Part shown: piece after piece, positions 1 through 64,000 of the stretch
Layout: the number at the start of each line of letters is the position of its first letter
Numbering within the stretch: the stretch's first letter is position 1
Virus record (IMG/VR): IMGVR_UViG_3300021319_000137
Span: 1-64,000 of that record
Reading direction: 5' to 3' (one strand)
Source of the DNA: a virus
Taxonomy: Duplodnaviria > Caudoviricetes
DNA length: 64,000 nucleotides
Translations under genes and position numbers: made by a program
The notes under the pieces: generated by a model
Seen by the model: the letters and a program-made list of their open reading frames with translations, nothing else
Told to the model about the DNA's origin: nothing
Database searches by the model: none

Positions 1-1560
1 CTAATCATGAATATAATGGGTTATCATGTTATCATATTCTGCTTTAAACGTATCAACGTCTTGTTGAATCTTTGAGAAGAAAGGATTAAGTACTTTTACA
101 CCACCTCTTCCCCAATATTGTAACTGGAGATTTAGCCATTTTTTCGCATTTTGTCGACCTTGTTCACCTGGTGCTATAATCTGTTCGTATTTTATTTCTC
201 GGAAACAAACTTGTTTAGTATATCCGACAGACACACTCCCCCATAAAGGATCTGAATCAGAGAGATTAAATAAAAACCTTGCCACCATTCTTTCAGGGGA
301 CTCGTTGCCAGGAAGCAATAGCACATTTCTTGCTTTTGCAATTTTTCTCATTTCTTTTTTCTGTTTTCGAACATCTCCATCTAGGAAGATAATAGAATAT
401 GGATAACCAAAAGCAGGAACACCCTTAGCAACCATTTCAACAAGAGTGCTACATGGTAGTGTGACATCAACGAACCTCAAGCAACGCGCTTTTGTCTTAA
501 GAATAACTTTAACAAACAATTCTGTTTCTTTGTCTTCAACATATACCGTGATTTTATTTTCGTTTTTCTTTGGTGCAATAGCTGTTACATTCAAATCTAA
601 AACAATGCCATTAAAATCGACATCATTTTTTATCATAATATTATCATCAGAACGTTTCAAGTAAATCATTCTTATCTGATTGAAAGTCTCAGAATGTAAT
701 TTCACTTCTTTGCACAAACCATCTACTGCTTTCAGCAGAGATATGGAATGTGTTGTAAAGATTATCTGAAGATTCAAGTTAGATGCATATTTCCTTAATA
801 CCTTAAGGAGTTCTACCTGTGATGCAGGATACATCGTTGCATCAAGTTCATCAATAGCAAGTATTCCACCTTGATAGGATGGATATTTGTCTTTTAGCCT
901 ATTGAAAGAAAATAAAGCCAATATAATTTTAGCAAGATTATCTTGCCCCATTGAATTTTGATTCCAATCGTACAATGCAGTACTTACACCCATTGACTGT
1001 TTATTTGTAGAAGATAAGCCTGTAGTGGATGTGATTTCTGTATTGGAAATTAAAATCCTGTTATGTAATTCCTTAAATCTTGCAACTTCAGTAGGAGTCA
1101 GCAATGTATCATCTGTTTTAACAATTTTTTCTTCTGCAAGCGGTACCAATCGTTTCAAACTAAGAAAAATAGTGGGGAATTGTATATAGCCATCACCTTT
1201 GCCTCTACTTCCTTTCTGCCAAAAGCGTACATTGGGATCTCCTGTACGTACAATACTTTCAATCTCAAACTGCTGACCATTATCAAAGATCAAAGTCCAT
1301 TCATGCTCTTTGGGCTTATCAAAAATAGGGGAAAGACGGAATTTATCGCTGAACGCAGACCGATAACTACCACCACACAATGGTTTTTCTCCATACATAG
1401 GGTTCTCTTGGGGGATAGAAAACGTCTGTGTTATCATACCCAAAAGGGTTGACTTCTGTGTTCCATTCTGACCTGCGATAGCCGTCAGTTGACTGCCGAG
1501 TTCAAACTCTTGTTCTTTAAAGCCTCTAAATCTACGTATATTTACTCTCTCTATCTTCAT
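1..1560 (-). CDS. ABC/OLD-type ATPase with C-terminal TOPRIM-like domain (putative defence effector)
   Basis: Walker A-like GQNGTQKST, Walker B IDELD, H-loop FTTHS; C-terminal VYVEDKETE ... FLDGD resembles TOPRIM acidic motifs. Confidence 0.75.
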   Translation of the reverse strand: MKIERVNIRRFRGFKEQEFELGSQLTAIAGQNGTQKSTLLGMITQTFSIPQENPMYGEKPLCGGSYRSAFSDKFRLSPIFDKPKEHEWTLIFDNGQQFEIESIVRTGDPNVRFWQKGSRGKGDGYIQFPTIFLSLKRLVPLAEEKIVKTDDTLLTPTEVARFKELHNRILISNTEITSTTGLSSTNKQSMGVSTALYDWNQNSMGQDNLAKIILALFSFNRLKDKYPSYQGGILAIDELDATMYPASQVELLKVLRKYASNLNLQIIFTTHSISLLKAVDGLCKEVKLHSETFNQIRMIYLKRSDDNIMIKNDVDFNGIVLDLNVTAIAPKKNENKITVYVEDKETELFVKVILKTKARCLRFVDVTLPCSTLVEMVAKGVPAFGYPYSIIFLDGDVRKQKKEMRKIAKARNVLLLPGNESPERMVARFLFNLSDSDPLWGSVSVGYTKQVCFREIKYEQIIAPGEQGRQNAKKWLNLQLQYWGRGGVKVLNPFFSKIQQDVDTFKAEYDNMITHYIHD

Positions 1561-1562
1561 GT

Positions 1563-2435
1563 TTAAACCAGTAACGCGTTGTTTAATCGTGAAATAGACT
1601 CGCTAAAGCTAAGCCTATCGTCAAAAATCAAAAGTTCATCACCTACTCTATTAGATGTACAGTGAGCCAAATGGTATAACACTTTCTTGTTATTCTCATA
1701 AAGTTGCTTAATGAATTCTTGATTATCATATGATATTATCCACTTCTTGTGCATGGTCTTTACATAATCAGCTAATTCCTTATGGTCATCATCACAGAAT
1801 GAATTCATATACAAATCCGAACCTTTCTTGTAATATGGAGGGTCCAGATAAATGAAAATATTCCTTTTCAATTTTTCTAATTGCCTAACAAAATCAATAC
1901 CATCCAGATTTGAAAGATGAATTCGATGCGAGAATCTTTTTATATCTCGAATACGGTCAATCAACTCGGTTTTATTAAAACGAGCGTTTATCTTGTATTT
2001 CCCTGTTTGATTAACGCCGCCAATCATACCACCCGATATGACTCCAGATACGTTTGTTCTATTTAAAAAAAATGTTGATTTTGCCAGATCAAAGGTATCT
2101 GCTATCTTATAATTAGTTTGAACTTGTCTATAAAAAGCCCATTGCTCTACAGTAATGGGAACTTGTTCTATCCAATCGCAAAAATCATCAGCCCTAGTTA
2201 GCACAACACACCAAAATGCATATATGGAAGGGTTTAAGTCATTAATATAGATATCTCCAACAAATTCATCCATCATCAGCCTTAAGGCAAGACCACAACC
2301 ACCTGCATAAGGTTCGGCATAGTCAGTTCCAATCAAGTTATTTTCCTCAAGGAATTGGGTCATAAACTTGAAAATGCATCCTTTGCCGCCAGGGTAACGC
2401 AAAGGAGACCTAAATATACGCCTATTACCTTCCAT
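1563..2435 (-). CDS. Dam-like (D12 class) N6-adenine DNA methyltransferase
   Basis: SPLRYPGGK, EPYAGG, NDLN and DPPY motifs. Confidence 0.9.
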   Translation of the reverse strand: MEGNRRIFRSPLRYPGGKGCIFKFMTQFLEENNLIGTDYAEPYAGGCGLALRLMMDEFVGDIYINDLNPSIYAFWCVVLTRADDFCDWIEQVPITVEQWAFYRQVQTNYKIADTFDLAKSTFFLNRTNVSGVISGGMIGGVNQTGKYKINARFNKTELIDRIRDIKRFSHRIHLSNLDGIDFVRQLEKLKRNIFIYLDPPYYKKGSDLYMNSFCDDDHKELADYVKTMHKKWIISYDNQEFIKQLYENNKKVLYHLAHCTSNRVGDELLIFDDRLSFSESISRLNNALLV

Positions 2436-3690
2436 GCGATTCCTTTAACATTGCGCCTAAAATAATGGAAATACCCATGGCTTTTTCCGAAGAAATAGAC
2501 GATTGATAATTATGGGCACCTGTATGAAATAATTGAGGTAATGTCTCTTGTAAAATATTATGTTCATGCAAGAAAGTTTTGACATCTTTGCTAAGCCCTT
2601 TTTTTGCAAGAGGATAGAACTTTTCTATGTATTCGTCAATTGCCTTTTTACCGGTGAATCCACAATCAGCAGCAGCAGTTTCACACAATAAACGCAAACT
2701 CATTCTAAAAATCGCATATATTTTAGGAGAAAAAGCCTTCTTATTACTATCAACATAATCATAAAGGGATAATATATCACTATAAAGATTGTTGACATCA
2801 CCAGACTTTAAAATTAACTTTTCACCAAAGAATGGTTGTTTCGTTTTTCTGGTAATTGGTGTTTTCCTTTGTGGTGGGGCCATTGTTGCCTCAACAGAAT
2901 CACCCTCATATTTCTTTACAGTTGGATTGTAGAGACGAAGGGGGGACTGTTTGTTGCTTTCAATGATCTCTTTAGAGCGTTGATCCAACACTAGTAGAAG
3001 ATTACCACGATTGACACGAGTAGTGATCTTTTTATTCTTAACTTGCTGATAAATGTCATTCAATAATGTCCATACCTCTTCGTCCGAATGGCGTGTTTTG
3101 AGTTTGGCCCCATCAAGTTCTAACCCCATTCTTGAAAGAATGCTATCTGTAAGAATCTCTTTGCGTACAAAACCTTGATTAAGCTCAGGATGTTTCGTAA
3201 TAAACCCTCCAGTAGCTTCATCTAAACGGAGGAATGTACTTTTTTCTTCACCAAGATACTTTGATGCAAAAATATCTCGTTCCAAAGGTTGCCAAGTATT
3301 TCTGAGTTGAACATGTTTACGGTAAATGCTTTTCAATGCTATATCTTCAGAGCACACATTGCAAGGCAGCACATCTGGCACTGTAGGCAATATTACAGTT
3401 AACCCATCAGCTTTTACATATCCTAATTTAATTTTTGCCAAAACGACCCTGCGATTACCATCATAGACAATAGGCTTGCCATTTTTATAAACCACAATTG
3501 GCAATTCGCTAAAATCATAGTAATCCCCCATCTCTTTTGCAAGTTTGTTCAATTCCCATTTTGCAAGAGGGTCATTTATTGCGCGATTAACAACATCTTG
3601 ATCTTTTGCAGAAGAATCAATAGGATCACGTGGATTCTCTGTCCACAAGACCAAATCTTTAATCTTAATATTTTTGATTTCTTGGCTCAT
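2425..3690 (-). CDS. ParB/sulfiredoxin-like N-terminal domain protein
   Basis: ENPR near the N-terminus, LPIVV...VYDGNRRV ParB-like motif; overlaps the methylase start. Confidence 0.65.
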   Translation of the reverse strand: MSQEIKNIKIKDLVLWTENPRDPIDSSAKDQDVVNRAINDPLAKWELNKLAKEMGDYYDFSELPIVVYKNGKPIVYDGNRRVVLAKIKLGYVKADGLTVILPTVPDVLPCNVCSEDIALKSIYRKHVQLRNTWQPLERDIFASKYLGEEKSTFLRLDEATGGFITKHPELNQGFVRKEILTDSILSRMGLELDGAKLKTRHSDEEVWTLLNDIYQQVKNKKITTRVNRGNLLLVLDQRSKEIIESNKQSPLRLYNPTVKKYEGDSVEATMAPPQRKTPITRKTKQPFFGEKLILKSGDVNNLYSDILSLYDYVDSNKKAFSPKIYAIFRMSLRLLCETAAADCGFTGKKAIDEYIEKFYPLAKKGLSKDVKTFLHEHNILQETLPQLFHTGAHNYQSSISSEKAMGISIILGAMLKESHGR

Positions 3691-3707
3691 AATACTTTTC
3701 TAAAAAC

Positions 3708-4334
3708 TCAATACAACATTCTTAAAAACTTCTTCAGCGGTTCCAAATATCCTGCATCCAAATCCCAGTGTTGGGTGTTCTCATAATTGCGATTCGCGTC
3801 TTTTATCAGTTTCTTCTGAGTCCTGGACTTACCTAATAGAGTCTCAAGATATGCATATATCTTGGTCTTCTTGGCGGGGATGGTCAACGTGGGAGGCGTT
3901 TTCGTCGGGATTCGTACCTCTCCAAGTTTTTCTTCGTAAGTCTTCCAGCAATCCATTACGGGTTGATTATTAGGATTGATGATATTTTCAAGTAAGTCTT
4001 CCAATGCGCCAGCATCCTTGTCATTGGGCAATAGGAACAGCTCAAACTCTACGCCAAATTCTTCCTTGATAGCAAGTAGTTCGGAACGACGGGCTCCTGG
4101 ATCCTCGTCAGCATCGAAGATGACGAGGTTGATACCGCCAAGGTCGGTGTTTTGACGCATGGTGCCAATGGCATCTTCAGACCTCAACTTCTGATACCCT
4201 CCAGTGTCTCCGTCTTTGCCAGGATGCGAAATGCTGCCCTTAGGAGCCTTTTCATTAAACAAGTGGTGATAATAGTCCTCGAAGAACTTCTTGTCAGCAT
4301 CACCCTCCACTATTATCTGAAATCTCACCATCAT
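3708..4334 (-). CDS. DUF3226-like TOPRIM-fold protein
   Basis: IIVEGDAD, IFDAD and LPND..GALEDLL motifs; 4-nt overlap with the upstream ATPase. Confidence 0.7.
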   Translation of the reverse strand: MMVRFQIIVEGDADKKFFEDYYHHLFNEKAPKGSISHPGKDGDTGGYQKLRSEDAIGTMRQNTDLGGINLVIFDADEDPGARRSELLAIKEEFGVEFELFLLPNDKDAGALEDLLENIINPNNQPVMDCWKTYEEKLGEVRIPTKTPPTLTIPAKKTKIYAYLETLLGKSRTQKKLIKDANRNYENTQHWDLDAGYLEPLKKFLRMLY

Positions 4335-5407
4335 ACTAGTCCTCTAAGTTCAACATCATTTGCACAAGCTCCATTCAATCCCTCATAAGTATACTTGTAA
4401 GCTTGATGTCCCTTAAGTGGGGTCTTGGCTAACGTATAGAGGCGCATTTCCTTCTGATACTCAACGTGCTCTTCCAACATTTCGTTGAGATAACTCAGTG
4501 TTTCCTTGCTATGAGTAGTCACAAACACCTGTTTGTTCGTTGATGTTGCCAATGCAAAGATTGCCTCCCATAATTTCTTGTAAGCGGAATAATGAAGGCC
4601 GTTGTCTATCTCGTCAATGAGAATGATATTATTTATAGGGTTGGCAGCAGCAGCAACAATATTCAAGAACCGACGCATACCATCGCCCATCATATTGACA
4701 GTCAATAATTGGTCAATTCCGTCCATACTGATGTATGCCACATTATTCAAGATTTCGACTGCAGTAATACGACTATCGAAACTTTTCATGTATTCCGCAA
4801 CCATATCCTTCCTTTTTCGTTTAATCAATTCCACAAGATCATTAGAGGGATTGCCTGCAGATAGGTCAGCTGACAAAAAAGCAACACTATTCTTTTCTAA
4901 ATAATCCTCTGCCAGTTTCTTATTAGAAACTATACCTTGCTGATTGACTGTGATACTACACTCGTAAGCGCTTTTCTGTTGACTGGATTCAACATCAAAA
5001 TTAATCTTTAGCGTATTCAAGAAAGTCTTCGTCTCAGAAGTCGGAATCTGTCCCTCCTGTAAGCCGACCTGTGCGTTTTCATCAAACATATAAGTCATCC
5101 CTAACGTCAGATGACGCTTAGTATCATCAAACAGTTCCGATGCAATCTCAGGCTTCACCTTCAAGTCATAATTATGGAATAGATAACCCAAGTCTGCAAA
5201 ACTGCTATAATTGCGAGACCTAAAGGAATTGATATTCTGAGGCAGGTTAGGATTTGACATCCCCATCATCAGAAACAGACATTCAAGCACTGAAGATTTG
5301 CCCGAGCTGTTCTGTCCCAGGAACACATTGACACGCGAAAAATCATCAATCTTCAAGTGGTCAATACCCCTGAAATTTTTGATCTCTATATTTTTGAATC
5401 CGTCCAT
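4331..5407 (-). CDS. AAA_15/AAA_21 ABC-type ATPase
   Basis: GQNSSGKS, signature-like MGDGMRR, LIDEIDNGLH, TTHS. Confidence 0.85.
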   Translation of the reverse strand: MDGFKNIEIKNFRGIDHLKIDDFSRVNVFLGQNSSGKSSVLECLFLMMGMSNPNLPQNINSFRSRNYSSFADLGYLFHNYDLKVKPEIASELFDDTKRHLTLGMTYMFDENAQVGLQEGQIPTSETKTFLNTLKINFDVESSQQKSAYECSITVNQQGIVSNKKLAEDYLEKNSVAFLSADLSAGNPSNDLVELIKRKRKDMVAEYMKSFDSRITAVEILNNVAYISMDGIDQLLTVNMMGDGMRRFLNIVAAAANPINNIILIDEIDNGLHYSAYKKLWEAIFALATSTNKQVFVTTHSKETLSYLNEMLEEHVEYQKEMRLYTLAKTPLKGHQAYKYTYEGLNGACANDVELRGLV

Positions 5408-5448
5408 CGTCTTAATTAGTAAAGATTGTTAACTATGTCAACAGATGA

Positions 5449-5670
5449 TTAATTGTTCTGTGAATCGAATGTCATTTCTATCAAGTCTTTGATATCAACC
5501 TGAAGAAGTCGGGCAATTTCTACGAACTGAGCCATTGAGGGCTGTGTCTTGTTAGTTTTCCACCGGGATACAGTCATATCTGTGACACCCATCTGCTCGG
5601 CAAGCCATCTGTTGGTGATTTGCTTATCAGCCAACACCACTCTGATTCGGTTGTTGCAATCCTTCTTCAT
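5449..5670 (-). CDS. XRE/Cro-like HTH regulator heading the defence operon
   Basis: NRIRVVLADKQITNRWLAEQMGVTDMTVSRW HTH_3 pattern. Confidence 0.85.
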   Translation of the reverse strand: MKKDCNNRIRVVLADKQITNRWLAEQMGVTDMTVSRWKTNKTQPSMAQFVEIARLLQVDIKDLIEMTFDSQNN

Positions 5671-5699
5671 CTTTATTTATGGACTAAATTATTCCTGTG

Positions 5700-5707
5700 C
5701 AAAGATA
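5700..5707 (-). promoter_or_regulatory. Bacteroidetes -7 promoter element for the leftward operon
   Basis: TATCTTTG on the minus strand (TAnnTTTG consensus) about 30 nt upstream of the HTH start. Confidence 0.65.
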
Positions 5708-6122
5708 TACAATAATTGACAAACTACCTAACATTAATGTTGAAAGTTATCTCATTTTTGGCACTTTTTGCCTTCTATCTGTTTGTTTAGTCTCCAGCCC
5801 CACCACATTCAATTCTGCATATTTACATTTACTACGTTCCATTGCTAAATTATCTCAATGTGAACTCAATCTATTTTTCTTTTGCCAAAACAATGATGCA
5901 TACCAGTCAAAGCAAAATGATTTTTGTCTTCGCTATTATATGAATCAACGCTAAAGAATGAGGTCAGGCGGGTCTTGTTCCCTTATCCATGTATTGAAAC
6001 GTGAAAAACGCTGCTGGGGAGTCCTGGGAACCTTATCCATGAGGGAGATAGCCGCCTTACCTATGCTGAAATGAAGAAAATGGGGATGAGAAAGCCTAGT
6101 CCCCCTATAAACGAAATACAAA

Positions 6123-6485
6123 ATGATACAGATGTTGTTAAATTCCATGTTCTCAGCTTTTCCTGGGATATGGACCGAGCCAAAGAAGGATGATGTTAGC
6201 GCACCCATACCGGAGGCTAAGGAAAAAAGTGAATGTGCGCCGGTGGGAAAGGTAAAACAAAACCCTCTCACCGAAGATATCAAGAGACTAGAGGAAGCCT
6301 TTTCAAATGGGCGACCTTTAGAGAGTGGGATGGAGATAAATGTGACTCTCCAGGAACTACTCAGAATCGTGCCCAGAAATAGACCCCGTAAGGATGCATA
6401 CAAACATTTACAGAGGGTTTTGAAGGATGAAATGGGCGTGATCTTAACCATTAAAAGCAGAAAAGATGGCAAGAAAAAAGATTAA
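6123..6485 (+). CDS. hypothetical small basic protein (paralogue of 6913-7233)
   Basis: ORF in a tightly packed operon; similar C-terminal half to 6913-7233. Confidence 0.6.
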   Translation: MIQMLLNSMFSAFPGIWTEPKKDDVSAPIPEAKEKSECAPVGKVKQNPLTEDIKRLEEAFSNGRPLESGMEINVTLQELLRIVPRNRPRKDAYKHLQRVLKDEMGVILTIKSRKDGKKKD

Positions 6486-6903
6486 GAAGATTTGGCTGAT
6501 GGGAAAGCTGCGGGAACTATTGTATGATGCCCCAGAGAATTTTGAATGGAGCGTAAACCATGAACTCAAGAAAATCGCCAATGGAAAGGATCTAAGCGGT
6601 TTTAAGGTAACTGTTGATGAGCCGAACAATAAAGTGAAGTTCTGGTGGCCGATAATCCTTAAAGAGTTCGAGGATGATAGTGAAAACCTACCCCAACCAT
6701 TGATGTGGCTGATTTTGGGACAGGGAAGGCCTTCATTGGGGTTAAATGTACCTAACTTCCCCGGCTTCTTATTCTACTTCTATATCCCGGACATCATTCA
6801 GGATTACAAGAGACTAGCCAGACAGAACCATGCTTCGAGAATAAAAGGCATGGTATTATCTCATTCCAATACAAGAGGGATGGAGATGGAACTACAATTT
6901 TAA
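6466..6903 (+). CDS. hypothetical protein
   Basis: 145-aa ORF overlapping its neighbour in an operon. Confidence 0.6.
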   Translation: MARKKIKKIWLMGKLRELLYDAPENFEWSVNHELKKIANGKDLSGFKVTVDEPNNKVKFWWPIILKEFEDDSENLPQPLMWLILGQGRPSLGLNVPNFPGFLFYFYIPDIIQDYKRLARQNHASRIKGMVLSHSNTRGMEMELQF

Positions 6904-6912
6904 TTTTTACTG

Positions 6913-7233
6913 ATGAATAACGATTCCAGTTATTACCACAATCCCATAGTAGAAGAGAGGTATTTCGCTATGGATGTCGAATCGCTAAAGCAGTATGATG
7001 AACAGTTTAGAAAAGCCTATGAGACAGGAGAAAAGTATGAGTTCACGATCAAGCTTAGCGATATCATTGAAATCTGCCCTCGTCATAAACAGGAAAGAGA
7101 GCAGTACAGAAGATTTATCAGGTTCTTAGCATCGAAGAATATCACAATGAACCTGGTAAGCAGAAAGAAAGGTCATAAGGATCTTTCTGAAAACAAATTA
7201 AATCATAAAGACAATGGAAAAAGTATCAATTAA
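6913..7233 (+). CDS. hypothetical small basic protein
   Basis: ORF in operon; resembles 6123-6485. Confidence 0.6.
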   Translation: MNNDSSYYHNPIVEERYFAMDVESLKQYDEQFRKAYETGEKYEFTIKLSDIIEICPRHKQEREQYRRFIRFLASKNITMNLVSRKKGHKDLSENKLNHKDNGKSIN

Positions 7234-7624
7234 GAAGGAAACGGAAATGATAACAAATTATACACCTTCGAAAGACACGGAAGAACATGTGGGATTTATC
7301 TATATGAGAAGCATTATCATAGATGGAGTGAAGTTCATTTATATTGGTGAGTCATCTAACATGCTTGACAGGAATTACCACTGGAGATGCTTAAAGGTAG
7401 AGTATGGAGGAAAGAGAATTGAAAAAGCCAGAAAAGAACATGATCCTTCAAATTGGATGTGGGATGTCCTGGAAAGAGTTGAAGCTAATAGTGCCGATGA
7501 ACTTGAGGAGAAACTTAAACAGAAAGAGGCCGAATATATCATCAAATACGAGTCTTACAAGGAAGATAAAGGCTTTAACAGTACTCGTGGATTATCTCAG
7601 TATCTTAACGGAAATGCTGCTTGA
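7214..7624 (+). CDS. GIY-YIG-like nuclease
   Basis: GFIY...IYIGES motif followed by R and a conserved E/GFN. Confidence 0.65.
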   Translation: MEKVSIKKETEMITNYTPSKDTEEHVGFIYMRSIIIDGVKFIYIGESSNMLDRNYHWRCLKVEYGGKRIEKARKEHDPSNWMWDVLERVEANSADELEEKLKQKEAEYIIKYESYKEDKGFNSTRGLSQYLNGNAA

Positions 7625-7701
7625 TAGATGAAAAACGGATGGGACGGGTCTGAAGCGAAAGTTTTGGACCCTCCTTCTTGAATAACAAATTGATAAAGAA
7701 A

Positions 7702-9597
7702 ATGAAAAAGATAGACATTAATGTGCCCATTCAATACAGACACTTATCGGAATGGACGGAATTTGGTGACATTTTGCCGGAAGGACACATAATACTGAAT
7801 AAGAACATTACCGGCTGTGGATGTACTGTGTTTTTCCTGACTAACGATAAACCCGTCATTCTTGCAAGTCCGAGAATAAGCCTCATCAAAAGTAAACTCA
7901 AAGATAAAAACATCAAGAGAAAGCTTTTCTATTTCGACAGGAGTGACGGGAACAAGGATTTGAGCGAAACAATAGCAGAAATGGACAAGTATCTTCAGAG
8001 TTGTGGCCCCAATCCTTTCAATGATCTGCCTAATGTACCGAAGATATTGTCCACATTCGATTCCCTCTTCAACGTCCTGAATGCTTTAAGGGCCAGGAAC
8101 ATGTTAGACCAGTTTACTATCGTCGTGGATGAATGGACTTGTATCTTCACTGACGTAAGAATGAAGGGGTCCACTGTAATCAACTTCCTTCATACGCTAA
8201 AAAGTCTGCCCAATAGAATAGTAAACATATCAGCTACTCCTTTGAACATGGTCTATCTTGATCTTATGGAGGAGTTCAGTGGTATGGAATATGTTACACT
8301 TGAATGGGACCCGTCGATGAAGGAAGATATTGATGTGGTTCCCAGGAAGATGAGAAGTACAGTGTCCGCCATTGATCAGATTATCCAGGATTACCGGCAG
8401 AGAGGCTTTTTCAACACTTTGGACGGTGAATCTATCTACTCGACTGAAGCGGTTTTCTTCTTGAACAGTGTAAGGGACATCTGCACCGTCATAGACCATA
8501 ATAAACTCAAACCTTCCGAGACCCTGGTAATATGTGCCGAAGATAAGAAGAACAGGACATCCTTGAGAAGTGTAGGTCATTCCATCGGTGCTGCTCCAGG
8601 AGAGGATGAGTATAAGACGATGAACAAGCCTTTCACATTCGTAACCAAGTGCAGTTTTGAAGGGACAGACTTTTATTCTGACTGTTCAACGACCTATGTA
8701 TTCGGAGATAGCAACAAAGAGCACCTGCAATTGGATATATCGATAGACCTTCCTCAGATAGCTGGAAGATGCCGAACCAAGACCAACCCATTCCGTAAAG
8801 AGATATTCTACTATTACAAGAACACAAGTCTCGAGAAGGGAATGGATGAGAAGCAGATGATCCAGGAAATCAATGACAAGAGAAATGATACCCTCAAACA
8901 GGTAGAGAAACTATCGGATATCACTGACCTTAGCATCCTTGACAATTTCGTGGTTGCTCAGGACAGATTAAGATACACTAAAAGCTATCTTGACGTTGAG
9001 AGAATTGGTCAGGGTTCAGGCAAAGCTATCTGTAATGACCTAGCCTATATCGCTGACCTAAGAGCCGTAGAGATAAAGATGGAACAGTATAAAAGCAAAC
9101 TACATGTTCTCAATTCTCTAGACAATAATGGCTTCAATCCTATCGATATGGCAAAGCAGGAATATCAGATGTTCAGGGAGGATTTCTTTAAGGACGACAA
9201 CTTTGAGCACCAGATGAAAGCTATTGTCGATGCTGTTGAGAGATGTTCCGAAGTCCTGCCTATGATAGAAACCTCACCTTCTGTCCCCACTGAGTTTAAG
9301 AAGTATTATCGTGAACTTGGGCCGGAACAGATAAAAAAGGCAGCATATATCGAGGCTAATCTTAAACGGCTGCTCTCCAATGCATCCAAGGTCAGTGGTA
9401 TGAGTCTAAACATAACCCCCGGCGATATATATACCAATGCCGAACTAAAAACGATGATCCAGGCTGAATATGACCGTCTTTCAATCATTAAGACAGCCAA
9501 AGCAACGGACATCACCCAGTATGCCCATGTCCAGAAAGTAAAACTCACGAGGGATGGGAAGAGAATAAACTGTTATAAAATAATTGAACTAATATGA
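7702..9597 (+). CDS. SF2 (DEAD-like) helicase of a Bacteroidales mobile element
   Basis: Degenerate motif I (TGCGCT), VVDEW, SATP, SFEGTDF, QIAGRCR; ATG at 7702 preferred over the TTG at 7678. Confidence 0.7.
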   Translation: MKKIDINVPIQYRHLSEWTEFGDILPEGHIILNKNITGCGCTVFFLTNDKPVILASPRISLIKSKLKDKNIKRKLFYFDRSDGNKDLSETIAEMDKYLQSCGPNPFNDLPNVPKILSTFDSLFNVLNALRARNMLDQFTIVVDEWTCIFTDVRMKGSTVINFLHTLKSLPNRIVNISATPLNMVYLDLMEEFSGMEYVTLEWDPSMKEDIDVVPRKMRSTVSAIDQIIQDYRQRGFFNTLDGESIYSTEAVFFLNSVRDICTVIDHNKLKPSETLVICAEDKKNRTSLRSVGHSIGAAPGEDEYKTMNKPFTFVTKCSFEGTDFYSDCSTTYVFGDSNKEHLQLDISIDLPQIAGRCRTKTNPFRKEIFYYYKNTSLEKGMDEKQMIQEINDKRNDTLKQVEKLSDITDLSILDNFVVAQDRLRYTKSYLDVERIGQGSGKAICNDLAYIADLRAVEIKMEQYKSKLHVLNSLDNNGFNPIDMAKQEYQMFREDFFKDDNFEHQMKAIVDAVERCSEVLPMIETSPSVPTEFKKYYRELGPEQIKKAAYIEANLKRLLSNASKVSGMSLNITPGDIYTNAELKTMIQAEYDRLSIIKTAKATDITQYAHVQKVKLTRDGKRINCYKIIELI

Positions 9598-10434
9598 GTG
9601 ATATTGAAGTTACGTATTTCAACAATATTTGGGATGTCAATAATTTCGATTACAAAAAGTGCTGCCGGATTTCAACGATTATCTCCAGAATGAAAGATCC
9701 AAACAGTAAGATTGCCCAAAAGATCAGTGTTGTCCGGCCAATAACGGATGATAAACTGAGAAAAGAAGCCAAGAAATCATTACCGGTCATCATGTGGCAA
9801 GGTATATTTCACCATAGAAGTAATAATGGCTGTGCTTTTCTTACCGGTCTCATGTGTATCGATGTTGACCATAAGACTGATGAGGAACTGAAGAAGATTA
9901 AACAGACGGTAATGGGATGGGACTGTACCTATTGTTGTTTCAAGAGTCCAAGCGATGATGGATTGAAGGTAGTTATTAAAACAGACAACATTAGCCTCAT
10001 CCATTACGGCAACTTTTATCGTCAGGTGGAGCAGATATTCATTAATCAGTTCGGGATAGAGCCGGATGATGACTGTGAAGATGTCGGGAGAGCATGTTAT
10101 TGTAGTTTTGACCCAGATCTCTATTATAATCCCAATGCTATTCCCCTCCATCTCGATTATAACCCGAAATACGATAAACAAGAGTCTGAACATAGCAAAA
10201 CATCGGCTTCATACTCACAGCCTCTGATTACTCCCACTGAAAGATTCATTGCCCGTCTTAATAGTCTGCGTAACCCCATGACGGACGAACAGATCATTAA
10301 GATTCTCGACATCAGGTTTCAAAAGTTCCAGGACAACTACATCGATGGGAATAGGACCCATAGCATCTTCATTCAAGCTAAAGGACTATGTGAAGCCGGT
10401 ATCGATATTGAGAAAGCTATAAACTATCTCGAAT
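9594..10434 (+). pseudogene. BT4734/VirE-N primase-like gene, 5' part, interrupted by the prophage
   Basis: KKSLPVIMWQG, GLMCIDVD, FKSPSDDGLK, D.GRACY.SFDP motifs; the frame continues at 49351. Confidence 0.8.
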
Positions 10435-10444
10435 TAAGGGGCGG

Positions 10445-10549
10445 AAAACGAAGCGGGTTTTTATGATGGAGGTTGTTTGAGGGTTGATTGGTTTGTTTTT
10501 CAGAGAGTTAGAGGTCGTTGGATGAAAGGCCCATGAAAAACGAAATGGT
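10445..10549 (+). repeat. Left-end transposase-binding sites (AAAACGAA core)
   Basis: AAAACGAAGCG at 10445 and AAAAACGAAATGGT at 10536-10549, the latter the exact reverse complement of 49271-49284. Confidence 0.75.
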
Positions 10550-10609
10550 TTACGTTGCTTTACGTTTGGTTTACGTTTGGGGCTGATCTGGATGATGGAT
10601 GTTTACGTT
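10549..10609 (+). repeat. Four TTTACGTT repeats
   Basis: Copies at 10549, 10559, 10570 and 10602. Confidence 0.8.
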
Positions 10610-10764
10610 TGGCTTACGACTCACGCGCCGGATCTTTACGAGTGCATGGCGTTCATCAGCGGCGATGTGCCGTTATTTTTTTGCCTTGAATGAAGAATTG
10701 ATATTGCCGAAATGTTCCATATAACAATTATTTAGTATATTTGCGGGAAAATATTGGCAAGACT

Positions 10765-10989
10765 ATGGCAAAGGTTATCCATGTGCATTTGACCGGCAAG
10801 CGCCGGGACTATTATTTCACCAGCATCACGGCGGTTTATACGAAGTTGACCGCTGAGGAGGTTGGTGCTACCAAAAACTACCTCCTGCACGCCGGTTTGA
10901 GCGGAAACGGCACTGTGATCACGCGGAAAGCGATTATCAAGCAGTCCACGCTCATCTCAAGTCCCAGGCGTGGAAGAGGTTTAGAATGA
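10765..10989 (+). CDS. small conserved phage hypothetical protein
   Basis: ATG at 10765 after TATATTTG (10736-10743), followed by a terminator-like hairpin. Confidence 0.7.
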   Translation: MAKVIHVHLTGKRRDYYFTSITAVYTKLTAEEVGATKNYLLHAGLSGNGTVITRKAIIKQSTLISSPRRGRGLE

Positions 10990-11042
10990 GGGTTTAACGC
11001 CGTTAGAAGGCGATTCTGGCGGTGTTGTTTTGAATGTCGTTA

Positions 11043-11069
11043 GGGGGAGTCGTGAGGCTTCCCCATTTT
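11043..11069 (+). terminator. intrinsic terminator
   Basis: GGGGAGTC-GTGA-GGCTTCCCC hairpin followed by a T run. Confidence 0.55.
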
Positions 11070-11091
11070 TGTCACCCCAAACGCCGTTTTT

Positions 11092-11166
11092 GAGAGAGGG
11101 GTTACACTTGGGGTTACAGAGAGGGGTTACATTTTTAGCGAGAGAGGGGTTACACTTGGGGTTACA
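11092..11166 (+). repeat. Five GGGGTTACA repeats forming a 27-nt direct repeat
   Basis: GAGAGAGGGGTTACACTTGGGGTTACA at 11092 and 11140, with one more 9-mer between them. Confidence 0.9.
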
Positions 11167-11416
11167 TTTTCGAGATTTTAAGACCGCTTAAAAGTGAAGA
11201 AACGGGACCTTTACCCCCCTATTTTGGCGATTTTGGCAATATTCGGGCAGGAAAATGCCACATAAAAACCGCCTTTCACATTATATATAATACGCGTGAA
11301 TTGCCCTATTTACAGGGGTTTTCGCCGGTTCTGCCCTATTAAAACCGCCTCAAAAAGTGTGTGTGCGGCTGTGGTGGGTGTCCGTGTGGGTCACATGCGG
11401 ATCCGCGTGATCGGCG

Positions 11417-11896
11417 TCACCCTGCATGGGCAGATGGTGTGGAGTCCACATCTTGCGCACTTGAAGACATCGCAGCGTTTTCCCTTTCAAGTTGCGCAAT
11501 TCGTTCTTTAAGCCGTCCGATCTCTTCAGCTTGTTCGCTATATCGCAAATCTCTATCTCTCAATATTTCTATAAACATTTGACAAACCCCATCGGCTGTT
11601 AGAGGGAAATCAGGTAATGGTGCAACAGCAATCGCTGGTTTTGAACGTCCTTTTAACACTCCTGGTTCGAGCATAGGTCCAATCCCATTAAGAATCCATG
11701 AAGCAGAAAAACTATATTGATAACATAATTCTGCAATTAGCTCAACACCTGCGTTCATTCTATAATTCAGAATTTCTGAAAATTTCGCAGGTTTAATGCC
11801 GAGAGTTTCTGCTATCTTGGATTTTGTGAGTCCTTTGTCCTTTAATAGGCTATTAATAGCCATTATAAAGCGTTGATTTATTACTGTCTTATCCAT
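11417..11896 (-). CDS. phage repressor (XRE HTH)
   Basis: LTKSKIAETLGIKPAKFSEILN HTH; divergent from the early operon. Confidence 0.85.
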   Translation of the reverse strand: MDKTVINQRFIMAINSLLKDKGLTKSKIAETLGIKPAKFSEILNYRMNAGVELIAELCYQYSFSASWILNGIGPMLEPGVLKGRSKPAIAVAPLPDFPLTADGVCQMFIEILRDRDLRYSEQAEEIGRLKERIAQLERENAAMSSSAQDVDSTPSAHAG

Positions 11897-11912
11897 TTTA
11901 TAGATTAAAAAA

Positions 11913-11975
11913 TTCAGAAATTCTGAAAAAAATTATTCAGAAATTTTGTAGTATTACAGAAATACTGTATCTTTG
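11913..11975. promoter_or_regulatory. Repressor operators and early promoter
   Basis: Palindromes TTCAGAAATTCTGAA (11913), TTCAGAAATTTTGTA (11936), TACAGAAATACTGTA (11955); the last overlaps TATCTTTG (11968-11975). Confidence 0.75.
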
Positions 11976-12052
11976 CGACGTTGTTAACCGAGTTAACGGC
12001 GGCCAAAGGTACGAAAATTTGCATTAACCGACAATAAAACAGAAGAATTATT

Positions 12053-12397
12053 ATGGCAAAGCACAAGGAGATCGACTTCCAGAAGTGGGAGCAGTTAGAG
12101 AATTACGGAGAGAAGATGAAGGCGGCTGTATGGGCCGCCAGCCAAGCGGTGAAGCGTTGGCTGGATCTTGCCGACGAGTTGATGGATGACGCCGCTGCAG
12201 ACGGTTCTGACATGTACTGTGCAGCGAGCGTGTTGAATGAGACGTTGCAGCGAATGTCGGCCAAGTTGGGTATTAACGGCGGCGAAGCCACCGCCCACAA
12301 GACAGAGCACCACCACCGTCCTGGTGGCCTGGACGTGCTTGACGGCCTGGACGGTCTTAAGCAAGTTGATGTTAAACATTTTCAAAAAGCAGAATAA
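12053..12397 (+). CDS. phage early hypothetical protein
   Basis: First ORF after the early promoter. Confidence 0.6.
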   Translation: MAKHKEIDFQKWEQLENYGEKMKAAVWAASQAVKRWLDLADELMDDAAADGSDMYCAASVLNETLQRMSAKLGINGGEATAHKTEHHHRPGGLDVLDGLDGLKQVDVKHFQKAE

Positions 12398-12398
12398 G

Positions 12399-12770
12399 AT
12401 GTCGAAGAAGATTTATGTTACCGATGAGGCCAAGAATAAGTTGGCCGATGTGTTCCATGTGTCGCGTGTGATGGTGTGGAAGGCTCTGGCCTTTGAGAGC
12501 CACAGTTTGCTGGCCCGCAAGATCCGTCACGTGGCATTGTCACAGTACCACGGTGTCCCGAATTGGAAACCAGCTGATATGGAGACGATCCACGACTCGA
12601 AGACGATGACGCAGACCTTTGGTGATCGTGTAAAGCTGGTTCTTGACAAGGGTACCGGCCTTATCACCGTCCTTGTTGACGATGAGGTGGAGCGTGAGCG
12701 CCAGGTGGAGAGCATTCCCGAGTTCATGGAGCTGCAGAGTGAGGTAAGCCGTATGGCATTAAGTCTGTGA
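12399..12770 (+). CDS. Ner/Cro-like DNA-binding protein
   Basis: KLADVFHVSRVMVWKAL HTH; located just before the transposase. Confidence 0.6.
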   Translation: MSKKIYVTDEAKNKLADVFHVSRVMVWKALAFESHSLLARKIRHVALSQYHGVPNWKPADMETIHDSKTMTQTFGDRVKLVLDKGTGLITVLVDDEVERERQVESIPEFMELQSEVSRMALSL

Positions 12771-12771
12771 T

Positions 12772-14886
12772 ATGGAGTATTTCGGCAAAATACTGTGTAT
12801 ATCGGTGTGTGACCTCACCCATGACGACCGCCCGGTTGTCGTGGATGGTGTCGCTGACTGGAGCCATAGCCGTGTGCTTGCTGGCCGCCGTCCGCAGGAC
12901 TTGCCGCTTGACATCCTTGCCCCCATCATGAGTGTTCCCAACTACAAGCAGCTGTGCGCCCGCAAGAAGATCAATGTGGTGCGTCGTGGAGGCGGTATGG
13001 GTGAATATGCCCTTGTTGAGGTTGCCACGTTGCCTCACCGCTTCCGTGACCGTGTCGTTGCCAAGTATGGCGAGCTGGAGCAGAACGTGCTGCGCGACTG
13101 GTTTGAGAGCCACTACCGTGTAGATGCCGAGGCCCGCAGCTGGTACACGCGTTTCCGCTTTGCTGACGGCAGCCCCTTGCCCCCTGACAAGATCAACGAG
13201 TACACCGTCAACGCCAGCGTGCTGCAGGCTGTTGTCGCCGTGATGGCCGACACCAATATCATGCGCAAGGCCATGCAGGGTGACAGCATCAACTGGGGCG
13301 AGATGGCCGGTGTCATCAGCTATTACCAGGCCGAGTTTGAACACACCCTGCCGCTGAGTCCTCACCGGTTCCGTGAGCGTGTGACGGCCTTCAAGAAACA
13401 GGGCTATGAGTCCCTGATCTCGAAGAAGTTCAGGAACCAGAGCGCCAGGAAGGTCAACTACAGTATCGAGCGGTTGATCTTGAGTCTTGACAGCTTGCCT
13501 GAGCGTCCCTACAACACCACCGTCGCCGAGATGTACAACATGTTCGTGCGTGGTGAGCTCACTGTTGCCGATCCCGAGACCGGAGAGTGGTATGATCCTC
13601 AGAACTACACCGACAAAAACGGCGACCCGCTGGTGCTGAGTGAGGCCACCATAGCCAACTACCTCAACACCCCCAAGAACCGGTCGTTGCGCAGTAAGCT
13701 TCACGACACCCAGTGGGACTTCAACAACCGTTACCGTCCTTATCACCTGCGCCACAATGGCGTGTATGCGTTGAGCAAGATATCGCTTGATGACCGTGAT
13801 CTGCCGCGCCCCATGAGCAACGGCCAACGCGTAAAGGCTTACTATGCCTATGATGTGGTGAGCGGTTGTGTGGTTGGCCGCGCTTATAGCCGGTTGAAGA
13901 CCGCCGACCTGTTCCTGGCGTGCATGCGTGACATGTTCCAGACGCTGGACCGCAACGGCTGGTATATGCCCGCCGAGCTTGAGGTTGAGCACCACCTGGT
14001 GAGTGGTTTTGCCGATGGCTTGATGAAAGCCGGTGTCGTATTCCCGCTGATCCGCTGGTGTAATCCCGGCAACTCACGCGAGAAACGCGCCGAGCATCTG
14101 AACCGCGCCAAGAAATACGGCGTCGAGAAGAGGTTGCAGGTGGGCATCGGCAGGTGGTACGCCTCGTTGGAGGCCAACCGCCCCAAGGTCGAGAAGGTCT
14201 ATGACGAGACCAACAACACCTACAAGGAGGCCAGCTTCACCTTTGAGCAGCTTGTGGCCGATGATCTTGCCGCGATCGAACTGTTCAACCACCAGCTGCA
14301 CCCCAACCAGAAGATGTATCCAGGCATGACCCGCTGGGATGTCCTGGCCAGCCGGCAGAACCCCAGCCTGCGTCCCTGGGACAAATCCTACCTGTACCGC
14401 TACATCGGCAACAAGACCGAGACCACCATCAAGCAGAACATGTTCTGCACCGTGCAATACCAACAGTACCGCCTGCCCAGCCCCCACGACATCGAGAAGC
14501 TGGCGCCGCGCAACAACAAGGTCGAGGCCTATTGGCTGCCTGATGCCGATGGCCAGGTGGGCGAGGTTTATCTGTGGCAGGGCGACAAGTACATCGCCAC
14601 CTGCAAGCTGCTGGATCGCTACAATGAGGCCACTGCCGAGCAGACCGCCGCTGACGTTGCGGCCTATACGGAGCAGGCCAAATATGTGAGCCAGTTTGAC
14701 AAGATGATGAAGGACGAGAAGATCACCAAGGTCGCAGTCCTTCCCAACGAGGAGCGCCAAGCCGTCGCGGCTGCCATCAACACTGCTGAGCCAGTACCCG
14801 CTGCTGTCGTGCCTGATGAAGACGAAGACTACAGTGACTATATGGACGTGAGCCAGGTTGCCCGCGCTGCTGTCGCTAGCATATAA
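12772..14886 (+). CDS. Mu-like transposase A (DDE integrase core)
   Basis: 704 aa; ISLDD, YYAYDVVSG, ELEVEH, NSREKRAEH; upstream of a AAA ATPase. Confidence 0.88.
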   Translation: MEYFGKILCISVCDLTHDDRPVVVDGVADWSHSRVLAGRRPQDLPLDILAPIMSVPNYKQLCARKKINVVRRGGGMGEYALVEVATLPHRFRDRVVAKYGELEQNVLRDWFESHYRVDAEARSWYTRFRFADGSPLPPDKINEYTVNASVLQAVVAVMADTNIMRKAMQGDSINWGEMAGVISYYQAEFEHTLPLSPHRFRERVTAFKKQGYESLISKKFRNQSARKVNYSIERLILSLDSLPERPYNTTVAEMYNMFVRGELTVADPETGEWYDPQNYTDKNGDPLVLSEATIANYLNTPKNRSLRSKLHDTQWDFNNRYRPYHLRHNGVYALSKISLDDRDLPRPMSNGQRVKAYYAYDVVSGCVVGRAYSRLKTADLFLACMRDMFQTLDRNGWYMPAELEVEHHLVSGFADGLMKAGVVFPLIRWCNPGNSREKRAEHLNRAKKYGVEKRLQVGIGRWYASLEANRPKVEKVYDETNNTYKEASFTFEQLVADDLAAIELFNHQLHPNQKMYPGMTRWDVLASRQNPSLRPWDKSYLYRYIGNKTETTIKQNMFCTVQYQQYRLPSPHDIEKLAPRNNKVEAYWLPDADGQVGEVYLWQGDKYIATCKLLDRYNEATAEQTAADVAAYTEQAKYVSQFDKMMKDEKITKVAVLPNEERQAVAAAINTAEPVPAAVVPDEDEDYSDYMDVSQVARAAVASI

Positions 14887-14922
14887 ACGACATTTTAACG
14901 ACATTCAAAAACAGATAGAACA

Positions 14923-15813
14923 ATGGAGATCACCAACGAAATCAAAACGAGAATCGCGACCGCTATAGCCAGTGACCGCGAGAACTATCCCAGCGACGCC
15001 AAGCACGCCGTCGCCCTAGGCATTGCCCCCAGCGTGTACAACGCCATCAAGAAGGGCAACTTTGAGAAACAGGTCAGCGATGCCAACTGGGTGGGCATAG
15101 CCCGCCGTCTGGGCGTCGTATTGCGCCAGGAAATGGCCTGGACGGCCGCGAAGACCCAGACGTGGGTGTTTATCACCACCCAGCTTGAAACGTGCCAGGA
15201 GGGCAGCCTGAGCGCCATCATGTGCGATATTCCCAATATCGGCAAGACCTTCACCGCCCGTGCCTATGTCAAGACCCACAAGCATGCCGTGTATATCGAC
15301 TGCAGCCAGGTCAAGACCAAGCTCAAGCTCGTGCGCAAGATCGCCAAGGAGTTCGGTGTGAACGCCAACGGTCGTTACAGTGACGTGTATGAGGATCTTG
15401 TCGCCTACCTGCGCACCATCGACACCCCTCTTGTCATCCTTGACGAAGCCGGTGACCTGCAGTATGAAGCCTTCCTTGAGCTTAAGGCCTTGTGGAACGC
15501 CACCGAGCATGCCTGTGGCTGGTACATGATGGGTGCCGATGGTCTGCAGGAGAAGATTGTGCGCGCCATCGAGGGCAAGAAGGTGGGCTACACTGAGATG
15601 CTGAGCCGCTTTGGTGATACCTTCAGCAAAGTCACCCCCGACGATGCCAAGGAGCGCCAGAAGTTCCTCAAGGCCCAGGCTGCTATCGTCGCCCAGGTCA
15701 ACGCCCCTGAGGGCGTGAATATCGCCCAGCTCGTCACCCTGAGCGGTGGCGGTCTGAGGAGGATCTATACCGAGATCGAGAAAATCAAGAAAGGAGGCAA
15801 AAATGAAAATTAG
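14923..15813 (+). CDS. MuB-like transposition AAA ATPase
   Basis: PNIGKT Walker A, ILDEA Walker B; adjacent to the transposase. Confidence 0.88.
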   Translation: MEITNEIKTRIATAIASDRENYPSDAKHAVALGIAPSVYNAIKKGNFEKQVSDANWVGIARRLGVVLRQEMAWTAAKTQTWVFITTQLETCQEGSLSAIMCDIPNIGKTFTARAYVKTHKHAVYIDCSQVKTKLKLVRKIAKEFGVNANGRYSDVYEDLVAYLRTIDTPLVILDEAGDLQYEAFLELKALWNATEHACGWYMMGADGLQEKIVRAIEGKKVGYTEMLSRFGDTFSKVTPDDAKERQKFLKAQAAIVAQVNAPEGVNIAQLVTLSGGGLRRIYTEIEKIKKGGKNEN

Positions 15814-15976
15814 ATGTTTGAACTGTGAACATGGCTACACTCCACTCTATGGTCGTGGGTGTGGAGAAGAAGTCCAGAGCTGCGACTATGGGCTACGTGA
15901 TGGCGCCGCTCCTGTTGGGGAGTACTGCCGAATGGACGGGAAAAAACTTCGTGAAGTGAAAGGAGGCAAGCAATGA
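15803..15976 (+). CDS. small Cys-rich phage protein
   Basis: 57-aa ORF (MKIRCLNCEHG...), coupled to its neighbours. Confidence 0.5.
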   Translation: MKIRCLNCEHGYTPLYGRGCGEEVQSCDYGLRDGAAPVGEYCRMDGKKLREVKGGKQ

Positions 15977-16131
15977 TCGAAGAAAGAATATACCGCCTTG
16001 AAGATTTACATCATGGTATTTGTATTCACTGTGAAGAAGAATCCGATGAGATAACGGCTGATGGCCGATGTGTTGATTGTGTCGAAGAAGAGCTTTTCAT
16101 CGAACAATGCATGAAAGGAGGTGAGAAATGA
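15973..16131 (+). CDS. small Cys-rich phage protein
   Basis: 52-aa ORF with CIHC...CVDC; ATGA overlaps on both sides. Confidence 0.55.
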   Translation: MIEERIYRLEDLHHGICIHCEEESDEITADGRCVDCVEEELFIEQCMKGGEK

Positions 16132-16367
16132 TTACGCAATTAGAACAAAGGTACATGGAGGCTGTGATCTACTTGGCCAACAAGGGCATCGACTGGGAGC
16201 AACGGCGCTATGAGATTGCCAAGGACATCATGGCGAACAAGTGCCTTGAAGAGGTTGCCGAAGCGGCAGGTATGTCCTTTGACGTGAATGGTAAGGAACG
16301 AGGCTACGCGGCGCTTGCCGTGAAGTGGGCCGACGCCCTTGTTGATGAACTTAAAAAGCGAGTGTGA
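16128..16367 (+). CDS. phage hypothetical protein (IDWEQRRYEIAK family)
   Basis: ATGA-coupled ORF. Confidence 0.7.
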   Translation: MITQLEQRYMEAVIYLANKGIDWEQRRYEIAKDIMANKCLEEVAEAAGMSFDVNGKERGYAALAVKWADALVDELKKRV

Positions 16368-16368
16368 T

Positions 16369-16554
16369 ATGTTGAACATTGACTGGGAACAGCGTCGGTA
16401 TGAAATCGCCAAGGAAGTACTGTGGCCGATGTATGAGCAGATGAGAAGCGAGACCTTAGTTACCGACAATAAGCGTAGGCAGCTGGCAAGTGAGGCCGCC
16501 GTCGAGATTGCCGACTACCTGGTTGCCGAGTTGAGGAAGGAGGCGAAGCGATGA
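16369..16554 (+). CDS. phage hypothetical protein (IDWEQRRYEIAK family, tandem paralogue)
   Basis: Shares the 12-aa motif with the preceding ORF. Confidence 0.7.
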   Translation: MLNIDWEQRRYEIAKEVLWPMYEQMRSETLVTDNKRRQLASEAAVEIADYLVAELRKEAKR

Positions 16555-17240
16555 AACGTAAACGCGCCTACAGCCCTGCCGAGATCCTGCGGATGAACAT
16601 CCCCAAGCTGGAGTTTGAGGGTGCATGGGCCGCCAGCATGGGCAAGCCCGCCAAGAGTGGTGTGTGGCTGATCTGGGGCAATCCAGGCAACGGCAAGACG
16701 AGCTTTGTCATGCAGCTGGCCAAGTATCTGTGCCAGTTTGACAAGGTGGTCTATGACAGCCTGGAGGAGAGCACCAGCCTCAGCGTGCAGATGTCGATGC
16801 GCCGCCACAAGATGGAAGAGGTCAACCGCCGCTTCCAGATCCTGGACCGCGAGGGCATGGATCAGTTGGTCGCCCGGCTGCAGCGTCGCAAGAGTGCCGG
16901 CATTGCCATCATCGACAGTTTCCAGTACTCGGGTTTGACTTACAAGGGCTATCAGGCCATGAAAGAGGCCTTGCCCGGCAAGCTGCTCATTTTCATCAGC
17001 CATGCCGAAGGGATGCGTCCCGCCGGTCGAGCCGCCAAGAAGGTCGAGTATGATGCCGACATCAAGATCCTGGTCGATGGGTTCCGCGCCTCATGCAAGA
17101 GCCGCTACATGGATACTCCAGGCGTGCCCTTCACCGTATGGGCAGAAGGAGCCGCCAAGTATTGGCTTGGCAGAGAGCCGGAACAAAGCAATATTAACGA
17201 ACAAACAACGAACGAAGATGGAACCCAATCAGATCATTAA
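16551..17240 (+). CDS. RecA-like P-loop ATPase
   Basis: WGNPGNGKTS, AIIDSFQ. Confidence 0.75.
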   Translation: MKRKRAYSPAEILRMNIPKLEFEGAWAASMGKPAKSGVWLIWGNPGNGKTSFVMQLAKYLCQFDKVVYDSLEESTSLSVQMSMRRHKMEEVNRRFQILDREGMDQLVARLQRRKSAGIAIIDSFQYSGLTYKGYQAMKEALPGKLLIFISHAEGMRPAGRAAKKVEYDADIKILVDGFRASCKSRYMDTPGVPFTVWAEGAAKYWLGREPEQSNINEQTTNEDGTQSDH

Positions 17241-17412
17241 ATTATGCTGCATCTGTGGCAGGACGATGGCGGACACTGATCCTGGGAACAGTCCATGGCC
17301 TGTGGTCGATATGGGCCGTTGCTGTGACGTGTGCAATCACATGTACGTCATTCCTGCGCGCATAAGACAGGTATTAAACAGAGAACCAATCAACCAAACT
17401 AAGTGCTTATAA
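17218..17412 (+). CDS. small zinc-finger-like protein
   Basis: CCICG...CCDVCN. Confidence 0.55.
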   Translation: MEPNQIIKLCCICGRTMADTDPGNSPWPVVDMGRCCDVCNHMYVIPARIRQVLNREPINQTKCL

Positions 17413-17757
17413 TATTTTCATTACTAAAAATTTTTGGCAGACCGGCGCCATCTGCGACAGACCACGCCGGACACATCACCCGGGACCTGCCCCGGGAGGT
17501 ATTTGCAGGAAACCATCTTGTGGATGGCCAGAGCGGTAACGCCTGGCATTGGATATAAAGAAGCCTCGGCATCCACAAGATCCATCACACCGAGCTGCAG
17601 GTGTCAAATGTAGCGCAGATTGAGGCCAGGGAGCAGCGGCGAGCTGCGGAAGAACCCGTCAGGACGTGTCCTGGTATTTACATGTGGAGGGGGCGGCGAA
17701 AGCAGCCAAAACAAGTGGCGTCGCCCCCTATTTGTTTAACGAAAGAACAGTCAGAAA

Positions 17758-18165
17758 ATGGGAGAGGTGACTAACTACAGACGGTTTTATGCCGTGTTTA
17801 ACAAGATGCATCATGGAGGTGATGCAGACAGCCACAAGCGCCAACTGGTGAGCCAGTGGACGTGGAGCCGTACCGAGCATCTGCATGAGATGACCGAGCG
17901 CGAATATGTGGAGATGTGCGAGGCCCTGGAGCGTATCGTTGACCCGCGAGGCAAAGAGCGCTGGCTTGCGGAGCAGAAGCGCCTGCGGTCGAGTGCTCTG
18001 CACCAGTTGCAGAAGTATGGTGTTGACACCACCGACTGGGACCGGGTCAATGCCTTCTGCCAGGATCCGAGGATAGCCGGCAAGGCATTCCGCGACCTGG
18101 ACTTTGAAGAGTTGGCTGCCTTGACGCGCAAGATGCGTGCCATCAACCACAAGAACGAGAACTAA
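17758..18165 (+). CDS. Mu gp16/GemA-like (DUF1018-like) protein
   Basis: Position and helical pattern typical of the Mu semi-essential early region. Confidence 0.5.
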   Translation: MGEVTNYRRFYAVFNKMHHGGDADSHKRQLVSQWTWSRTEHLHEMTEREYVEMCEALERIVDPRGKERWLAEQKRLRSSALHQLQKYGVDTTDWDRVNAFCQDPRIAGKAFRDLDFEELAALTRKMRAINHKNEN

Positions 18166-18205
18166 CAGATTTATTCGCTTTAATAACAATTCAAAAACGA
18201 ACAAA

Positions 18206-18364
18206 ATGAAACCAAGTGAAGAAGAAATCAATGACGTGCTGAACAAGTGCACAGAGAGTGAAGAAGAGGGAGCGAGCCGATGGCCCGGCATGACCTATGA
18301 GCAAGGCGTAAAAGCCGCTACTGAGTGGATGCAAGGCCATGGCGAAAACCCGATGCAAGATTAA
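18206..18364 (+). CDS. small phage hypothetical protein
   Basis: 52-aa ORF from the ATG at 18206. Confidence 0.55.
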   Translation: MKPSEEEINDVLNKCTESEEEGASRWPGMTYEQGVKAATEWMQGHGENPMQD

Positions 18365-18385
18365 CTATTAAACACAGTAAGAACA

Positions 18386-18904
18386 ATGGCAACAAGAAAG
18401 AAGAAAACCATTATTACCGGCGTGACCCGTGAGGCTGCCGATGAAGCGTTTGCCACCTATGCCAAGGCAGATGCCAATATCAACAAGATCAACGCAGAGA
18501 TTGAACTGGCTTGTGCCAAGATCCGCGAGAAGTATGCTGAGAAGCTCGCCACCCTCACTGATGAGCGAGAGCAGGCGTTTGACACCCTGCAGAGCTTCGC
18601 CACCGAGAACCAGGCAGAGTTGTTCACCAAGAAGAAGAGTCTCGAGATGGCTCATGGTACCATCGGCTTCCGCACGGGTACCCCGAAGTTGAAGACGTTG
18701 AAGGGTTTTACCTGGGAAGCAGCGAAGAACCTTGTCAAGGAGTTCTTGCCCGATTTCATCCGCACGAGTGAGGAAGTTGCGAAAGACAAGCTGCTTGCGG
18801 ACCGCGAAGCAGAGGGAATGGCTGAGAACATGGCTAAGTGCGGCATCCAGGTCGTTCAGGACGAGACCTTCTATGTCGAGCCGAAGAAGGAGGACGTGTC
18901 ATGA
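18386..18904 (+). CDS. gam: Mu Gam-like host-nuclease inhibitor (DUF3164)
   Basis: Coiled coil followed by KKSLEMAHGTIGFRTGTPKL ... ETFYVEPK. Confidence 0.8.
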   Translation: MATRKKKTIITGVTREAADEAFATYAKADANINKINAEIELACAKIREKYAEKLATLTDEREQAFDTLQSFATENQAELFTKKKSLEMAHGTIGFRTGTPKLKTLKGFTWEAAKNLVKEFLPDFIRTSEEVAKDKLLADREAEGMAENMAKCGIQVVQDETFYVEPKKEDVS

Positions 18905-19092
18905 CCAAGCAGGTTACCAAACCGCCCCATGTGTCGATATGCCGCACATGCAGCGGGACGGGCATGATTGAGAGCTTCAATCATCCCGATGGCCGGATGA
19001 CTTGCCCCCAGTGTGAGGGAAGCGGACGGTTGGTTGTGTCATGCCAAATGACGGTTGACATCAGACCCTATAAAGAAGGCGAAACATTGTGA
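18901..19092 (+). CDS. DnaJ-type zinc-finger small protein
   Basis: CRTCSGTG ... CPQCEGSG. Confidence 0.7.
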   Translation: MTKQVTKPPHVSICRTCSGTGMIESFNHPDGRMTCPQCEGSGRLVVSCQMTVDIRPYKEGETL

Positions 19093-19111
19093 TGTTTACC
19101 GTGTAAACTGA

Positions 19112-19167
19112 AAATTGCGTCAGGCTCTGCTTGGCGCAATTTTTTATTGTTGAAAGTGTTATCTTTG
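19112..19167 (+). promoter_or_regulatory. terminator-like hairpin followed by a -7 promoter
   Basis: AATTGCGTCAG/TTGGCGCAATT hairpin; TATCTTTG at 19160-19167. Confidence 0.55.
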
Positions 19168-19176
19168 CAGGTAGAA

Positions 19177-19404
19177 ATGAAGCGCAGGGGAGTGAGTTAT
19201 CAGAAGCGAGTGGCAGACGTGAACAGAATCTATGACACGCATGTCAAGGAAGGTCTATCGAACAGGGAGATCTGGCGGCGTTATGTGTACCCGATATGGG
19301 GCATCAGCGAGCGAACATTCTATAACCTGCTAAAGGCGGTGAGCGATCCTAAGAACGAACTGCCGGAGCCTGTCCAATTACAGATTCAATGGGAATGGCC
19401 ATGA
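19177..19404 (+). CDS. HTH protein (possible middle/late regulator)
   Basis: LSNREIWRRYVYPIWGISERTFYNLL. Confidence 0.6.
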   Translation: MKRRGVSYQKRVADVNRIYDTHVKEGLSNREIWRRYVYPIWGISERTFYNLLKAVSDPKNELPEPVQLQIQWEWP

Positions 19405-19961
19405 GCAATCCTGATGTAAATATCGTCATCAAACGGATCCTGCGGGACATCGCCGTGGAGCTGAGCGACGAGTTTGACAAGAACTTCGAGCGCCAGGCAT
19501 TCTTTTCCGAGGCATGGCAACGTCGCCGCACTCCGACGCGCCCGGGCGGTCACATCCTGGTTGACAGCGGGGCATTGCGTCGCAGCATCCAGAGCCGCAC
19601 GACAGACAACAGTATCAGCTTCTACACGACGCTACCATACGCTGCCATCCACAACGAGGGAGGCGAGATCAAGGTGACAAATCGCATGAAGGCCTTCTTC
19701 TGGCACAAATACTACGAGGCTACCGGCTCCTTCGGTCGCAAAAAGAACGGCGAGCGCCGGAATGACAAGCGCACCGTGCAACTGAGCACCGAGGCCGAGT
19801 TCTGGAAGTGGATGGCCCTGAAGAAGGAGGGCAGTACCATCAAGATTCCGAGGCGTCAGTTCCTTGGTGCCAGCCCCGAAGTTGAGAAGGCCGTGCGCGA
19901 GATCATCGAGGAGAACCTAGCCGATTACTTTGAACATGACTTAAAGTTTGAGATGAAATGA
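19401..19961 (+). CDS. phage virion morphogenesis protein (Mu gpG-like)
   Basis: LVDSGALRRSI, YAAIHNEGG, IPRRQFLG. Confidence 0.85.
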   Translation: MSNPDVNIVIKRILRDIAVELSDEFDKNFERQAFFSEAWQRRRTPTRPGGHILVDSGALRRSIQSRTTDNSISFYTTLPYAAIHNEGGEIKVTNRMKAFFWHKYYEATGSFGRKKNGERRNDKRTVQLSTEAEFWKWMALKKEGSTIKIPRRQFLGASPEVEKAVREIIEENLADYFEHDLKFEMK

Positions 19962-20368
19962 GAAAGGAGATTTACATCAAAGTGAAAGCCGCACTGCTGG
20001 AGATGCCAGGATCACCAGTGAAGCATGTTGACCTGTGGAACCAGAATGTGGCTTTTATTGAGCAGGAGGAGGCCTGGCCACGTCCTGCCGTATTCATTGA
20101 GTTCGAGCCTATAGAATGGCGCGGTCAGAAGTCAGACGGTTACCGCACGAACGGGTTGCTGCGTCTGCACATCGTCACCGACTGGGATGGCCAGGAGTCA
20201 TCGCTGGCGGTGTTTGACCTGTGTGAGGATGTCCGGAATGCACTGATTGATTTGAGCAGTGACACCTTCATCGGTTTGAAGCTGGCGCGAAGCTACACCA
20301 ACCACAACCACGAGGATCTTGTGGAGAGCATCGAGGTGTTCGAGTATGGTGGCGAATGGGTGCCATAG
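19958..20368 (+). CDS. putative tail terminator/neck protein
   Basis: VDLWNQN...PAVFIEF pattern; follows the gpG-like gene. Confidence 0.55.
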   Translation: MRKEIYIKVKAALLEMPGSPVKHVDLWNQNVAFIEQEEAWPRPAVFIEFEPIEWRGQKSDGYRTNGLLRLHIVTDWDGQESSLAVFDLCEDVRNALIDLSSDTFIGLKLARSYTNHNHEDLVESIEVFEYGGEWVP

Positions 20369-20432
20369 AGTTGTAGAATATTGCCTATTGGTGAATTTGT
20401 TGTATATTTGTGCCCTTCAAGGGACAAAAACG

Positions 20433-20891
20433 ATGAAACCAAATCAGGCATCAATCTACCGGGACATCGAACGGCTGCTGGAGTGGTCTATTCCAGTGGT
20501 CGAACGATTACCTCGTTCCCTGCCTTATAAAGAGCTCGGCGGCAAACTCGTCCTTGACCTCGCGGAGGCGTTGGACTTTGTAGTGCTCGCCTTCCAGGCT
20601 AATGGAACTCTGGAGCGTGTGGAGTGTATCAATGGCGTGATCATGCGCATGACATCGGTCAAAACAACCTACCGGCTGTTGAACCGTGTCCGTACTGATG
20701 CCATATCACACGGTCAGTATGCCCAAGCGCTTGACATGTTGAACGTCATCGCTGATCAGGCTGGAAAGTGGCTCAAAAAGAACAGGGCTTTGCTTGCTGA
20801 GCAGCAGAACAAGGAGAAACCCACTGTGTCAACACACAACGTGAATCCTGTTCAGCCAACGCTGTTCTCAGACGAAGAACTGGGGCGGTAA
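20433..20891 (+). CDS. avd: DGR accessory variability determinant (Avd-like four-helix bundle)
   Basis: LPRSLPYKELGGKL ... ISHGQYAQ ... QAGKW pattern; directly upstream of TR/RT; TATATTTG at 20402-20409. Confidence 0.75.
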   Translation: MKPNQASIYRDIERLLEWSIPVVERLPRSLPYKELGGKLVLDLAEALDFVVLAFQANGTLERVECINGVIMRMTSVKTTYRLLNRVRTDAISHGQYAQALDMLNVIADQAGKWLKKNRALLAEQQNKEKPTVSTHNVNPVQPTLFSDEELGR

Positions 20892-20898
20892 GACATTC

Positions 20899-22416
20899 AT
20901 GGCGATTACGGTTACTATGAATCATCCCCTATCATTAAACGGGCGTGGCACTGCGCAAGACGTAGTTAGGAAACGGGCAGCCCACGCATCATCGCTTGAC
21001 GCTTCTGGCGCGTGGTATCTCCATGGCGGGAATGGCCAGGTCAACAACAACAACAATAAGAACAATTCCAGGGCCGTGAGGGCGGTGGTCGCGCTTGGTG
21101 ATGAGGAGAAAGAAGGGTGGGTTGATGCCTATTTTGATTGCCTGAGGCACAAACTCAGGGCTAAACAGTGTGGTGAATATAGAACTGACTTCGAGGGTGA
21201 CCTGTGGCGGCTTGTAGGTGAAGTCCATGACCGCACCTATCAACCAAGCGAAGCATTTTGCTTCATCGTCACCAGACCAAGAACCCGTGAAATATTCGCC
21301 GCTGCCTTCCGAGACCGTATCGCCCAGCATTGGATAACCATCAGGCTGGAACCGCTGCTTGAGCGCCGCTTCCGCTCCCAAGGTGATATATCGTTTAATT
21401 GCCGCAAAGGCTATGGCTCCATGAGAGCTGTGCAGACTGCTAAAGGCCACATTGAGCGTGTCAGTGAACGCTACACCCGGGAAGCATGGATTGGGAAGAT
21501 AGATATCTCCGGTTTCTTTATGAGCATTGACAAGGGTATCCTGCTTGATAAGCTGCTGCCGTTCATCCGTGAGAACTATCAGGGCAATGATCTTGATACG
21601 TTGTTATGGCTGACTGAAATAACGGTAAGACATGAACCCCAACTATACTGTGAGCGTCGTTCACCTGAATGGATGTGGAACGATCTCCCAGATAACAAGT
21701 CGCTATTCACGATGCCAAGTGGCAAAGGCATGGCCATCGGTAATATCACTTCCCAGCTGCTGGCGAACTTCTACCTGTCATACTTTGATGAGTTCATGAT
21801 CGAGGAGTGTTCCTACACTGGCGCAGGTTATGTTCGTTTCGTCGATGACGCGCTGATCATCGCCAACGACAAACGCTTCATCATCGACCTGCGCAAGAAG
21901 GCGACGCAGTGGCTGAAGAAGAATCTCAAACTGCAATTGCACAAGGACAAGTTCTACCTGCAGCCCGCCACGCACGGCGTGAAATTCGTCGGCTGTGTCC
22001 TCAAGCCAGGCCGAACGTACACGGCGAACCGAACCCTGGGCAACATGACCAGGCGTGTCATGCAGACCAACAGCCTGTGCCGGGACATCATCGAGAACGG
22101 CCCGACACTTGAGAACCTGAAACTGCTGAAACGCCACGTCTGCAGCCTCAATTCCTACATGGGCTTTTGTGTCCATAACTACACCTTCAACCAGCGACGG
22201 AAGATGTTCAGCAACGCCACATATTTCTGGAAGTGTTGCAACATACAGCATCGGTTCTCGGTGGTGAAGGTCAAGAAGAAGTACAATTATTTTTTGTTCC
22301 TTGTTAAAACAGACCAATTACAACATGAGACAGCAATCAGAAATCTTGCCCCCCTTGGTAAGCGTAAGGCGCGAACTGGGGCAAAACATCTTCACCGTGG
22401 CGTTCAACGTCACTGA
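20899..22416 (+). CDS. DGR reverse transcriptase
   Basis: REIFAAAFRDRI, KIDISGFF, GMAIGNITSQ (DGR-type SQ), YVRFVDD; true start uncertain. Confidence 0.93.
   Translation: MAITVTMNHPLSLNGRGTAQDVVRKRAAHASSLDASGAWYLHGGNGQVNNNNNKNNSRAVRAVVALGDEEKEGWVDAYFDCLRHKLRAKQCGEYRTDFEGDLWRLVGEVHDRTYQPSEAFCFIVTRPRTREIFAAAFRDRIAQHWITIRLEPLLERRFRSQGDISFNCRKGYGSMRAVQTAKGHIERVSERYTREAWIGKIDISGFFMSIDKGILLDKLLPFIRENYQGNDLDTLLWLTEITVRHEPQLYCERRSPEWMWNDLPDNKSLFTMPSGKGMAIGNITSQLLANFYLSYFDEFMIEECSYTGAGYVRFVDDALIIANDKRFIIDLRKKATQWLKKNLKLQLHKDKFYLQPATHGVKFVGCVLKPGRTYTANRTLGNMTRRVMQTNSLCRDIIENGPTLENLKLLKRHVCSLNSYMGFCVHNYTFNQRRKMFSNATYFWKCCNIQHRFSVVKVKKKYNYFLFLVKTDQLQHETAIRNLAPLGKRKARTGAKHLHRGVQRH
20998..21093 (+). repeat. 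DGR template repeat (TR)
   Basis: 96 nt matching 49021-49119; all substitutions are at TR adenines, plus one 3-nt indel. Confidence 0.92.
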
Positions 22417-23149
22417 GGTTGAGAACGGTTATGAATTTGAGACGGCAGAGCTGCCGCCTGGTGTGTGGCGTCGTGACCTGATCATCTCGGCGATTATCCG
22501 CTCACGTTATAACACCGATGACATGGAGGCCATCCATAACAACGTGCTGGCCGACCTGACAGATAAGGAGGCCAAGGCCGCGCATACAGCTATGCAGCAG
22601 TGGCGCACTAAAGCTAAGCAGTGGTCACGTGAACTGATGACATGGGCAGAGGAGAATGGCCTGGCACAGGCTGAGCTGATGCCTGACCCAGAACCTCACG
22701 CCCCGGATGACACTGTTGAGGGTTATGACGGGGTGGCCACCCTTTCGGCCGCTGTTGAACTGGCCAAGGGCCAGGCAACAGATCTGGAGGACGAGACGGC
22801 TGCCAAGTTACCCGAATTGTTCCCGCTGTGGATTAACCAGCTCGGGCAGCAGCTTCATGCCGGTGAGCGTTATAGCTTCGTAGGCCGATTGTGGAAAGTG
22901 CTCCAGGATCACACGGCGCAGGCCGACTGGATGCCGGACACGACGCCCTCATTATTTGCTGAGGTGGCCGCTGATCAGGAGCAGGGCACCATCGACAACC
23001 CGATTCCCTACAACGGTAATATGGCTCTTGAAGAGGGCAAGTATTACACACAGGGAGGTGTCGTTTACCTGTGCATCCGTGACACCATCAATCCGGTGTA
23101 TAACGATCTGAGCGCCCTTGTGGGCTTGTATGTCCAGATCGTTGAGTAG
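22325..23149 (+). CDS. phage protein with C-terminal carbohydrate-binding (CBM5/12-like) modules
   Basis: YSFVGRLWKVLQDHTAQADWMP and YYTQGGVVYLC motifs; overlaps the RT 3' end. Confidence 0.6.
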   Translation: MRQQSEILPPLVSVRRELGQNIFTVAFNVTEVENGYEFETAELPPGVWRRDLIISAIIRSRYNTDDMEAIHNNVLADLTDKEAKAAHTAMQQWRTKAKQWSRELMTWAEENGLAQAELMPDPEPHAPDDTVEGYDGVATLSAAVELAKGQATDLEDETAAKLPELFPLWINQLGQQLHAGERYSFVGRLWKVLQDHTAQADWMPDTTPSLFAEVAADQEQGTIDNPIPYNGNMALEEGKYYTQGGVVYLCIRDTINPVYNDLSALVGLYVQIVE

Positions 23150-23169
23150 TTGGTTGTGGGGCAAATGAA

Positions 23170-23287
23170 AAGCCCCCAGCCCTGTCAAAAGTCGTCCTAC
23201 TTACTTAAAAACAGTACCCACACAGGGAGAGGCTGGAGGCTTGTGCCTTCTTCCTCCATGTGTGGGCTGTTTTGTTGTAAGTAGGAC
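23170..23287 (+). ncRNA. candidate structured RNA / cis-regulatory element
   Basis: Three interleaved inverted-repeat pairs (see findings). Confidence 0.5.
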
Positions 23288-23315
23288 ACCGCAAAGGTAC
23301 AATTTTTTTCAGAAA

Positions 23316-23558
23316 ATGACACTATTTGAAGCATTATCGATCAATAAAGAGATGATCAATCGTTTGCAGGCTTTTGGTGCCAAAGCTGACGACTGGCGCT
23401 ATCTTGACCTGTATCGAGACTACCAGCGGATGCACCAGGAGGGGGATAAGGTGACCTATATCGTCTCTGTCCTGAGTGAGCGTTACCATGTGAGCGAGCG
23501 CAAGATCTACAGCCTGGTCAAACGCTTCGGTACCGACTGCACGGTTGATGCAGTGTGA
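23316..23558 (+). CDS. small HTH protein upstream of the methylase
   Basis: LSERYHVSERKIYSLVKRF. Confidence 0.7.
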   Translation: MTLFEALSINKEMINRLQAFGAKADDWRYLDLYRDYQRMHQEGDKVTYIVSVLSERYHVSERKIYSLVKRFGTDCTVDAV

Positions 23559-23608
23559 TTGCTCGATCTTGTGCCGCATGGGTTGGTTGGATTGCCGACC
23601 TTTGCGGT

Positions 23609-24432
23609 ATGGAAACGAAAAAACTGTACATGTCGGCGCCGCTTCCTTTCGTAGGTCAGAAGCGGAACTTTGCCAGACCATTCATCAAGGTGCTGGAGCA
23701 ATATCCTGACGGCACCACCTTTGTTGACCTGTTCGGTGGCAGCGGCTTGCTGTCACATATCGCCAAGCACCAGAAACCGCATAGCAAGGTTGTCTATAAC
23801 GACTATGATAACTACCGCGAGCGCCTGGTGCGCATTCCCGAGACCAATGAGCTGCTTGCCAAGCTGCGCGAGATCACTGCTGGCATCCCCAGGAAGTCGC
23901 CCATCATGGGCGAGGCACGTGAGCGGGTGCTTGCCACCATCGCCGCCCATGAGGCGCGATATATATCACCTTGTCCCCATCGATCCTGTTCTCTATGAAG
24001 TACCTGTTGAGCCTTGATGCGATTCGGAAAGAGGGGCTTTATAACAAGATCCGCACCACTGACTTCGCCCCTGCAGGTGACTACCTTGAAGGCTTGACCG
24101 TCACCAGTGCCGATTACCGCGAGGTGTTTGCCCAGTACAAAGACGAGCCGAATGTGGTGTTCCTGGTTGACCCGCCCTACCTGAGCACCGAAGCGGGAAC
24201 ATACAGGATGTATTGGAAGCTGAGTGACTACCTTGATGTGCTGAACGTGCTGAGGGCCCACCGCTTCATCTACTTCACCAGCAACAAGTCGAGCATCCTG
24301 GAACTGTGCCAATGGCTGGGTAAGAACCGAGACCTGGGCAATCCCTTTGCCGGCTGCCAGATGGTAGAGTTCCGCGCCCAGATGAACTACAGCGCATCCT
24401 ATACCGACATGATGATTTATAACGCCGCTTAA
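23609..24432 (+). pseudogene. phage N6-adenine methyltransferase split by a frameshift near 23960
   Basis: PLPFVGQK/DLFGGSG in the first frame and VDPPY in the second; junction at (AT)4, 23959-23966. Confidence 0.8.
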
Positions 24433-24469
24433 ACGTGTAAGTACGAGCCAGTGGCTCGCAATACAAGAC

Positions 24470-24506
24470 AAGAATCGACACAGTGCTGAGGCTGTGCCGA
24501 TTCTTT
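24470..24506. terminator. likely bidirectional terminator between convergent operons
   Basis: AAGAATCGACACAG ... CTGTGCCGATTCTT hairpin. Confidence 0.5.
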
Positions 24507-24523
24507 GTACTATGCGAGTATTG

Positions 24524-24733
24524 TCAGAGGGCTTTGCCCATGGCTATGCCCACAATCGCTATCAATAGACCAAGTTGGGCTTCCTTGTCATCAATGTCGC
24601 TCATGCTGATGTTGACCGGCTTCTCGGTGGCTTTGTCCCATATTTCCTGGTTTAATTCAACGCCAGCGAGAGTTGCTACTGTTGCCACCTGGTCGCGGCT
24701 AAATTCGATGTTAACGGTTAATTTCTTGTCCAT
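24524..24733 (-). CDS. small hypothetical protein with hydrophobic C-terminus
   Basis: 69-aa ORF. Confidence 0.55.
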   Translation of the reverse strand: MDKKLTVNIEFSRDQVATVATLAGVELNQEIWDKATEKPVNISMSDIDDKEAQLGLLIAIVGIAMGKAL

Positions 24734-24748
24734 GATGATAGTTGTATA

Positions 24749-24934
24749 TTATGGTTTATAGATGCCGAATATGGACCCGATAACGAGGGTGAGGAGTAAG
24801 ACCACGCCGGTCATTACGACTGACAGGAATATCAGAATGCCGGTTTTTGTCCTTATTCTGTCCCGGTGGATCTGCCTGTTGATCTTCTCGTCGATGCAGT
24901 ACCGGTTGCGTTTTTTTGCTATTTTTTTGTCCAT
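24749..24934 (-). CDS. small membrane protein
   Basis: Basic N-terminus and one long hydrophobic helix. Confidence 0.55.
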   Translation of the reverse strand: MDKKIAKKRNRYCIDEKINRQIHRDRIRTKTGILIFLSVVMTGVVLLLTLVIGSIFGIYKP

Positions 24935-24961
24935 GATAGTTGCTAATTCAAAAAATGGCGT

Positions 24962-25030
24962 TATATTTGCAAACAGATTAGCATTGAGATTGAGCCTTGG
25001 ATTGTAACTCCAGGTAGTTCTTTCTCTTTG
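24962..25030 (+). ncRNA. candidate small RNA with a tRNA-Tyr(GUA) anticodon-like stem-loop
   Basis: TATATTTG promoter (24962-24969) facing the MuF gene; CTTGGA-TTGTAAC-TCCAGG hairpin at 24996-25014. Confidence 0.45.
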
Positions 25031-26338
25031 CTATTTCTTTTTTATATATTTCTTTATTGTTTCTGGATTGTCGGAGATTGAGTGTAGTACATATTCTCCC
25101 CAGTCCCATTCCCAGACAATTATGCACTGTTCTTCTCCCTTGACCGTAGTAGAGAAAATATGGCTTTGCACAACTCTATCCCTACGTTTGTGTGGCGGCA
25201 ATGTAGCAGGGCCTAGGTACTCACTCTCTTCAAGCACTTCGTTAATTCTTAACAATAATTTGTTTTTCTCTTGATAGTGTTTGTTTGGTTGATTTGTCCA
25301 CTCCGAGATAGATGCCCTCGAAATATTAATAGGATGAGGGAAATGTGATGTTGTAATTGAAGTTCCTTGTAGTGGTTTAGCGAGCTTTCTTGTTTGTTTG
25401 GCATCGGCATTAGCCAAAACCCTAACTATACGACAAGCGGCACATAGTTCATTCTCAGGAACGAATGCCAGGTTGACCTTACCCTGGGCGATGTCGCAGT
25501 CCCGGCAGCGGCTGATGGTGTAGGGATTGTAGTCCGGGAACGTCTTGCCTTCCTTGCCCGAGTTGAAGCGGAAGATGCCGCGCGTGTCCTTCTGCAGGGC
25601 TTCCTCGCCCCTGGCACGCGCCTCTTCAGGATCTGTCACCGGGTACTTTGACTTGCGGACCTGGGCCACTGTGCAGCGGCAGTTCCAGCCATTGGGCGGG
25701 TAGTAAGTCTCCCAGAACGGGTCAGAGGGTGGCAGCGTCACCCCATCGAGGGCGGCGTGCTCAGGCCTTACCTTTTCATCATGCTGAGTGCGGTACTGCA
25801 GGTTGTAGCGGTCACCGTCGGCCTCGATCTGCTCCCACTTGGCCGCCATGTCTGCCGAAGCCTGGCAGAAGTTGTACTCGGCCCGCAGGTAGTTTTTATT
25901 GTAGGTGCTATCGATGGCTTGAACGTCATTCAAAAAGCGTTCAAAGGGCTTTCTCTCGCCATTCTCGTCGATGAGTGAGGGAAAGGCCTCGTTCAACTCA
26001 TGGAAGGCCTTAAAGCCCGAGAATATGAAGTTGGAACGCTCCAGCCGGTGTCGCATAGCATCAGACATCGATACCTGCTGCATAGAGTGGTTCAGCGCGT
26101 CGGCATGTGTGCCGATGAAGTCAGTGACCTCGGGTTCCTGGATGACCTGGATGTCGAGCATAGCGCCCTCCTGGCGGTAGAGCGCGTGCATCATTCCCTC
26201 GAACGCCTTGCCCACCCGGTCACGGATCTGCTGCTCGAGATCTTCACGAGCGAGAGTGACGGCGGTAATGAAGCCCTCACGGCCCAGTATTTCGGCATAA
26301 CGCTGGTGCAGCCCCGCATAGTCGGCGGGGCTCAGTCG
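25031..26338 (-). CDS. MuF / SPP1 gp7-like head morphogenesis protein with C-terminal extension; likely reached by -1 frameshift from portal
   Basis: LQYRT..D.KVRPEH, PPNGWNCRC; frame open from the portal end with no canonical start before GTG 26215. Confidence 0.8.
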   Translation of the reverse strand, partial: RLSPADYAGLHQRYAEILGREGFITAVTLAREDLEQQIRDRVGKAFEGMMHALYRQEGAMLDIQVIQEPEVTDFIGTHADALNHSMQQVSMSDAMRHRLERSNFIFSGFKAFHELNEAFPSLIDENGERKPFERFLNDVQAIDSTYNKNYLRAEYNFCQASADMAAKWEQIEADGDRYNLQYRTQHDEKVRPEHAALDGVTLPPSDPFWETYYPPNGWNCRCTVAQVRKSKYPVTDPEEARARGEEALQKDTRGIFRFNSGKEGKTFPDYNPYTISRCRDCDIAQGKVNLAFVPENELCAACRIVRVLANADAKQTRKLAKPLQGTSITTSHFPHPINISRASISEWTNQPNKHYQEKNKLLLRINEVLEESEYLGPATLPPHKRRDRVVQSHIFSTTVKGEEQCIIVWEWDWGEYVLHSISDNPETIKKYIKKK

Positions 26339-26347
26339 AAAAAAGGG
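26310..26347 (-). promoter_or_regulatory. putative -1 programmed ribosomal frameshift signal
   Basis: C CCU UUU UUC slippery run, 5-nt spacer, 8-bp stem AGCCCCGC/GCGGGGCU. Confidence 0.7.
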
Positions 26348-27657
26348 CGCACAGTCGCCTCCTGCTGGCCGTTTTGCTCTCCAGTGGGTGTTTCCTTACC
26401 TTTGCCCTCTTCATCATCCTGGGGCGGTTCTGTGGGCGGATTATTGGCATTGTTGCGGCGCTCACCTACCGGCATACCGTATTTATCTTCGAAATAGGAC
26501 GGGTCCACCTCATAGTTATTGAGCACCATGGTCTCATAGTTCACCTGCTGCTCGGGTGAATAGTCCACCGAATAGTCCCAGTCGAAGCGCAGCCCATTGA
26601 GCGGGAAACCATGACGGATCATGCGCGGGATGAGTTGGTCGTTAACGATGTCGCGGATGCTGTCGCAGTCAGCCTCGATGATGTTCTCGAAGACCTCCAG
26701 GTGAGTTTCGGACTGGCTGAGCGAGCTACCGTCCTCGATGGTCATGGTCTGTCCAATGATAAGCTTTGAGAGTTCACTGTTGGCCCTCTCAATGCGCCGG
26801 TCATAGACGTTGAAGGCATCGCCGCGTGAAGACTCGACCACCTCAATCTCGGTACCCTGCTGGAAAATGCCCCAGCCCTCGGTACCCATGTCGGCCATCA
26901 TCTTTTCCATGCGCTTCATCTCTTTATCGTCTCGAGTCGTAGTCCTGGCGATGCGCATTGGCATCCCGAAGATCTCGGCAAAAGTGTCCCAAAAGGCCAG
27001 CGCATTTTTCTTGGGGATGGTCTGTGTGGCCGCCTTGAGGAACAGTCCCAGGTTATCGGGCCGTCCTACCTCGATGAGCCAGTCACTGAACGGCGGTTGC
27101 CGATAGTCGATACCGGTGCTCCAGTCCTGCCCCAGGTCGGTGATGACGCGCCCGTATTCCGGTATGACGTGTTTGCGTGGAATCAGTTTGACCCCATTAT
27201 ATGCGAGTTTGCCGTCGCCAGCAGTGATGACATCCCCCAGCTCGATGAGCGAGTGTCCCCAATAGTTCGCATCGAGTGCGAGCTTGATCAGATCTTTGAA
27301 CCAGGCAGCGTCAAAGAAGCCCAAAGCACCTTCATCCTCGTCGCCGCTCTCGTTGACCAGCTTAAACGATCGCGCCATGACAAAGCCCTCGCGCTGCTGG
27401 ATACATCCGGAGAGGTGTAGATCAACAGCGACATCGCGGTAGATGTCATAGAGGGGTTGTCGGTTGGGGTAGTCCACGTTGATGGCCATCTGCCAAGCGG
27501 TGCGCCAGTCGCCGATGTCGCGTCTGGTGAGCGAGTCGGTGGTGCGCTGCAGCTGCATGACCGTTTTCTTGAACCTGGCCACGTCTTTCTTGGCGAGACG
27601 GAATGTGCCGAAAGGCGTCTCGAGCACCTGTTTATCGGTATTCTTTTTCTTGCTCAT
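26332..27657 (-). CDS. portal protein (DUF935, Mu gp29-like)
   Basis: WDTFAEIFGMPMRIART, ELSKLIIGQTMT, SLSQSETH. Confidence 0.85.
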   Translation of the reverse strand: MSKKKNTDKQVLETPFGTFRLAKKDVARFKKTVMQLQRTTDSLTRRDIGDWRTAWQMAINVDYPNRQPLYDIYRDVAVDLHLSGCIQQREGFVMARSFKLVNESGDEDEGALGFFDAAWFKDLIKLALDANYWGHSLIELGDVITAGDGKLAYNGVKLIPRKHVIPEYGRVITDLGQDWSTGIDYRQPPFSDWLIEVGRPDNLGLFLKAATQTIPKKNALAFWDTFAEIFGMPMRIARTTTRDDKEMKRMEKMMADMGTEGWGIFQQGTEIEVVESSRGDAFNVYDRRIERANSELSKLIIGQTMTIEDGSSLSQSETHLEVFENIIEADCDSIRDIVNDQLIPRMIRHGFPLNGLRFDWDYSVDYSPEQQVNYETMVLNNYEVDPSYFEDKYGMPVGERRNNANNPPTEPPQDDEEGKGKETPTGEQNGQQEATVRPFFD

Positions 27658-27667
27658 GATGTGTCAA

Positions 27668-28087
27668 TTACCAGTTGTGTCTCAATTTCTTTTGGCAGCC
27701 GTAAACCATGGGGAAGCCGACCGGGTTGCCTTCCTCGTCGGTAGAGACAGGAAGGTCAGGCACGTTCTTGCCGGCCTGCACCCCTTCTAGCCATTTGATG
27801 GCGCGGTCGTATCGTTCCTTGCGGATCTCGGTACCCATCTTTTGGGGCAATGAGGCCGCCATGTGGTAAAGTGCGATGTCACAGGTGTACATGACAATGA
27901 GTTTGTTGCGCTCATTGCCCTCGGCACTGAACAGCGCCTCGGTGTCGTATTTTGGACGGAGGTAAGAGGATATTTCCTCGATGGCCTCTTCCTCGGCATT
28001 CGCCCGGTTGTCGTCGCTGATCTGTGAAATGACCTTCAAGGCCTGCTCACCAATGACAACCCTGTAATCCTCGTCGTTGATAAACAT
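27668..28087 (-). CDS. Mu gp36-like head-tail connector (DUF1320)
   Basis: CDIALYHM ... ERYDRAIKWL. Confidence 0.85.
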   Translation of the reverse strand: MFINDEDYRVVIGEQALKVISQISDDNRANAEEEAIEEISSYLRPKYDTEALFSAEGNERNKLIVMYTCDIALYHMAASLPQKMGTEIRKERYDRAIKWLEGVQAGKNVPDLPVSTDEEGNPVGFPMVYGCQKKLRHNW

Positions 28088-28096
28088 AGCGTATCG

Positions 28097-28324
28097 TTAT
28101 TTGGTGATGTGTAAAGCGATTTTCTCGATGTCCTTGACCTTTGTCCCCTTGCGGAATCGGTGTTGCTGGACGAGCTGCTTGATTGTCTGCTTGGGAACGA
28201 CCTTGAGAGTGCCCCCCATCGATAAGACATAGTATCGCAGCCCAGTCTCTTGGGCTAACCTATTGGCCTGCTTGACAGCCCTCTTGTAGCGAAAAGCGAA
28301 GATGAGTTGCTTGATTGTTTTCAT
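28097..28324 (-). CDS. phage hypothetical protein
   Basis: MKTIKQLIFAFRYKRAVKQA..., between terL and the gp36-like gene. Confidence 0.65.
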   Translation of the reverse strand: MKTIKQLIFAFRYKRAVKQANRLAQETGLRYYVLSMGGTLKVVPKQTIKQLVQQHRFRKGTKVKDIEKIALHITK

Positions 28325-28328
28325 TTTG

Positions 28329-29885
28329 TCACCATTGGTTTTTAGAGGTCGGTCGTCTGCCGAACCTGGGTATATAATTTGCTTGTCTCGTATTGCGCTG
28401 GAGGAACCAGATGGCGCCCTCGTCAGCGTCAGGCGCATCGTCATGGACATGGCTGCCCCGTTCCAGCGCCAGTGTCTGTTCAATGCCAACCTGCATGTCC
28501 GGGCTATCCTTGAGCGCCTCGTTATAGAACACGAAGCCGCGTTCCCACAACGGGCTGACCGCTTCGATGCGCTGGATCTTTTCCGGCTTCTTGCGTGTGT
28601 CCGGCATAATGGGCAGTTGGTATCCTCTCAGTTCTCCCTCGGTGGTGAACTCGTCGAGGATGATGTCCTGCATGAAGTTCGCCTCCATGTAGAATGATGC
28701 TGCCACGCCTGCCTCGCTGAGGCGCTCATAGAGGTTGTAGAGCCATCGCACCATACCCGACACTGTGTCCTGGCGGACATAGCAGTCTATCAAGTGCAGC
28801 TCATTGCCGTGCTTGCCCCAGAGTCTGCAGGCCTTGTAGTCGTTGGCCGTAGTCGATTTGAAAGACGGGTCGGTGTAGCAGATGAGCTGCTCATACTTGC
28901 GCAGCGGCAGCACCTTTTTATATCTTATCCACTCATGCTTGAAGATGGCTCCCTCGTTGATGGGGTTGTGCATCATCTCCTTTTGCCAGGCCCGGTAGCC
29001 CACGAAGTCGGCATACTCCTGAGCCTCCTGTTTGGTCCATTTCTCTTTCCATACCGGATTGCCCTTATCATCCACCGCGCAGATCTTAGAGACATGGACC
29101 CCACGGGTGGCAGCTATGTTGGCCAGTACCGAGTTCTTGCTGATGAGGTTGCCCACCATGATGAAGCGGCCACGTCCCACATCCAGGGCACCGAACAGTG
29201 CCTCCTTGACCCAATCGGTGAGTTCCCGGACACGCCGCTCATTACGGCAGAGTTCATCGTCATCGAGGTCATCGATAACGATGTAGTCGGGTCGTGCTTC
29301 ACGTTCACGCAGACCACGCGGCGACTGCCCCCTGCCCACAGCCAGGAACTTCACGCCGTTTCTTGTGGTGAACTCACCTTCCATCCAGTTGCCGAGCGAC
29401 ATCTGTTCGCCGAAATCGGCGACGATGCGCTTGTTGTACTGGAGCTCTGCCTGGATGTCCCCCAGAAGCCGGTCGGCACTGTCCTCTGACTTGCCGACCA
29501 CCACCATGAAGTTGATGAGTCTATCCGGCTGGAACATGAGCCATAGCGGCATGAAGATGTCGAAGTGGGTGGATTTGGCATGACCACGTGGCCACATGAA
29601 GACCGCCTTAAGGTTGGGCGTGCTCTTCACCTTCCTAGCTGCGGCATTGTGGAACGGCGCATTGTGTACTGTGCGTATCACCTTGCCGGTGGCCTTGTCA
29701 CGCAGGTTAAGGAAATGGGGGAAGTAGTATTCACAGAACGCGGCATAGTCCCGCTGCAGCTTCTTGATGCGCTGGTCCCGCTGTGTCGCGTTCTCTCGCA
29801 CCAGGGTTGCCGTGTCGGTCATGCTCTGGATCTCGCGGCAGTGCGCCTCCCACAGTTCCCGATATTTAGATGGTAATGCAGGCAT
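28329..29885 (-). CDS. terL: terminase large subunit
   Basis: WPRGHAKST, IVIDDLDDD, DPSFKS, HDDAPDA. Confidence 0.92.
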   Translation of the reverse strand: MPALPSKYRELWEAHCREIQSMTDTATLVRENATQRDQRIKKLQRDYAAFCEYYFPHFLNLRDKATGKVIRTVHNAPFHNAAARKVKSTPNLKAVFMWPRGHAKSTHFDIFMPLWLMFQPDRLINFMVVVGKSEDSADRLLGDIQAELQYNKRIVADFGEQMSLGNWMEGEFTTRNGVKFLAVGRGQSPRGLREREARPDYIVIDDLDDDELCRNERRVRELTDWVKEALFGALDVGRGRFIMVGNLISKNSVLANIAATRGVHVSKICAVDDKGNPVWKEKWTKQEAQEYADFVGYRAWQKEMMHNPINEGAIFKHEWIRYKKVLPLRKYEQLICYTDPSFKSTTANDYKACRLWGKHGNELHLIDCYVRQDTVSGMVRWLYNLYERLSEAGVAASFYMEANFMQDIILDEFTTEGELRGYQLPIMPDTRKKPEKIQRIEAVSPLWERGFVFYNEALKDSPDMQVGIEQTLALERGSHVHDDAPDADEGAIWFLQRNTRQANYIPRFGRRPTSKNQW

Positions 29886-29887
29886 GA

Positions 29888-30361
29888 TTAGAGCTCTGAA
29901 TTGGGAGACATCTTCTCCATGAGGAACTCATTCTGGTACTTGTTGATCGCCTTGATCAGCGCTGGTGTTATTTCCGGATCGTTGGACGCCTTGTCCTGGA
30001 TCCATCGGTTGAACGCCATAAACACCTCGATGGCATCGACCACGTTGGCCTTCTTGTCCAGTTTCTCGATGACAGCCGAAAGTTTAGCTAGACGGTCGCC
30101 CAGTCCGGCTATGAGGTTCGGGTCGTCAGACTCGTTGACCGACGTGATGAGCCGGTCGATGGTAAGCAGCAGCTTGTTGACCAGTTCCTGGCGTGTGATG
30201 TTCTTGGCTGCACGCGCCTCTTTCCACCCGTCGGTGTTCGCCCATTTTGATATGGTCTGGCGGCTGATGGCGAGCCTTTCTGCAATCTCGGTCAGTTCCA
30301 TACCGGATAGGTATAGGGAACGTCCAAGTGATTTCTTGTTTTCTAAATCTGCTTTCTTCAT
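29888..30361 (-). CDS. terS: terminase small subunit (DUF1804-like HTH)
   Basis: N-terminal HTH (EIAERLAISRQTISKW) directly upstream of terL. Confidence 0.7.
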   Translation of the reverse strand: MKKADLENKKSLGRSLYLSGMELTEIAERLAISRQTISKWANTDGWKEARAAKNITRQELVNKLLLTIDRLITSVNESDDPNLIAGLGDRLAKLSAVIEKLDKKANVVDAIEVFMAFNRWIQDKASNDPEITPALIKAINKYQNEFLMEKMSPNSEL

Positions 30362-30559
30362 TTTTTGCAAAAAATAAAATGTGAATAACGGTGCAAAATT
30401 GGCCGAAAAACGTGAGCGTGACAAAGAAGCGTGCAGGGGTTGCATGGAAGTGTGCAGGGGCTTCACACTTATTTGTTCAGATGGGTTGAAAGGCGCAAAT
30501 TTGCGGTGCTTTTTAATCATACAGTCGCGATGCAATCGCGACATAGAAACCGCAAAACA

Positions 30560-31504
30560 ATGTCGAAAAACAAGAGAGTAAGAATTACCAACGAGCGCTT
30601 GAACAGTTACGGCACGAGGGTGCTGACCTCAGGCATGGACTTGTCGCAATATGAGCGCAATCCCGTGCTGCTTTACATGCACCAGCGTGGCGAGGTGATC
30701 GGCTATGTGAAGGACCTGAAGGTTGAGGGCGACGAGGTGACCGGCGAGCTGATGTTTGACGAGGCCTCCGAACTGAGCCAGCGTTGCAAGAAGCAGTGGG
30801 AGTTCGGTAGCCTGAAGATGGTGAGTGTGGGTCTCGACGTGCTCGAGCTGAGCGAGGACAAGAAATACCTCGTCGAGGGTCAGACGTGCCCGACCGTCAC
30901 CAGGAGCAAATTGTTTGAGGTAAGCCTTGTCGACATCGGCGCCAACGATGATGCCATCGTGCTGATGAAGGATGGTCAACGATTAGAGATGGGCAAGGAC
31001 GGCGAGAGCCCCCTGCCGAAGTTAAACCAACATAAAAATCAAGAAGAAGACATGGACAAGAAAGAGATTGCCCTGCTGCTGGGTTTACCGGCAGACGCAA
31101 GTGATGATGCCATCAAGGCCAAGATCAATGAGCTGAAGACTGCCGCCGATGAACGTGCGGAGCTCTCCAGGGAGAATGACGCGCTGAAGCTGTCACGCAT
31201 CGAAGCTGCTGTTGACGGTGCCATTGCAGAGAAGAAGATCACCGCTGACAAGAAAGATCATTTCATGGAGCTCGGCAAGAAGGTGGGCCTGGAGAGCCTG
31301 GAGGCTACCTTCGGCGCTATGACGCCTCAGGTGAAGCTGAGCCAGGTAATCGGTCATCAGGGCGGTGCCCCTGCAGACAGCACCTGGAAAAAGCTGAGCG
31401 ATGTCCCCGAGGACAAGATCCTGGAGCTGCGCAAGACCAACCCCGATGAGTACAAGCGCCTGTACAAGGCCGAGTACGGCATTGAGTGTGAAATCGCCGA
31501 TTAA
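30560..31504 (+). CDS. prohead protease/scaffold
   Basis: NPVLLYMH, LKMVSVG, LFEVSLVDIGAN followed by a helical scaffold region. Confidence 0.85.
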   Translation: MSKNKRVRITNERLNSYGTRVLTSGMDLSQYERNPVLLYMHQRGEVIGYVKDLKVEGDEVTGELMFDEASELSQRCKKQWEFGSLKMVSVGLDVLELSEDKKYLVEGQTCPTVTRSKLFEVSLVDIGANDDAIVLMKDGQRLEMGKDGESPLPKLNQHKNQEEDMDKKEIALLLGLPADASDDAIKAKINELKTAADERAELSRENDALKLSRIEAAVDGAIAEKKITADKKDHFMELGKKVGLESLEATFGAMTPQVKLSQVIGHQGGAPADSTWKKLSDVPEDKILELRKTNPDEYKRLYKAEYGIECEIAD

Positions 31505-31529
31505 GTTGAACCATTAAAATATTGAAGAC

Positions 31530-32600
31530 ATGAAACTGAAGATGTTGTTTCTTGGCCTTGTCTCGCTTGTGTTTAACAGCGTGATGGGCGCAACTGTGGG
31601 CCATACGGTAGGTATCGATCCGATGGCCGGCGCCATTGGCGCCAATGTGATTGCCGCAGTTGGCGGTGCGTTTAATATGGTGCCTGCGGGCGTAGTCCGC
31701 GAAGGTGTCCTGGTTGAGGTGTGGACCGGAGAGCTGATCAAGTACCTGCGTCGTGGTCTTGAGGCCACCTTCCTTGACGGCATTCCCGATGCGTCGTCGC
31801 TTGCCAATAACGACGTGATCCATCTGGTTGATGTGGGTGTTGACCCTGATGTGCTGGTGAACAACACGACGTACCCCATCCCGCTGCAGAACCTTGATGA
31901 TACTGACAAGACCATCAGCCTTGACAAGTTCCAGAGCAAGGTGACGCCCATCACCGACGATGAGCTGTATGCCCTGAGCTATGACAAGATGGCGCGCGTG
32001 AAGGAGAGCCACGGTAATGCGATCAATGACTCGAAGTTTGCCAAGGCCGCACATGCCCTGTGTGCAAACAGCAACACCGCGACGACCCCTGTTCTTGTTA
32101 CCACCGGCGAGCGTGATGCTACGACAGGCCGCTTAAAGCTCACTGTCCAGGATGTCATCAACATGAAACGCGCGATGGACAAACTGAAGGTTCCTAGCCA
32201 GAACCGCCGCCTGGTGCTGTGCAGCGACCACGTGAACGACCTGCTGGAGACGAGCCAGACCTTTAAGGAACAGTACAACATCAACCGCAATGACGGCACA
32301 GTAGGCCGCCTGTTCGGCTTTGACATTTACGAGTTCGCCAACAACCCGCTGTACACAACTGCGGGCAATAAGAAGGCCGTGGGTGCTACCGCCAGTGCCG
32401 GTGAGTTCCAGTGCTCGTTCGCCTTCTATACACCCCGTGTGTTCAAGTGCACCGGCTCGACAAAGATGTACTACAGCGAGGCCTCGACAGACCCCGAGTA
32501 CCAGCGCAACAAGATTAACTTCCGCCATTACTTCATCTGTATGCCGAAGAAGGCCGATGCCGGTGTTGTGATGCGTAGCGGCTACCAGGCTAGTGCCTAA
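31530..32600 (+). CDS. major capsid protein
   Basis: Follows the protease; EVWTGELIK, HK97-like size and position. Confidence 0.8.
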   Translation: MKLKMLFLGLVSLVFNSVMGATVGHTVGIDPMAGAIGANVIAAVGGAFNMVPAGVVREGVLVEVWTGELIKYLRRGLEATFLDGIPDASSLANNDVIHLVDVGVDPDVLVNNTTYPIPLQNLDDTDKTISLDKFQSKVTPITDDELYALSYDKMARVKESHGNAINDSKFAKAAHALCANSNTATTPVLVTTGERDATTGRLKLTVQDVINMKRAMDKLKVPSQNRRLVLCSDHVNDLLETSQTFKEQYNINRNDGTVGRLFGFDIYEFANNPLYTTAGNKKAVGATASAGEFQCSFAFYTPRVFKCTGSTKMYYSEASTDPEYQRNKINFRHYFICMPKKADAGVVMRSGYQASA

Positions 32601-33085
32601 TGCGTAAAGAGCTGAAATACCTTGTGCTTCATTGCACCGCCACTCCCGAAGGGCGTGAGGTCAGTTCCAGTGAGATTCGTCACTGGCATACTGACCCCAA
32701 GCCCAGGGGGCGGGGGTGGAAGCAGGTGGGCTATACCGACATGATCCATCTGGATGGACGTGTAGAACGCTTGGTGAACAACAACGAGGACGCTTGGGTG
32801 GATCCATGGGAGGTGACCAACGGCGCGAAGGGCTATAATGCCGTGAGCCGCCATGTGGTGTATGTGGGCGGCTTGAAGAACATCCCCGGTGTTCCAAACG
32901 ACAGACTCCCTGCCAAAGACACCCGGACGGCAGCGCAGCGCGAAGCCTTGAAACGCTATGTGCTGGACTTCCACCGTCGCCACCCGAAGGTGAAGATCGT
33001 GGGCCACAACCAGCTTGCCGCCAAGGATTGCCCGAGCTTTGACGTACCGAAATGGCTCAAGGAAATCGGCATCAATCAGAAATAA
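32600..33085 (+). CDS. endolysin, N-acetylmuramoyl-L-alanine amidase
   Basis: LVLHCTA, GHNQLAAKDCPSF. Confidence 0.9.
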   Translation: MRKELKYLVLHCTATPEGREVSSSEIRHWHTDPKPRGRGWKQVGYTDMIHLDGRVERLVNNNEDAWVDPWEVTNGAKGYNAVSRHVVYVGGLKNIPGVPNDRLPAKDTRTAAQREALKRYVLDFHRRHPKVKIVGHNQLAAKDCPSFDVPKWLKEIGINQK

Positions 33086-33097
33086 CGATCAAGAGAT

Positions 33098-33559
33098 ATG
33101 GACTGGAATGACGTGTTGAATATGGCATTGAGCGGCGGCCTGGTGGGGTTGCTGACGTTCCTACTGACCTGGCGCAGCCAGGCCCGCAAGGCGCGTGCCG
33201 AAGCCGACACCGTGAACATCACCAACACCGAGCAGGCCACCCGTATCCTGGTTGAGAACATTGTTGAACCGCTTAAACAGGAACTGAATGCGACGAGAAG
33301 AGACCTCAGCGCGACGAAGCGCGAGATGGCCCGATTGCGTAAAGCGATCGATGATGCCAACAGTTGCAAGTATAGTGCTTCTTGTCCTGTGCTGCGCCGG
33401 ATGCGCGAGCAGCCGAAAGACGAGCCTCGCAAGCCAGACGGGCGAGGTGGCCCAGGCCCGCGTTACCCGCCTGGCGGACAGCGTCGAGCGCGTGACCATC
33501 AAGCGCCTGGAGCCGGTGAGCGTCCCGGAGAGCCGGGTGAAGCTGATGATAGCTGCTGA
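33098..33559 (+). CDS. holin-like membrane protein with coiled coil
   Basis: N-terminal TM helix followed by a coiled coil; in the lysis cassette. Confidence 0.55.
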   Translation: MDWNDVLNMALSGGLVGLLTFLLTWRSQARKARAEADTVNITNTEQATRILVENIVEPLKQELNATRRDLSATKREMARLRKAIDDANSCKYSASCPVLRRMREQPKDEPRKPDGRGGPGPRYPPGGQRRARDHQAPGAGERPGEPGEADDSC

Positions 33560-33917
33560 CAGCCTGCTATCGACCCCTCTGGGCGCAAGCTGGACAGGCC
33601 GCAGTGGACAGGCTAACGTGAAAGTGCAGCGCCAGGCTGGCACCGCAGGCAAGCCGGAGGTGATAGTCGTGGAGGCCACGTGTGACAGCCTGCAGCTGCA
33701 GTGCGAACGCTATGAAGAGACAATTGCGAAACAGCGCCGTGCCATTGACGCGTTGTCCGAAGCCGGTTACCGGCTGTACCGCGAGCAGCTCGAGGAGGTG
33801 AAAGAGAAGCCTCCCAACGGGATTAGAACGGCGTTGAAATGGCTTTTCATCGGTATTATAATTGGCCTGTTAATGGGCCGGATCAAGACAATTTCAAGAT
33901 TTATCAAACAAGTGTAA
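33351..33917 (+). CDS. lipoprotein, putative spanin
   Basis: Signal peptide with lipobox CAGC and a C-terminal TM helix; overlaps the previous gene. Confidence 0.6.
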   Translation: MMPTVASIVLLVLCCAGCASSRKTSLASQTGEVAQARVTRLADSVERVTIKRLEPVSVPESRVKLMIAADSLLSTPLGASWTGRSGQANVKVQRQAGTAGKPEVIVVEATCDSLQLQCERYEETIAKQRRAIDALSEAGYRLYREQLEEVKEKPPNGIRTALKWLFIGIIIGLLMGRIKTISRFIKQV

Positions 33918-33935
33918 CATTAAAATCAAAGTATT

Positions 33936-34478
33936 ATGCCTAACATTTCATGGGGTAAACCCGAAATCTACTTTGGTGCTCAAGGCAAGACCGTCGGAGC
34001 AAACACCTTTGACTTTGAAAAGATTTCCACTCCTGCAGAGGATAGTACCCAACTGACCGGTCAACAGGGCGAGAAGGTTGAGGCTAAAATCGAGGGTGGT
34101 GCAGCCGAGGATACGCAATACAAGGATCCCACACTTGAGCTGGTGATGAAAGTGCGTATGGCTAAAGAGGATAGCGGCTCTCTGCGACGATTGCCTAGTG
34201 TGTTGTACAAGTCAGGAAGCACCTCGGAGTACACCCAAGACAAGGTGGCCGTGTGCCTGATTCCGAAGAATAATGCTACCCCAGGCTTTTTCTGTGCATC
34301 TTGTTCGGTGAGCATTATAGAGACGTACACGGCAGCAGACGGCGCTTTCTGGGAGATTACGTTGTCTATCAACGTACCCACGTCCGGTAGTGCTATCCAA
34401 TGGGGGCAGTACTATGCTACCGAAGGCACGTCCACCAATGCCGGAAAGTTCAAGATTACATCTGGCGTGGCAGCGTAA
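33936..34478 (+). CDS. major tail (tube) protein
   Basis: ISWGKP, STQL...GEKVEAKIEGG; position before the chaperone and TMP. Confidence 0.7.
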   Translation: MPNISWGKPEIYFGAQGKTVGANTFDFEKISTPAEDSTQLTGQQGEKVEAKIEGGAAEDTQYKDPTLELVMKVRMAKEDSGSLRRLPSVLYKSGSTSEYTQDKVAVCLIPKNNATPGFFCASCSVSIIETYTAADGAFWEITLSINVPTSGSAIQWGQYYATEGTSTNAGKFKITSGVAA

Positions 34479-34551
34479 AGCGACACGTTGTGTAACTATT
34501 ATTCGCGGCAGCGGGTATGCTAATGCTGCTCGCTGCCGCTTGATTTAAGCA

Positions 34552-35232
34552 ATGGACACAAGAGGTATTGACATATTGTTGGAACGTCGCAACGAGATTG
34601 AGGTGGCTGGTCGTCGATTCACGCTGTACCCACCGTCGCTGGGCGTTACGATGATGGTGAAGGGCGGTCTTGACGTGCTGGGTCTTGATCTGGTGGGCGA
34701 TCCAGTTGTTTCAGTGATCGCAGCTGCAGAGCGTGACCGGCTGCAGTGCTGCCGCCTGGTCGCGTTGTGGTCGTGTGCTGATCGTGACGAGGCGATGGAT
34801 GCCGGATTGATTGAGGAACGTGCTGCATACCTGGATGGTCATGTAGAAACGGATGAGCTTTCCACACTGCTTATAGAGTTGCTGTCGAGCACTCATGTGG
34901 ACGATTTCCTGCAGTCCAGCGGTATTGTCAAGGAAGTGGAGCGGCTGCGCAAGGTGAGTGCATACAAGAAGAATGAGACGCCGACTTTTGGGGGCAAGAC
35001 AATCTTCGGCCAGCTGATAGACGCCGCCTTGCAGCGGTATGGCTGGACCTACGAGTATCTGGTGTGGGGCATATCGTATGCGGCACTGACAGTGCTGATG
35101 GCTGACAAGGTGACGCAGGTGATCCTGAGCGAAGAGGAACGCAAGCGTGTGCCGTTGCATCTGCTTGATGGGGATGTCATCAGTGGTGATGATCCAAGGA
35201 ACGCACAACGTATAGTTGAAATGTTTAGTTAA
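34552..35232 (+). CDS. tail assembly chaperone
   Basis: Between the tube and tape measure genes; LYPPSLG, GWTYEYLVWGISY. Confidence 0.6.
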   Translation: MDTRGIDILLERRNEIEVAGRRFTLYPPSLGVTMMVKGGLDVLGLDLVGDPVVSVIAAAERDRLQCCRLVALWSCADRDEAMDAGLIEERAAYLDGHVETDELSTLLIELLSSTHVDDFLQSSGIVKEVERLRKVSAYKKNETPTFGGKTIFGQLIDAALQRYGWTYEYLVWGISYAALTVLMADKVTQVILSEEERKRVPLHLLDGDVISGDDPRNAQRIVEMFS

Positions 35233-35234
35233 TC

Positions 35235-38200
35235 ATGTCGGAGGTAAAGTTTGTCATCAGTCTGGATTCCCGGGCTTTCAAGTCTGGCAGTGAAGAGGTG
35301 AAGGCTCAGGTGAGGCGCATCACCGATGAGGTCAAGGTCGAGGGCGGCAAGATGCAGCGCGAGTTTGACAGTATCGGCAAGTCGATGGGCAGTTCCATGG
35401 GCAAGTACCTTGCTGCCTTTGGCGGTGCTGCTGTGTTCAAGCAGCTGATTGGAGATATGGTGCGCGTGCGAGGTGAGTTCCAGAAGGCGGACACCGCTAT
35501 CCGGACGATGCTGGGCAGCAAGGAGAAGGCTGATGAGTTGATGTCCCAGGTGCGCGACTATGCCAAAATTTCCCCGCTTGAGTTCGGTGACATCACAAAG
35601 GCGACGCAGACGATGCTGAGCTTTGACGTTGAGGCTGCGAAAGTGCCAGGTTATATCAAGGCCATCGGAGACATATCGATGGGCGAGAGCGGCAAGTTCC
35701 AGCAGCTGTCGTTGGCTTTCTCACAAATGAGTGCCACCGGCAAACTCATGGGTCAGGATCTGCTGCAGATGATCAATGCCGGATTTAACCCATTGGCCGT
35801 GATAGCTGAGAAGACAGGCAAATCCATTGCGCAGCTCAAAGACGAGATGAGCAAGGGCAAGATCTCCGCTCAGCAGGTTCAACAGGCTTTCATTGATGCC
35901 ACCAGTGCTGGCGGCAAGTTCTTTAACATGAGTGAGAATGCCGCAAAGACTATTGAAGGCCAGATGTCGATGCTCAGTGATGCTGTGGATGCGGCATTCA
36001 ACGAGGTCGGCACAAAGAGTGAAGGCATTATCACCGGTGCAATCAGCGGTGTAACCAAACTGGTCGAGAACTACGAGGCTGTTGCAAAGGCCATCGGTCT
36101 CCTCATTGCCAATTATGGTGTATATAAGACTGCCGTGATTACGGTCACTGCGGTAGAGCAGGCGCACGGTATAGCAGCTGCAGCAGCTGCAGCAAAGACA
36201 ACCATTCTCAAGGTTGCCCAAGACGCCCTTAACAAGTCTATGCTTGCCAATCCCTACGTTGCAGCAGCGGTCGCTTTGTCTGCTCTTGTCTCTGCCATTG
36301 TCGCAGCTGCTACTGCCACGGATGCCTTTGATGAGGCGCAGAAAAGCCTGGAGGAAGCAGCTGCTGGTGTTGACGCCAGCACGGCAAGTGAAATGTCAAA
36401 ACTTGATGCCCTCTATAAGAAGCTGCTCGAAGCGGAAGAGGGCAGCGAGGCGTATAAGAAAATCAAGCAGCAGATCATTGACCAATACAGCCAGTATTAT
36501 GCCGGCCTTGAAGCTGAATGGGCCAAAGTCGGTAATCTGGCTCTGATGTATGACAAACTGACTGATGCCATCAGAAGGTCAATCGCTGCTCGTCAACTAA
36601 AGTCATTTGTCGATAAGCAGATGGATGCTAACGACAAAGTGGTACAGGAAAAACTCGATGATGCCTACAAGAAACTCATTGACAAGTATGGCAAAGCGAG
36701 AGGAACAGAGCTGTATAAGAAATTCTTCAAGTTCGCCACTCAAGGTGACGGCAAGGACATGGATGCCCAGGATTGGAAGGATCTTGAGAAGGCAACCATG
36801 TGGACTACCCGATGGGGCAAGAATGCCACTGACGGTATTGTGGACTTCCGTGTGAGCGTCAAAGAACTGGCCTATGACATCCAGAAATCCAATAGGGCCA
36901 CACTGGAGAGCATTGAATTATACAAGGAGATGTATGGCATCACTGAGGAAATCAAAGAAGAGACCACTACACCTACCAAAGAACCGACCTATACCGATCC
37001 CAAGGAATTAGCCAGGCAAAAACGTGCTGCTGAGAAAGCCGCCCGAGATAGGGCGCGTATAGCCAAGGAGCAAGCCGATGAATATGACAAGATCACCGAG
37101 ATTCACCTGCATCAGATGACCGAGCAGGGGCGCAAGTCGGCAGATCTAGAACTGGAGGTGCGTGAGGCTGAGATCCGTGCCATGCGCCAGGGTACCAAAA
37201 AGACCCTTGCTGAAATTGAGCTTGCCCGGGATAAAGAAGTTACATCGGTAACGCGATGGTATGAGGATCTGCGCCAGAAGCGTATTGATGAAGCCAAGAA
37301 GCTCTGGGATGCCCAGAAGAAAAACGAGGGCAAGAAGTTCTACGAAAGTGAAGAATACAAGAAGGCGTCCAGCAATGAAGCATACACTGATGAAGAGAAC
37401 AATGCCTTCAAGAAACGTATGGCCGCCGCCAATCAGGTATATGCCAACTCACTGAAAGAGATTCAGGATAATGAGACCGCTGCCCTCACTTCGTTTCTGC
37501 GTGAGTACGGGAATTATCAGCAGCAGCGCTTGGCCATTGCCCAGGAATATGCCAAGAAGATCGAGAAGGCAGAGACCGAGGGCGAACGTTTGACGTTACG
37601 CGCTGAGGAGCGTGAAGCCTATAGATCGCTTGATTTTGATCAGTTCAAAAAGTCAATCAACTGGGAGGCGGTGTTCAGTGATCTCGACGGTGTGTCGCTG
37701 GAGCACCTCAATACCTTAAAGGAACAGCTGCAGGGAACACTAAAAGATGGCACGCTATCCGCAATAGACTATAAGACAGTCGTTGAGCAGATCGGCAAGA
37801 TCGAGGAGGCTATTGTCGCCAAGCAGAACGAGTGGAAAAATGTGTTCGGCCTAACAATCCCCGAACTGGAAAAAAGGAAACGCTTGGAGCAAGAAGCTGT
37901 TGATGCCCAACAGCGTGCCGTTGATCTCCAAAGGTTGCAGGCGGAAGCGCAGAAGCGCTTGAACAGCGCGAAAACGACCATCCAGGCTGCGTTGAACTTC
38001 AAGATCGATGCCGAAGACATCAAGGTGGAGAATGCGCAGGAGATCCTTAACAAGTTCACCCCCGACACGGAAATCTACAAAACCCTTACACGTCTGTTTG
38101 GCAACCTTGCCGATGCTGAGCATGACCTTTCAGCGACCACCGAGGAATACAACACCGCTCAGGCTGATGCTGTCATCAAGACCGAGAAGGCCCAGAAGAC

Positions 38201-39587
38201 GTTGACCAGTGCTATTTCAGCCATCAATGAGATAGCACAGAAGGTAAATGCGAATATCCAGTCCACTGTTGACCTTATTGAGACCCTTGGTTTGGGTGAT
38301 TCAGCATTTGGTAAGGGCTTTGGTGATTTCGCTGATGCTGCCCAGTCGATGAGCGATGCTTTTAGTGCGCTGCAGAACGGTAACATCATGGGTGCCATGA
38401 ACGGTGTGTTGAGCAGCGTCGGCTCATTGGGTCAGGCCTTGGGCAAATGGGGCATTGCCGGGATGGGTGACAGTGACAAGACTCTTGCTGAGGACATGGA
38501 GCGGTTGACAGAGAGCAACGAGGCGTTGAAGCGTAGCGTTGATGACTTGACCGACGAGATGAGCGAGAGTGCTGTAGCCGATGCCGGCGAGATCTACAAG
38601 CAGCTGCAGTCGAACCTGGAGCAGTCTCAGCGTAATACCCAGGAGATGCTGCGTCGCATGGGTGGGGCCTACAATAACGGCTTCCTGGGCATCGGCGGCA
38701 AGGGTTCCTCGAACAGCAAAATCAACGAGGGTGTGAACTCCAGCGAGTGGCAGCGGGTGTCTCAGATCGTTGGCAAGAGCGTGACGAGTGCGAGCCAGTT
38801 CTGGTCACTGACAAGCGAGCAGATGCACAAGGTGGCGAAGGATGCCCCCGAGGTGTATGCCCATATCAAGCAGCTGGCGGCTGAGGGCTACCAAGATGCG
38901 GCGCAGTACATGGATGACTACATCGAATACTGGCGCGAGCTTGAGGAGGCTGCCGAGGCTTATGCCGAGAAGATCACGGGTGTGTCTCTGGACAGCGTTG
39001 TGGGCGATTTCCAGCGTATGCTTGCTGACATGGACAGCAGTGCCGCAGACTTTGCCGACGACTTCGAGAAATACCTGCAGAACGCGATTATCGGCGCCCT
39101 GGTGTCGGACACGTATGAGCCGCTGATCAAGCAGTGGTATGAGTCGTTCAGGAAGGCTGCCGAGACCGACGGCATAGACCAGGCCGAGCGTGACGCGCTG
39201 CAGCGTGACTGGGACCGGATTGTGGGAGACGCCCTGCGCGACCGTGAACAGCTGCGCGAGCAATTCGGCTGGGGCAGCACCGGTGAGGGTAGCGGCGCAT
39301 ACAAAGCCGTGGCCTCGTTCACTCAGGAGCAGGGTGACGAGCTGAACGGGAGGTTGACCGCCATCCAGATTGGTCTGGAGCGCGAGAACCAGTCGCTGTC
39401 TGCTGCCGTGAGTGCCCTACAGGGGCTGTCGGTGGTAACCAATGCCCAGGGTACGACGTTGAACGAGATGCGCAACCTGCTGCTGATCGGTAATGGCCAC
39501 CTGGAGGACATTGCTCGATACACGAAAATCGCTTCACAGTATGGCGATGCGATAGAGACGATAGCCAACAAGATAAAGGAACTATAA
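35235..39587 (+). CDS. tape measure protein
   Basis: 1450 aa, Ala-rich helical; GQDLLQMINAGFNPL tape-measure domain. Confidence 0.92.
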   Translation: MSEVKFVISLDSRAFKSGSEEVKAQVRRITDEVKVEGGKMQREFDSIGKSMGSSMGKYLAAFGGAAVFKQLIGDMVRVRGEFQKADTAIRTMLGSKEKADELMSQVRDYAKISPLEFGDITKATQTMLSFDVEAAKVPGYIKAIGDISMGESGKFQQLSLAFSQMSATGKLMGQDLLQMINAGFNPLAVIAEKTGKSIAQLKDEMSKGKISAQQVQQAFIDATSAGGKFFNMSENAAKTIEGQMSMLSDAVDAAFNEVGTKSEGIITGAISGVTKLVENYEAVAKAIGLLIANYGVYKTAVITVTAVEQAHGIAAAAAAAKTTILKVAQDALNKSMLANPYVAAAVALSALVSAIVAAATATDAFDEAQKSLEEAAAGVDASTASEMSKLDALYKKLLEAEEGSEAYKKIKQQIIDQYSQYYAGLEAEWAKVGNLALMYDKLTDAIRRSIAARQLKSFVDKQMDANDKVVQEKLDDAYKKLIDKYGKARGTELYKKFFKFATQGDGKDMDAQDWKDLEKATMWTTRWGKNATDGIVDFRVSVKELAYDIQKSNRATLESIELYKEMYGITEEIKEETTTPTKEPTYTDPKELARQKRAAEKAARDRARIAKEQADEYDKITEIHLHQMTEQGRKSADLELEVREAEIRAMRQGTKKTLAEIELARDKEVTSVTRWYEDLRQKRIDEAKKLWDAQKKNEGKKFYESEEYKKASSNEAYTDEENNAFKKRMAAANQVYANSLKEIQDNETAALTSFLREYGNYQQQRLAIAQEYAKKIEKAETEGERLTLRAEEREAYRSLDFDQFKKSINWEAVFSDLDGVSLEHLNTLKEQLQGTLKDGTLSAIDYKTVVEQIGKIEEAIVAKQNEWKNVFGLTIPELEKRKRLEQEAVDAQQRAVDLQRLQAEAQKRLNSAKTTIQAALNFKIDAEDIKVENAQEILNKFTPDTEIYKTLTRLFGNLADAEHDLSATTEEYNTAQADAVIKTEKAQKTLTSAISAINEIAQKVNANIQSTVDLIETLGLGDSAFGKGFGDFADAAQSMSDAFSALQNGNIMGAMNGVLSSVGSLGQALGKWGIAGMGDSDKTLAEDMERLTESNEALKRSVDDLTDEMSESAVADAGEIYKQLQSNLEQSQRNTQEMLRRMGGAYNNGFLGIGGKGSSNSKINEGVNSSEWQRVSQIVGKSVTSASQFWSLTSEQMHKVAKDAPEVYAHIKQLAAEGYQDAAQYMDDYIEYWRELEEAAEAYAEKITGVSLDSVVGDFQRMLADMDSSAADFADDFEKYLQNAIIGALVSDTYEPLIKQWYESFRKAAETDGIDQAERDALQRDWDRIVGDALRDREQLREQFGWGSTGEGSGAYKAVASFTQEQGDELNGRLTAIQIGLERENQSLSAAVSALQGLSVVTNAQGTTLNEMRNLLLIGNGHLEDIARYTKIASQYGDAIETIANKIKEL

Positions 39588-39591
39588 CGAT

Positions 39592-40086
39592 ATGCCTCAC
39601 GGACAACTCAACATATTCAACTGGGCGGGTGTCAACGATGATGCCTTCGACCTTTATGGCGTGTCATTGAGTGACGGCGCAATAGCGACGCTGCTTGCAC
39701 CAGCCGCCGCCAAGGAGCGCGTCAGCAACGAGAGCCGCCTTGAGAGCGGCAAGCGGATAGACATCCAGGCTCCCACACAATTCCAGGCCCGAGAGCTAAC
39801 GCTTGAGATGCACCTGATAGCCGCCACCTACGAGCAGTTCCTGACACGCTATAGGGCATTCATGGATGCGATAACAGCCACAGGCCAGGGCATACTGCTT
39901 TCCTACACCGTCTATGGTCAGCAGATCAGGTTCAAGCTGCAGTACCTGTCGTGTACTCAGTTTGCGGCCTACAACGGCCAGTTGGCAAAGTTCGCCTTGC
40001 GTTTTGTCGAGCGCACGCCCGGCAACGGTGTCGTTTCGCTCACGCTGAATGGAACTAACGATAATGAAGAAGAGGAGAACGGGTAA
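39592..40086 (+). CDS. distal tail protein
   Basis: Immediately after the TMP; KFALRFVERTP. Confidence 0.6.
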   Translation: MPHGQLNIFNWAGVNDDAFDLYGVSLSDGAIATLLAPAAAKERVSNESRLESGKRIDIQAPTQFQARELTLEMHLIAATYEQFLTRYRAFMDAITATGQGILLSYTVYGQQIRFKLQYLSCTQFAAYNGQLAKFALRFVERTPGNGVVSLTLNGTNDNEEEENG

Positions 40087-42662
40087 TGGCAAGCGGTTAC
40101 ATAACAGGACACCAGCATCGCTCGAAAGCGACCATTGACATCAAGCGAAAGGTGAGCGGAGGCACAGAGACGATAGCCACTGTGCTGATCACCCCTCGCT
40201 CGCTGCGCCGCTTCAAGCTGATGCAGGAGGACTTCATTCTGCTGGAGTTCTCGCTTGTTGATGCGGTAAACTTCGCTATCGGCGACTATATCAATGACCC
40301 TATCTTCGGCTACTTCTACATCACACAGGAGCAGATGCCGCGATACAACAAGGCGACGGGCGGCTATGACTACTCATTGCGTTTTGACTCGCACATCTTC
40401 ATCTTCGCCAACTATATCAACACGCTGGTTGTCGTGAAGGACACCAGCGTTGAGGCCATTGTGGAGACGGCCCAAAGCGAAAGTTACTACTCGTCGCCTG
40501 TGCAGAACGGTCAGGTGGTGATAGCCACGGCTGCGAGCGTTGACCACATGTTTGAACGCATGGAGGCCTCGTGGTCGCTTACCGACCGTCTGCTGGTGCA
40601 TGCCGAGCAGGTGCTGTTCAACATCAAGGCCATCTACTACGACCTGGACTATATCGTGGCCATTCACCCGTCGGCGACCAAGGCTGCGGAGGTCAAGTTC
40701 CTCTCCTATGAGGGCGTGACCATCATCGAGGCACTGAACATGATGGCCACAGAGTGGCAGTGCGAATGGTGGGTGACGAATGAGACGGTCACCGATGGCA
40801 GCTCGTCGCATATCCGCTACACCATCCACTTCGGCAAATGCGAGATCAGCAACTCGGCGTTTGTGTTCACACTTGGCGACAATGTGGAGAGTATGGACAT
40901 CGCCCGTGATCAGCAAACCTATGCCAACCGCATCTATGCCTTCGGCGGGACGCAGAACGTGCCAGAGGGTTACGACCGCAAGCTGGAGTTCACGGTCACG
41001 GAGGAGAGCGACACCACGAGTAACGCGGGCTGGTGGGTGATCGACTCGGAAAAGCCGCTCACGCTTGACATGATTCCCGACAGCGTTAACGGCGAGAGTA
41101 CCATCATTGAAAATGAGATTGCAACATGGTCGAAGCAGATGGTTTTAGGCGGCGAAAACGTCAACCTTAATTCGGCGACAGCCAACCCTGACCAATACCG
41201 TATCACGGGCTCGGTAAGCCCATCTTTCACTATCGCAAGCAGCGAGCGCAACAAGATCACATCGGTGGTGTTCACCGTCTATATGGACGGCCAGCAGGTT
41301 GTTTATCCAGCCACGACGGTCACTGTCCCCGAAGAAGGCATTGACCTGGGCTCGCAGAATGTAGTCTATCGTGCCACCATCAACATCAATACGCTCAAGA
41401 CGCTTGCCGAGCGCGGTGCTATGACTGTGACGGTCAAGGCGACAATCAATGCTTCGCAGGTTTACAGTGGCGGCACGTTTGATGTTGAGAGCTGGTCGCT
41501 GGTCGCCACAGGAACGAGCGACACTATTGCTAAGAAATTCAGACTCGTGTATGACGGGCATGAATACTATGCCACACTTAACCGCTCACACCACAACAAA
41601 TACTCGCTTGAGGCCAAGCGCATCAGCGAGATTTACAGGTTCATCAGCGGCTCAACAAAGATGTATGCACGGCAAGAAGGGTTCGGCGAAGGGGAGAAGT
41701 TCTCGCTTGTGGAGAGCACCATCAACGTCAATGACCTGCCGTCATCCTACTATACACCCGTGTATGATACGGGAGTGCTGAGCAAGGTGGGCGAGCGCAG
41801 GATCCACCTGCCCGAAACCGGAGGCAGCAATAACGGCAAGCGGTATGTTGAGGCGGCAGGCATCAATCACTTCACCAAGGCGGTGGAGGTTGCTGTAGTG
41901 TTTGACGACATATTCCCTCGCATGGCCCTCATGGTTGCCTCGGTGACCACTGAGCAGAAGGTGCAGGACATCGTCCATGAAGATGACAGTGTCGAGCGTC
42001 AGAACTGGACGCAGTATAAGATCACGGCCACCAAGGCCGACGGCTCTGCGTTCCATTTCGACACCCGGTACATTATGGACGGGAACAGGCTGCAGGCGGT
42101 GTTCACCGCTCCGGGAAGTGTACAAAGTGACGGCTTCAAGCTGGCGGGTATGACCTTTGAGGTGGGTTTCAACAACTACACGCAGGTGTACACCATTGTC
42201 CGCAACGAGGACTATGGTGTGTCAATACCGAATGAATACCTGTACCCATCTGTGGGTGACACATTCTTCCTAACGGGCTGGAACCCGAAGGCGATTACGG
42301 AACTTACCATCGTGGCCGATGCCGAGACCGAACTGCTGAATACTGCCAAGGCATACCGTGACGCCATCCAGCAGGGCCAGTTCACGTTCACCTGCCACAT
42401 GATGAGCGACATTTTCTGGAAGTATGCCTACGGAGGCCGCAATGCAGAGGGTAACACTCCCAAGACCTATGGTCTGCTTGACCTGGGGGCAAAGGTGACC
42501 ATCAGCAATGCCGCCTTGCCCAATGGCAGCAAGACGAGCCGCATCATCGGCTATGAGTATAAACTTGACATCCCGTACGACACGCCGACGTATGTCATCG
42601 GCGAGACGGATGCTTATTCCAGGTTGAAACTGATAGAGAAAAAACTGACGAAACTAACATAA
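40086..42662 (+). CDS. tail tip / baseplate hub protein
   Basis: 858 aa; NRIYAFGGTQN, SRIIGYEYKLD. Confidence 0.7.
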   Translation: MASGYITGHQHRSKATIDIKRKVSGGTETIATVLITPRSLRRFKLMQEDFILLEFSLVDAVNFAIGDYINDPIFGYFYITQEQMPRYNKATGGYDYSLRFDSHIFIFANYINTLVVVKDTSVEAIVETAQSESYYSSPVQNGQVVIATAASVDHMFERMEASWSLTDRLLVHAEQVLFNIKAIYYDLDYIVAIHPSATKAAEVKFLSYEGVTIIEALNMMATEWQCEWWVTNETVTDGSSSHIRYTIHFGKCEISNSAFVFTLGDNVESMDIARDQQTYANRIYAFGGTQNVPEGYDRKLEFTVTEESDTTSNAGWWVIDSEKPLTLDMIPDSVNGESTIIENEIATWSKQMVLGGENVNLNSATANPDQYRITGSVSPSFTIASSERNKITSVVFTVYMDGQQVVYPATTVTVPEEGIDLGSQNVVYRATININTLKTLAERGAMTVTVKATINASQVYSGGTFDVESWSLVATGTSDTIAKKFRLVYDGHEYYATLNRSHHNKYSLEAKRISEIYRFISGSTKMYARQEGFGEGEKFSLVESTINVNDLPSSYYTPVYDTGVLSKVGERRIHLPETGGSNNGKRYVEAAGINHFTKAVEVAVVFDDIFPRMALMVASVTTEQKVQDIVHEDDSVERQNWTQYKITATKADGSAFHFDTRYIMDGNRLQAVFTAPGSVQSDGFKLAGMTFEVGFNNYTQVYTIVRNEDYGVSIPNEYLYPSVGDTFFLTGWNPKAITELTIVADAETELLNTAKAYRDAIQQGQFTFTCHMMSDIFWKYAYGGRNAEGNTPKTYGLLDLGAKVTISNAALPNGSKTSRIIGYEYKLDIPYDTPTYVIGETDAYSRLKLIEKKLTKLT

Positions 42663-42670
42663 CTACCGAA

Positions 42671-43204
42671 ATGGAAGAAATCAGAATCAGGCCAGTGCAA
42701 GGCAACTGGATGCAGCTCGGGATCCCGCTGACGCTGCAAACGGTAACGATGGTTAATGGTGAGCCGAAGGTAACGGTGTCAGAATTTATTCCGAATCCTT
42801 CTTATCCCGTTGAAATCGTGTTGAAACGCGGTTCGAAGGAGCGTCGATATGAGGCTCGGATGGACGGGAACATTGCCGTGTTTGAGGATGACGGGACATT
42901 GGAATCCGGCATCTATAGCATGACGATACTGTGCCGCGACGGTGCCGGAAAGAAGAAGCGTTTCAAGCAGCGTGATGCCGTGAAGATTGTTGACCTGACG
43001 GCTGAAGCCGGCATTGAGCCAAGCATTGAGTATAACACGGAGGTTCATATACTTGACGCTGCGGTGTTCATTGCAGTTAACGGAGGCGGGAATGGAGGTT
43101 CCGGTGACGGCAAGTACCATGTTCTTTTGACGCAGGCGCAGTATGACGCACTGGACACCTATGACGATAACGCCATCTACATGATATACGAGCCAGAGTC
43201 ATGA
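42671..43204 (+). CDS. phage tail-associated hypothetical protein
   Basis: ORF in the tail operon; C-terminal LTQAQYDALDTYDDNAIYMI. Confidence 0.65.
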   Translation: MEEIRIRPVQGNWMQLGIPLTLQTVTMVNGEPKVTVSEFIPNPSYPVEIVLKRGSKERRYEARMDGNIAVFEDDGTLESGIYSMTILCRDGAGKKKRFKQRDAVKIVDLTAEAGIEPSIEYNTEVHILDAAVFIAVNGGGNGGSGDGKYHVLLTQAQYDALDTYDDNAIYMIYEPES

Positions 43205-43374
43205 TTACCTTTAGAGGATACGTGATCATCGCCATCAATGTGGGTCGCATGGCCCTGGTGAGGATGTACAATGGGGCACATCTGGTGTGGCAACGCCTAC
43301 GCTCGTGCTTCGGCACAGGCGTGTGGCGGAATGACCTTCCGTGGCTCAACGACGACAAGTGGAAAAACAATTAA
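43201..43374 (+). CDS. small tail-associated protein
   Basis: 57 aa ending SCFGTGVWRNDLPWLNDDKWKNN; ATGA-coupled; below the ORF-track cutoff. Confidence 0.55.
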   Translation: MITFRGYVIIAINVGRMALVRMYNGAHLVWQRLRSCFGTGVWRNDLPWLNDDKWKNN

Positions 43375-43386
43375 AAATATAAAGAT

Positions 43387-46300
43387 ATGTCAGAGATTAT
43401 CAATATCAACGAGGACTGGCAACTTCACAGTGGCGCTGAAGTACAGGTCTATATCAAGAAACTGTTGGGCGATCTGGACCGAGGCCTTGCCGGCAAGATC
43501 GGATGCCTTCGCACCTATGAGGACGAAGACGAGGAACTTCACCTGGTGGGCTTCGCTACCCTCGAAGACTACGATACATGGTTTAACGACCACGAGGCGA
43601 TTACTCCCATCACGGACATCATCATCCCCAAGGGCAGCGGTGCCGAGACGGCCTACACGCTGGTCCTCGAGGGCAACACCCCTGTTGCCGTGCAGATGAC
43701 CAACGACTTCACCGTGCGTCTCAAGGCGGTATATCTTTACAACAGCGGCGGTGTGGCACAGGAAGTCCCCGACTGGGTGACGCTCACCGTCCAGCGAATG
43801 GACAACAATCAGCGCTGGGTGACCTGCGGACGCTTCACTGTGGAGTCCAACCGCTACAACTACATCTCGATGAAAGGCATCCTGCCTTCCGGCAATGTCC
43901 ATGTCCGCATCACGGCCGCCGCTGAGAAGGCTTCAACGGCCATCCCGTTCACCTTCCAGGTCAACATCGTGAACATGACCTTGACGCCCGCAACGGCATT
44001 CCAGGTCCCCTTCGATCAGGACGCGCTGCTTACCCTGCAGTATTATATCACCGGCAACATCTCGAAGACGCTGTTGCTGAAGTTCGACGGCGGCGGTACA
44101 GGCAAAGAGCTGGTCATCGACGGCATCACGCACAGCGATGCCGACACGCCCTACTCCTGCGAGGTGCAGGGCTTGACGGATGTCCTTACACCTGGTCTCC
44201 ACACTGTGGAGGCCCAGCTGAAGTACAATGATGACCTGGCCACGGATTGGGTCATGAGCGAGTACCTGGTACTCGGTGTCGATGCCCCTGTGGTGTCCGT
44301 CAACAATATCTCAGACGGACTATCGAACTGGACCGACGTCCACTTCTTCGACTGGTCCGTCCTTACGCCTGACGGAAATCCCATGAACGTCATTATGCGG
44401 CTGGTGGATGCCAACGACAACACCACCGAATATGCGCGCTGGTCGTTCAACGGCGCCCCCAGGAACAAATATCCCTTCACGACGCAGCTGGCCATCGACG
44501 GGGTGAGTGACACCTGGATCGATGCAGTCATGCTGATCGAGGACAGCGAGGGCAACGAGCTCCACGATCCCGTGGCCTTCGGCCTGGAGAATGAGGCCAG
44601 CTTCGCGCCCAACGCGGGAGCGTCCTTCGTCCTCTCGCCCGCTGTGCGCTCCAACGCTGAGGAGAATCCCGCCACCATCATCAACACGGTGAACGGTGAT
44701 ATCCTGGCACAGGCTGAGGACTTCGTGAACTTCGACTTTTCCACCGACGGCTGGAAGGAAACGAGCTATGAAGGCTCGACGGTGAGGGTGCTGCGCATCC
44801 CTGCAGGGCGCCAGCTGACCATCCACCACAATCCCATGGCAGACTTCACCGGCGCCGACAATACGGGCCGCAGTTTCGTCTGGGAGATGGACTTCGTGGT
44901 AGATAACATCGTGGACGATGAGGAACCGCTGATCGAGCTGGGCAGTCTCCGCAACTCCGGCGTATGGTGGGGCTTCCGTCTGATGCCCTCTCGCGCCATG
45001 CTGCTGACCTCGAACAAATACACCGAGCCCGACCAGGATCTGGCCTGGGCGGAGGGCAAGCGTTTCCACCTGGCCATCACCGCCCAGTACGGAGGTGAGG
45101 CGTCACCGAACATCCTGCGCATGTACCTCAACGGGCGTCTCGAGAGGGAGTTTGCCTATGACACGGATGACCGCTTCACTCCCGAGAATGCGGTAATGGT
45201 CATCGGCAACACCTCCAGCGATATCGATATCTACGGTATGCGCTGCTACCGCTCAGCACTCAGCTCGTCGGCCGTCATGCAGGACTACAAGGCATCGATG
45301 TCCACCACGGCCGAGAAGATCGCCTTTGAGGCAGCCAACGATATCCTGGATGACCGTGGCCGCATCGACTGGGACAAGTGCCTGGGTAAGTACAACATCA
45401 TCGGCCACAGGGGACCGCTGCTGCACAAGGGCATGGAAAACAACACCCAGCACGGCATCAGCATCGAGATCCACATGCCGGACGATGAGGAACACAGCGG
45501 CACCCTGACTGAGCTCGACAACAAGGGGCAGGGTACCACGGCCATGACGTATTACTGGTGGAACCAGCAATACAAGACCACCGACAACACCCAGCTGCTC
45601 GATGATGAGGGCAATCCCAAGGGCGAGACGGGTGACGGTTACGCCATCCAAGCCAACGAATATCTTGCTACGAAACTGGTGGGCAAGGTCAACTTCGCCT
45701 CCTCGATGCAGTCCCATAAGCTGGGACTCACCAAGGCCTTCACCGAAGTCTTCAAGCAGATGATGCGTGACGGCAACATGAGCTCTCCTGGACAGTTCGC
45801 CACGTTCCCCAATGCACGCCTGGCCGTGCTCGAGAAACCCTTCCTGTTCTTCGTGTGGGATGAGGCCAACAGCCGCTATGAGTTCCGCAACCTGATGACC
45901 TTCGGCGCCGGCAAGGGCGACAAACCCACCTTCGGCTTCAACAAAAACTCCACCGGCCACATGCTGATGGTGGAGGGTGCCGACAACGACGTACCCCTGG
46001 CACGCTTCAATATGCCGTGGGATGACACGAACATCACCTATGACATTGACAAGGAGGCATGGATGTACAACGGGGCAAAGAACATCAACTTCGGCTTCGG
46101 AAAGACTTCCAGCGACGTTCCCAGCGACACGGATGCCCTGACTGCAGTAAAGAACTTCTTCAACTTCGTGTACCTGCACAGCACCAAGATCGAGTTCTTC
46201 AACGGCTCGCTTGACGCCCTGCAGCGCACGTCAGGCTCTCGCCTGTCTCCTCAGAGATGGCTCACAGGATCCTATGACCTGTATCGCTATGACGAGAAGA

Positions 46301-49125
46301 CCAGCCGATGGGTGCCCGCCGGTATCGACAATGCCCAGCTCAACCTGCTGGACCAGTACGAGGACTTCACGGGCGACGCCTTCAACACGTCACAATCCAA
46401 CCAGGCTAAGAACGAGGCCTTCAAGGCTGCACGCCTGGCACACTTCAAGGCTCATGCTGCAGAGTACTTCCATGTGGATGACGCGCTGTACCACTACTGC
46501 TTCATCAAGCTGATTGCCGGTACCGACAACCGCTGTAAGAACACCTACTACTACACCGACCCTGTGACACTGAAGATCCGTTGGATGCAGGACGATGTGG
46601 ACACGGTGCTGAAGACCAACAACGTCGGCCAGAACCGCAAGCCGTACTGGGTGGAGGAACACACCAAGGACGGAAGCGGCGAGAACTACTGGCAGGCTGA
46701 GGAAAGCACGTTCTACTGCCTGCTCGAGGAGGCATGGGACCGTGACACGCCCGAAACGGGACAGCCCAACATCCAGCAGACCATGCGCAATATGCTGGCC
46801 GCCATGTCCACCCTGGGAGGCGGCAGCGTGATGGGCTTCTTCGAGACCTACCTGCTGTCCGTTCCTGACTACTTCCCGGCTGTCGCCTACAACGAGCAGG
46901 CACGCGCCGTCTATGAGTACAGCTACCGCCTGCAGCTGACGGGTGAGTACAGCAACGACACCAACGCGCTGTCGCAGTCCTGCGGCTCCCAGCGCTGGTC
47001 GGAATACCAGTGGCTCGTTGACCGCATCATGTTCATCAGCTCGTGGTGCCAGTACGGCGAGTTCGCCAGCGCGACCTCTGCCGGCGGTCTGTCCTGGCGT
47101 GGCGCGACAGGTACGCACTACATCACCGTCAAGCCCGCCAAATGGATGTACCCGCGTATCGCCGTCGGCTCGTCGAACGTGGGCGGCACGGCGCTTCGTG
47201 CGCCTGGTGAGGCCCACGCGTTCAACGCTGTGTCCTCTCAGGGCGATACCGCACTGGCGATCCGTGGCAACGACTACCTGTTTGACCTGGGAGATATGGA
47301 CCAGTACCAAACGGTGACTGAGTTCGGCTTCACGGGTAAACGCCTCCAGCAGATTACCGTGAACCCGCTGGGCACGAACAACCCTGTGCGCTGGAGCGCT
47401 CCGGCTGTCCGTGTGAACTCGACGAACATCAAACGCTACATCCACCGCAACACGCCGCTGGCCAGCGGAACGCTCGACCTGTCGGCCTGCGTCCGCCTGG
47501 AGGAGATCAACGTGGAGGGCACGAGCTTCACGGCCGTCAAGCTGCCCTCGACGGGCTCGCTCACCGACTTGACGCTACCGGCTACGCTGGAAGCGTTGAC
47601 GCTGGTAGGATGCCGCAACCTCGAGACCCTGGCCATCGGAGGCTATGGCGCGATGACTGAGATCACCATCAAGGGCACGCCACTGGCCGACTCCCTGTAT
47701 ATCGTCCAGCAGGCGATTGGCCACCTCAACAAAGTGGACATCGATAATATGGACTGGCGCATCTCCGGCGCCTCAGGACTGGCGCTGCTCAATGCGCTGG
47801 CCGCCCTCGGCTCCAACTGTAAGCTGTCAGGCACCATCACACTGACGGCCGTCACGCCCAGCTTCGAGGACAAGGCGGCATGGCTGCAGGCCTGGGGCGA
47901 TGTTGACCATGGCACGAACGGGCTAACCATCGTCTATTCGCAGACCACGATCGAGAACGTGCGTATCATCACGGGCAAGTACCTCGAGTCTCTGGGTGAC
48001 CACCAGATGCGCCTGAACTCAGCCGGCAACAACTTCACGGCCGTGCAGTGGTCAATAACCAGGAACAACTTCGCCACCATCGATCCCAATACAGGCGTCG
48101 TCACGGTGACGGCCATGGACACTGAGGCTGCAGGGCCTTATGCCGACGTGACGGTGAGGGTGACGCGCCTGGACGGCGTTGTGCTGGAGGACACCAAGCG
48201 CTTCTACTTCTGCGAGCACGTCTGCCGCGAGGGCGATTACGTATATGCAGACGGCACCTTCAGCGATGAACTGCTGTCCTATAAGACGGTTATCGCCTTG
48301 TGCTTCTACATCAACCCGAACAATCCGGCTGACCGCCTGGCTGTCTCGCGCGGCAACGTCATCACCGACCAATGGGGATTGTACAACAATGCGTCTTATG
48401 GCGTTCCAAACGTCACGGTGGATGGATATTCGAGCATCTACGATACGCCGGTCATCAACATCCAGTCCAACGGTAACGGCGATATCGATAACCTGGCATC
48501 CATGGCATCGTTCGCCACCTACCTAACCACGACGGCCGTCGGTGACGTGGGCCTGGTTGAACTGACCGAAGACATCGGCCCGTTCCGTGTAGGTGACTTT
48601 ATTCACCGTGGCCAGTACAAGACGCTGCAGCTGATCCGTCACCGCAACCGCATCCTGAACGGCGTGACGAGCGACGTGGGCTCGCACGTGCCCACTGTGC
48701 CCGTGGCCAATGCGAACCAGACGGAGCGCGAGGTATTGACCAACCTCATTGCGGACATCGTGGCCAAAAAAGGCAACAATTACCGACAGTTCTACTACCC
48801 AGCAGCCAGCTACTGCTACGCCTACCAGCCCACCTATGCGCTCCAGCCGGGTGAAGTGCTGGCCGACAAGTTCAAGGCGCACAACTGGTGGCTGCCGACG
48901 CTCGGCGAGCTGGGCATGGTCTATTGGCAACAGGTGAAAGGCGGCATCTTCGCGGCCGCGCAAGCCAACAGCCGTTACTCCAATCTGACGAACGATTGGC
49001 ACTGGACATCAACGGAATACGACGCTTCTGGCGCGTGGTATCTCCATGGCGGGAATGGCCAGGTCTACGGCAACTACGGCAATAAGAACGGTTCCAGGGC
49101 CGTGAGGGCGGTGGTCGCGTTTTAA
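43387..49125 (+). CDS. large tail fibre/adhesin; DGR target with C-terminal C-type-lectin-like variable domain
   Basis: 1912 aa; WWLPTLGEL...WTSTEY...AWY...VRAVVAF CLec pattern; VR at the 3' end. Confidence 0.88.
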   Translation: MSEIININEDWQLHSGAEVQVYIKKLLGDLDRGLAGKIGCLRTYEDEDEELHLVGFATLEDYDTWFNDHEAITPITDIIIPKGSGAETAYTLVLEGNTPVAVQMTNDFTVRLKAVYLYNSGGVAQEVPDWVTLTVQRMDNNQRWVTCGRFTVESNRYNYISMKGILPSGNVHVRITAAAEKASTAIPFTFQVNIVNMTLTPATAFQVPFDQDALLTLQYYITGNISKTLLLKFDGGGTGKELVIDGITHSDADTPYSCEVQGLTDVLTPGLHTVEAQLKYNDDLATDWVMSEYLVLGVDAPVVSVNNISDGLSNWTDVHFFDWSVLTPDGNPMNVIMRLVDANDNTTEYARWSFNGAPRNKYPFTTQLAIDGVSDTWIDAVMLIEDSEGNELHDPVAFGLENEASFAPNAGASFVLSPAVRSNAEENPATIINTVNGDILAQAEDFVNFDFSTDGWKETSYEGSTVRVLRIPAGRQLTIHHNPMADFTGADNTGRSFVWEMDFVVDNIVDDEEPLIELGSLRNSGVWWGFRLMPSRAMLLTSNKYTEPDQDLAWAEGKRFHLAITAQYGGEASPNILRMYLNGRLEREFAYDTDDRFTPENAVMVIGNTSSDIDIYGMRCYRSALSSSAVMQDYKASMSTTAEKIAFEAANDILDDRGRIDWDKCLGKYNIIGHRGPLLHKGMENNTQHGISIEIHMPDDEEHSGTLTELDNKGQGTTAMTYYWWNQQYKTTDNTQLLDDEGNPKGETGDGYAIQANEYLATKLVGKVNFASSMQSHKLGLTKAFTEVFKQMMRDGNMSSPGQFATFPNARLAVLEKPFLFFVWDEANSRYEFRNLMTFGAGKGDKPTFGFNKNSTGHMLMVEGADNDVPLARFNMPWDDTNITYDIDKEAWMYNGAKNINFGFGKTSSDVPSDTDALTAVKNFFNFVYLHSTKIEFFNGSLDALQRTSGSRLSPQRWLTGSYDLYRYDEKTSRWVPAGIDNAQLNLLDQYEDFTGDAFNTSQSNQAKNEAFKAARLAHFKAHAAEYFHVDDALYHYCFIKLIAGTDNRCKNTYYYTDPVTLKIRWMQDDVDTVLKTNNVGQNRKPYWVEEHTKDGSGENYWQAEESTFYCLLEEAWDRDTPETGQPNIQQTMRNMLAAMSTLGGGSVMGFFETYLLSVPDYFPAVAYNEQARAVYEYSYRLQLTGEYSNDTNALSQSCGSQRWSEYQWLVDRIMFISSWCQYGEFASATSAGGLSWRGATGTHYITVKPAKWMYPRIAVGSSNVGGTALRAPGEAHAFNAVSSQGDTALAIRGNDYLFDLGDMDQYQTVTEFGFTGKRLQQITVNPLGTNNPVRWSAPAVRVNSTNIKRYIHRNTPLASGTLDLSACVRLEEINVEGTSFTAVKLPSTGSLTDLTLPATLEALTLVGCRNLETLAIGGYGAMTEITIKGTPLADSLYIVQQAIGHLNKVDIDNMDWRISGASGLALLNALAALGSNCKLSGTITLTAVTPSFEDKAAWLQAWGDVDHGTNGLTIVYSQTTIENVRIITGKYLESLGDHQMRLNSAGNNFTAVQWSITRNNFATIDPNTGVVTVTAMDTEAAGPYADVTVRVTRLDGVVLEDTKRFYFCEHVCREGDYVYADGTFSDELLSYKTVIALCFYINPNNPADRLAVSRGNVITDQWGLYNNASYGVPNVTVDGYSSIYDTPVINIQSNGNGDIDNLASMASFATYLTTTAVGDVGLVELTEDIGPFRVGDFIHRGQYKTLQLIRHRNRILNGVTSDVGSHVPTVPVANANQTEREVLTNLIADIVAKKGNNYRQFYYPAASYCYAYQPTYALQPGEVLADKFKAHNWWLPTLGELGMVYWQQVKGGIFAAAQANSRYSNLTNDWHWTSTEYDASGAWYLHGGNGQVYGNYGNKNGSRAVRAVVAF
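49021..49119 (+). repeat. DGR variable repeat (VR) including a GC-rich IMH-like 3' end
   Basis: Matches the TR with AAC->TAC/GGC and AAT->GGT changes. Confidence 0.92.
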
Positions 49126-49131
49126 GATTTT

Positions 49132-49189
49132 GGCTGGTGGCTTCGAGGCCACCAGCCTGTCGCGAATGTTGCGCGAGCGAAGCGAGCGC
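49132..49189 (+). promoter_or_regulatory. post-VR hairpins (DGR homing structure and/or terminator)
   Basis: 10-bp stem GGCTGGTGGC/GCCACCAGCC; second hairpin with a GAA loop at 49171-49189. Confidence 0.6.
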
Positions 49190-49270
49190 CGAAAAAATGC
49201 GAGTGTGATTTGATAGTCACACCCGCATTTTTAATGGCGTTATAATATCATTCAAATATTGTGATTGGAG

Positions 49271-49350
49271 ACCATTTCGTTTTTGGGATTATCCCCAACC
49301 GACGACCGTTTCGTTTTAGAGTTGGCGCACGATTCGTTTTGTGGATTATA
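49271..49350 (-). repeat. Right-end transposase-binding sites
   Basis: Three TTCGTTTT-core motifs starting at 49271, 49305 and 49329. Confidence 0.75.
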
Positions 49351-49503
49351 GAATCACGCTTCCTTCCGACGGGTTATGACAAGGAAAAACTGAGGTATGA
49401 AGTGAATCGATCTTATGGGAAAAACGCTGAAATGTTCGGGATGAAGAGAGGTGAATACAAACCTTACAGCGGATATAAAAAGTCAAAATCAAAATCCAAC
49501 TAA
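49351..49503 (+). pseudogene. 3' remnant of the primase-like gene interrupted by the prophage
   Basis: ESRFLPTGYDKEKLRYEV... continues ...KAINYLE in frame across the duplicated GAAT. Confidence 0.8.
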
Positions 49504-49511
49504 ACGAAAAA

Positions 49512-49552
49512 GGCCAACTCTATCAAATTAATGATGGGGTTGGTCTGTTTTT
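49512..49552. terminator. terminator between convergent genes
   Basis: GGCCAACTC ... GGGGTTGGTC stem with flanking A and T runs. Confidence 0.5.
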
Positions 49553-49681
49553 CTTTTCGATTTGTTATTCTTTCTAGGCTATTTTAGCGCTTTTGCCTTG
49601 AGAAAACACTAAAGTAATTAATTCAGAATAGACTTATCAGGAATATTATCATAGTTAGAAATAATTTCACTAGTCTAGTAA

Positions 49682-51481
49682 TTAAAGATTTAGAACCATC
49701 TGAACCCCTCGCGATGATATATGGAAATCCAATCCATTTAGCTTTCTTCTAATCTGATTCTCTGTTATTGTTGAAGGAATAGCAATTGTTAGTAATTGTT
49801 TTGCCCTTGAGCAAGCAACATAGATCAATCGATGCTTTTCTTTTATTTCAGCCAAGCCATTTGAATTGTCTGGAAGATCATTAAATGAGATCACTTGTGC
49901 TCCTGATCTGTCATGCAAATATAGTAATACAGCATCGACAGAGGCCCCTTTGGCGGAGTGAATTGTTTGTGCAGTTACTACGTTTTCTTCTACTTGTCCA
50001 AAATAAGTATCCACTGACTGATTGCGAAGTCTATTCATATTATAACCTTTCATTCGCTGTTTAAATTTAAAGTCTAAATCTTCAGTAATATTAAGACCAT
50101 TTCTCAATAATAATCTCATGCTTTCATCCCATCTATTAAATGATAACGATAATGGTGGCATTGACTTCAAAAGTTTCAACAACATTATATTAAATTCTAT
50201 TGTATTGCCTCTTTCTTTTAGGTAATTCTTCATTTCTGAAAAATGGCCATCACCATAAATCAAATACGCACAAATCCAGCCCATTTTCTCCAAAGCCTCT
50301 TTTATTTTATTTTGAACAAATAGTAATTCGGCGTCGATGATTCTATACGGAATCTCACTTTTCCATGGTTTGATACTTGTTCTAAATGCTGCAAGTTTCG
50401 TCAAATCGGTCTTTCCTCTCACTAGAACCAATCTACTTTTCAGATTATAGCCCTCGCATATTTCACAAAACCGATCAAAAGCCATTCTTTCTTGTCCATT
50501 ATCATACCTAATAATTTCAATCTGTATGTTAGCATCATCAACACCGTATGAAACAATATTAGGATAACCAATTGGCTTTAACCTACTATAAAAATCAATG
50601 ATTCTCTGAACAGACCTCCTGTTTTCCATTAAAATTAAGTGATTCCACTCTTCTTTTTCATTATATTGTTGGAAGATTTCAGGTCTTGCATTTCTCCATT
50701 CATAAACCGATTGATTGACATCGCCAACCAATTCTAGATTACTTAAGCCAGCATCTTTTAACAGCTCAAGAATCTCAAATTGATGATATGATGTGTCTTG
50801 AGCTTCATCCAATATAACATAGGGGAATCGATTTGCTAACGACTGTGCAACGACGAAATGTTTCTTCAATATATTCGATGCTACTAGCATTGCGTCGCTA
50901 CTTTTCAGAGCACCATGAGTAAGCCTATAGTGTAATATTGCATTACAATAATTGAAAAGGCGTATGTCATTATCTTTACTTACTATTGTGTTTTCAATCT
51001 TAAATATATTGTGTCCAATATACTCAACCTTTTCGGGTTTATAACTATGAGCTAAATCATTGTATTCACGAAGAGCGTATGGAAGATATTCTCCTCCGTT
51101 ATACTTATGAAAAAACAAATTATGAAGTATCTCATCCTCGTTTATAATTATAGGTTTAGATAACCCTTCAATCAGATACCAATATCTCAATACGACATAC
51201 TGGGTAATAAAACTATCGATGGTTCTAACTTCATTCGGGTAGTCGATAGAACGACCATGCATCTCTTTATACTTAGATGAAATCTCTTCACAAGCTTTAT
51301 TTGTAAAAGACATGCAGAGAACACCTGTACCATTAGAATTATTTATTCGACACTCTTCTATCAAAGTTTTGAGTTTATATACAATACTTGTTGTTTTACC
51401 ACTTCCAGGGCATGCTGTTAGTATGGTAAACCCACGAGCATTCAAGTACTCTCTTCTCTGATCTGTTATTTCGTATTCCAT
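49682..51481 (-). CDS. UvrD-like helicase (GajB-like)
   Basis: ACPGSGKTT, DEAQD, GDVNQSVY, TIHSAKG, YVACSRAK. Confidence 0.9.
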   Translation of the reverse strand: MEYEITDQRREYLNARGFTILTACPGSGKTTSIVYKLKTLIEECRINNSNGTGVLCMSFTNKACEEISSKYKEMHGRSIDYPNEVRTIDSFITQYVVLRYWYLIEGLSKPIIINEDEILHNLFFHKYNGGEYLPYALREYNDLAHSYKPEKVEYIGHNIFKIENTIVSKDNDIRLFNYCNAILHYRLTHGALKSSDAMLVASNILKKHFVVAQSLANRFPYVILDEAQDTSYHQFEILELLKDAGLSNLELVGDVNQSVYEWRNARPEIFQQYNEKEEWNHLILMENRRSVQRIIDFYSRLKPIGYPNIVSYGVDDANIQIEIIRYDNGQERMAFDRFCEICEGYNLKSRLVLVRGKTDLTKLAAFRTSIKPWKSEIPYRIIDAELLFVQNKIKEALEKMGWICAYLIYGDGHFSEMKNYLKERGNTIEFNIMLLKLLKSMPPLSLSFNRWDESMRLLLRNGLNITEDLDFKFKQRMKGYNMNRLRNQSVDTYFGQVEENVVTAQTIHSAKGASVDAVLLYLHDRSGAQVISFNDLPDNSNGLAEIKEKHRLIYVACSRAKQLLTIAIPSTITENQIRRKLNGLDFHISSRGVQMVLNL

Positions 51482-51483
51482 TC

Positions 51484-53394
51484 TTATTCGGTGAGGAAAT
51501 TAATAGCATCTTTAATATAGTCCGGTACCTTGAAATTGCATTCACCCAGATCTATCTTGTCTTCCAAGTAATTTGCAAAATCTTGTGCAAACGCAGATTT
51601 CCCAGGCATACACTTCCATAATAAAAGAGCTGCAAGATATCTTTGCTCTTCATTCAAATAATCCCCCTCTATTGTATTAAGATATAAATCGACAAAGCTA
51701 ATCTTATTTGAATCAACACTTTGCAAATACTTATAGAAATCATTATTTCTAGTTTCTTCTTTTGTTTCAAGAACATTAGCGAAAGCCAACTGAAACTCAA
51801 GAGTCTTTTTACCGGTTGACACCATTATTCCTGTTTGATTATTCCTCATCGACATCATATTATTAGCCCTATTACATGGGCTATCAGATTCAATATTAGT
51901 TTTCAACTCATATAATTTCTGATAATCATTAACAACAAGATTCTCAAGCTTATATTCTGCTTTCTTGGAATCAGGAAATTCATCTGCATCAGTAATAAAT
52001 GCTGCTTTCATTGGTAATCGTTTTGTGGGATCTGATGAATTGAATAACATGAGGAACTGACCAAATGCAGTGCCGCCCGTATCTACTAATTCAATCTCAT
52101 AATCACCCAAAGGCCTCTCCATAATTTTTGATAAAGTATGTAAGAGCAATGCTTCAGAAACGCCTTCAACAAATAGCACTCCACTAGAGAATAGAAGTTG
52201 ACTGCGAGTGACATCCAAATATCGAATAATCATGTCTCTATAATATTTGCAACGAGACTCATCTACGTACTTATCATTATTTGTATCATACTTTATTCTT
52301 TCGATTGCTCTATTATTGAAACAATTAGCAATACTGTATTGTTTATCCTTAAGAAGTATAATGTTTTCTAAAGGAATACGAGATGTTAAAGTTGGAGAGT
52401 GAGTCGTTATAAAAGTTTGGGAATTGCTTTCTTCATTTGCTCTCTTCAGGAAGTCATATAAGTTAATTTGCAGCTGGGGATGTAGATGGGCTTCGGGCTC
52501 TTCTATAAACAATGCAAACAAAGTGTTTTTCTCACTCTCATGAAAATCTTTTATATCACTCAATACCGTTGCAATATAAATTAAGTTATTATAGCCAAGA
52601 CTATTCTTCCATAATCTATAACCATCAATTTTCTTGTTATTACTAATAGGTATAAAAGGTTTTATTGTATTTACTATGTAGTCTATTTTACTTGGTGTTA
52701 TTGACAAATCTATTGATTGTGGTGCCTTCTTTAATATGGTGCTGAGATTATCATTAATATTTCCCTTAGTAGCTCTTACTTCATCTTGCGCTAATAGTCG
52801 GTTATTGGCTTCAACGAAAATATCTGAGATTGAATCTTCATTATTGCTATTTTCGACTCTACGTTTTATTACCTTGCCAAGTAAATTATTACGAGAATCC
52901 ATCAAATCATGGGTACTATCACGTAATGCACTTAGATAGTATGAACGAAAGAGTTGGAATGAATCATAGTCAGCTTTCTGCTCTGCCTCCTTCTTTCCAG
53001 TAAAATAAGTTCTTGATATACGACCATCAGCAGAGAGATTATATTCAATTGTGACCTCTGCACAAACCTCATCGCCATTAATGACTAGATAGTTGCAAAA
53101 AGCACCTAATTGTGTTTCAGATAAGTCTTCGAAAGAGTAACGTATTTCTATATGATTCTCTGATACCTCTATCTCGTGTCCATCGTCGTATGATACAGTT
53201 CTATAAAAATCCTCACGAGAAATAATCTGATCACTATATTGGTCACCCCAACCATAAAACAGTCTTATGGCGTCGATCAGTGTAGTTTTTAAAGAACCAT
53301 TGGGTCCAATTATAACATTAATATTCTTGTCGAAATTAACGATAAGCTCTTTTATTCCACGAAAGTTCTTTATGTAGATTCTGCTCAAAAACAT
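51484..53394 (-). CDS. OLD-family ATP-dependent nuclease (GajA-like)
   Basis: GPNGSLKT, IEEPEAHLHP, TTHS, TOPRIM LFVEG..E and DAD. Confidence 0.9.
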   Translation of the reverse strand: MFLSRIYIKNFRGIKELIVNFDKNINVIIGPNGSLKTTLIDAIRLFYGWGDQYSDQIISREDFYRTVSYDDGHEIEVSENHIEIRYSFEDLSETQLGAFCNYLVINGDEVCAEVTIEYNLSADGRISRTYFTGKKEAEQKADYDSFQLFRSYYLSALRDSTHDLMDSRNNLLGKVIKRRVENSNNEDSISDIFVEANNRLLAQDEVRATKGNINDNLSTILKKAPQSIDLSITPSKIDYIVNTIKPFIPISNNKKIDGYRLWKNSLGYNNLIYIATVLSDIKDFHESEKNTLFALFIEEPEAHLHPQLQINLYDFLKRANEESNSQTFITTHSPTLTSRIPLENIILLKDKQYSIANCFNNRAIERIKYDTNNDKYVDESRCKYYRDMIIRYLDVTRSQLLFSSGVLFVEGVSEALLLHTLSKIMERPLGDYEIELVDTGGTAFGQFLMLFNSSDPTKRLPMKAAFITDADEFPDSKKAEYKLENLVVNDYQKLYELKTNIESDSPCNRANNMMSMRNNQTGIMVSTGKKTLEFQLAFANVLETKEETRNNDFYKYLQSVDSNKISFVDLYLNTIEGDYLNEEQRYLAALLLWKCMPGKSAFAQDFANYLEDKIDLGECNFKVPDYIKDAINFLTE

Positions 53395-53488
53395 ATAATC
53401 CCGGACTTTAATTTATTGATAAACAGGTCTTATTATTCTAGTTCATTGTAAATAACAACGATTTAATAAACCGCTTTCACGATCACAT

Positions 53489-53496
53489 GCAAATAT
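53489..53496 (-). promoter_or_regulatory. -7 promoter element for the Gabija-like operon
   Basis: TATATTTG on the minus strand. Confidence 0.55.
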
Positions 53497-54083
53497 ACTA
53501 CTTTTCTCTGAATTACCCCAATATATAAAAACTTGACTTTCAACAAACGGGAGGAATGGTATTGTTGTTCCTTTTGTTAGAGGTGTCCTTTTTTTTGCTG
53601 TTTTTATATACCTATGCAAATTTTCTAATAAAAAATGGACAGGTAGAGGATAGATAAGGAGATATAGAAGGAAAAGAACAGTGCGTCCACAAGACGCACT
53701 CCATCCGAAACAAGAGAGAGGCGGACGGGGCTAGAGGCGAGGCGGCAGCAGGTGGGTCTCTCTTTGCTTGCGGATTGGGTGAGCGTTAGCGAGCCGTTCC
53801 TTTCTTCTATTCAACAAGTGCGTAAGCATTTTTCCTGGTTAAATGGACACTGGCCGGAGCCCAAGTGAAGGCCAAGTGGACGTCAAGGAAAAATCGTTCG
53901 AAGAGGTTCCAATGAAGTTTTGAGGGCGACCGAGAAACTGAATGGGTTCTCGAGAAATGTGATATCAGAATGAATATAAGATAGTTAGTCAGATTATTAA
54001 CCTCAAATCACCCAGTTAAAAACAAATTATAAACGGTCGCAAGTGTACATAAAAACATACATTAGCGACCACTTTCATTTTCT

Positions 54084-54122
54084 AAGTGAGCTATAACCCG
54101 ATTTTTTTTGGACTTATAGCTC
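54084..54122. repeat. palindromic direct repeat, copy 1
   Basis: AAGTGAGCTATAACCCGAT(8)GGACTTATAGCTC, abutting the ATPase stop codon. Confidence 0.9.
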
Positions 54123-55555
54123 TATATCTTCTCGGCGAAAAGATGCTTGAGTGTTACTACTTGATCTGCCATATAAGCATTTGCATTGCGCTTGATTCCG
54201 TATGGCGAGACCATAGTTTGGTGTAATGCATGACGAGTACCTGTAACACTGCGGAATGTGGCTTTTCTGTCTCGGAGTTCTTTTGCGTATTTGCTGGTGA
54301 TCTCATATTCTCCATCAGCATATTTCATCTCGCAAAGGTTGATGGTCTTGTCTCTTCTCACAATCAGCAGGTCAATCTGGGCTCCACTCGTGTATTCATC
54401 GCCTGCATAACGCCATGAGCACACTTCGGTCTGGACTCCGGCAATTCCCAATGCTTGCTTGATTTGAGGAATATGCAGCAGACACACCTGTTCAAATGCG
54501 ATGCCGGTCCAAGTACGACGTGACGGATGGTCTATCGTGTTTGACCAATGGTGCTCATCCATTCCGTTATACTTCTCGACAAAACGTTTGTGGAAGAGTA
54601 TCGAGAGATCGGTCAACTGGTACAGACTGTCGCGTTCCCGTTTCCCAAAGCCATTGTATTTGCGAATGAAGTCACAACTGATCAGGTTCTTCAATGCTTT
54701 AGTCAAGATTCCATTCTCGCTAACCTTGGCTGCTTTGGCAATATCTTGACGGCTGATGCCCATGTTTTTTTTACTGATGGCATCAATGACACGTTTATAA
54801 AAGTCAGAATCCTTGAAAAGCGAACGGAACAGGAAATCATATTCATCCTTGAGAGGTGCGCCCTCATGGAAAAACAGATTGTCAATGTTTGCGTCAAGAC
54901 TCAGATCTTTCTTCAGCATAGTCAGGTACAACGGCACGCCACCAAACACCATATATGCATCCAGCACCAAGCCAGGATCCCAGTCCACACCATTATTCTT
55001 GAGCAGGAGTGATGCTTCATGCAGGTTGAATGGAGCCAGATGAATACGTTCGGTAGTGCGGTTATACAAACCACCTTTTCCACTGATGAACTTATCGGTC
55101 ATCCAAGTGGTGGCGCTTCCACAGACGATGAGTTTGAGCCTCTCCTCGGTTGAGCCCCAGCTGTTCCAGAACCACTCAAATGCTTTGAGGAACTGGCTTG
55201 CCCGGGTATCAAACCAGGGCAATTCATCGAGAAAAACGATAAGACGTTGCTTTTTGAGACTGGACAGATAATCACGCAGCTGCATGAAAGCCTGCATCCA
55301 TGTTTGAGCCTTCGGGATGGGCTTCTTGCTGTTTTGATTCAAGGCATCATTGAACGCTGTCAACTGATCCGCTTTCCTGCCCTCAAAGATGCCGGTTGCA
55401 TAGAAATCAAACTTGTTCTTGAAAAACTCCTTCACGAGAAAGGTTTTGCCAATACGTCTGCGTCCATAGATAGCAACCAATTCAGCCTTGCCCGAAGCGA
55501 CAATAGCCTCCAGCTGGTTGATTTCTCTTTCTCGTCCAATGATTGTCTGAGCCAT
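54122..55555 (-). CDS. AAA ATPase (archaeal-ATPase/DUF234-like) with C-terminal PD-(D/E)xK-like domain
   Basis: YGRRRIGKT, FLDELPW, QIDLL...CEMKY; start MAQTIIGRE. Confidence 0.85.
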   Translation of the reverse strand: MAQTIIGREREINQLEAIVASGKAELVAIYGRRRIGKTFLVKEFFKNKFDFYATGIFEGRKADQLTAFNDALNQNSKKPIPKAQTWMQAFMQLRDYLSSLKKQRLIVFLDELPWFDTRASQFLKAFEWFWNSWGSTEERLKLIVCGSATTWMTDKFISGKGGLYNRTTERIHLAPFNLHEASLLLKNNGVDWDPGLVLDAYMVFGGVPLYLTMLKKDLSLDANIDNLFFHEGAPLKDEYDFLFRSLFKDSDFYKRVIDAISKKNMGISRQDIAKAAKVSENGILTKALKNLISCDFIRKYNGFGKRERDSLYQLTDLSILFHKRFVEKYNGMDEHHWSNTIDHPSRRTWTGIAFEQVCLLHIPQIKQALGIAGVQTEVCSWRYAGDEYTSGAQIDLLIVRRDKTINLCEMKYADGEYEITSKYAKELRDRKATFRSVTGTRHALHQTMVSPYGIKRNANAYMADQVVTLKHLFAEKI

Positions 55556-55627
55556 GATGTTTTCAGTTATTGATGATGACACAAAAGTACTGACATTAAA
55601 CAAAATGACCAAATTTTTCGAGTGAGA

Positions 55628-64000: not shown

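What the first reader, a model, noticed from the sequence alone, without database searches (positions are those of the whole stretch)
24962..25030. Convergent small RNA mimicking a tRNA-Tyr anticodon arm right after a putative tRNase domain
Seen: a perfect Bacteroidetes -7 element (TATATTTG, 24962-24969) points toward the MuF stop codon with no ORF to drive. It precedes a 6-bp stem (one G-U) closing the 7-nt loop UUGUAAC, i.e. U33-GUA-A37 anticodon geometry. Known: colicin E5-type BECR RNases cut tRNA-Tyr/His/Asn/Asp at YGUN anticodon loops; type III antitoxins are RNA pseudo-substrates. Inference: an RNA decoy/antitoxin neutralising the MuF C-terminal nuclease, a toxin-RNA pair I do not know to be described.
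Basis: partly seen in the sequence, partly recalled or inferred. Interest (0 to 1): 0.86.

Follow-up and report, generated by a model that had tools for sequence, protein, structure and literature searches.

The report
Antisense small RNA partnering phage LPD3 domain
Just behind a phage head-protein gene lies a backwards-facing gene for a small hairpin RNA; its seven-base loop stays the same wherever this protein tail (LPD3) occurs, so it is probably that tail's dedicated RNA partner, perhaps an RNA antidote.

Summary
TATATTTG (24962-24969, + strand) has a TTG 19 nt upstream. It is followed by a 55-nt interrupted hairpin (24979-25033) whose tip is the reported 6-bp stem with loop UUGUAAC. The hairpin base covers the MuF stop codon and a U-run follows. 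This is far beyond chance. A full Bacteroidota promoter pattern lies antisense within 200 nt of the MuF stop in 59 of 65 distinct related loci (expected 0.008 per locus). The helices covary (200/200 cells paired), and the fold is much stronger on the + strand (20/20).

The MuF tail is Pfam LPD3, not a demonstrated tRNase. Its model only weakly resembles RelE/BrnT/colicin D/E5 toxins (Z up to 5.1).

The RNA follows the LPD3 domain, not MuF:
- 12 of 12 C-terminal LPD3 genes in other genomes have it, including a stand-alone 122-aa LPD3.
- All keep a 7-nt loop YUGYANN on unrelated stems.
- Stand-alone PBECR3 nuclease genes carry an analogous convergent RNA (5/5).

Best reading: a cognate RNA partner or antidote of LPD3, recognised through its loop (0.40). 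The main rival is pure cis-antisense control (0.28). Anticodon mimicry is unproven. No transcript data could be obtained.

The scan found this kind of RNA before on other DNA (e1-2648716, e1-5449982 and others).

The parts
24939..24942 (+). -33-like element GTTG of the sRNA promoter, 19 nt upstream of the -7 box and 5 nt from the start codon of the downstream 61-aa ORF on the other strand
   Evidence: A TTG lies 17-23 nt upstream of the -7 box in 64 of 65 related loci, even where the upstream sequence is unrelated.
24962..24969 (+). -7 box TATATTTG (TAnnTTTG), pointing towards the MuF stop codon
   Evidence: It is followed by CA, as in 90% (C) and 81% (A) of relatives.
24974..25045 (+). Predicted sRNA of about 65-75 nt. 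The start is inferred to lie 4-8 nt after the -7 box and the end in the U-run.
   Evidence: Inferred from the promoter and terminator geometry. No transcript data.
24979..25033 (+). Interrupted 19-bp hairpin. Helices: P1 24979-83 with 25029-33; P2 24986-89 with 25023-26; P3 24992-95 with 25017-20; P4 24996-25001 with 25009-14.
   Evidence: -23.4 kcal/mol, z -4.7; mean + strand energy -22.2 against -12.9 kcal/mol for the other strand in 20 of 20 homologues, with 2-4 G.U pairs each. Searches show covariation.
25002..25008 (+). Apical 7-nt loop UUGUAAC, a member of the conserved YUGYANN loop
   Evidence: 29 of 32 RNAs beside C-terminal LPD3 domains have a stem of at least 4 bp closing this loop, and 32 of 32 carry the motif apically.
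25034..25045 (+). U-run (UUUCUUUUUUAU) after the hairpin, the terminator tail. On the other strand it encodes the invariant IKKK end of MuF.
   Evidence: Strict terminator-like sites occur on the antisense strand in 25 of 65 loci and on the sense strand in 1 of 65. IKKK is invariant.
25031..26215 (-). MuF minor head protein gene (394 aa from a GTG start). Pfam Phage_Mu_F covers residues 96-183.
25034..25414 (-). Variable C-terminal cassette of MuF (residues 268-394), an LPD3 domain (Pfam hit on residues 275-363)
   Evidence: LPD3, E = 4e-14; relatives share only residues 1-267; model pLDDT 88.
24749..24934 (-). Downstream 61-aa membrane-type ORF, not cassette-specific. Its 5' leader overlaps the sRNA promoter.
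   Evidence: the same ORF follows four different tail families, and window-type tails are followed by at least five different neighbours.

Best explanation
The + strand at 24939-25045 is a gene for a small RNA of about 70 nt. It has a host-type Bacteroidota promoter, one long imperfect hairpin and an intrinsic terminator that overlaps the MuF stop codon.

The RNA is the dedicated partner of the LPD3 domain that forms the swappable C-terminal tail of MuF. Most likely the LPD3 protein recognises the RNA through its invariant apical loop (YUGYA in a 7-nt, anticodon-like loop), and the RNA keeps the domain harmless in cells that carry the gene. That would make it an RNA antidote of the type III kind. 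Base pairing with the MuF mRNA 3' end may act as a second layer.

Shown: the gene anatomy, its conservation, the strand of the structure, and its linkage to the domain. Inferred: that the RNA is expressed, that it binds LPD3, and that LPD3 is harmful.
For: Promoter and terminator:
- The promoter is conserved and about 100-fold enriched at this spot.
- Strict terminator-like sites are almost only antisense, 25 loci against 1.

Structure:
- It covaries.
- It is strand-specific: 20 of 20 in the same RNA type and 57 of 65 across the whole MuF family, with no lean in coding controls.

Linkage to the domain rather than to MuF or a neighbouring gene:
- The same downstream ORF follows four different tail families.
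- The window-type tail is followed by at least five different neighbours yet keeps the RNA.
- In 401 Bacteroidaceae genomes, 12 of 12 C-terminal LPD3 domains have the antisense promoter 54-105 nt after the stop.
- One of these is a stand-alone 122-aa LPD3 beside a pstB-like gene.
- All three hits of the covariance model in 151 genomes abut an LPD3 end.

Loop:
- YUGYANN is kept on 16 different stems; the lower stems are unrelated in sequence. A purely cis-antisense RNA has no need for this.
- One locus (L264) carries two tandem hairpins with the same loop.

No protein antidote: no ORF fits between the MuF stop and the promoter, whereas described Bacteroidales MuF toxins are followed by small immunity ORFs (PMC11699363).

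Analogy: stand-alone PBECR3 (predicted BECR nuclease) genes inserted in his and acc operons have the same convergent promoter and their own conserved RNA core in 5 of 5 cases, with no antitoxin ORF.

Fold: the top structural matches of the LPD3 model are nearly all RelE/ParE/colicin D/E5/CdiA-CT toxins, though weak.
Against:
- LPD3 has no known activity and is not listed among the probably enzymatic LPD domains (PMC5512222). Its toxicity is unshown.
- Fold matches are at most Z 5.1, below the tool's noise level. Foldseek against PDB, the PDB sequence search and hhalign against PBECR3 found nothing.
- The strictly convergent, stop-overlapping layout is what 3'-overlapping type I antisense systems show, not type III systems.
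- Except in one locus the RNA is a single hairpin, not a repeat array.
- A single-copy sRNA would have to neutralise a late-expressed structural protein.
- An earlier follow-up of a sister case in this scan priced the bold reading at 8/100.
Confidence: 0.4

Rival explanations
1. Pure cis-antisense regulator, like lambda OOP or the 3'-overlapping type I systems txpA/RatA and bsrG/SR4. The sRNA pairs with the 3' end and 3' UTR of the MuF mRNA. The duplex is cut by a double-strand RNase, which lowers MuF-LPD3 expression in lysogens. The loop serves only as a kissing loop.
For: - The convergent layout, with the terminator over the stop codon, is universal across all tail families.
- The long hairpin has regularly spaced internal loops and a 7-nt loop, typical of antisense RNAs (general knowledge).
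- Complementarity to every MuF transcript is guaranteed, including where MuF ends its operon before a terminator further down.
- The promoter faces incoming late transcription, so the RNA would be made mainly in lysogeny (inference).
Against: - The overlap with the coding region is only a few codons.
- A cis-antisense pair stays complementary whatever mutates, so the invariance of YUGYA on 16 different stems is unexplained.
- The loop does not fit the YUNR motif.
- The tandem duplication of the hairpin in L264 is unexplained.
Confidence: 0.28
2. The RNA is a partner of LPD3 but not an inhibitor. It could be a cofactor, a guide, or cargo that the domain binds and perhaps carries into the capsid and the next host. 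Alternatively it is a trans-acting sRNA aimed at host RNAs.
For: - The evidence for domain linkage and loop conservation is the same as for the best explanation.
- LPD3 occurs in injected polyvalent proteins that carry no immunity genes (PMC5512222).
- Antisense promoter-hairpin units also sit inside giant polyvalent ORFs just after internal LPD3 domains.
Against: - No complementary target above chance was found in the 64-kb window.
- The 5' leader is not conserved.
- I know of no precedent.
Confidence: 0.14
3. There is no functional RNA gene. The hairpin is a DNA-level or mRNA 3'-end element (a stabiliser, a recombination boundary of the swappable cassette, or a terminator for stray antisense transcription), and the promoter match is incidental.
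For: - There is no expression data.
- The element sits exactly at the cassette boundary.
- Hairpins fold on both strands to some degree; mean sense-strand z is -2.15.
- An earlier check of a sister case doubted the promoter's specificity.
Against: - The promoter pattern is present in 59 of 65 loci against 0.008 expected, and a sense-strand -7 box in 4 of 67.
- The -33 element is kept in unrelated upstream contexts.
- G.U pairs favour the antisense strand in 20 of 20.
- The U-run is on the antisense side only.
Confidence: 0.08

Closest known systems
Type III toxin-antitoxin systems (ToxIN, CptIN, TenpIN)
   Same: A small structured RNA encoded beside a ribonuclease-type protein and proposed to neutralise the protein itself. 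No protein antitoxin. Carried on mobile or phage-related DNA.
   Different: - The protein here is LPD3 (RelE/BECR-like at best), not ToxN.
- The RNA is one hairpin, not a repeat array processed by the toxin.
- The gene is convergent and downstream, overlapping the stop codon, rather than upstream in the same direction.
- Binding is not shown.
Type I toxin-antitoxin systems with 3'-overlapping convergent RNAs (txpA/RatA, bsrG/SR4 of Bacillus prophages)
   Same: The convergent sRNA has its own promoter and terminator and overlaps the 3' end of the partner mRNA. These systems also reside on prophages.
   Different: - Those toxins are small membrane peptides; here the partner is a soluble domain of about 125 aa, often fused to a head protein.
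- The loop sequence is conserved across distant members.
Lambda OOP RNA and P22 sar RNA
   Same: A short phage antisense RNA that starts in the spacer after a gene and ends inside that gene's 3' end.
   Different: - Those RNAs regulate lysis-lysogeny regulators.
- They are not linked to a swappable protein domain and have no family-wide loop motif.
MuF polymorphic toxins with immunity proteins (Jamet et al. 2017, PMC5576092; Bxa, PMC11699363)
   Same: A conserved MuF N-terminal part carries swappable C-terminal cassettes in temperate phages of gut Bacteroidales.
   Different: - The cassette partner here is an RNA gene, not an immunity ORF.
- The tail is LPD3, whose toxicity is unknown.
Candidate structured RNA HMP2_1418 (Fremin and Bhatt 2021, PMC8040213, Table S1)
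   Same: A 33-nt motif listed next to PBECR1, PBECR3 and LPD3 domain genes, including in Paraprevotella clara YIT 11840, which carries a sister copy of this RNA.
   Different: It is only a table row without interpretation. I could not see its sequence, so identity with this hairpin is unconfirmed.

Membership tests
Bacteroidota primary-sigma promoter (TTTG-N19-21-TAnnTTTG) | -7 box TAnnTTTG with a -33 TTTG/TTG 17-23 nt upstream | tested here: met
   GTTG-N19-TATATTTG in the window. Conserved in 59-64 of 65 loci.
Intrinsic terminator | Stable hairpin directly followed by a U-run on the transcribed strand | tested here: met
   Antisense 25 of 65 against sense 1 of 65 by strict rules.
Type III toxin-antitoxin | Antitoxin RNA made of tandem repeats, encoded upstream of the toxin in the same direction | tested here: not met
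   Single hairpin, convergent and downstream. Only L264 has two units.
Type III toxin-antitoxin | The RNA binds and inhibits the protein toxin directly | not testable with these tools
   No RNA-protein prediction tool or assay was available.
Type III toxin-antitoxin | Toxin of the ToxN/AbiQ endoribonuclease family | tested here: not met
   Pfam reports only Phage_Mu_F and LPD3.
Type I toxin-antitoxin (3'-overlap class) | Cis-encoded convergent antisense RNA overlapping the 3' end of the toxin mRNA | tested here: met
   Promoter orientation, and terminator placed over the stop codon.
Type I toxin-antitoxin (3'-overlap class) | Toxin is a small hydrophobic membrane peptide | tested here: not met
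   The partner is a soluble alpha/beta domain of 127 aa fused to MuF.
BECR-fold ribonuclease toxins (colicin E5/D, RelE, CdiA-CT, PBECR) | Shared fold with solved members | tested here: inconclusive
   The wide structural search is topped by BrnT (Z 5.1), RelE (4.7), CdiA-CT (4.6), colicin D (4.5) and colicin E5 (4.3), all below the tool's noise bar. Foldseek against PDB found nothing.
BECR-fold ribonuclease toxins (colicin E5/D, RelE, CdiA-CT, PBECR) | Sequence or profile membership | tested here: inconclusive
   No Pfam PBECR or colicin hit. hhalign against PBECR3 gives probability 0.1. The protein atlas lists a PBECR3-containing cluster only at 0.82.
BECR-fold ribonuclease toxins (colicin E5/D, RelE, CdiA-CT, PBECR) | tRNA or RNA cleavage activity | not testable with these tools
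   Needs an enzyme assay.
MuF polymorphic toxin system | MuF N-terminal domain with a variable C-terminal domain | tested here: met
   (11 tail clusters).
MuF polymorphic toxin system | Cognate immunity protein gene next to the toxin end | tested here: not met
   No ORF between the stop and the promoter, and the downstream ORF is shared by four tail families.
tRNA anticodon-arm mimic (Tyr) | 7-nt loop with U at position 2 and GUA at positions 3-5 | tested here: met
   True in the window. Across the family positions 3-5 are GUA in 11 and GCA in 5 of 16 versions.
tRNA anticodon-arm mimic (Tyr) | Purine at position 37 and a match to the host tRNA-Tyr loop | tested here: not met
   Position 37 is U in 5 of 16 versions. 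The host loop CUGUAAA differs at positions 32 and 38, and often at 37.
tRNA anticodon-arm mimic (Tyr) | Recognised as tRNA-like by tRNA models | tested here: not met
   ARAGORN finds no tRNA in the window and Rfam gives no hit.
Rfam families | Match to any curated RNA family | tested here: not met
   (E up to 10). The only hit is RT-3 RNA elsewhere in relatives.

The most novel reading that the evidence does not exclude
LPD3 is an anticodon-loop nuclease or binder aimed at tRNAs with G-Y-A anticodons (Tyr and Cys). The sRNA is an anticodon-arm pseudo-substrate that serves as the immunity factor of the cassette. That would be the first RNA immunity for a polymorphic toxin. It would also be a new toxin-antitoxin class shared by stand-alone LPD3 and PBECR3 genes, MuF fusions and giant injected polyvalent proteins.
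Probability: 0.17. Interest if true: 0.92.

Novelty: new variant of a known kind. Interest (0 to 1): 0.72.

Why it matters
- LPD3 and the PBECR domains are among the commonest unexplained parts of proteins that phages inject into cells. A dedicated RNA partner would give them a first functional handle.
- It would explain why many MuF toxin-like cassettes in gut Bacteroidales phages lack an immunity gene.
- It would add an RNA antidote, or a domain-specific RNA regulator, to the repertoire of phage-host and phage-phage conflict.
- It would define an uncatalogued RNA family present in hundreds of gut phage genomes. The family is easy to test in culturable Paraprevotella, Prevotella and Bacteroides lysogens.

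Tried and rejected
- **Known RNA families.** Rfam at permissive E-values and ARAGORN found no known RNA. Rfam on 20 relatives found only RT-3 RNA about 1 kb away.
- **Repeats.** The region is single-copy in the 85.7-kb record.
- **Trans target.** The sRNA has no match above chance (at most 11 nt) elsewhere in the window.
- **Orphan copies.** The covariance model scan of 151 genomes found no copy away from an LPD3 end, but only 3 hits in all.
- **Tail identity.** Foldseek against PDB, the PDB sequence searches and hhalign of LPD3 against PBECR3 were all empty.
- **Pretoxin-HINT idea.** I considered that long relatives (L022, L023) carry a pretoxin-HINT domain marking a true toxin. I rejected this: the hits are sub-threshold and fit an intein-like insert.
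- **Downstream ORFs as immunity proteins.** Rejected for the 61-aa and 69-aa ORFs: the 61-aa ORF follows four unrelated tails, and neither has a significant Pfam family.
- **Hankyphage literature.** The RNA-seq paper does not mention such an RNA, and the window phage is not a close hankyphage relative.
- **tRNA genes by 3' CCA.** A pattern search found none; the Rfam tRNA model was used instead.

Full report
**Setting**

The window is part of an IMG/VR provirus record of 85.7 kb. On the minus strand lies a Mu-like head operon:
- large terminase, 28329-29885;
- Mu-type portal, 26332-27657;
- MuF, 25031-26215;
- two small ORFs, 24749-24934 and 24524-24733;
- a bidirectional terminator near 24470-24505, which faces a convergent, split D12 methylase gene.

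MuF (394 aa) has the Phage_Mu_F domain at residues 96-183. Its C-terminal domain matches Pfam LPD3 (E = 4e-14), not any nuclease family.

**The observation**

- TATATTTG at 24962-24969;
- stem CUUGGA/UCCAGG with one G.U pair;
- loop UUGUAAC at 25002-25008;
- no + strand ORF downstream of the promoter.

Three things were missed:
- A -33-like GTTG lies 19 nt upstream of the -7 box.
- The small hairpin is the tip of a 55-nt interrupted hairpin, 24979-25033. It folds at -23.4 kcal/mol with z = -4.7 on the + strand, but z is only about -1 on the - strand.
- The hairpin base contains the MuF stop codon and is followed by UUUCUUUUUU.

The unit is therefore promoter, short leader, one long hairpin and a terminator tail, about 70 nt in all.

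**Is it more than chance?**

Relatives of MuF in viral contigs share residues 1-267, but their last 130-170 residues differ. The evidence from these loci is as follows.
- In 65 of 67 distinct loci an antisense TAnnTTTG lies within 160 nt of the MuF stop. A sense-strand motif occurs in 4 of 67.
- A TTG lies 17-23 nt upstream in 64 of 65, and CA follows the box.
- The full promoter pattern occurs at this spot in 59 of 65 loci. The background is 0.042 per kb on that strand, which gives 0.008 expected per locus.
- The stretch between promoter and stop is structured: mean z is -3.15 antisense against -2.15 sense, and the antisense strand is better in 53 of 65. Equal-length pieces of MuF coding sequence give z about 0 and show no strand lean.
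- Strict terminator-like sites occur on the antisense strand in 25 of 65 loci, all at the stop codon. On the sense strand they occur in 1 of 65.

**The same RNA in homologues**

Forty proteins share the window's tail at 54-100% identity. Their loci came from encoding contigs, metagenomes and genomes of Prevotella, Paraprevotella, Alloprevotella and Bacteroides.

Twenty distinct versions of the RNA were aligned.
- The basal and apical helices are paired in 200 of 200 cells.
- Three pairs show changes on both sides.
- The covariation score is 0.353, against 0.177 in shuffles (reached by 0 of 500) and against 0.15 or less in slid controls.
- The middle helix is replaced by different but still pairing sequences.
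- Every hairpin has 2-4 G.U pairs. Mean energy is -22.2 kcal/mol on the + strand against -12.9 on the other, in 20 of 20 cases. The selected structure is therefore that of the antisense RNA.

**What the RNA is linked to**

It is not linked to the downstream gene. The 61-aa ORF follows four different tail families, and window-type tails are followed by at least five different neighbours, some of them convergent.

It is not linked to MuF as such. In a Pfam LPD3 scan of 401 Bacteroidaceae genomes, 12 of 12 genes with LPD3 at the C-terminus have the antisense -7 box 54-105 nt after the stop. These include several MuF lineages and a stand-alone 122-aa LPD3 beside a pstB-like gene.

All of these RNAs carry an apical hairpin with a 7-nt loop YUGYANN.
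- There are 16 distinct stem-loop versions.
- Positions 33, 34 and 36 are invariant (U, G, A).
- Position 35 is U in 11 and C in 5.
- Position 37 is G in 10, U in 5 and A in 1.
- The lower stems are unrelated in sequence.
- One locus (L264) has two tandem hairpins with this loop.

A covariance model found three hits in 151 genomes, all abutting an LPD3 end.

**Other tails and other domains**

RNAs behind other MuF tails differ but are just as regular. RNA clusters nest within tail clusters. The two other LPD3-like tail families each have their own conserved core inside covarying outer stems. About half of the remaining tails give weak hits to CdiA_C (PF18451), the Burkholderia 1026b tRNase family (PMC9990079).

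Stand-alone PBECR3 genes (predicted BECR nucleases, 142-152 aa) are inserted between hisD and hisC, or between acc genes, in other Bacteroidota. All five have an antisense TAnnTTTG 70-87 nt after the stop. They also share a core, CGUUUYGGACGU, and have no antitoxin ORF.

Internal LPD3 domains inside giant polyvalent ORFs show a similar pattern. In 14 of 17 cases an antisense TAnnTTTG lies 88-127 nt after the domain end, inside the ORF, and is followed by a long hairpin and a U-run. I did not test this last point for covariation. The box also lies within conserved peptide motifs, so it remains a lead.

**The protein tail**

- The AlphaFold model is confident (pLDDT 88).
- Foldseek against PDB finds nothing.
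- The wide structural search is headed almost entirely by RelE/ParE-type and BECR toxins: BrnT Z 5.1, RelE 4.7, CdiA-CT 4.6, colicin D 4.5 and colicin E5 4.3. These values are below the tool's stated noise level.
- Viral models match LPD3 domains of polyvalent proteins.
- Iyer et al. 2017 leave the function of LPD3 open.
- hhalign against PBECR3 is negative.

'Putative tRNase' is therefore a reasonable guess, not a finding.

**Anticodon mimicry**

The host-type tRNA-Tyr arm in Paraprevotella clara is GCAGA-CUGUAAA-UCUGC. The resident sRNA has CGGGA-UUGUAGU-UCCCG. The loop size, U33, G34, U35, A36 and the A-U closing pair agree. Positions 32 and 38 do not, and position 37 often does not. A third of the versions read GCA (Cys) rather than GUA.

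Any 7-nt loop with U at position 2 resembles some anticodon loop. The argument therefore rests on the conservation of the loop, not on the resemblance.

**Mechanism**

Shown:
- a conserved transcription unit, by sequence signals;
- a strand-specific, covarying hairpin;
- strict linkage to LPD3 ends;
- a deeply conserved loop;
- no protein immunity gene.

Inferred:
- that the RNA is expressed;
- that it binds LPD3;
- that LPD3 is harmful.

I favour recognition of the loop by the LPD3 domain, with the RNA acting as an antidote (0.40). A pure antisense pair does not need an invariant loop, and the module also occurs alone in chromosomes, as toxin-antitoxin pairs do. The convergent, stop-overlapping layout is the signature of 3'-overlapping type I systems and of lambda OOP, so pure antisense control is a strong rival (0.28). 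Both mechanisms may operate together. The remaining readings are a non-inhibitory partner or a trans-acting role (0.14) and no functional RNA (0.08).

**Prior knowledge**

- No Rfam family matches.
- Fremin and Bhatt 2021 list a 33-nt candidate, HMP2_1418, next to PBECR1, PBECR3 and LPD3 genes. It occurs in Paraprevotella clara YIT 11840 among other organisms. It is probably this hairpin class, but I could not see the sequence.
- Papers on Bacteroidales MuF toxins describe protein immunity only.
- This scan has met the same kind of RNA on other DNA: e1-2648716, e1-2647391, e1-3676467, e1-3953312 and e1-5449982. A later check of the first of these accepted the observation but priced its bold reading at 8/100, partly doubting promoter specificity and strand lean.
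- Here both controls came out clearly. The domain-level linkage and the invariant loop are new arguments.

Noticed in passing
L234:1423-1960, L235:1400-1923, L239, L240, L242: Stand-alone PBECR3 (predicted BECR nuclease) genes are inserted in his and acc operons of other Bacteroidota. Each has a convergent antisense TAnnTTTG 70-87 nt after the stop, a shared RNA core CGUUUYGGACGU and no antitoxin ORF. This looks like an undescribed RNA-partnered toxin module.
   Followed up: partly
L243-L272 (for example L252, L254, L257, L246): Inside giant polyvalent-protein ORFs, 14 of 17 internal LPD3 domains are followed 88-127 nt later by an antisense TAnnTTTG, a long hairpin and a U-run, all within coding sequence. 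The -7 box lies within the peptide motifs GKDK or AANLL.
   Followed up: partly
L264 (antisense strand, 105 nt after the MuF stop): The sRNA here has two tandem hairpins, with loops UUGUAUU and UUGCAGU, instead of one.
   Followed up: no
window 23555-24432 (+): The D12-class adenine methylase is split into two overlapping ORFs (23555-23998 and 23971-24432). This is either a frameshift or a broken gene.
   Followed up: no
window 24470-24505: A 14-bp hairpin with T-runs on both sides, a bidirectional terminator between the head operon and the convergent methylase genes.
   Followed up: no
L164:4236-4389, L155, L192, L152, L172, L140, L009: RT-3 RNA (RF03068) lies about 1 kb downstream of MuF in relatives at 120-144 bits.
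   Followed up: no
L022:3526-5427, L023:945-2864: An insert of about 360 aa with sub-threshold Hint, intein-splicing and homing-endonuclease-Hint hits lies right after the MuF core. It is probably an intein.
   Followed up: partly
L009, L010-L012, L017, L023 (antisense RNAs): RNAs behind different tail families share a 5' module (GGAUCAUUCC-hairpin-GGUUUGGNCCCC) with compensatory changes. The RNAs appear to be modular.
   Followed up: no
many loci (for example L164, L126, L174): A second antisense TAnnTTTG lies 30-41 nt upstream of the first. These may be tandem promoters.
   Followed up: no

Follow-up and report, generated by a model that had tools for sequence, protein, structure and literature searches.

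Introduction

Among tailed phages, programmed ribosomal frameshifting is a textbook feature of the tail chaperones and has also been described for some capsid proteins. Phage lambda and most long-tailed phages use a -1 frameshift to make the tail chaperones G and GT (Levin et al. 1993; Xu, Hendrix and Duda 2004, both as cited in PMC6316719), and for the SPP1 tail chaperones gp17.5/17.5* a -1 shift has been proposed at UUUUUUC (PMC6316719). In the phage head, SPP1 gp7, the best-studied protein of the MuF family, binds the portal protein gp6 and enters the procapsid interior, with few copies per capsid (PMC6316719, PMC5576092), and a MuF-family gene adjoining the portal gene is the context described in PMC5576092. 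Single-gene fusions of portal and MuF have been reported in Microbacterium phages of clusters EA3/EA5/EA8 and EB (PMC7302621).

Here we analyze the portal-MuF junction of a gut-bacterial Mu-like prophage, contained in a 64,000-nt stretch of DNA that we refer to as the window. Comparison of this junction with those of its relatives leads us to propose that a -1 ribosomal frameshift at the end of the portal gene very likely fuses MuF to part of the portal chains. As in the G/GT case, a short and a C-terminally extended protein would be made in a fixed ratio and the arrangement is recognised by conservation; moreover, the heptamer proposed for the SPP1 tail chaperones is the U_UUU_UUC of the window. 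Unlike the tail chaperones, the window uses a gene pair of the head module, portal and MuF, clearly has a covarying hairpin stimulator, and would extend the portal by a complete 435-residue protein that has domains of its own. The sequence of heptamer, spacer and downstream stem-loop is shared with E. coli dnaX (tau/gamma) and the IS3-family orfA-orfB pair, but the window is without an evident upstream Shine-Dalgarno-like enhancer, none being expected in Bacteroidota, and its products are virion proteins rather than proteins of replication or transposition. The MuF-family gene directly follows the portal gene, as it does in SPP1 (gp6-gp7), where separately translated proteins bind non-covalently, whereas in the window the connection would be covalent and set by recoding. 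The single-gene fusions of the Microbacterium phages and of some relatives of the window likewise have the portal first and then MuF, indicating that covalent fusion is compatible with assembly; when these are read straight through, every portal chain would carry MuF, whereas the window has two genes in different frames and a fusion would need slipped ribosomes.

Gene context of the portal and MuF

The prophage has a length of ~37 kb, spans about 12.0-49.5 kb of the window, and has a G+C content of 50-60%, compared to 33-46% in the flanks. No close annotated phage was found in the GenBank phage collection. The feature under study lies on the minus strand, among the following head-module genes and domains:

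30544-29888, minus strand: terminase small subunit
29885-28329, minus strand: 518-aa ORF in the terminase large-subunit position, without a Pfam match
28087-27668, minus strand: gp36-like adaptor
27657-26332, minus strand: portal gene (zero frame), 441 aa, ending ...VRPFFD-stop (Pfam PF06074 Portal_Mu, E 8.6e-77)
25031-26215, minus strand: MuF as delimited by the ORF finder, start GTG 26215, stop 25033-25031
about 25667-25930, minus strand: Phage_Mu_F domain (Pfam PF04233, E 1e-16)
about 25127-25393, minus strand: LPD3 domain, C-terminal in MuF (Pfam PF18798, E 5.3e-14)

The portal protein scored 259 bits against Portal_Mu (PF06074; cut-off 23.9) and covered profile positions 1-336 of 336, while MuF scored 62.1 bits against the Phage_Mu_F / SPP1 gp7 family (PF04233; cut-off 29.6), its gene lying directly downstream of the portal gene. 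The last ~45 residues of the portal are of low complexity and hypervariable across relatives. A gene caller starts MuF at ATG 26194, resulting in a 387-aa protein (P0001). An earlier interpretation, made from the letters of the window alone (the sequence-only reading), had placed a toxin domain on MuF. This assignment did not hold: the C-terminal domain in the window is LPD3 (PF18798), which is not a recognised toxin, and the recognisable C-terminal toxin domain that characterises MuF polymorphic toxins (Jamet et al. 2017) was not found in the window. Modules of the CdiA_C type and HINT modules occur only in the relatives. The window also encodes a prohead protease at 30431-31504, which might cleave a portal-MuF fusion.

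A candidate frameshift cassette at the end of the portal gene

The 3' end of the portal gene reads CGC CCU UUU UUC GAC UGA, with the UGA at 26334-26332. MuF is encoded in the -1 frame relative to the portal, a frame that stays open between 26395 and the stop at 25033-25031. The junction comprises the following elements:

26341-26347, minus strand: second, overlapping heptamer C_CCU_UUU, portal frame
26338-26344, minus strand: slippery heptamer U_UUU_UUC, portal frame, with UUU in the P site and UUC in the A site; proposed site of the -1 shift
26333-26337, minus strand: 5-nt spacer GACUG from heptamer to hairpin, overlapping the portal stop UGA
26310-26332, minus strand: hairpin AGCCCCGC / CGACUAU / GCGGGGCU, 8-bp stem and 7-nt loop, identified by folding and covariation
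26216-26338, minus strand: start-less N-terminal extension of MuF in the -1 frame (RLSPADYAGLHQRY...), conserved in homologues
26297-26323, minus strand: conserved DY.GLH.RY motif inside the extension, from the homologue alignment
25034-27657, minus strand: predicted trans-frame product of 875 aa, with base 26338 re-read as the first base of CGA

The two overlapping heptamers, the 5-nt spacer and the 8-bp stem with its 7-nt loop had all been described in the sequence-only reading, and were confirmed by the minus-strand sequence and by folding. An ORF check agreed with its further statements that the -1 frame is open into MuF, that there is no ATG, GTG or TTG for 41 codons, and that the fusion would have a length of 875 aa (440 zero-frame and 435 -1-frame codons). 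These 41 codons extend from CGA (26338) to GTG 26215, the first codon of this kind, and the peptide LSPADYAGLHQR belongs to the start-less stretch. The hairpin alone has a dG of -15.5 kcal/mol, and is present in both the MFE and the centroid folds. The window thus has the elements by which a -1 cassette is recognised, namely an X_XXY_YYZ heptamer in the zero frame, a stable RNA structure after a spacer of about 5-9 nt, and a -1 frame that is open beyond the portal stop, is coding, and is without a conserved start of its own.

The heptamer by itself is not rarer than expected by chance (20 copies of TTTTTTC in the window, compared to 13.8 expected), and folding of the local 91 nt gives no unusual stability for DNA this rich in G+C (z = -0.65). 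Taken alone, the cassette is not beyond chance and is not compelling; it gains its significance from its position, and from its conservation and covariation among relatives. A search for a tail-chaperone frameshift as a positive control, upstream of the tape-measure gene (33.9-35.3 kb), showed no clear pair of ORFs in a -1 relation.

Conservation of the slip site and hairpin among relatives

We gathered 168 related loci from IMG/VR and the GTDB species genomes by protein similarity, and not by motif, with MuF identities reaching down to about 49%. The hosts and lineages represented included Prevotella, Segatella copri, Bacteroides, Paraprevotella clara, Parabacteroides, Muribaculaceae, Odoribacter, Paludibacteraceae and Sodaliphilus. 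The junction was intact in 165 of the 168 loci, one locus ending at a contig edge (L074) and two being truncated (L142 and L148). Sets of distinct sequences comprised 103 junctions for analysis of the stem and slip site, and 124 for analysis of the MuF frame.

The sequence-only reading had proposed that slip site and hairpin be checked for conservation at the portal ends of relatives. All 165 intact junctions, including five with a deviating peptide motif, have nnT_TTT_TTC, the portal stop and the hairpin in constant relative positions, with a 5-nt spacer. T6C showed no variation in the 103 distinct aligned junctions, and its offset was constant in 161 of 162 motif-bearing junctions; the portal stop is TGA, TAA or TAG in the relatives, with the offset always equal. 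In the 60 nt that precede the signal and encode the variable portal tail, information content was close to zero; it was maximal from T6 through the stem. Only one of the two heptamers is conserved: U_UUU_UUC is retained, while CCC precedes T6 in only 30 of the 103 distinct sequences, indicating that C_CCU_UUU is not conserved. A pattern scan identified at least 108 IMG/VR contigs that carry the whole signal.

The invariance of this run bears on transcriptional slippage, in which RNA polymerase would add a U on T6 so that some mRNAs encode the fusion in one frame, giving a product identical to that of a ribosomal shift. Long runs of A occupy the junction in related lineages (A10/A7 in Winogradskyella phage Peternella_1, A11 in L178), and at such lengths slippage by the polymerase is plausible. 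Programmed transcriptional slippage takes place on long homopolymers, which in the bacterial cases known typically comprise nine or more A or T (review: PMC5009743). The run in the window, however, is only T6, and it is not lengthened in the relatives: T6 is found in 100 of the 103 distinct sequences and T7 in only three, each resulting from a C-to-T change just upstream of the run. In addition, the C that completes the heptamer is invariant, and the covarying hairpin, placed exactly 5 nt further on, has the arrangement of a ribosomal stimulator, unlike known sites of polymerase slippage. We consider transcriptional slippage an improbable source of the fusion.

Pairing in the stem was maintained while its bases changed. 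Across the 103 distinct sequences, 99.4% of 824 stem cells form a standard pair, although the first inner pair is AU (50), UA (36) or GC (15), and the second is CG (68), GC (22), AU (7) or UG (3). A further pair has changed from CG to UA twice, and three pairs are altered on both sides, including the CCCU/AGGG variants. The covariation score was 0.276, compared to 0.064 in shuffles, none of 500 of which reached the observed value, and slid controls scored at most 0.02. The covarying bases occupy the first two positions of two separate codons, and the encoded residues swap together as pairing requires (Ala/Ala, Ser/Leu, Thr/Val, Asp/Ser and Ser/Glu). Free variation was seen in the loop bases and in the third base of the Leu codon directly beyond the stem. 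Synonymous diversity was 0.30 over the slip site and stem, compared to about 0.72 elsewhere. An intrinsic terminator was considered and rejected on either strand, T6 lying 5' of the hairpin and, on the other strand, an A run following it.

The CUG that overlaps the portal UGA (CUGA) resembles the AUGA stop-start overlap of translational coupling, and non-AUG initiation or termination-reinitiation at this codon would yield free full-length MuF and no fusion. The codon is UUG in a few relatives and is used there by gene callers; the apparent Met start of one such protein (P0041 in L171) is actually a UUG overlapping the stop, and was rejected as a true Met. Among the 103 distinct sequences, however, the stop-overlapping codon is CUG in 57, CUA in 23, UUA in 16 and UUG in 7, and the CUG at 26335-26333 was rejected as a start, being CUA or UUA in 39 of the 103. 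Reinitiation would also leave unexplained the invariant T6C upstream, as well as the presence of the signal in two other settings (see below): in the Hankyphage lineage, where 14 codons separate it from the stop, and in L175, where it lies within a continuous ORF. We regard this explanation as very improbable, and a -1 ribosomal shift at U_UUU_UUC as the better account of the junction.

Coding character of the start-less MuF extension

Many MuF homologues are called at a conserved Met-Met, with lengths of 385-397 aa, and others are called longer; the N-termini of the longer ones align with RLSPADYAGLHQRY... and share DY.GLH.RY. Over the 29-65 codons that separate the hairpin from the Met-Met, the MuF frame is free of stops in 124 of 124 distinct sequences, compared to stops in 69 and 114 of the 124 in the other two frames. 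Beyond the stem, conservation has a codon periodicity in the MuF frame (CAY nnn MGN TAY), pN is lower than pS in the extension, and the DY.GLH.RY motif shows synonymous variation. Between the motif and the stop that precedes it, an in-frame ATG is absent from all 162 loci, and GTG or TTG occurs in only 18 of them. An AlphaFold2 model of the -1 product has low confidence over the first 33 residues and a confident helix at residues 34-56, which is predicted to start 10-17 residues before GTG 26215 and ATG 26194.

These results can be set against the possibility that MuF is made only from an internal start (the Met-Met at 26194, or GTG 26215), with T6 and the hairpin kept for mRNA processing or stability, or for pausing, and no fusion being produced. 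Gene callers do start MuF at the Met-Met (P0001), which lies 50 codons into the -1 frame and is kept in 117-121 of 124 sequences. Bacteroidota initiate translation without a Shine-Dalgarno sequence, and the absence of one here is therefore uninformative. Nevertheless, an internal start leaves unexplained that the MuF frame is stop-free upstream in all 124 sequences, that the upstream peptide motif is conserved with synonymous variation, and that a confident predicted helix begins upstream of the Met. The Met of the Met-Met is also retained in single-ORF fusions of portal and MuF, where a role as a start is impossible, and the conserved Met may for this reason be structural. At the alignment position of GTG 26215, only 16 of 124 distinct sequences have a start-type codon, and GTG 26215 was rejected as a conserved start. 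The sequence-only reading had named a start at CTG or at GTG 26215 as evidence that would speak against a frameshift, and both alternatives fail on these counts. We therefore judge an exclusively internal origin of MuF to be quite unlikely; part or most of MuF might additionally come from the internal Met-Met (ATG 26194), alongside fusion chains made by the proposed frameshift.

Variant lineages

Two relatives that apparently have their own ATG at the junction (P0002 and P0033) carry a ~75-nt insertion within the hairpin loop. They retain T6C as well as the two arms of the basal stem, and their -1 frame is open. The basal stems of the two differ from each other in a compensatory manner, and the insert folds into two extra arms (z = -3.3 and -3.6). 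This ATG was rejected as evidence of an independent start, the signal being retained around the insertion.

Natural single-ORF proteins of 861-977 aa that combine Portal_Mu and Phage_Mu_F were found on several independent contigs with matching gene context (P0232, P0233, P0237 and P0240), indicating that a covalent portal-MuF fusion is viable. In one in-frame fusion (L175), CGT_TTT_TTC stands in the portal frame and is separated by a 6-nt spacer from a GCCCCC/GGGGGC hairpin. Here it is the zero frame that encodes the fusion, the -1 frame closes after 14 codons, and slipping would therefore yield a short portal; in this respect the locus, where slipping would truncate the protein, mirrors the logic of dnaX. 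In a second fusion (L178), which has the A11 run at its junction, both alternative frames close within ten codons. Either of these fusions retains a slip signal where portal and MuF meet, from which a short portal could be made as well. That such a signal persists regardless of which frame leads to MuF argues that the making of both products is the selected function.

The Hankyphage lineage, which is ubiquitous and is represented by Bacteroides phage p00, is only about 30% identical to the window in MuF. The p00 junction has U_UUU_UUC in the portal frame, a 6-nt spacer, a GCCCCG/CGGGGC hairpin, and a -1 frame leading into MuF. U_UUU_UUC and the hairpin are kept in 69 junctions of this lineage, many of which are without ATG at the annotated start of MuF, and the signal lies 14 codons before the portal stop.

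Discussion

We propose that ribosomes positioned at UUU-UUC (Phe439-Phe440) would have the G+C-rich 8-bp hairpin, which follows after 5 nt, at their mRNA entrance, and that a fraction of them would slip back by one base, the two tRNA-Phe re-pairing on UUU-UUU. Slipped ribosomes would read CGA CUG AGC... and cross the start-less extension into MuF, giving an 875-aa portal-MuF-LPD3 protein of ~98 kDa, while those that do not slip would add Asp and then stop, giving the 441-aa portal of ~49 kDa. In phage portals generally, the C-terminus faces the capsid interior. Fusion chains would co-assemble with plain portal subunits by way of this inward-facing C-terminus, the variable portal tail of ~45 residues would act as a linker, and MuF with its C-terminal cargo would end up inside the head, its number determined by the frequency of slipping, that is, by the efficiency of the frameshift.

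We know of no measurement of -1 frameshifting in Bacteroidota, and the efficiency class that we cite is that determined for E. coli. U_UU.U_UU.C is a member of the H_HH.U_UU.Y class, whose -1 motifs rank with the most efficient in E. coli, and the same heptamer is used by some IS elements (PMC4066793).

Full-text literature searches turned up no description of a portal gene that is recoded, the candidate papers dealing with other genes. The portal is not mentioned in the accessible portion of a large recoding review (PMC5009743), and a survey of MuF proteins mentions neither frameshift nor fusion (PMC5576092). The sequence-only reading had described recoding between portal and MuF as unfamiliar; the recoding does appear to be new, but the fusion as such is not, as the single-ORF fusions demonstrate. 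What is probably new is the use of a known mechanism on a new gene pair, and its apparent conservation in a large clade of gut phages, as judged from the aligned junctions.

If the frameshift is real, it would explain the systematic truncation of MuF by gene callers in hundreds of gut-phage genomes. It would also explain the defined low copy number of a minor head protein inside the capsid without a separate binding step, as well as the loading of cargo domains that are fused to MuF. The site is found in very common prophages of the human and animal gut, making the proposal easy to test; cultivable carriers include Paraprevotella clara YIT 11840 (L093) and Segatella copri HDE04 (L137), and the natural compensatory variants of the hairpin provide a ready-made mutational series.

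A broader reading, which we put forward tentatively and rate at somewhat below an even chance, is that throughout the clade, the Hankyphage lineage included, full-length MuF is never a free protein and exists only as a frameshift-dependent extension of the portal. The efficiency of the frameshift multiplied by twelve would then give the number of MuF copies per head, together with their swappable cargo (LPD3 or CdiA_C-type toxins), and lineages with fused genes would keep the signal in order to make plain portal. If this reading is true, the junction would represent a recoding-based device that sets the stoichiometry of portal-attached, and possibly ejected, cargo in these phages.

The prophage carrying the signal

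The portal-MuF signal is housed in a Mu-like prophage of about 37 kb (window 12000-49500), which is set off from its surroundings by G+C content (50-60% inside and 33-46% in the flanks). The terminase-portal-MuF block and the protease-capsid-tail block are divergently transcribed, parting at about 30.5 kb in the window.

Features of the prophage (window coordinates)
14923-15813: AAA_22 (MuB-like) gene
20899-22416: reverse transcriptase gene (RVT_1, E 1.8e-12)
22301-23149: ORF with a CBM_5_12 match, next after the reverse transcriptase gene
30431-31504: prohead protease/Mu I-like gene
31530-32600: capsid gene
35235-39587: tape-measure gene
43387-49125: 1912-aa ORF, in the prophage part of highest G+C (~60%)

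The reverse transcriptase gene and the CBM_5_12 ORF may together represent a candidate diversity-generating retroelement, like that of Hankyphage. The sole match of the 1912-aa ORF was a weak one to Lcl_C at its C-terminus, and the ORF presumably encodes a tail fibre or host-recognition protein.

The MuF family is modular in its C-terminal part (proteins P0027, P0044, P0129 and P0121-P0231), where we found LPD3, CdiA_C-like domains, and HINT or intein-like inserts, the last of which about double the size of MuF, to ~800 aa.

Portal-MuF junctions in related loci

Junction features (coordinates within each related locus)
L169:64-190 and L172:2125-2260: ~75-nt insertion within the hairpin loop, in a subfamily
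L174:2220-2262 (Bacteroides phage p00, OY725595.1) and L179-L257: Hankyphage-lineage signal
L173:2225-2260 (Winogradskyella phage Peternella_1, MT732475.1): end of the portal gene, with A10 and A7 runs
L175:4350-4400 and L178:4205-4235: junction slip signals in single-ORF relatives

In the subfamily, the inserted sequence folds as two additional arms (z ~ -3.4) on the basal stem, which is kept, and the -1 frame remains open, with an ATG introduced by the insert. Members of the more distant Hankyphage lineage carry CGT_TTT_TTC in the portal frame and, separated from it by a 6-nt spacer, a GCCCCG/CGGGGC hairpin. Their slip signal lies 14 codons ahead of the portal stop, with the -1 frame running into MuF, whose annotated start lacks an ATG in many members (reading FRLVVDRLY). 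Peternella_1 is a phage of marine Flavobacteriia. Its MuF frame is open from the A10 and A7 runs, which precede the annotated start (a GTG) by 43 codons; these runs are possibly an analogous slippage site, with a motif unlike U_UUU_UUC.

Among relatives in which portal and MuF form one ORF, L175 retains T_TTT_TTC and a hairpin at the junction and L178 has an A11 run there. The other frames close within 8-14 codons at both junctions, so that slippage there would yield a short portal. This predicted logic resembles that of dnaX.
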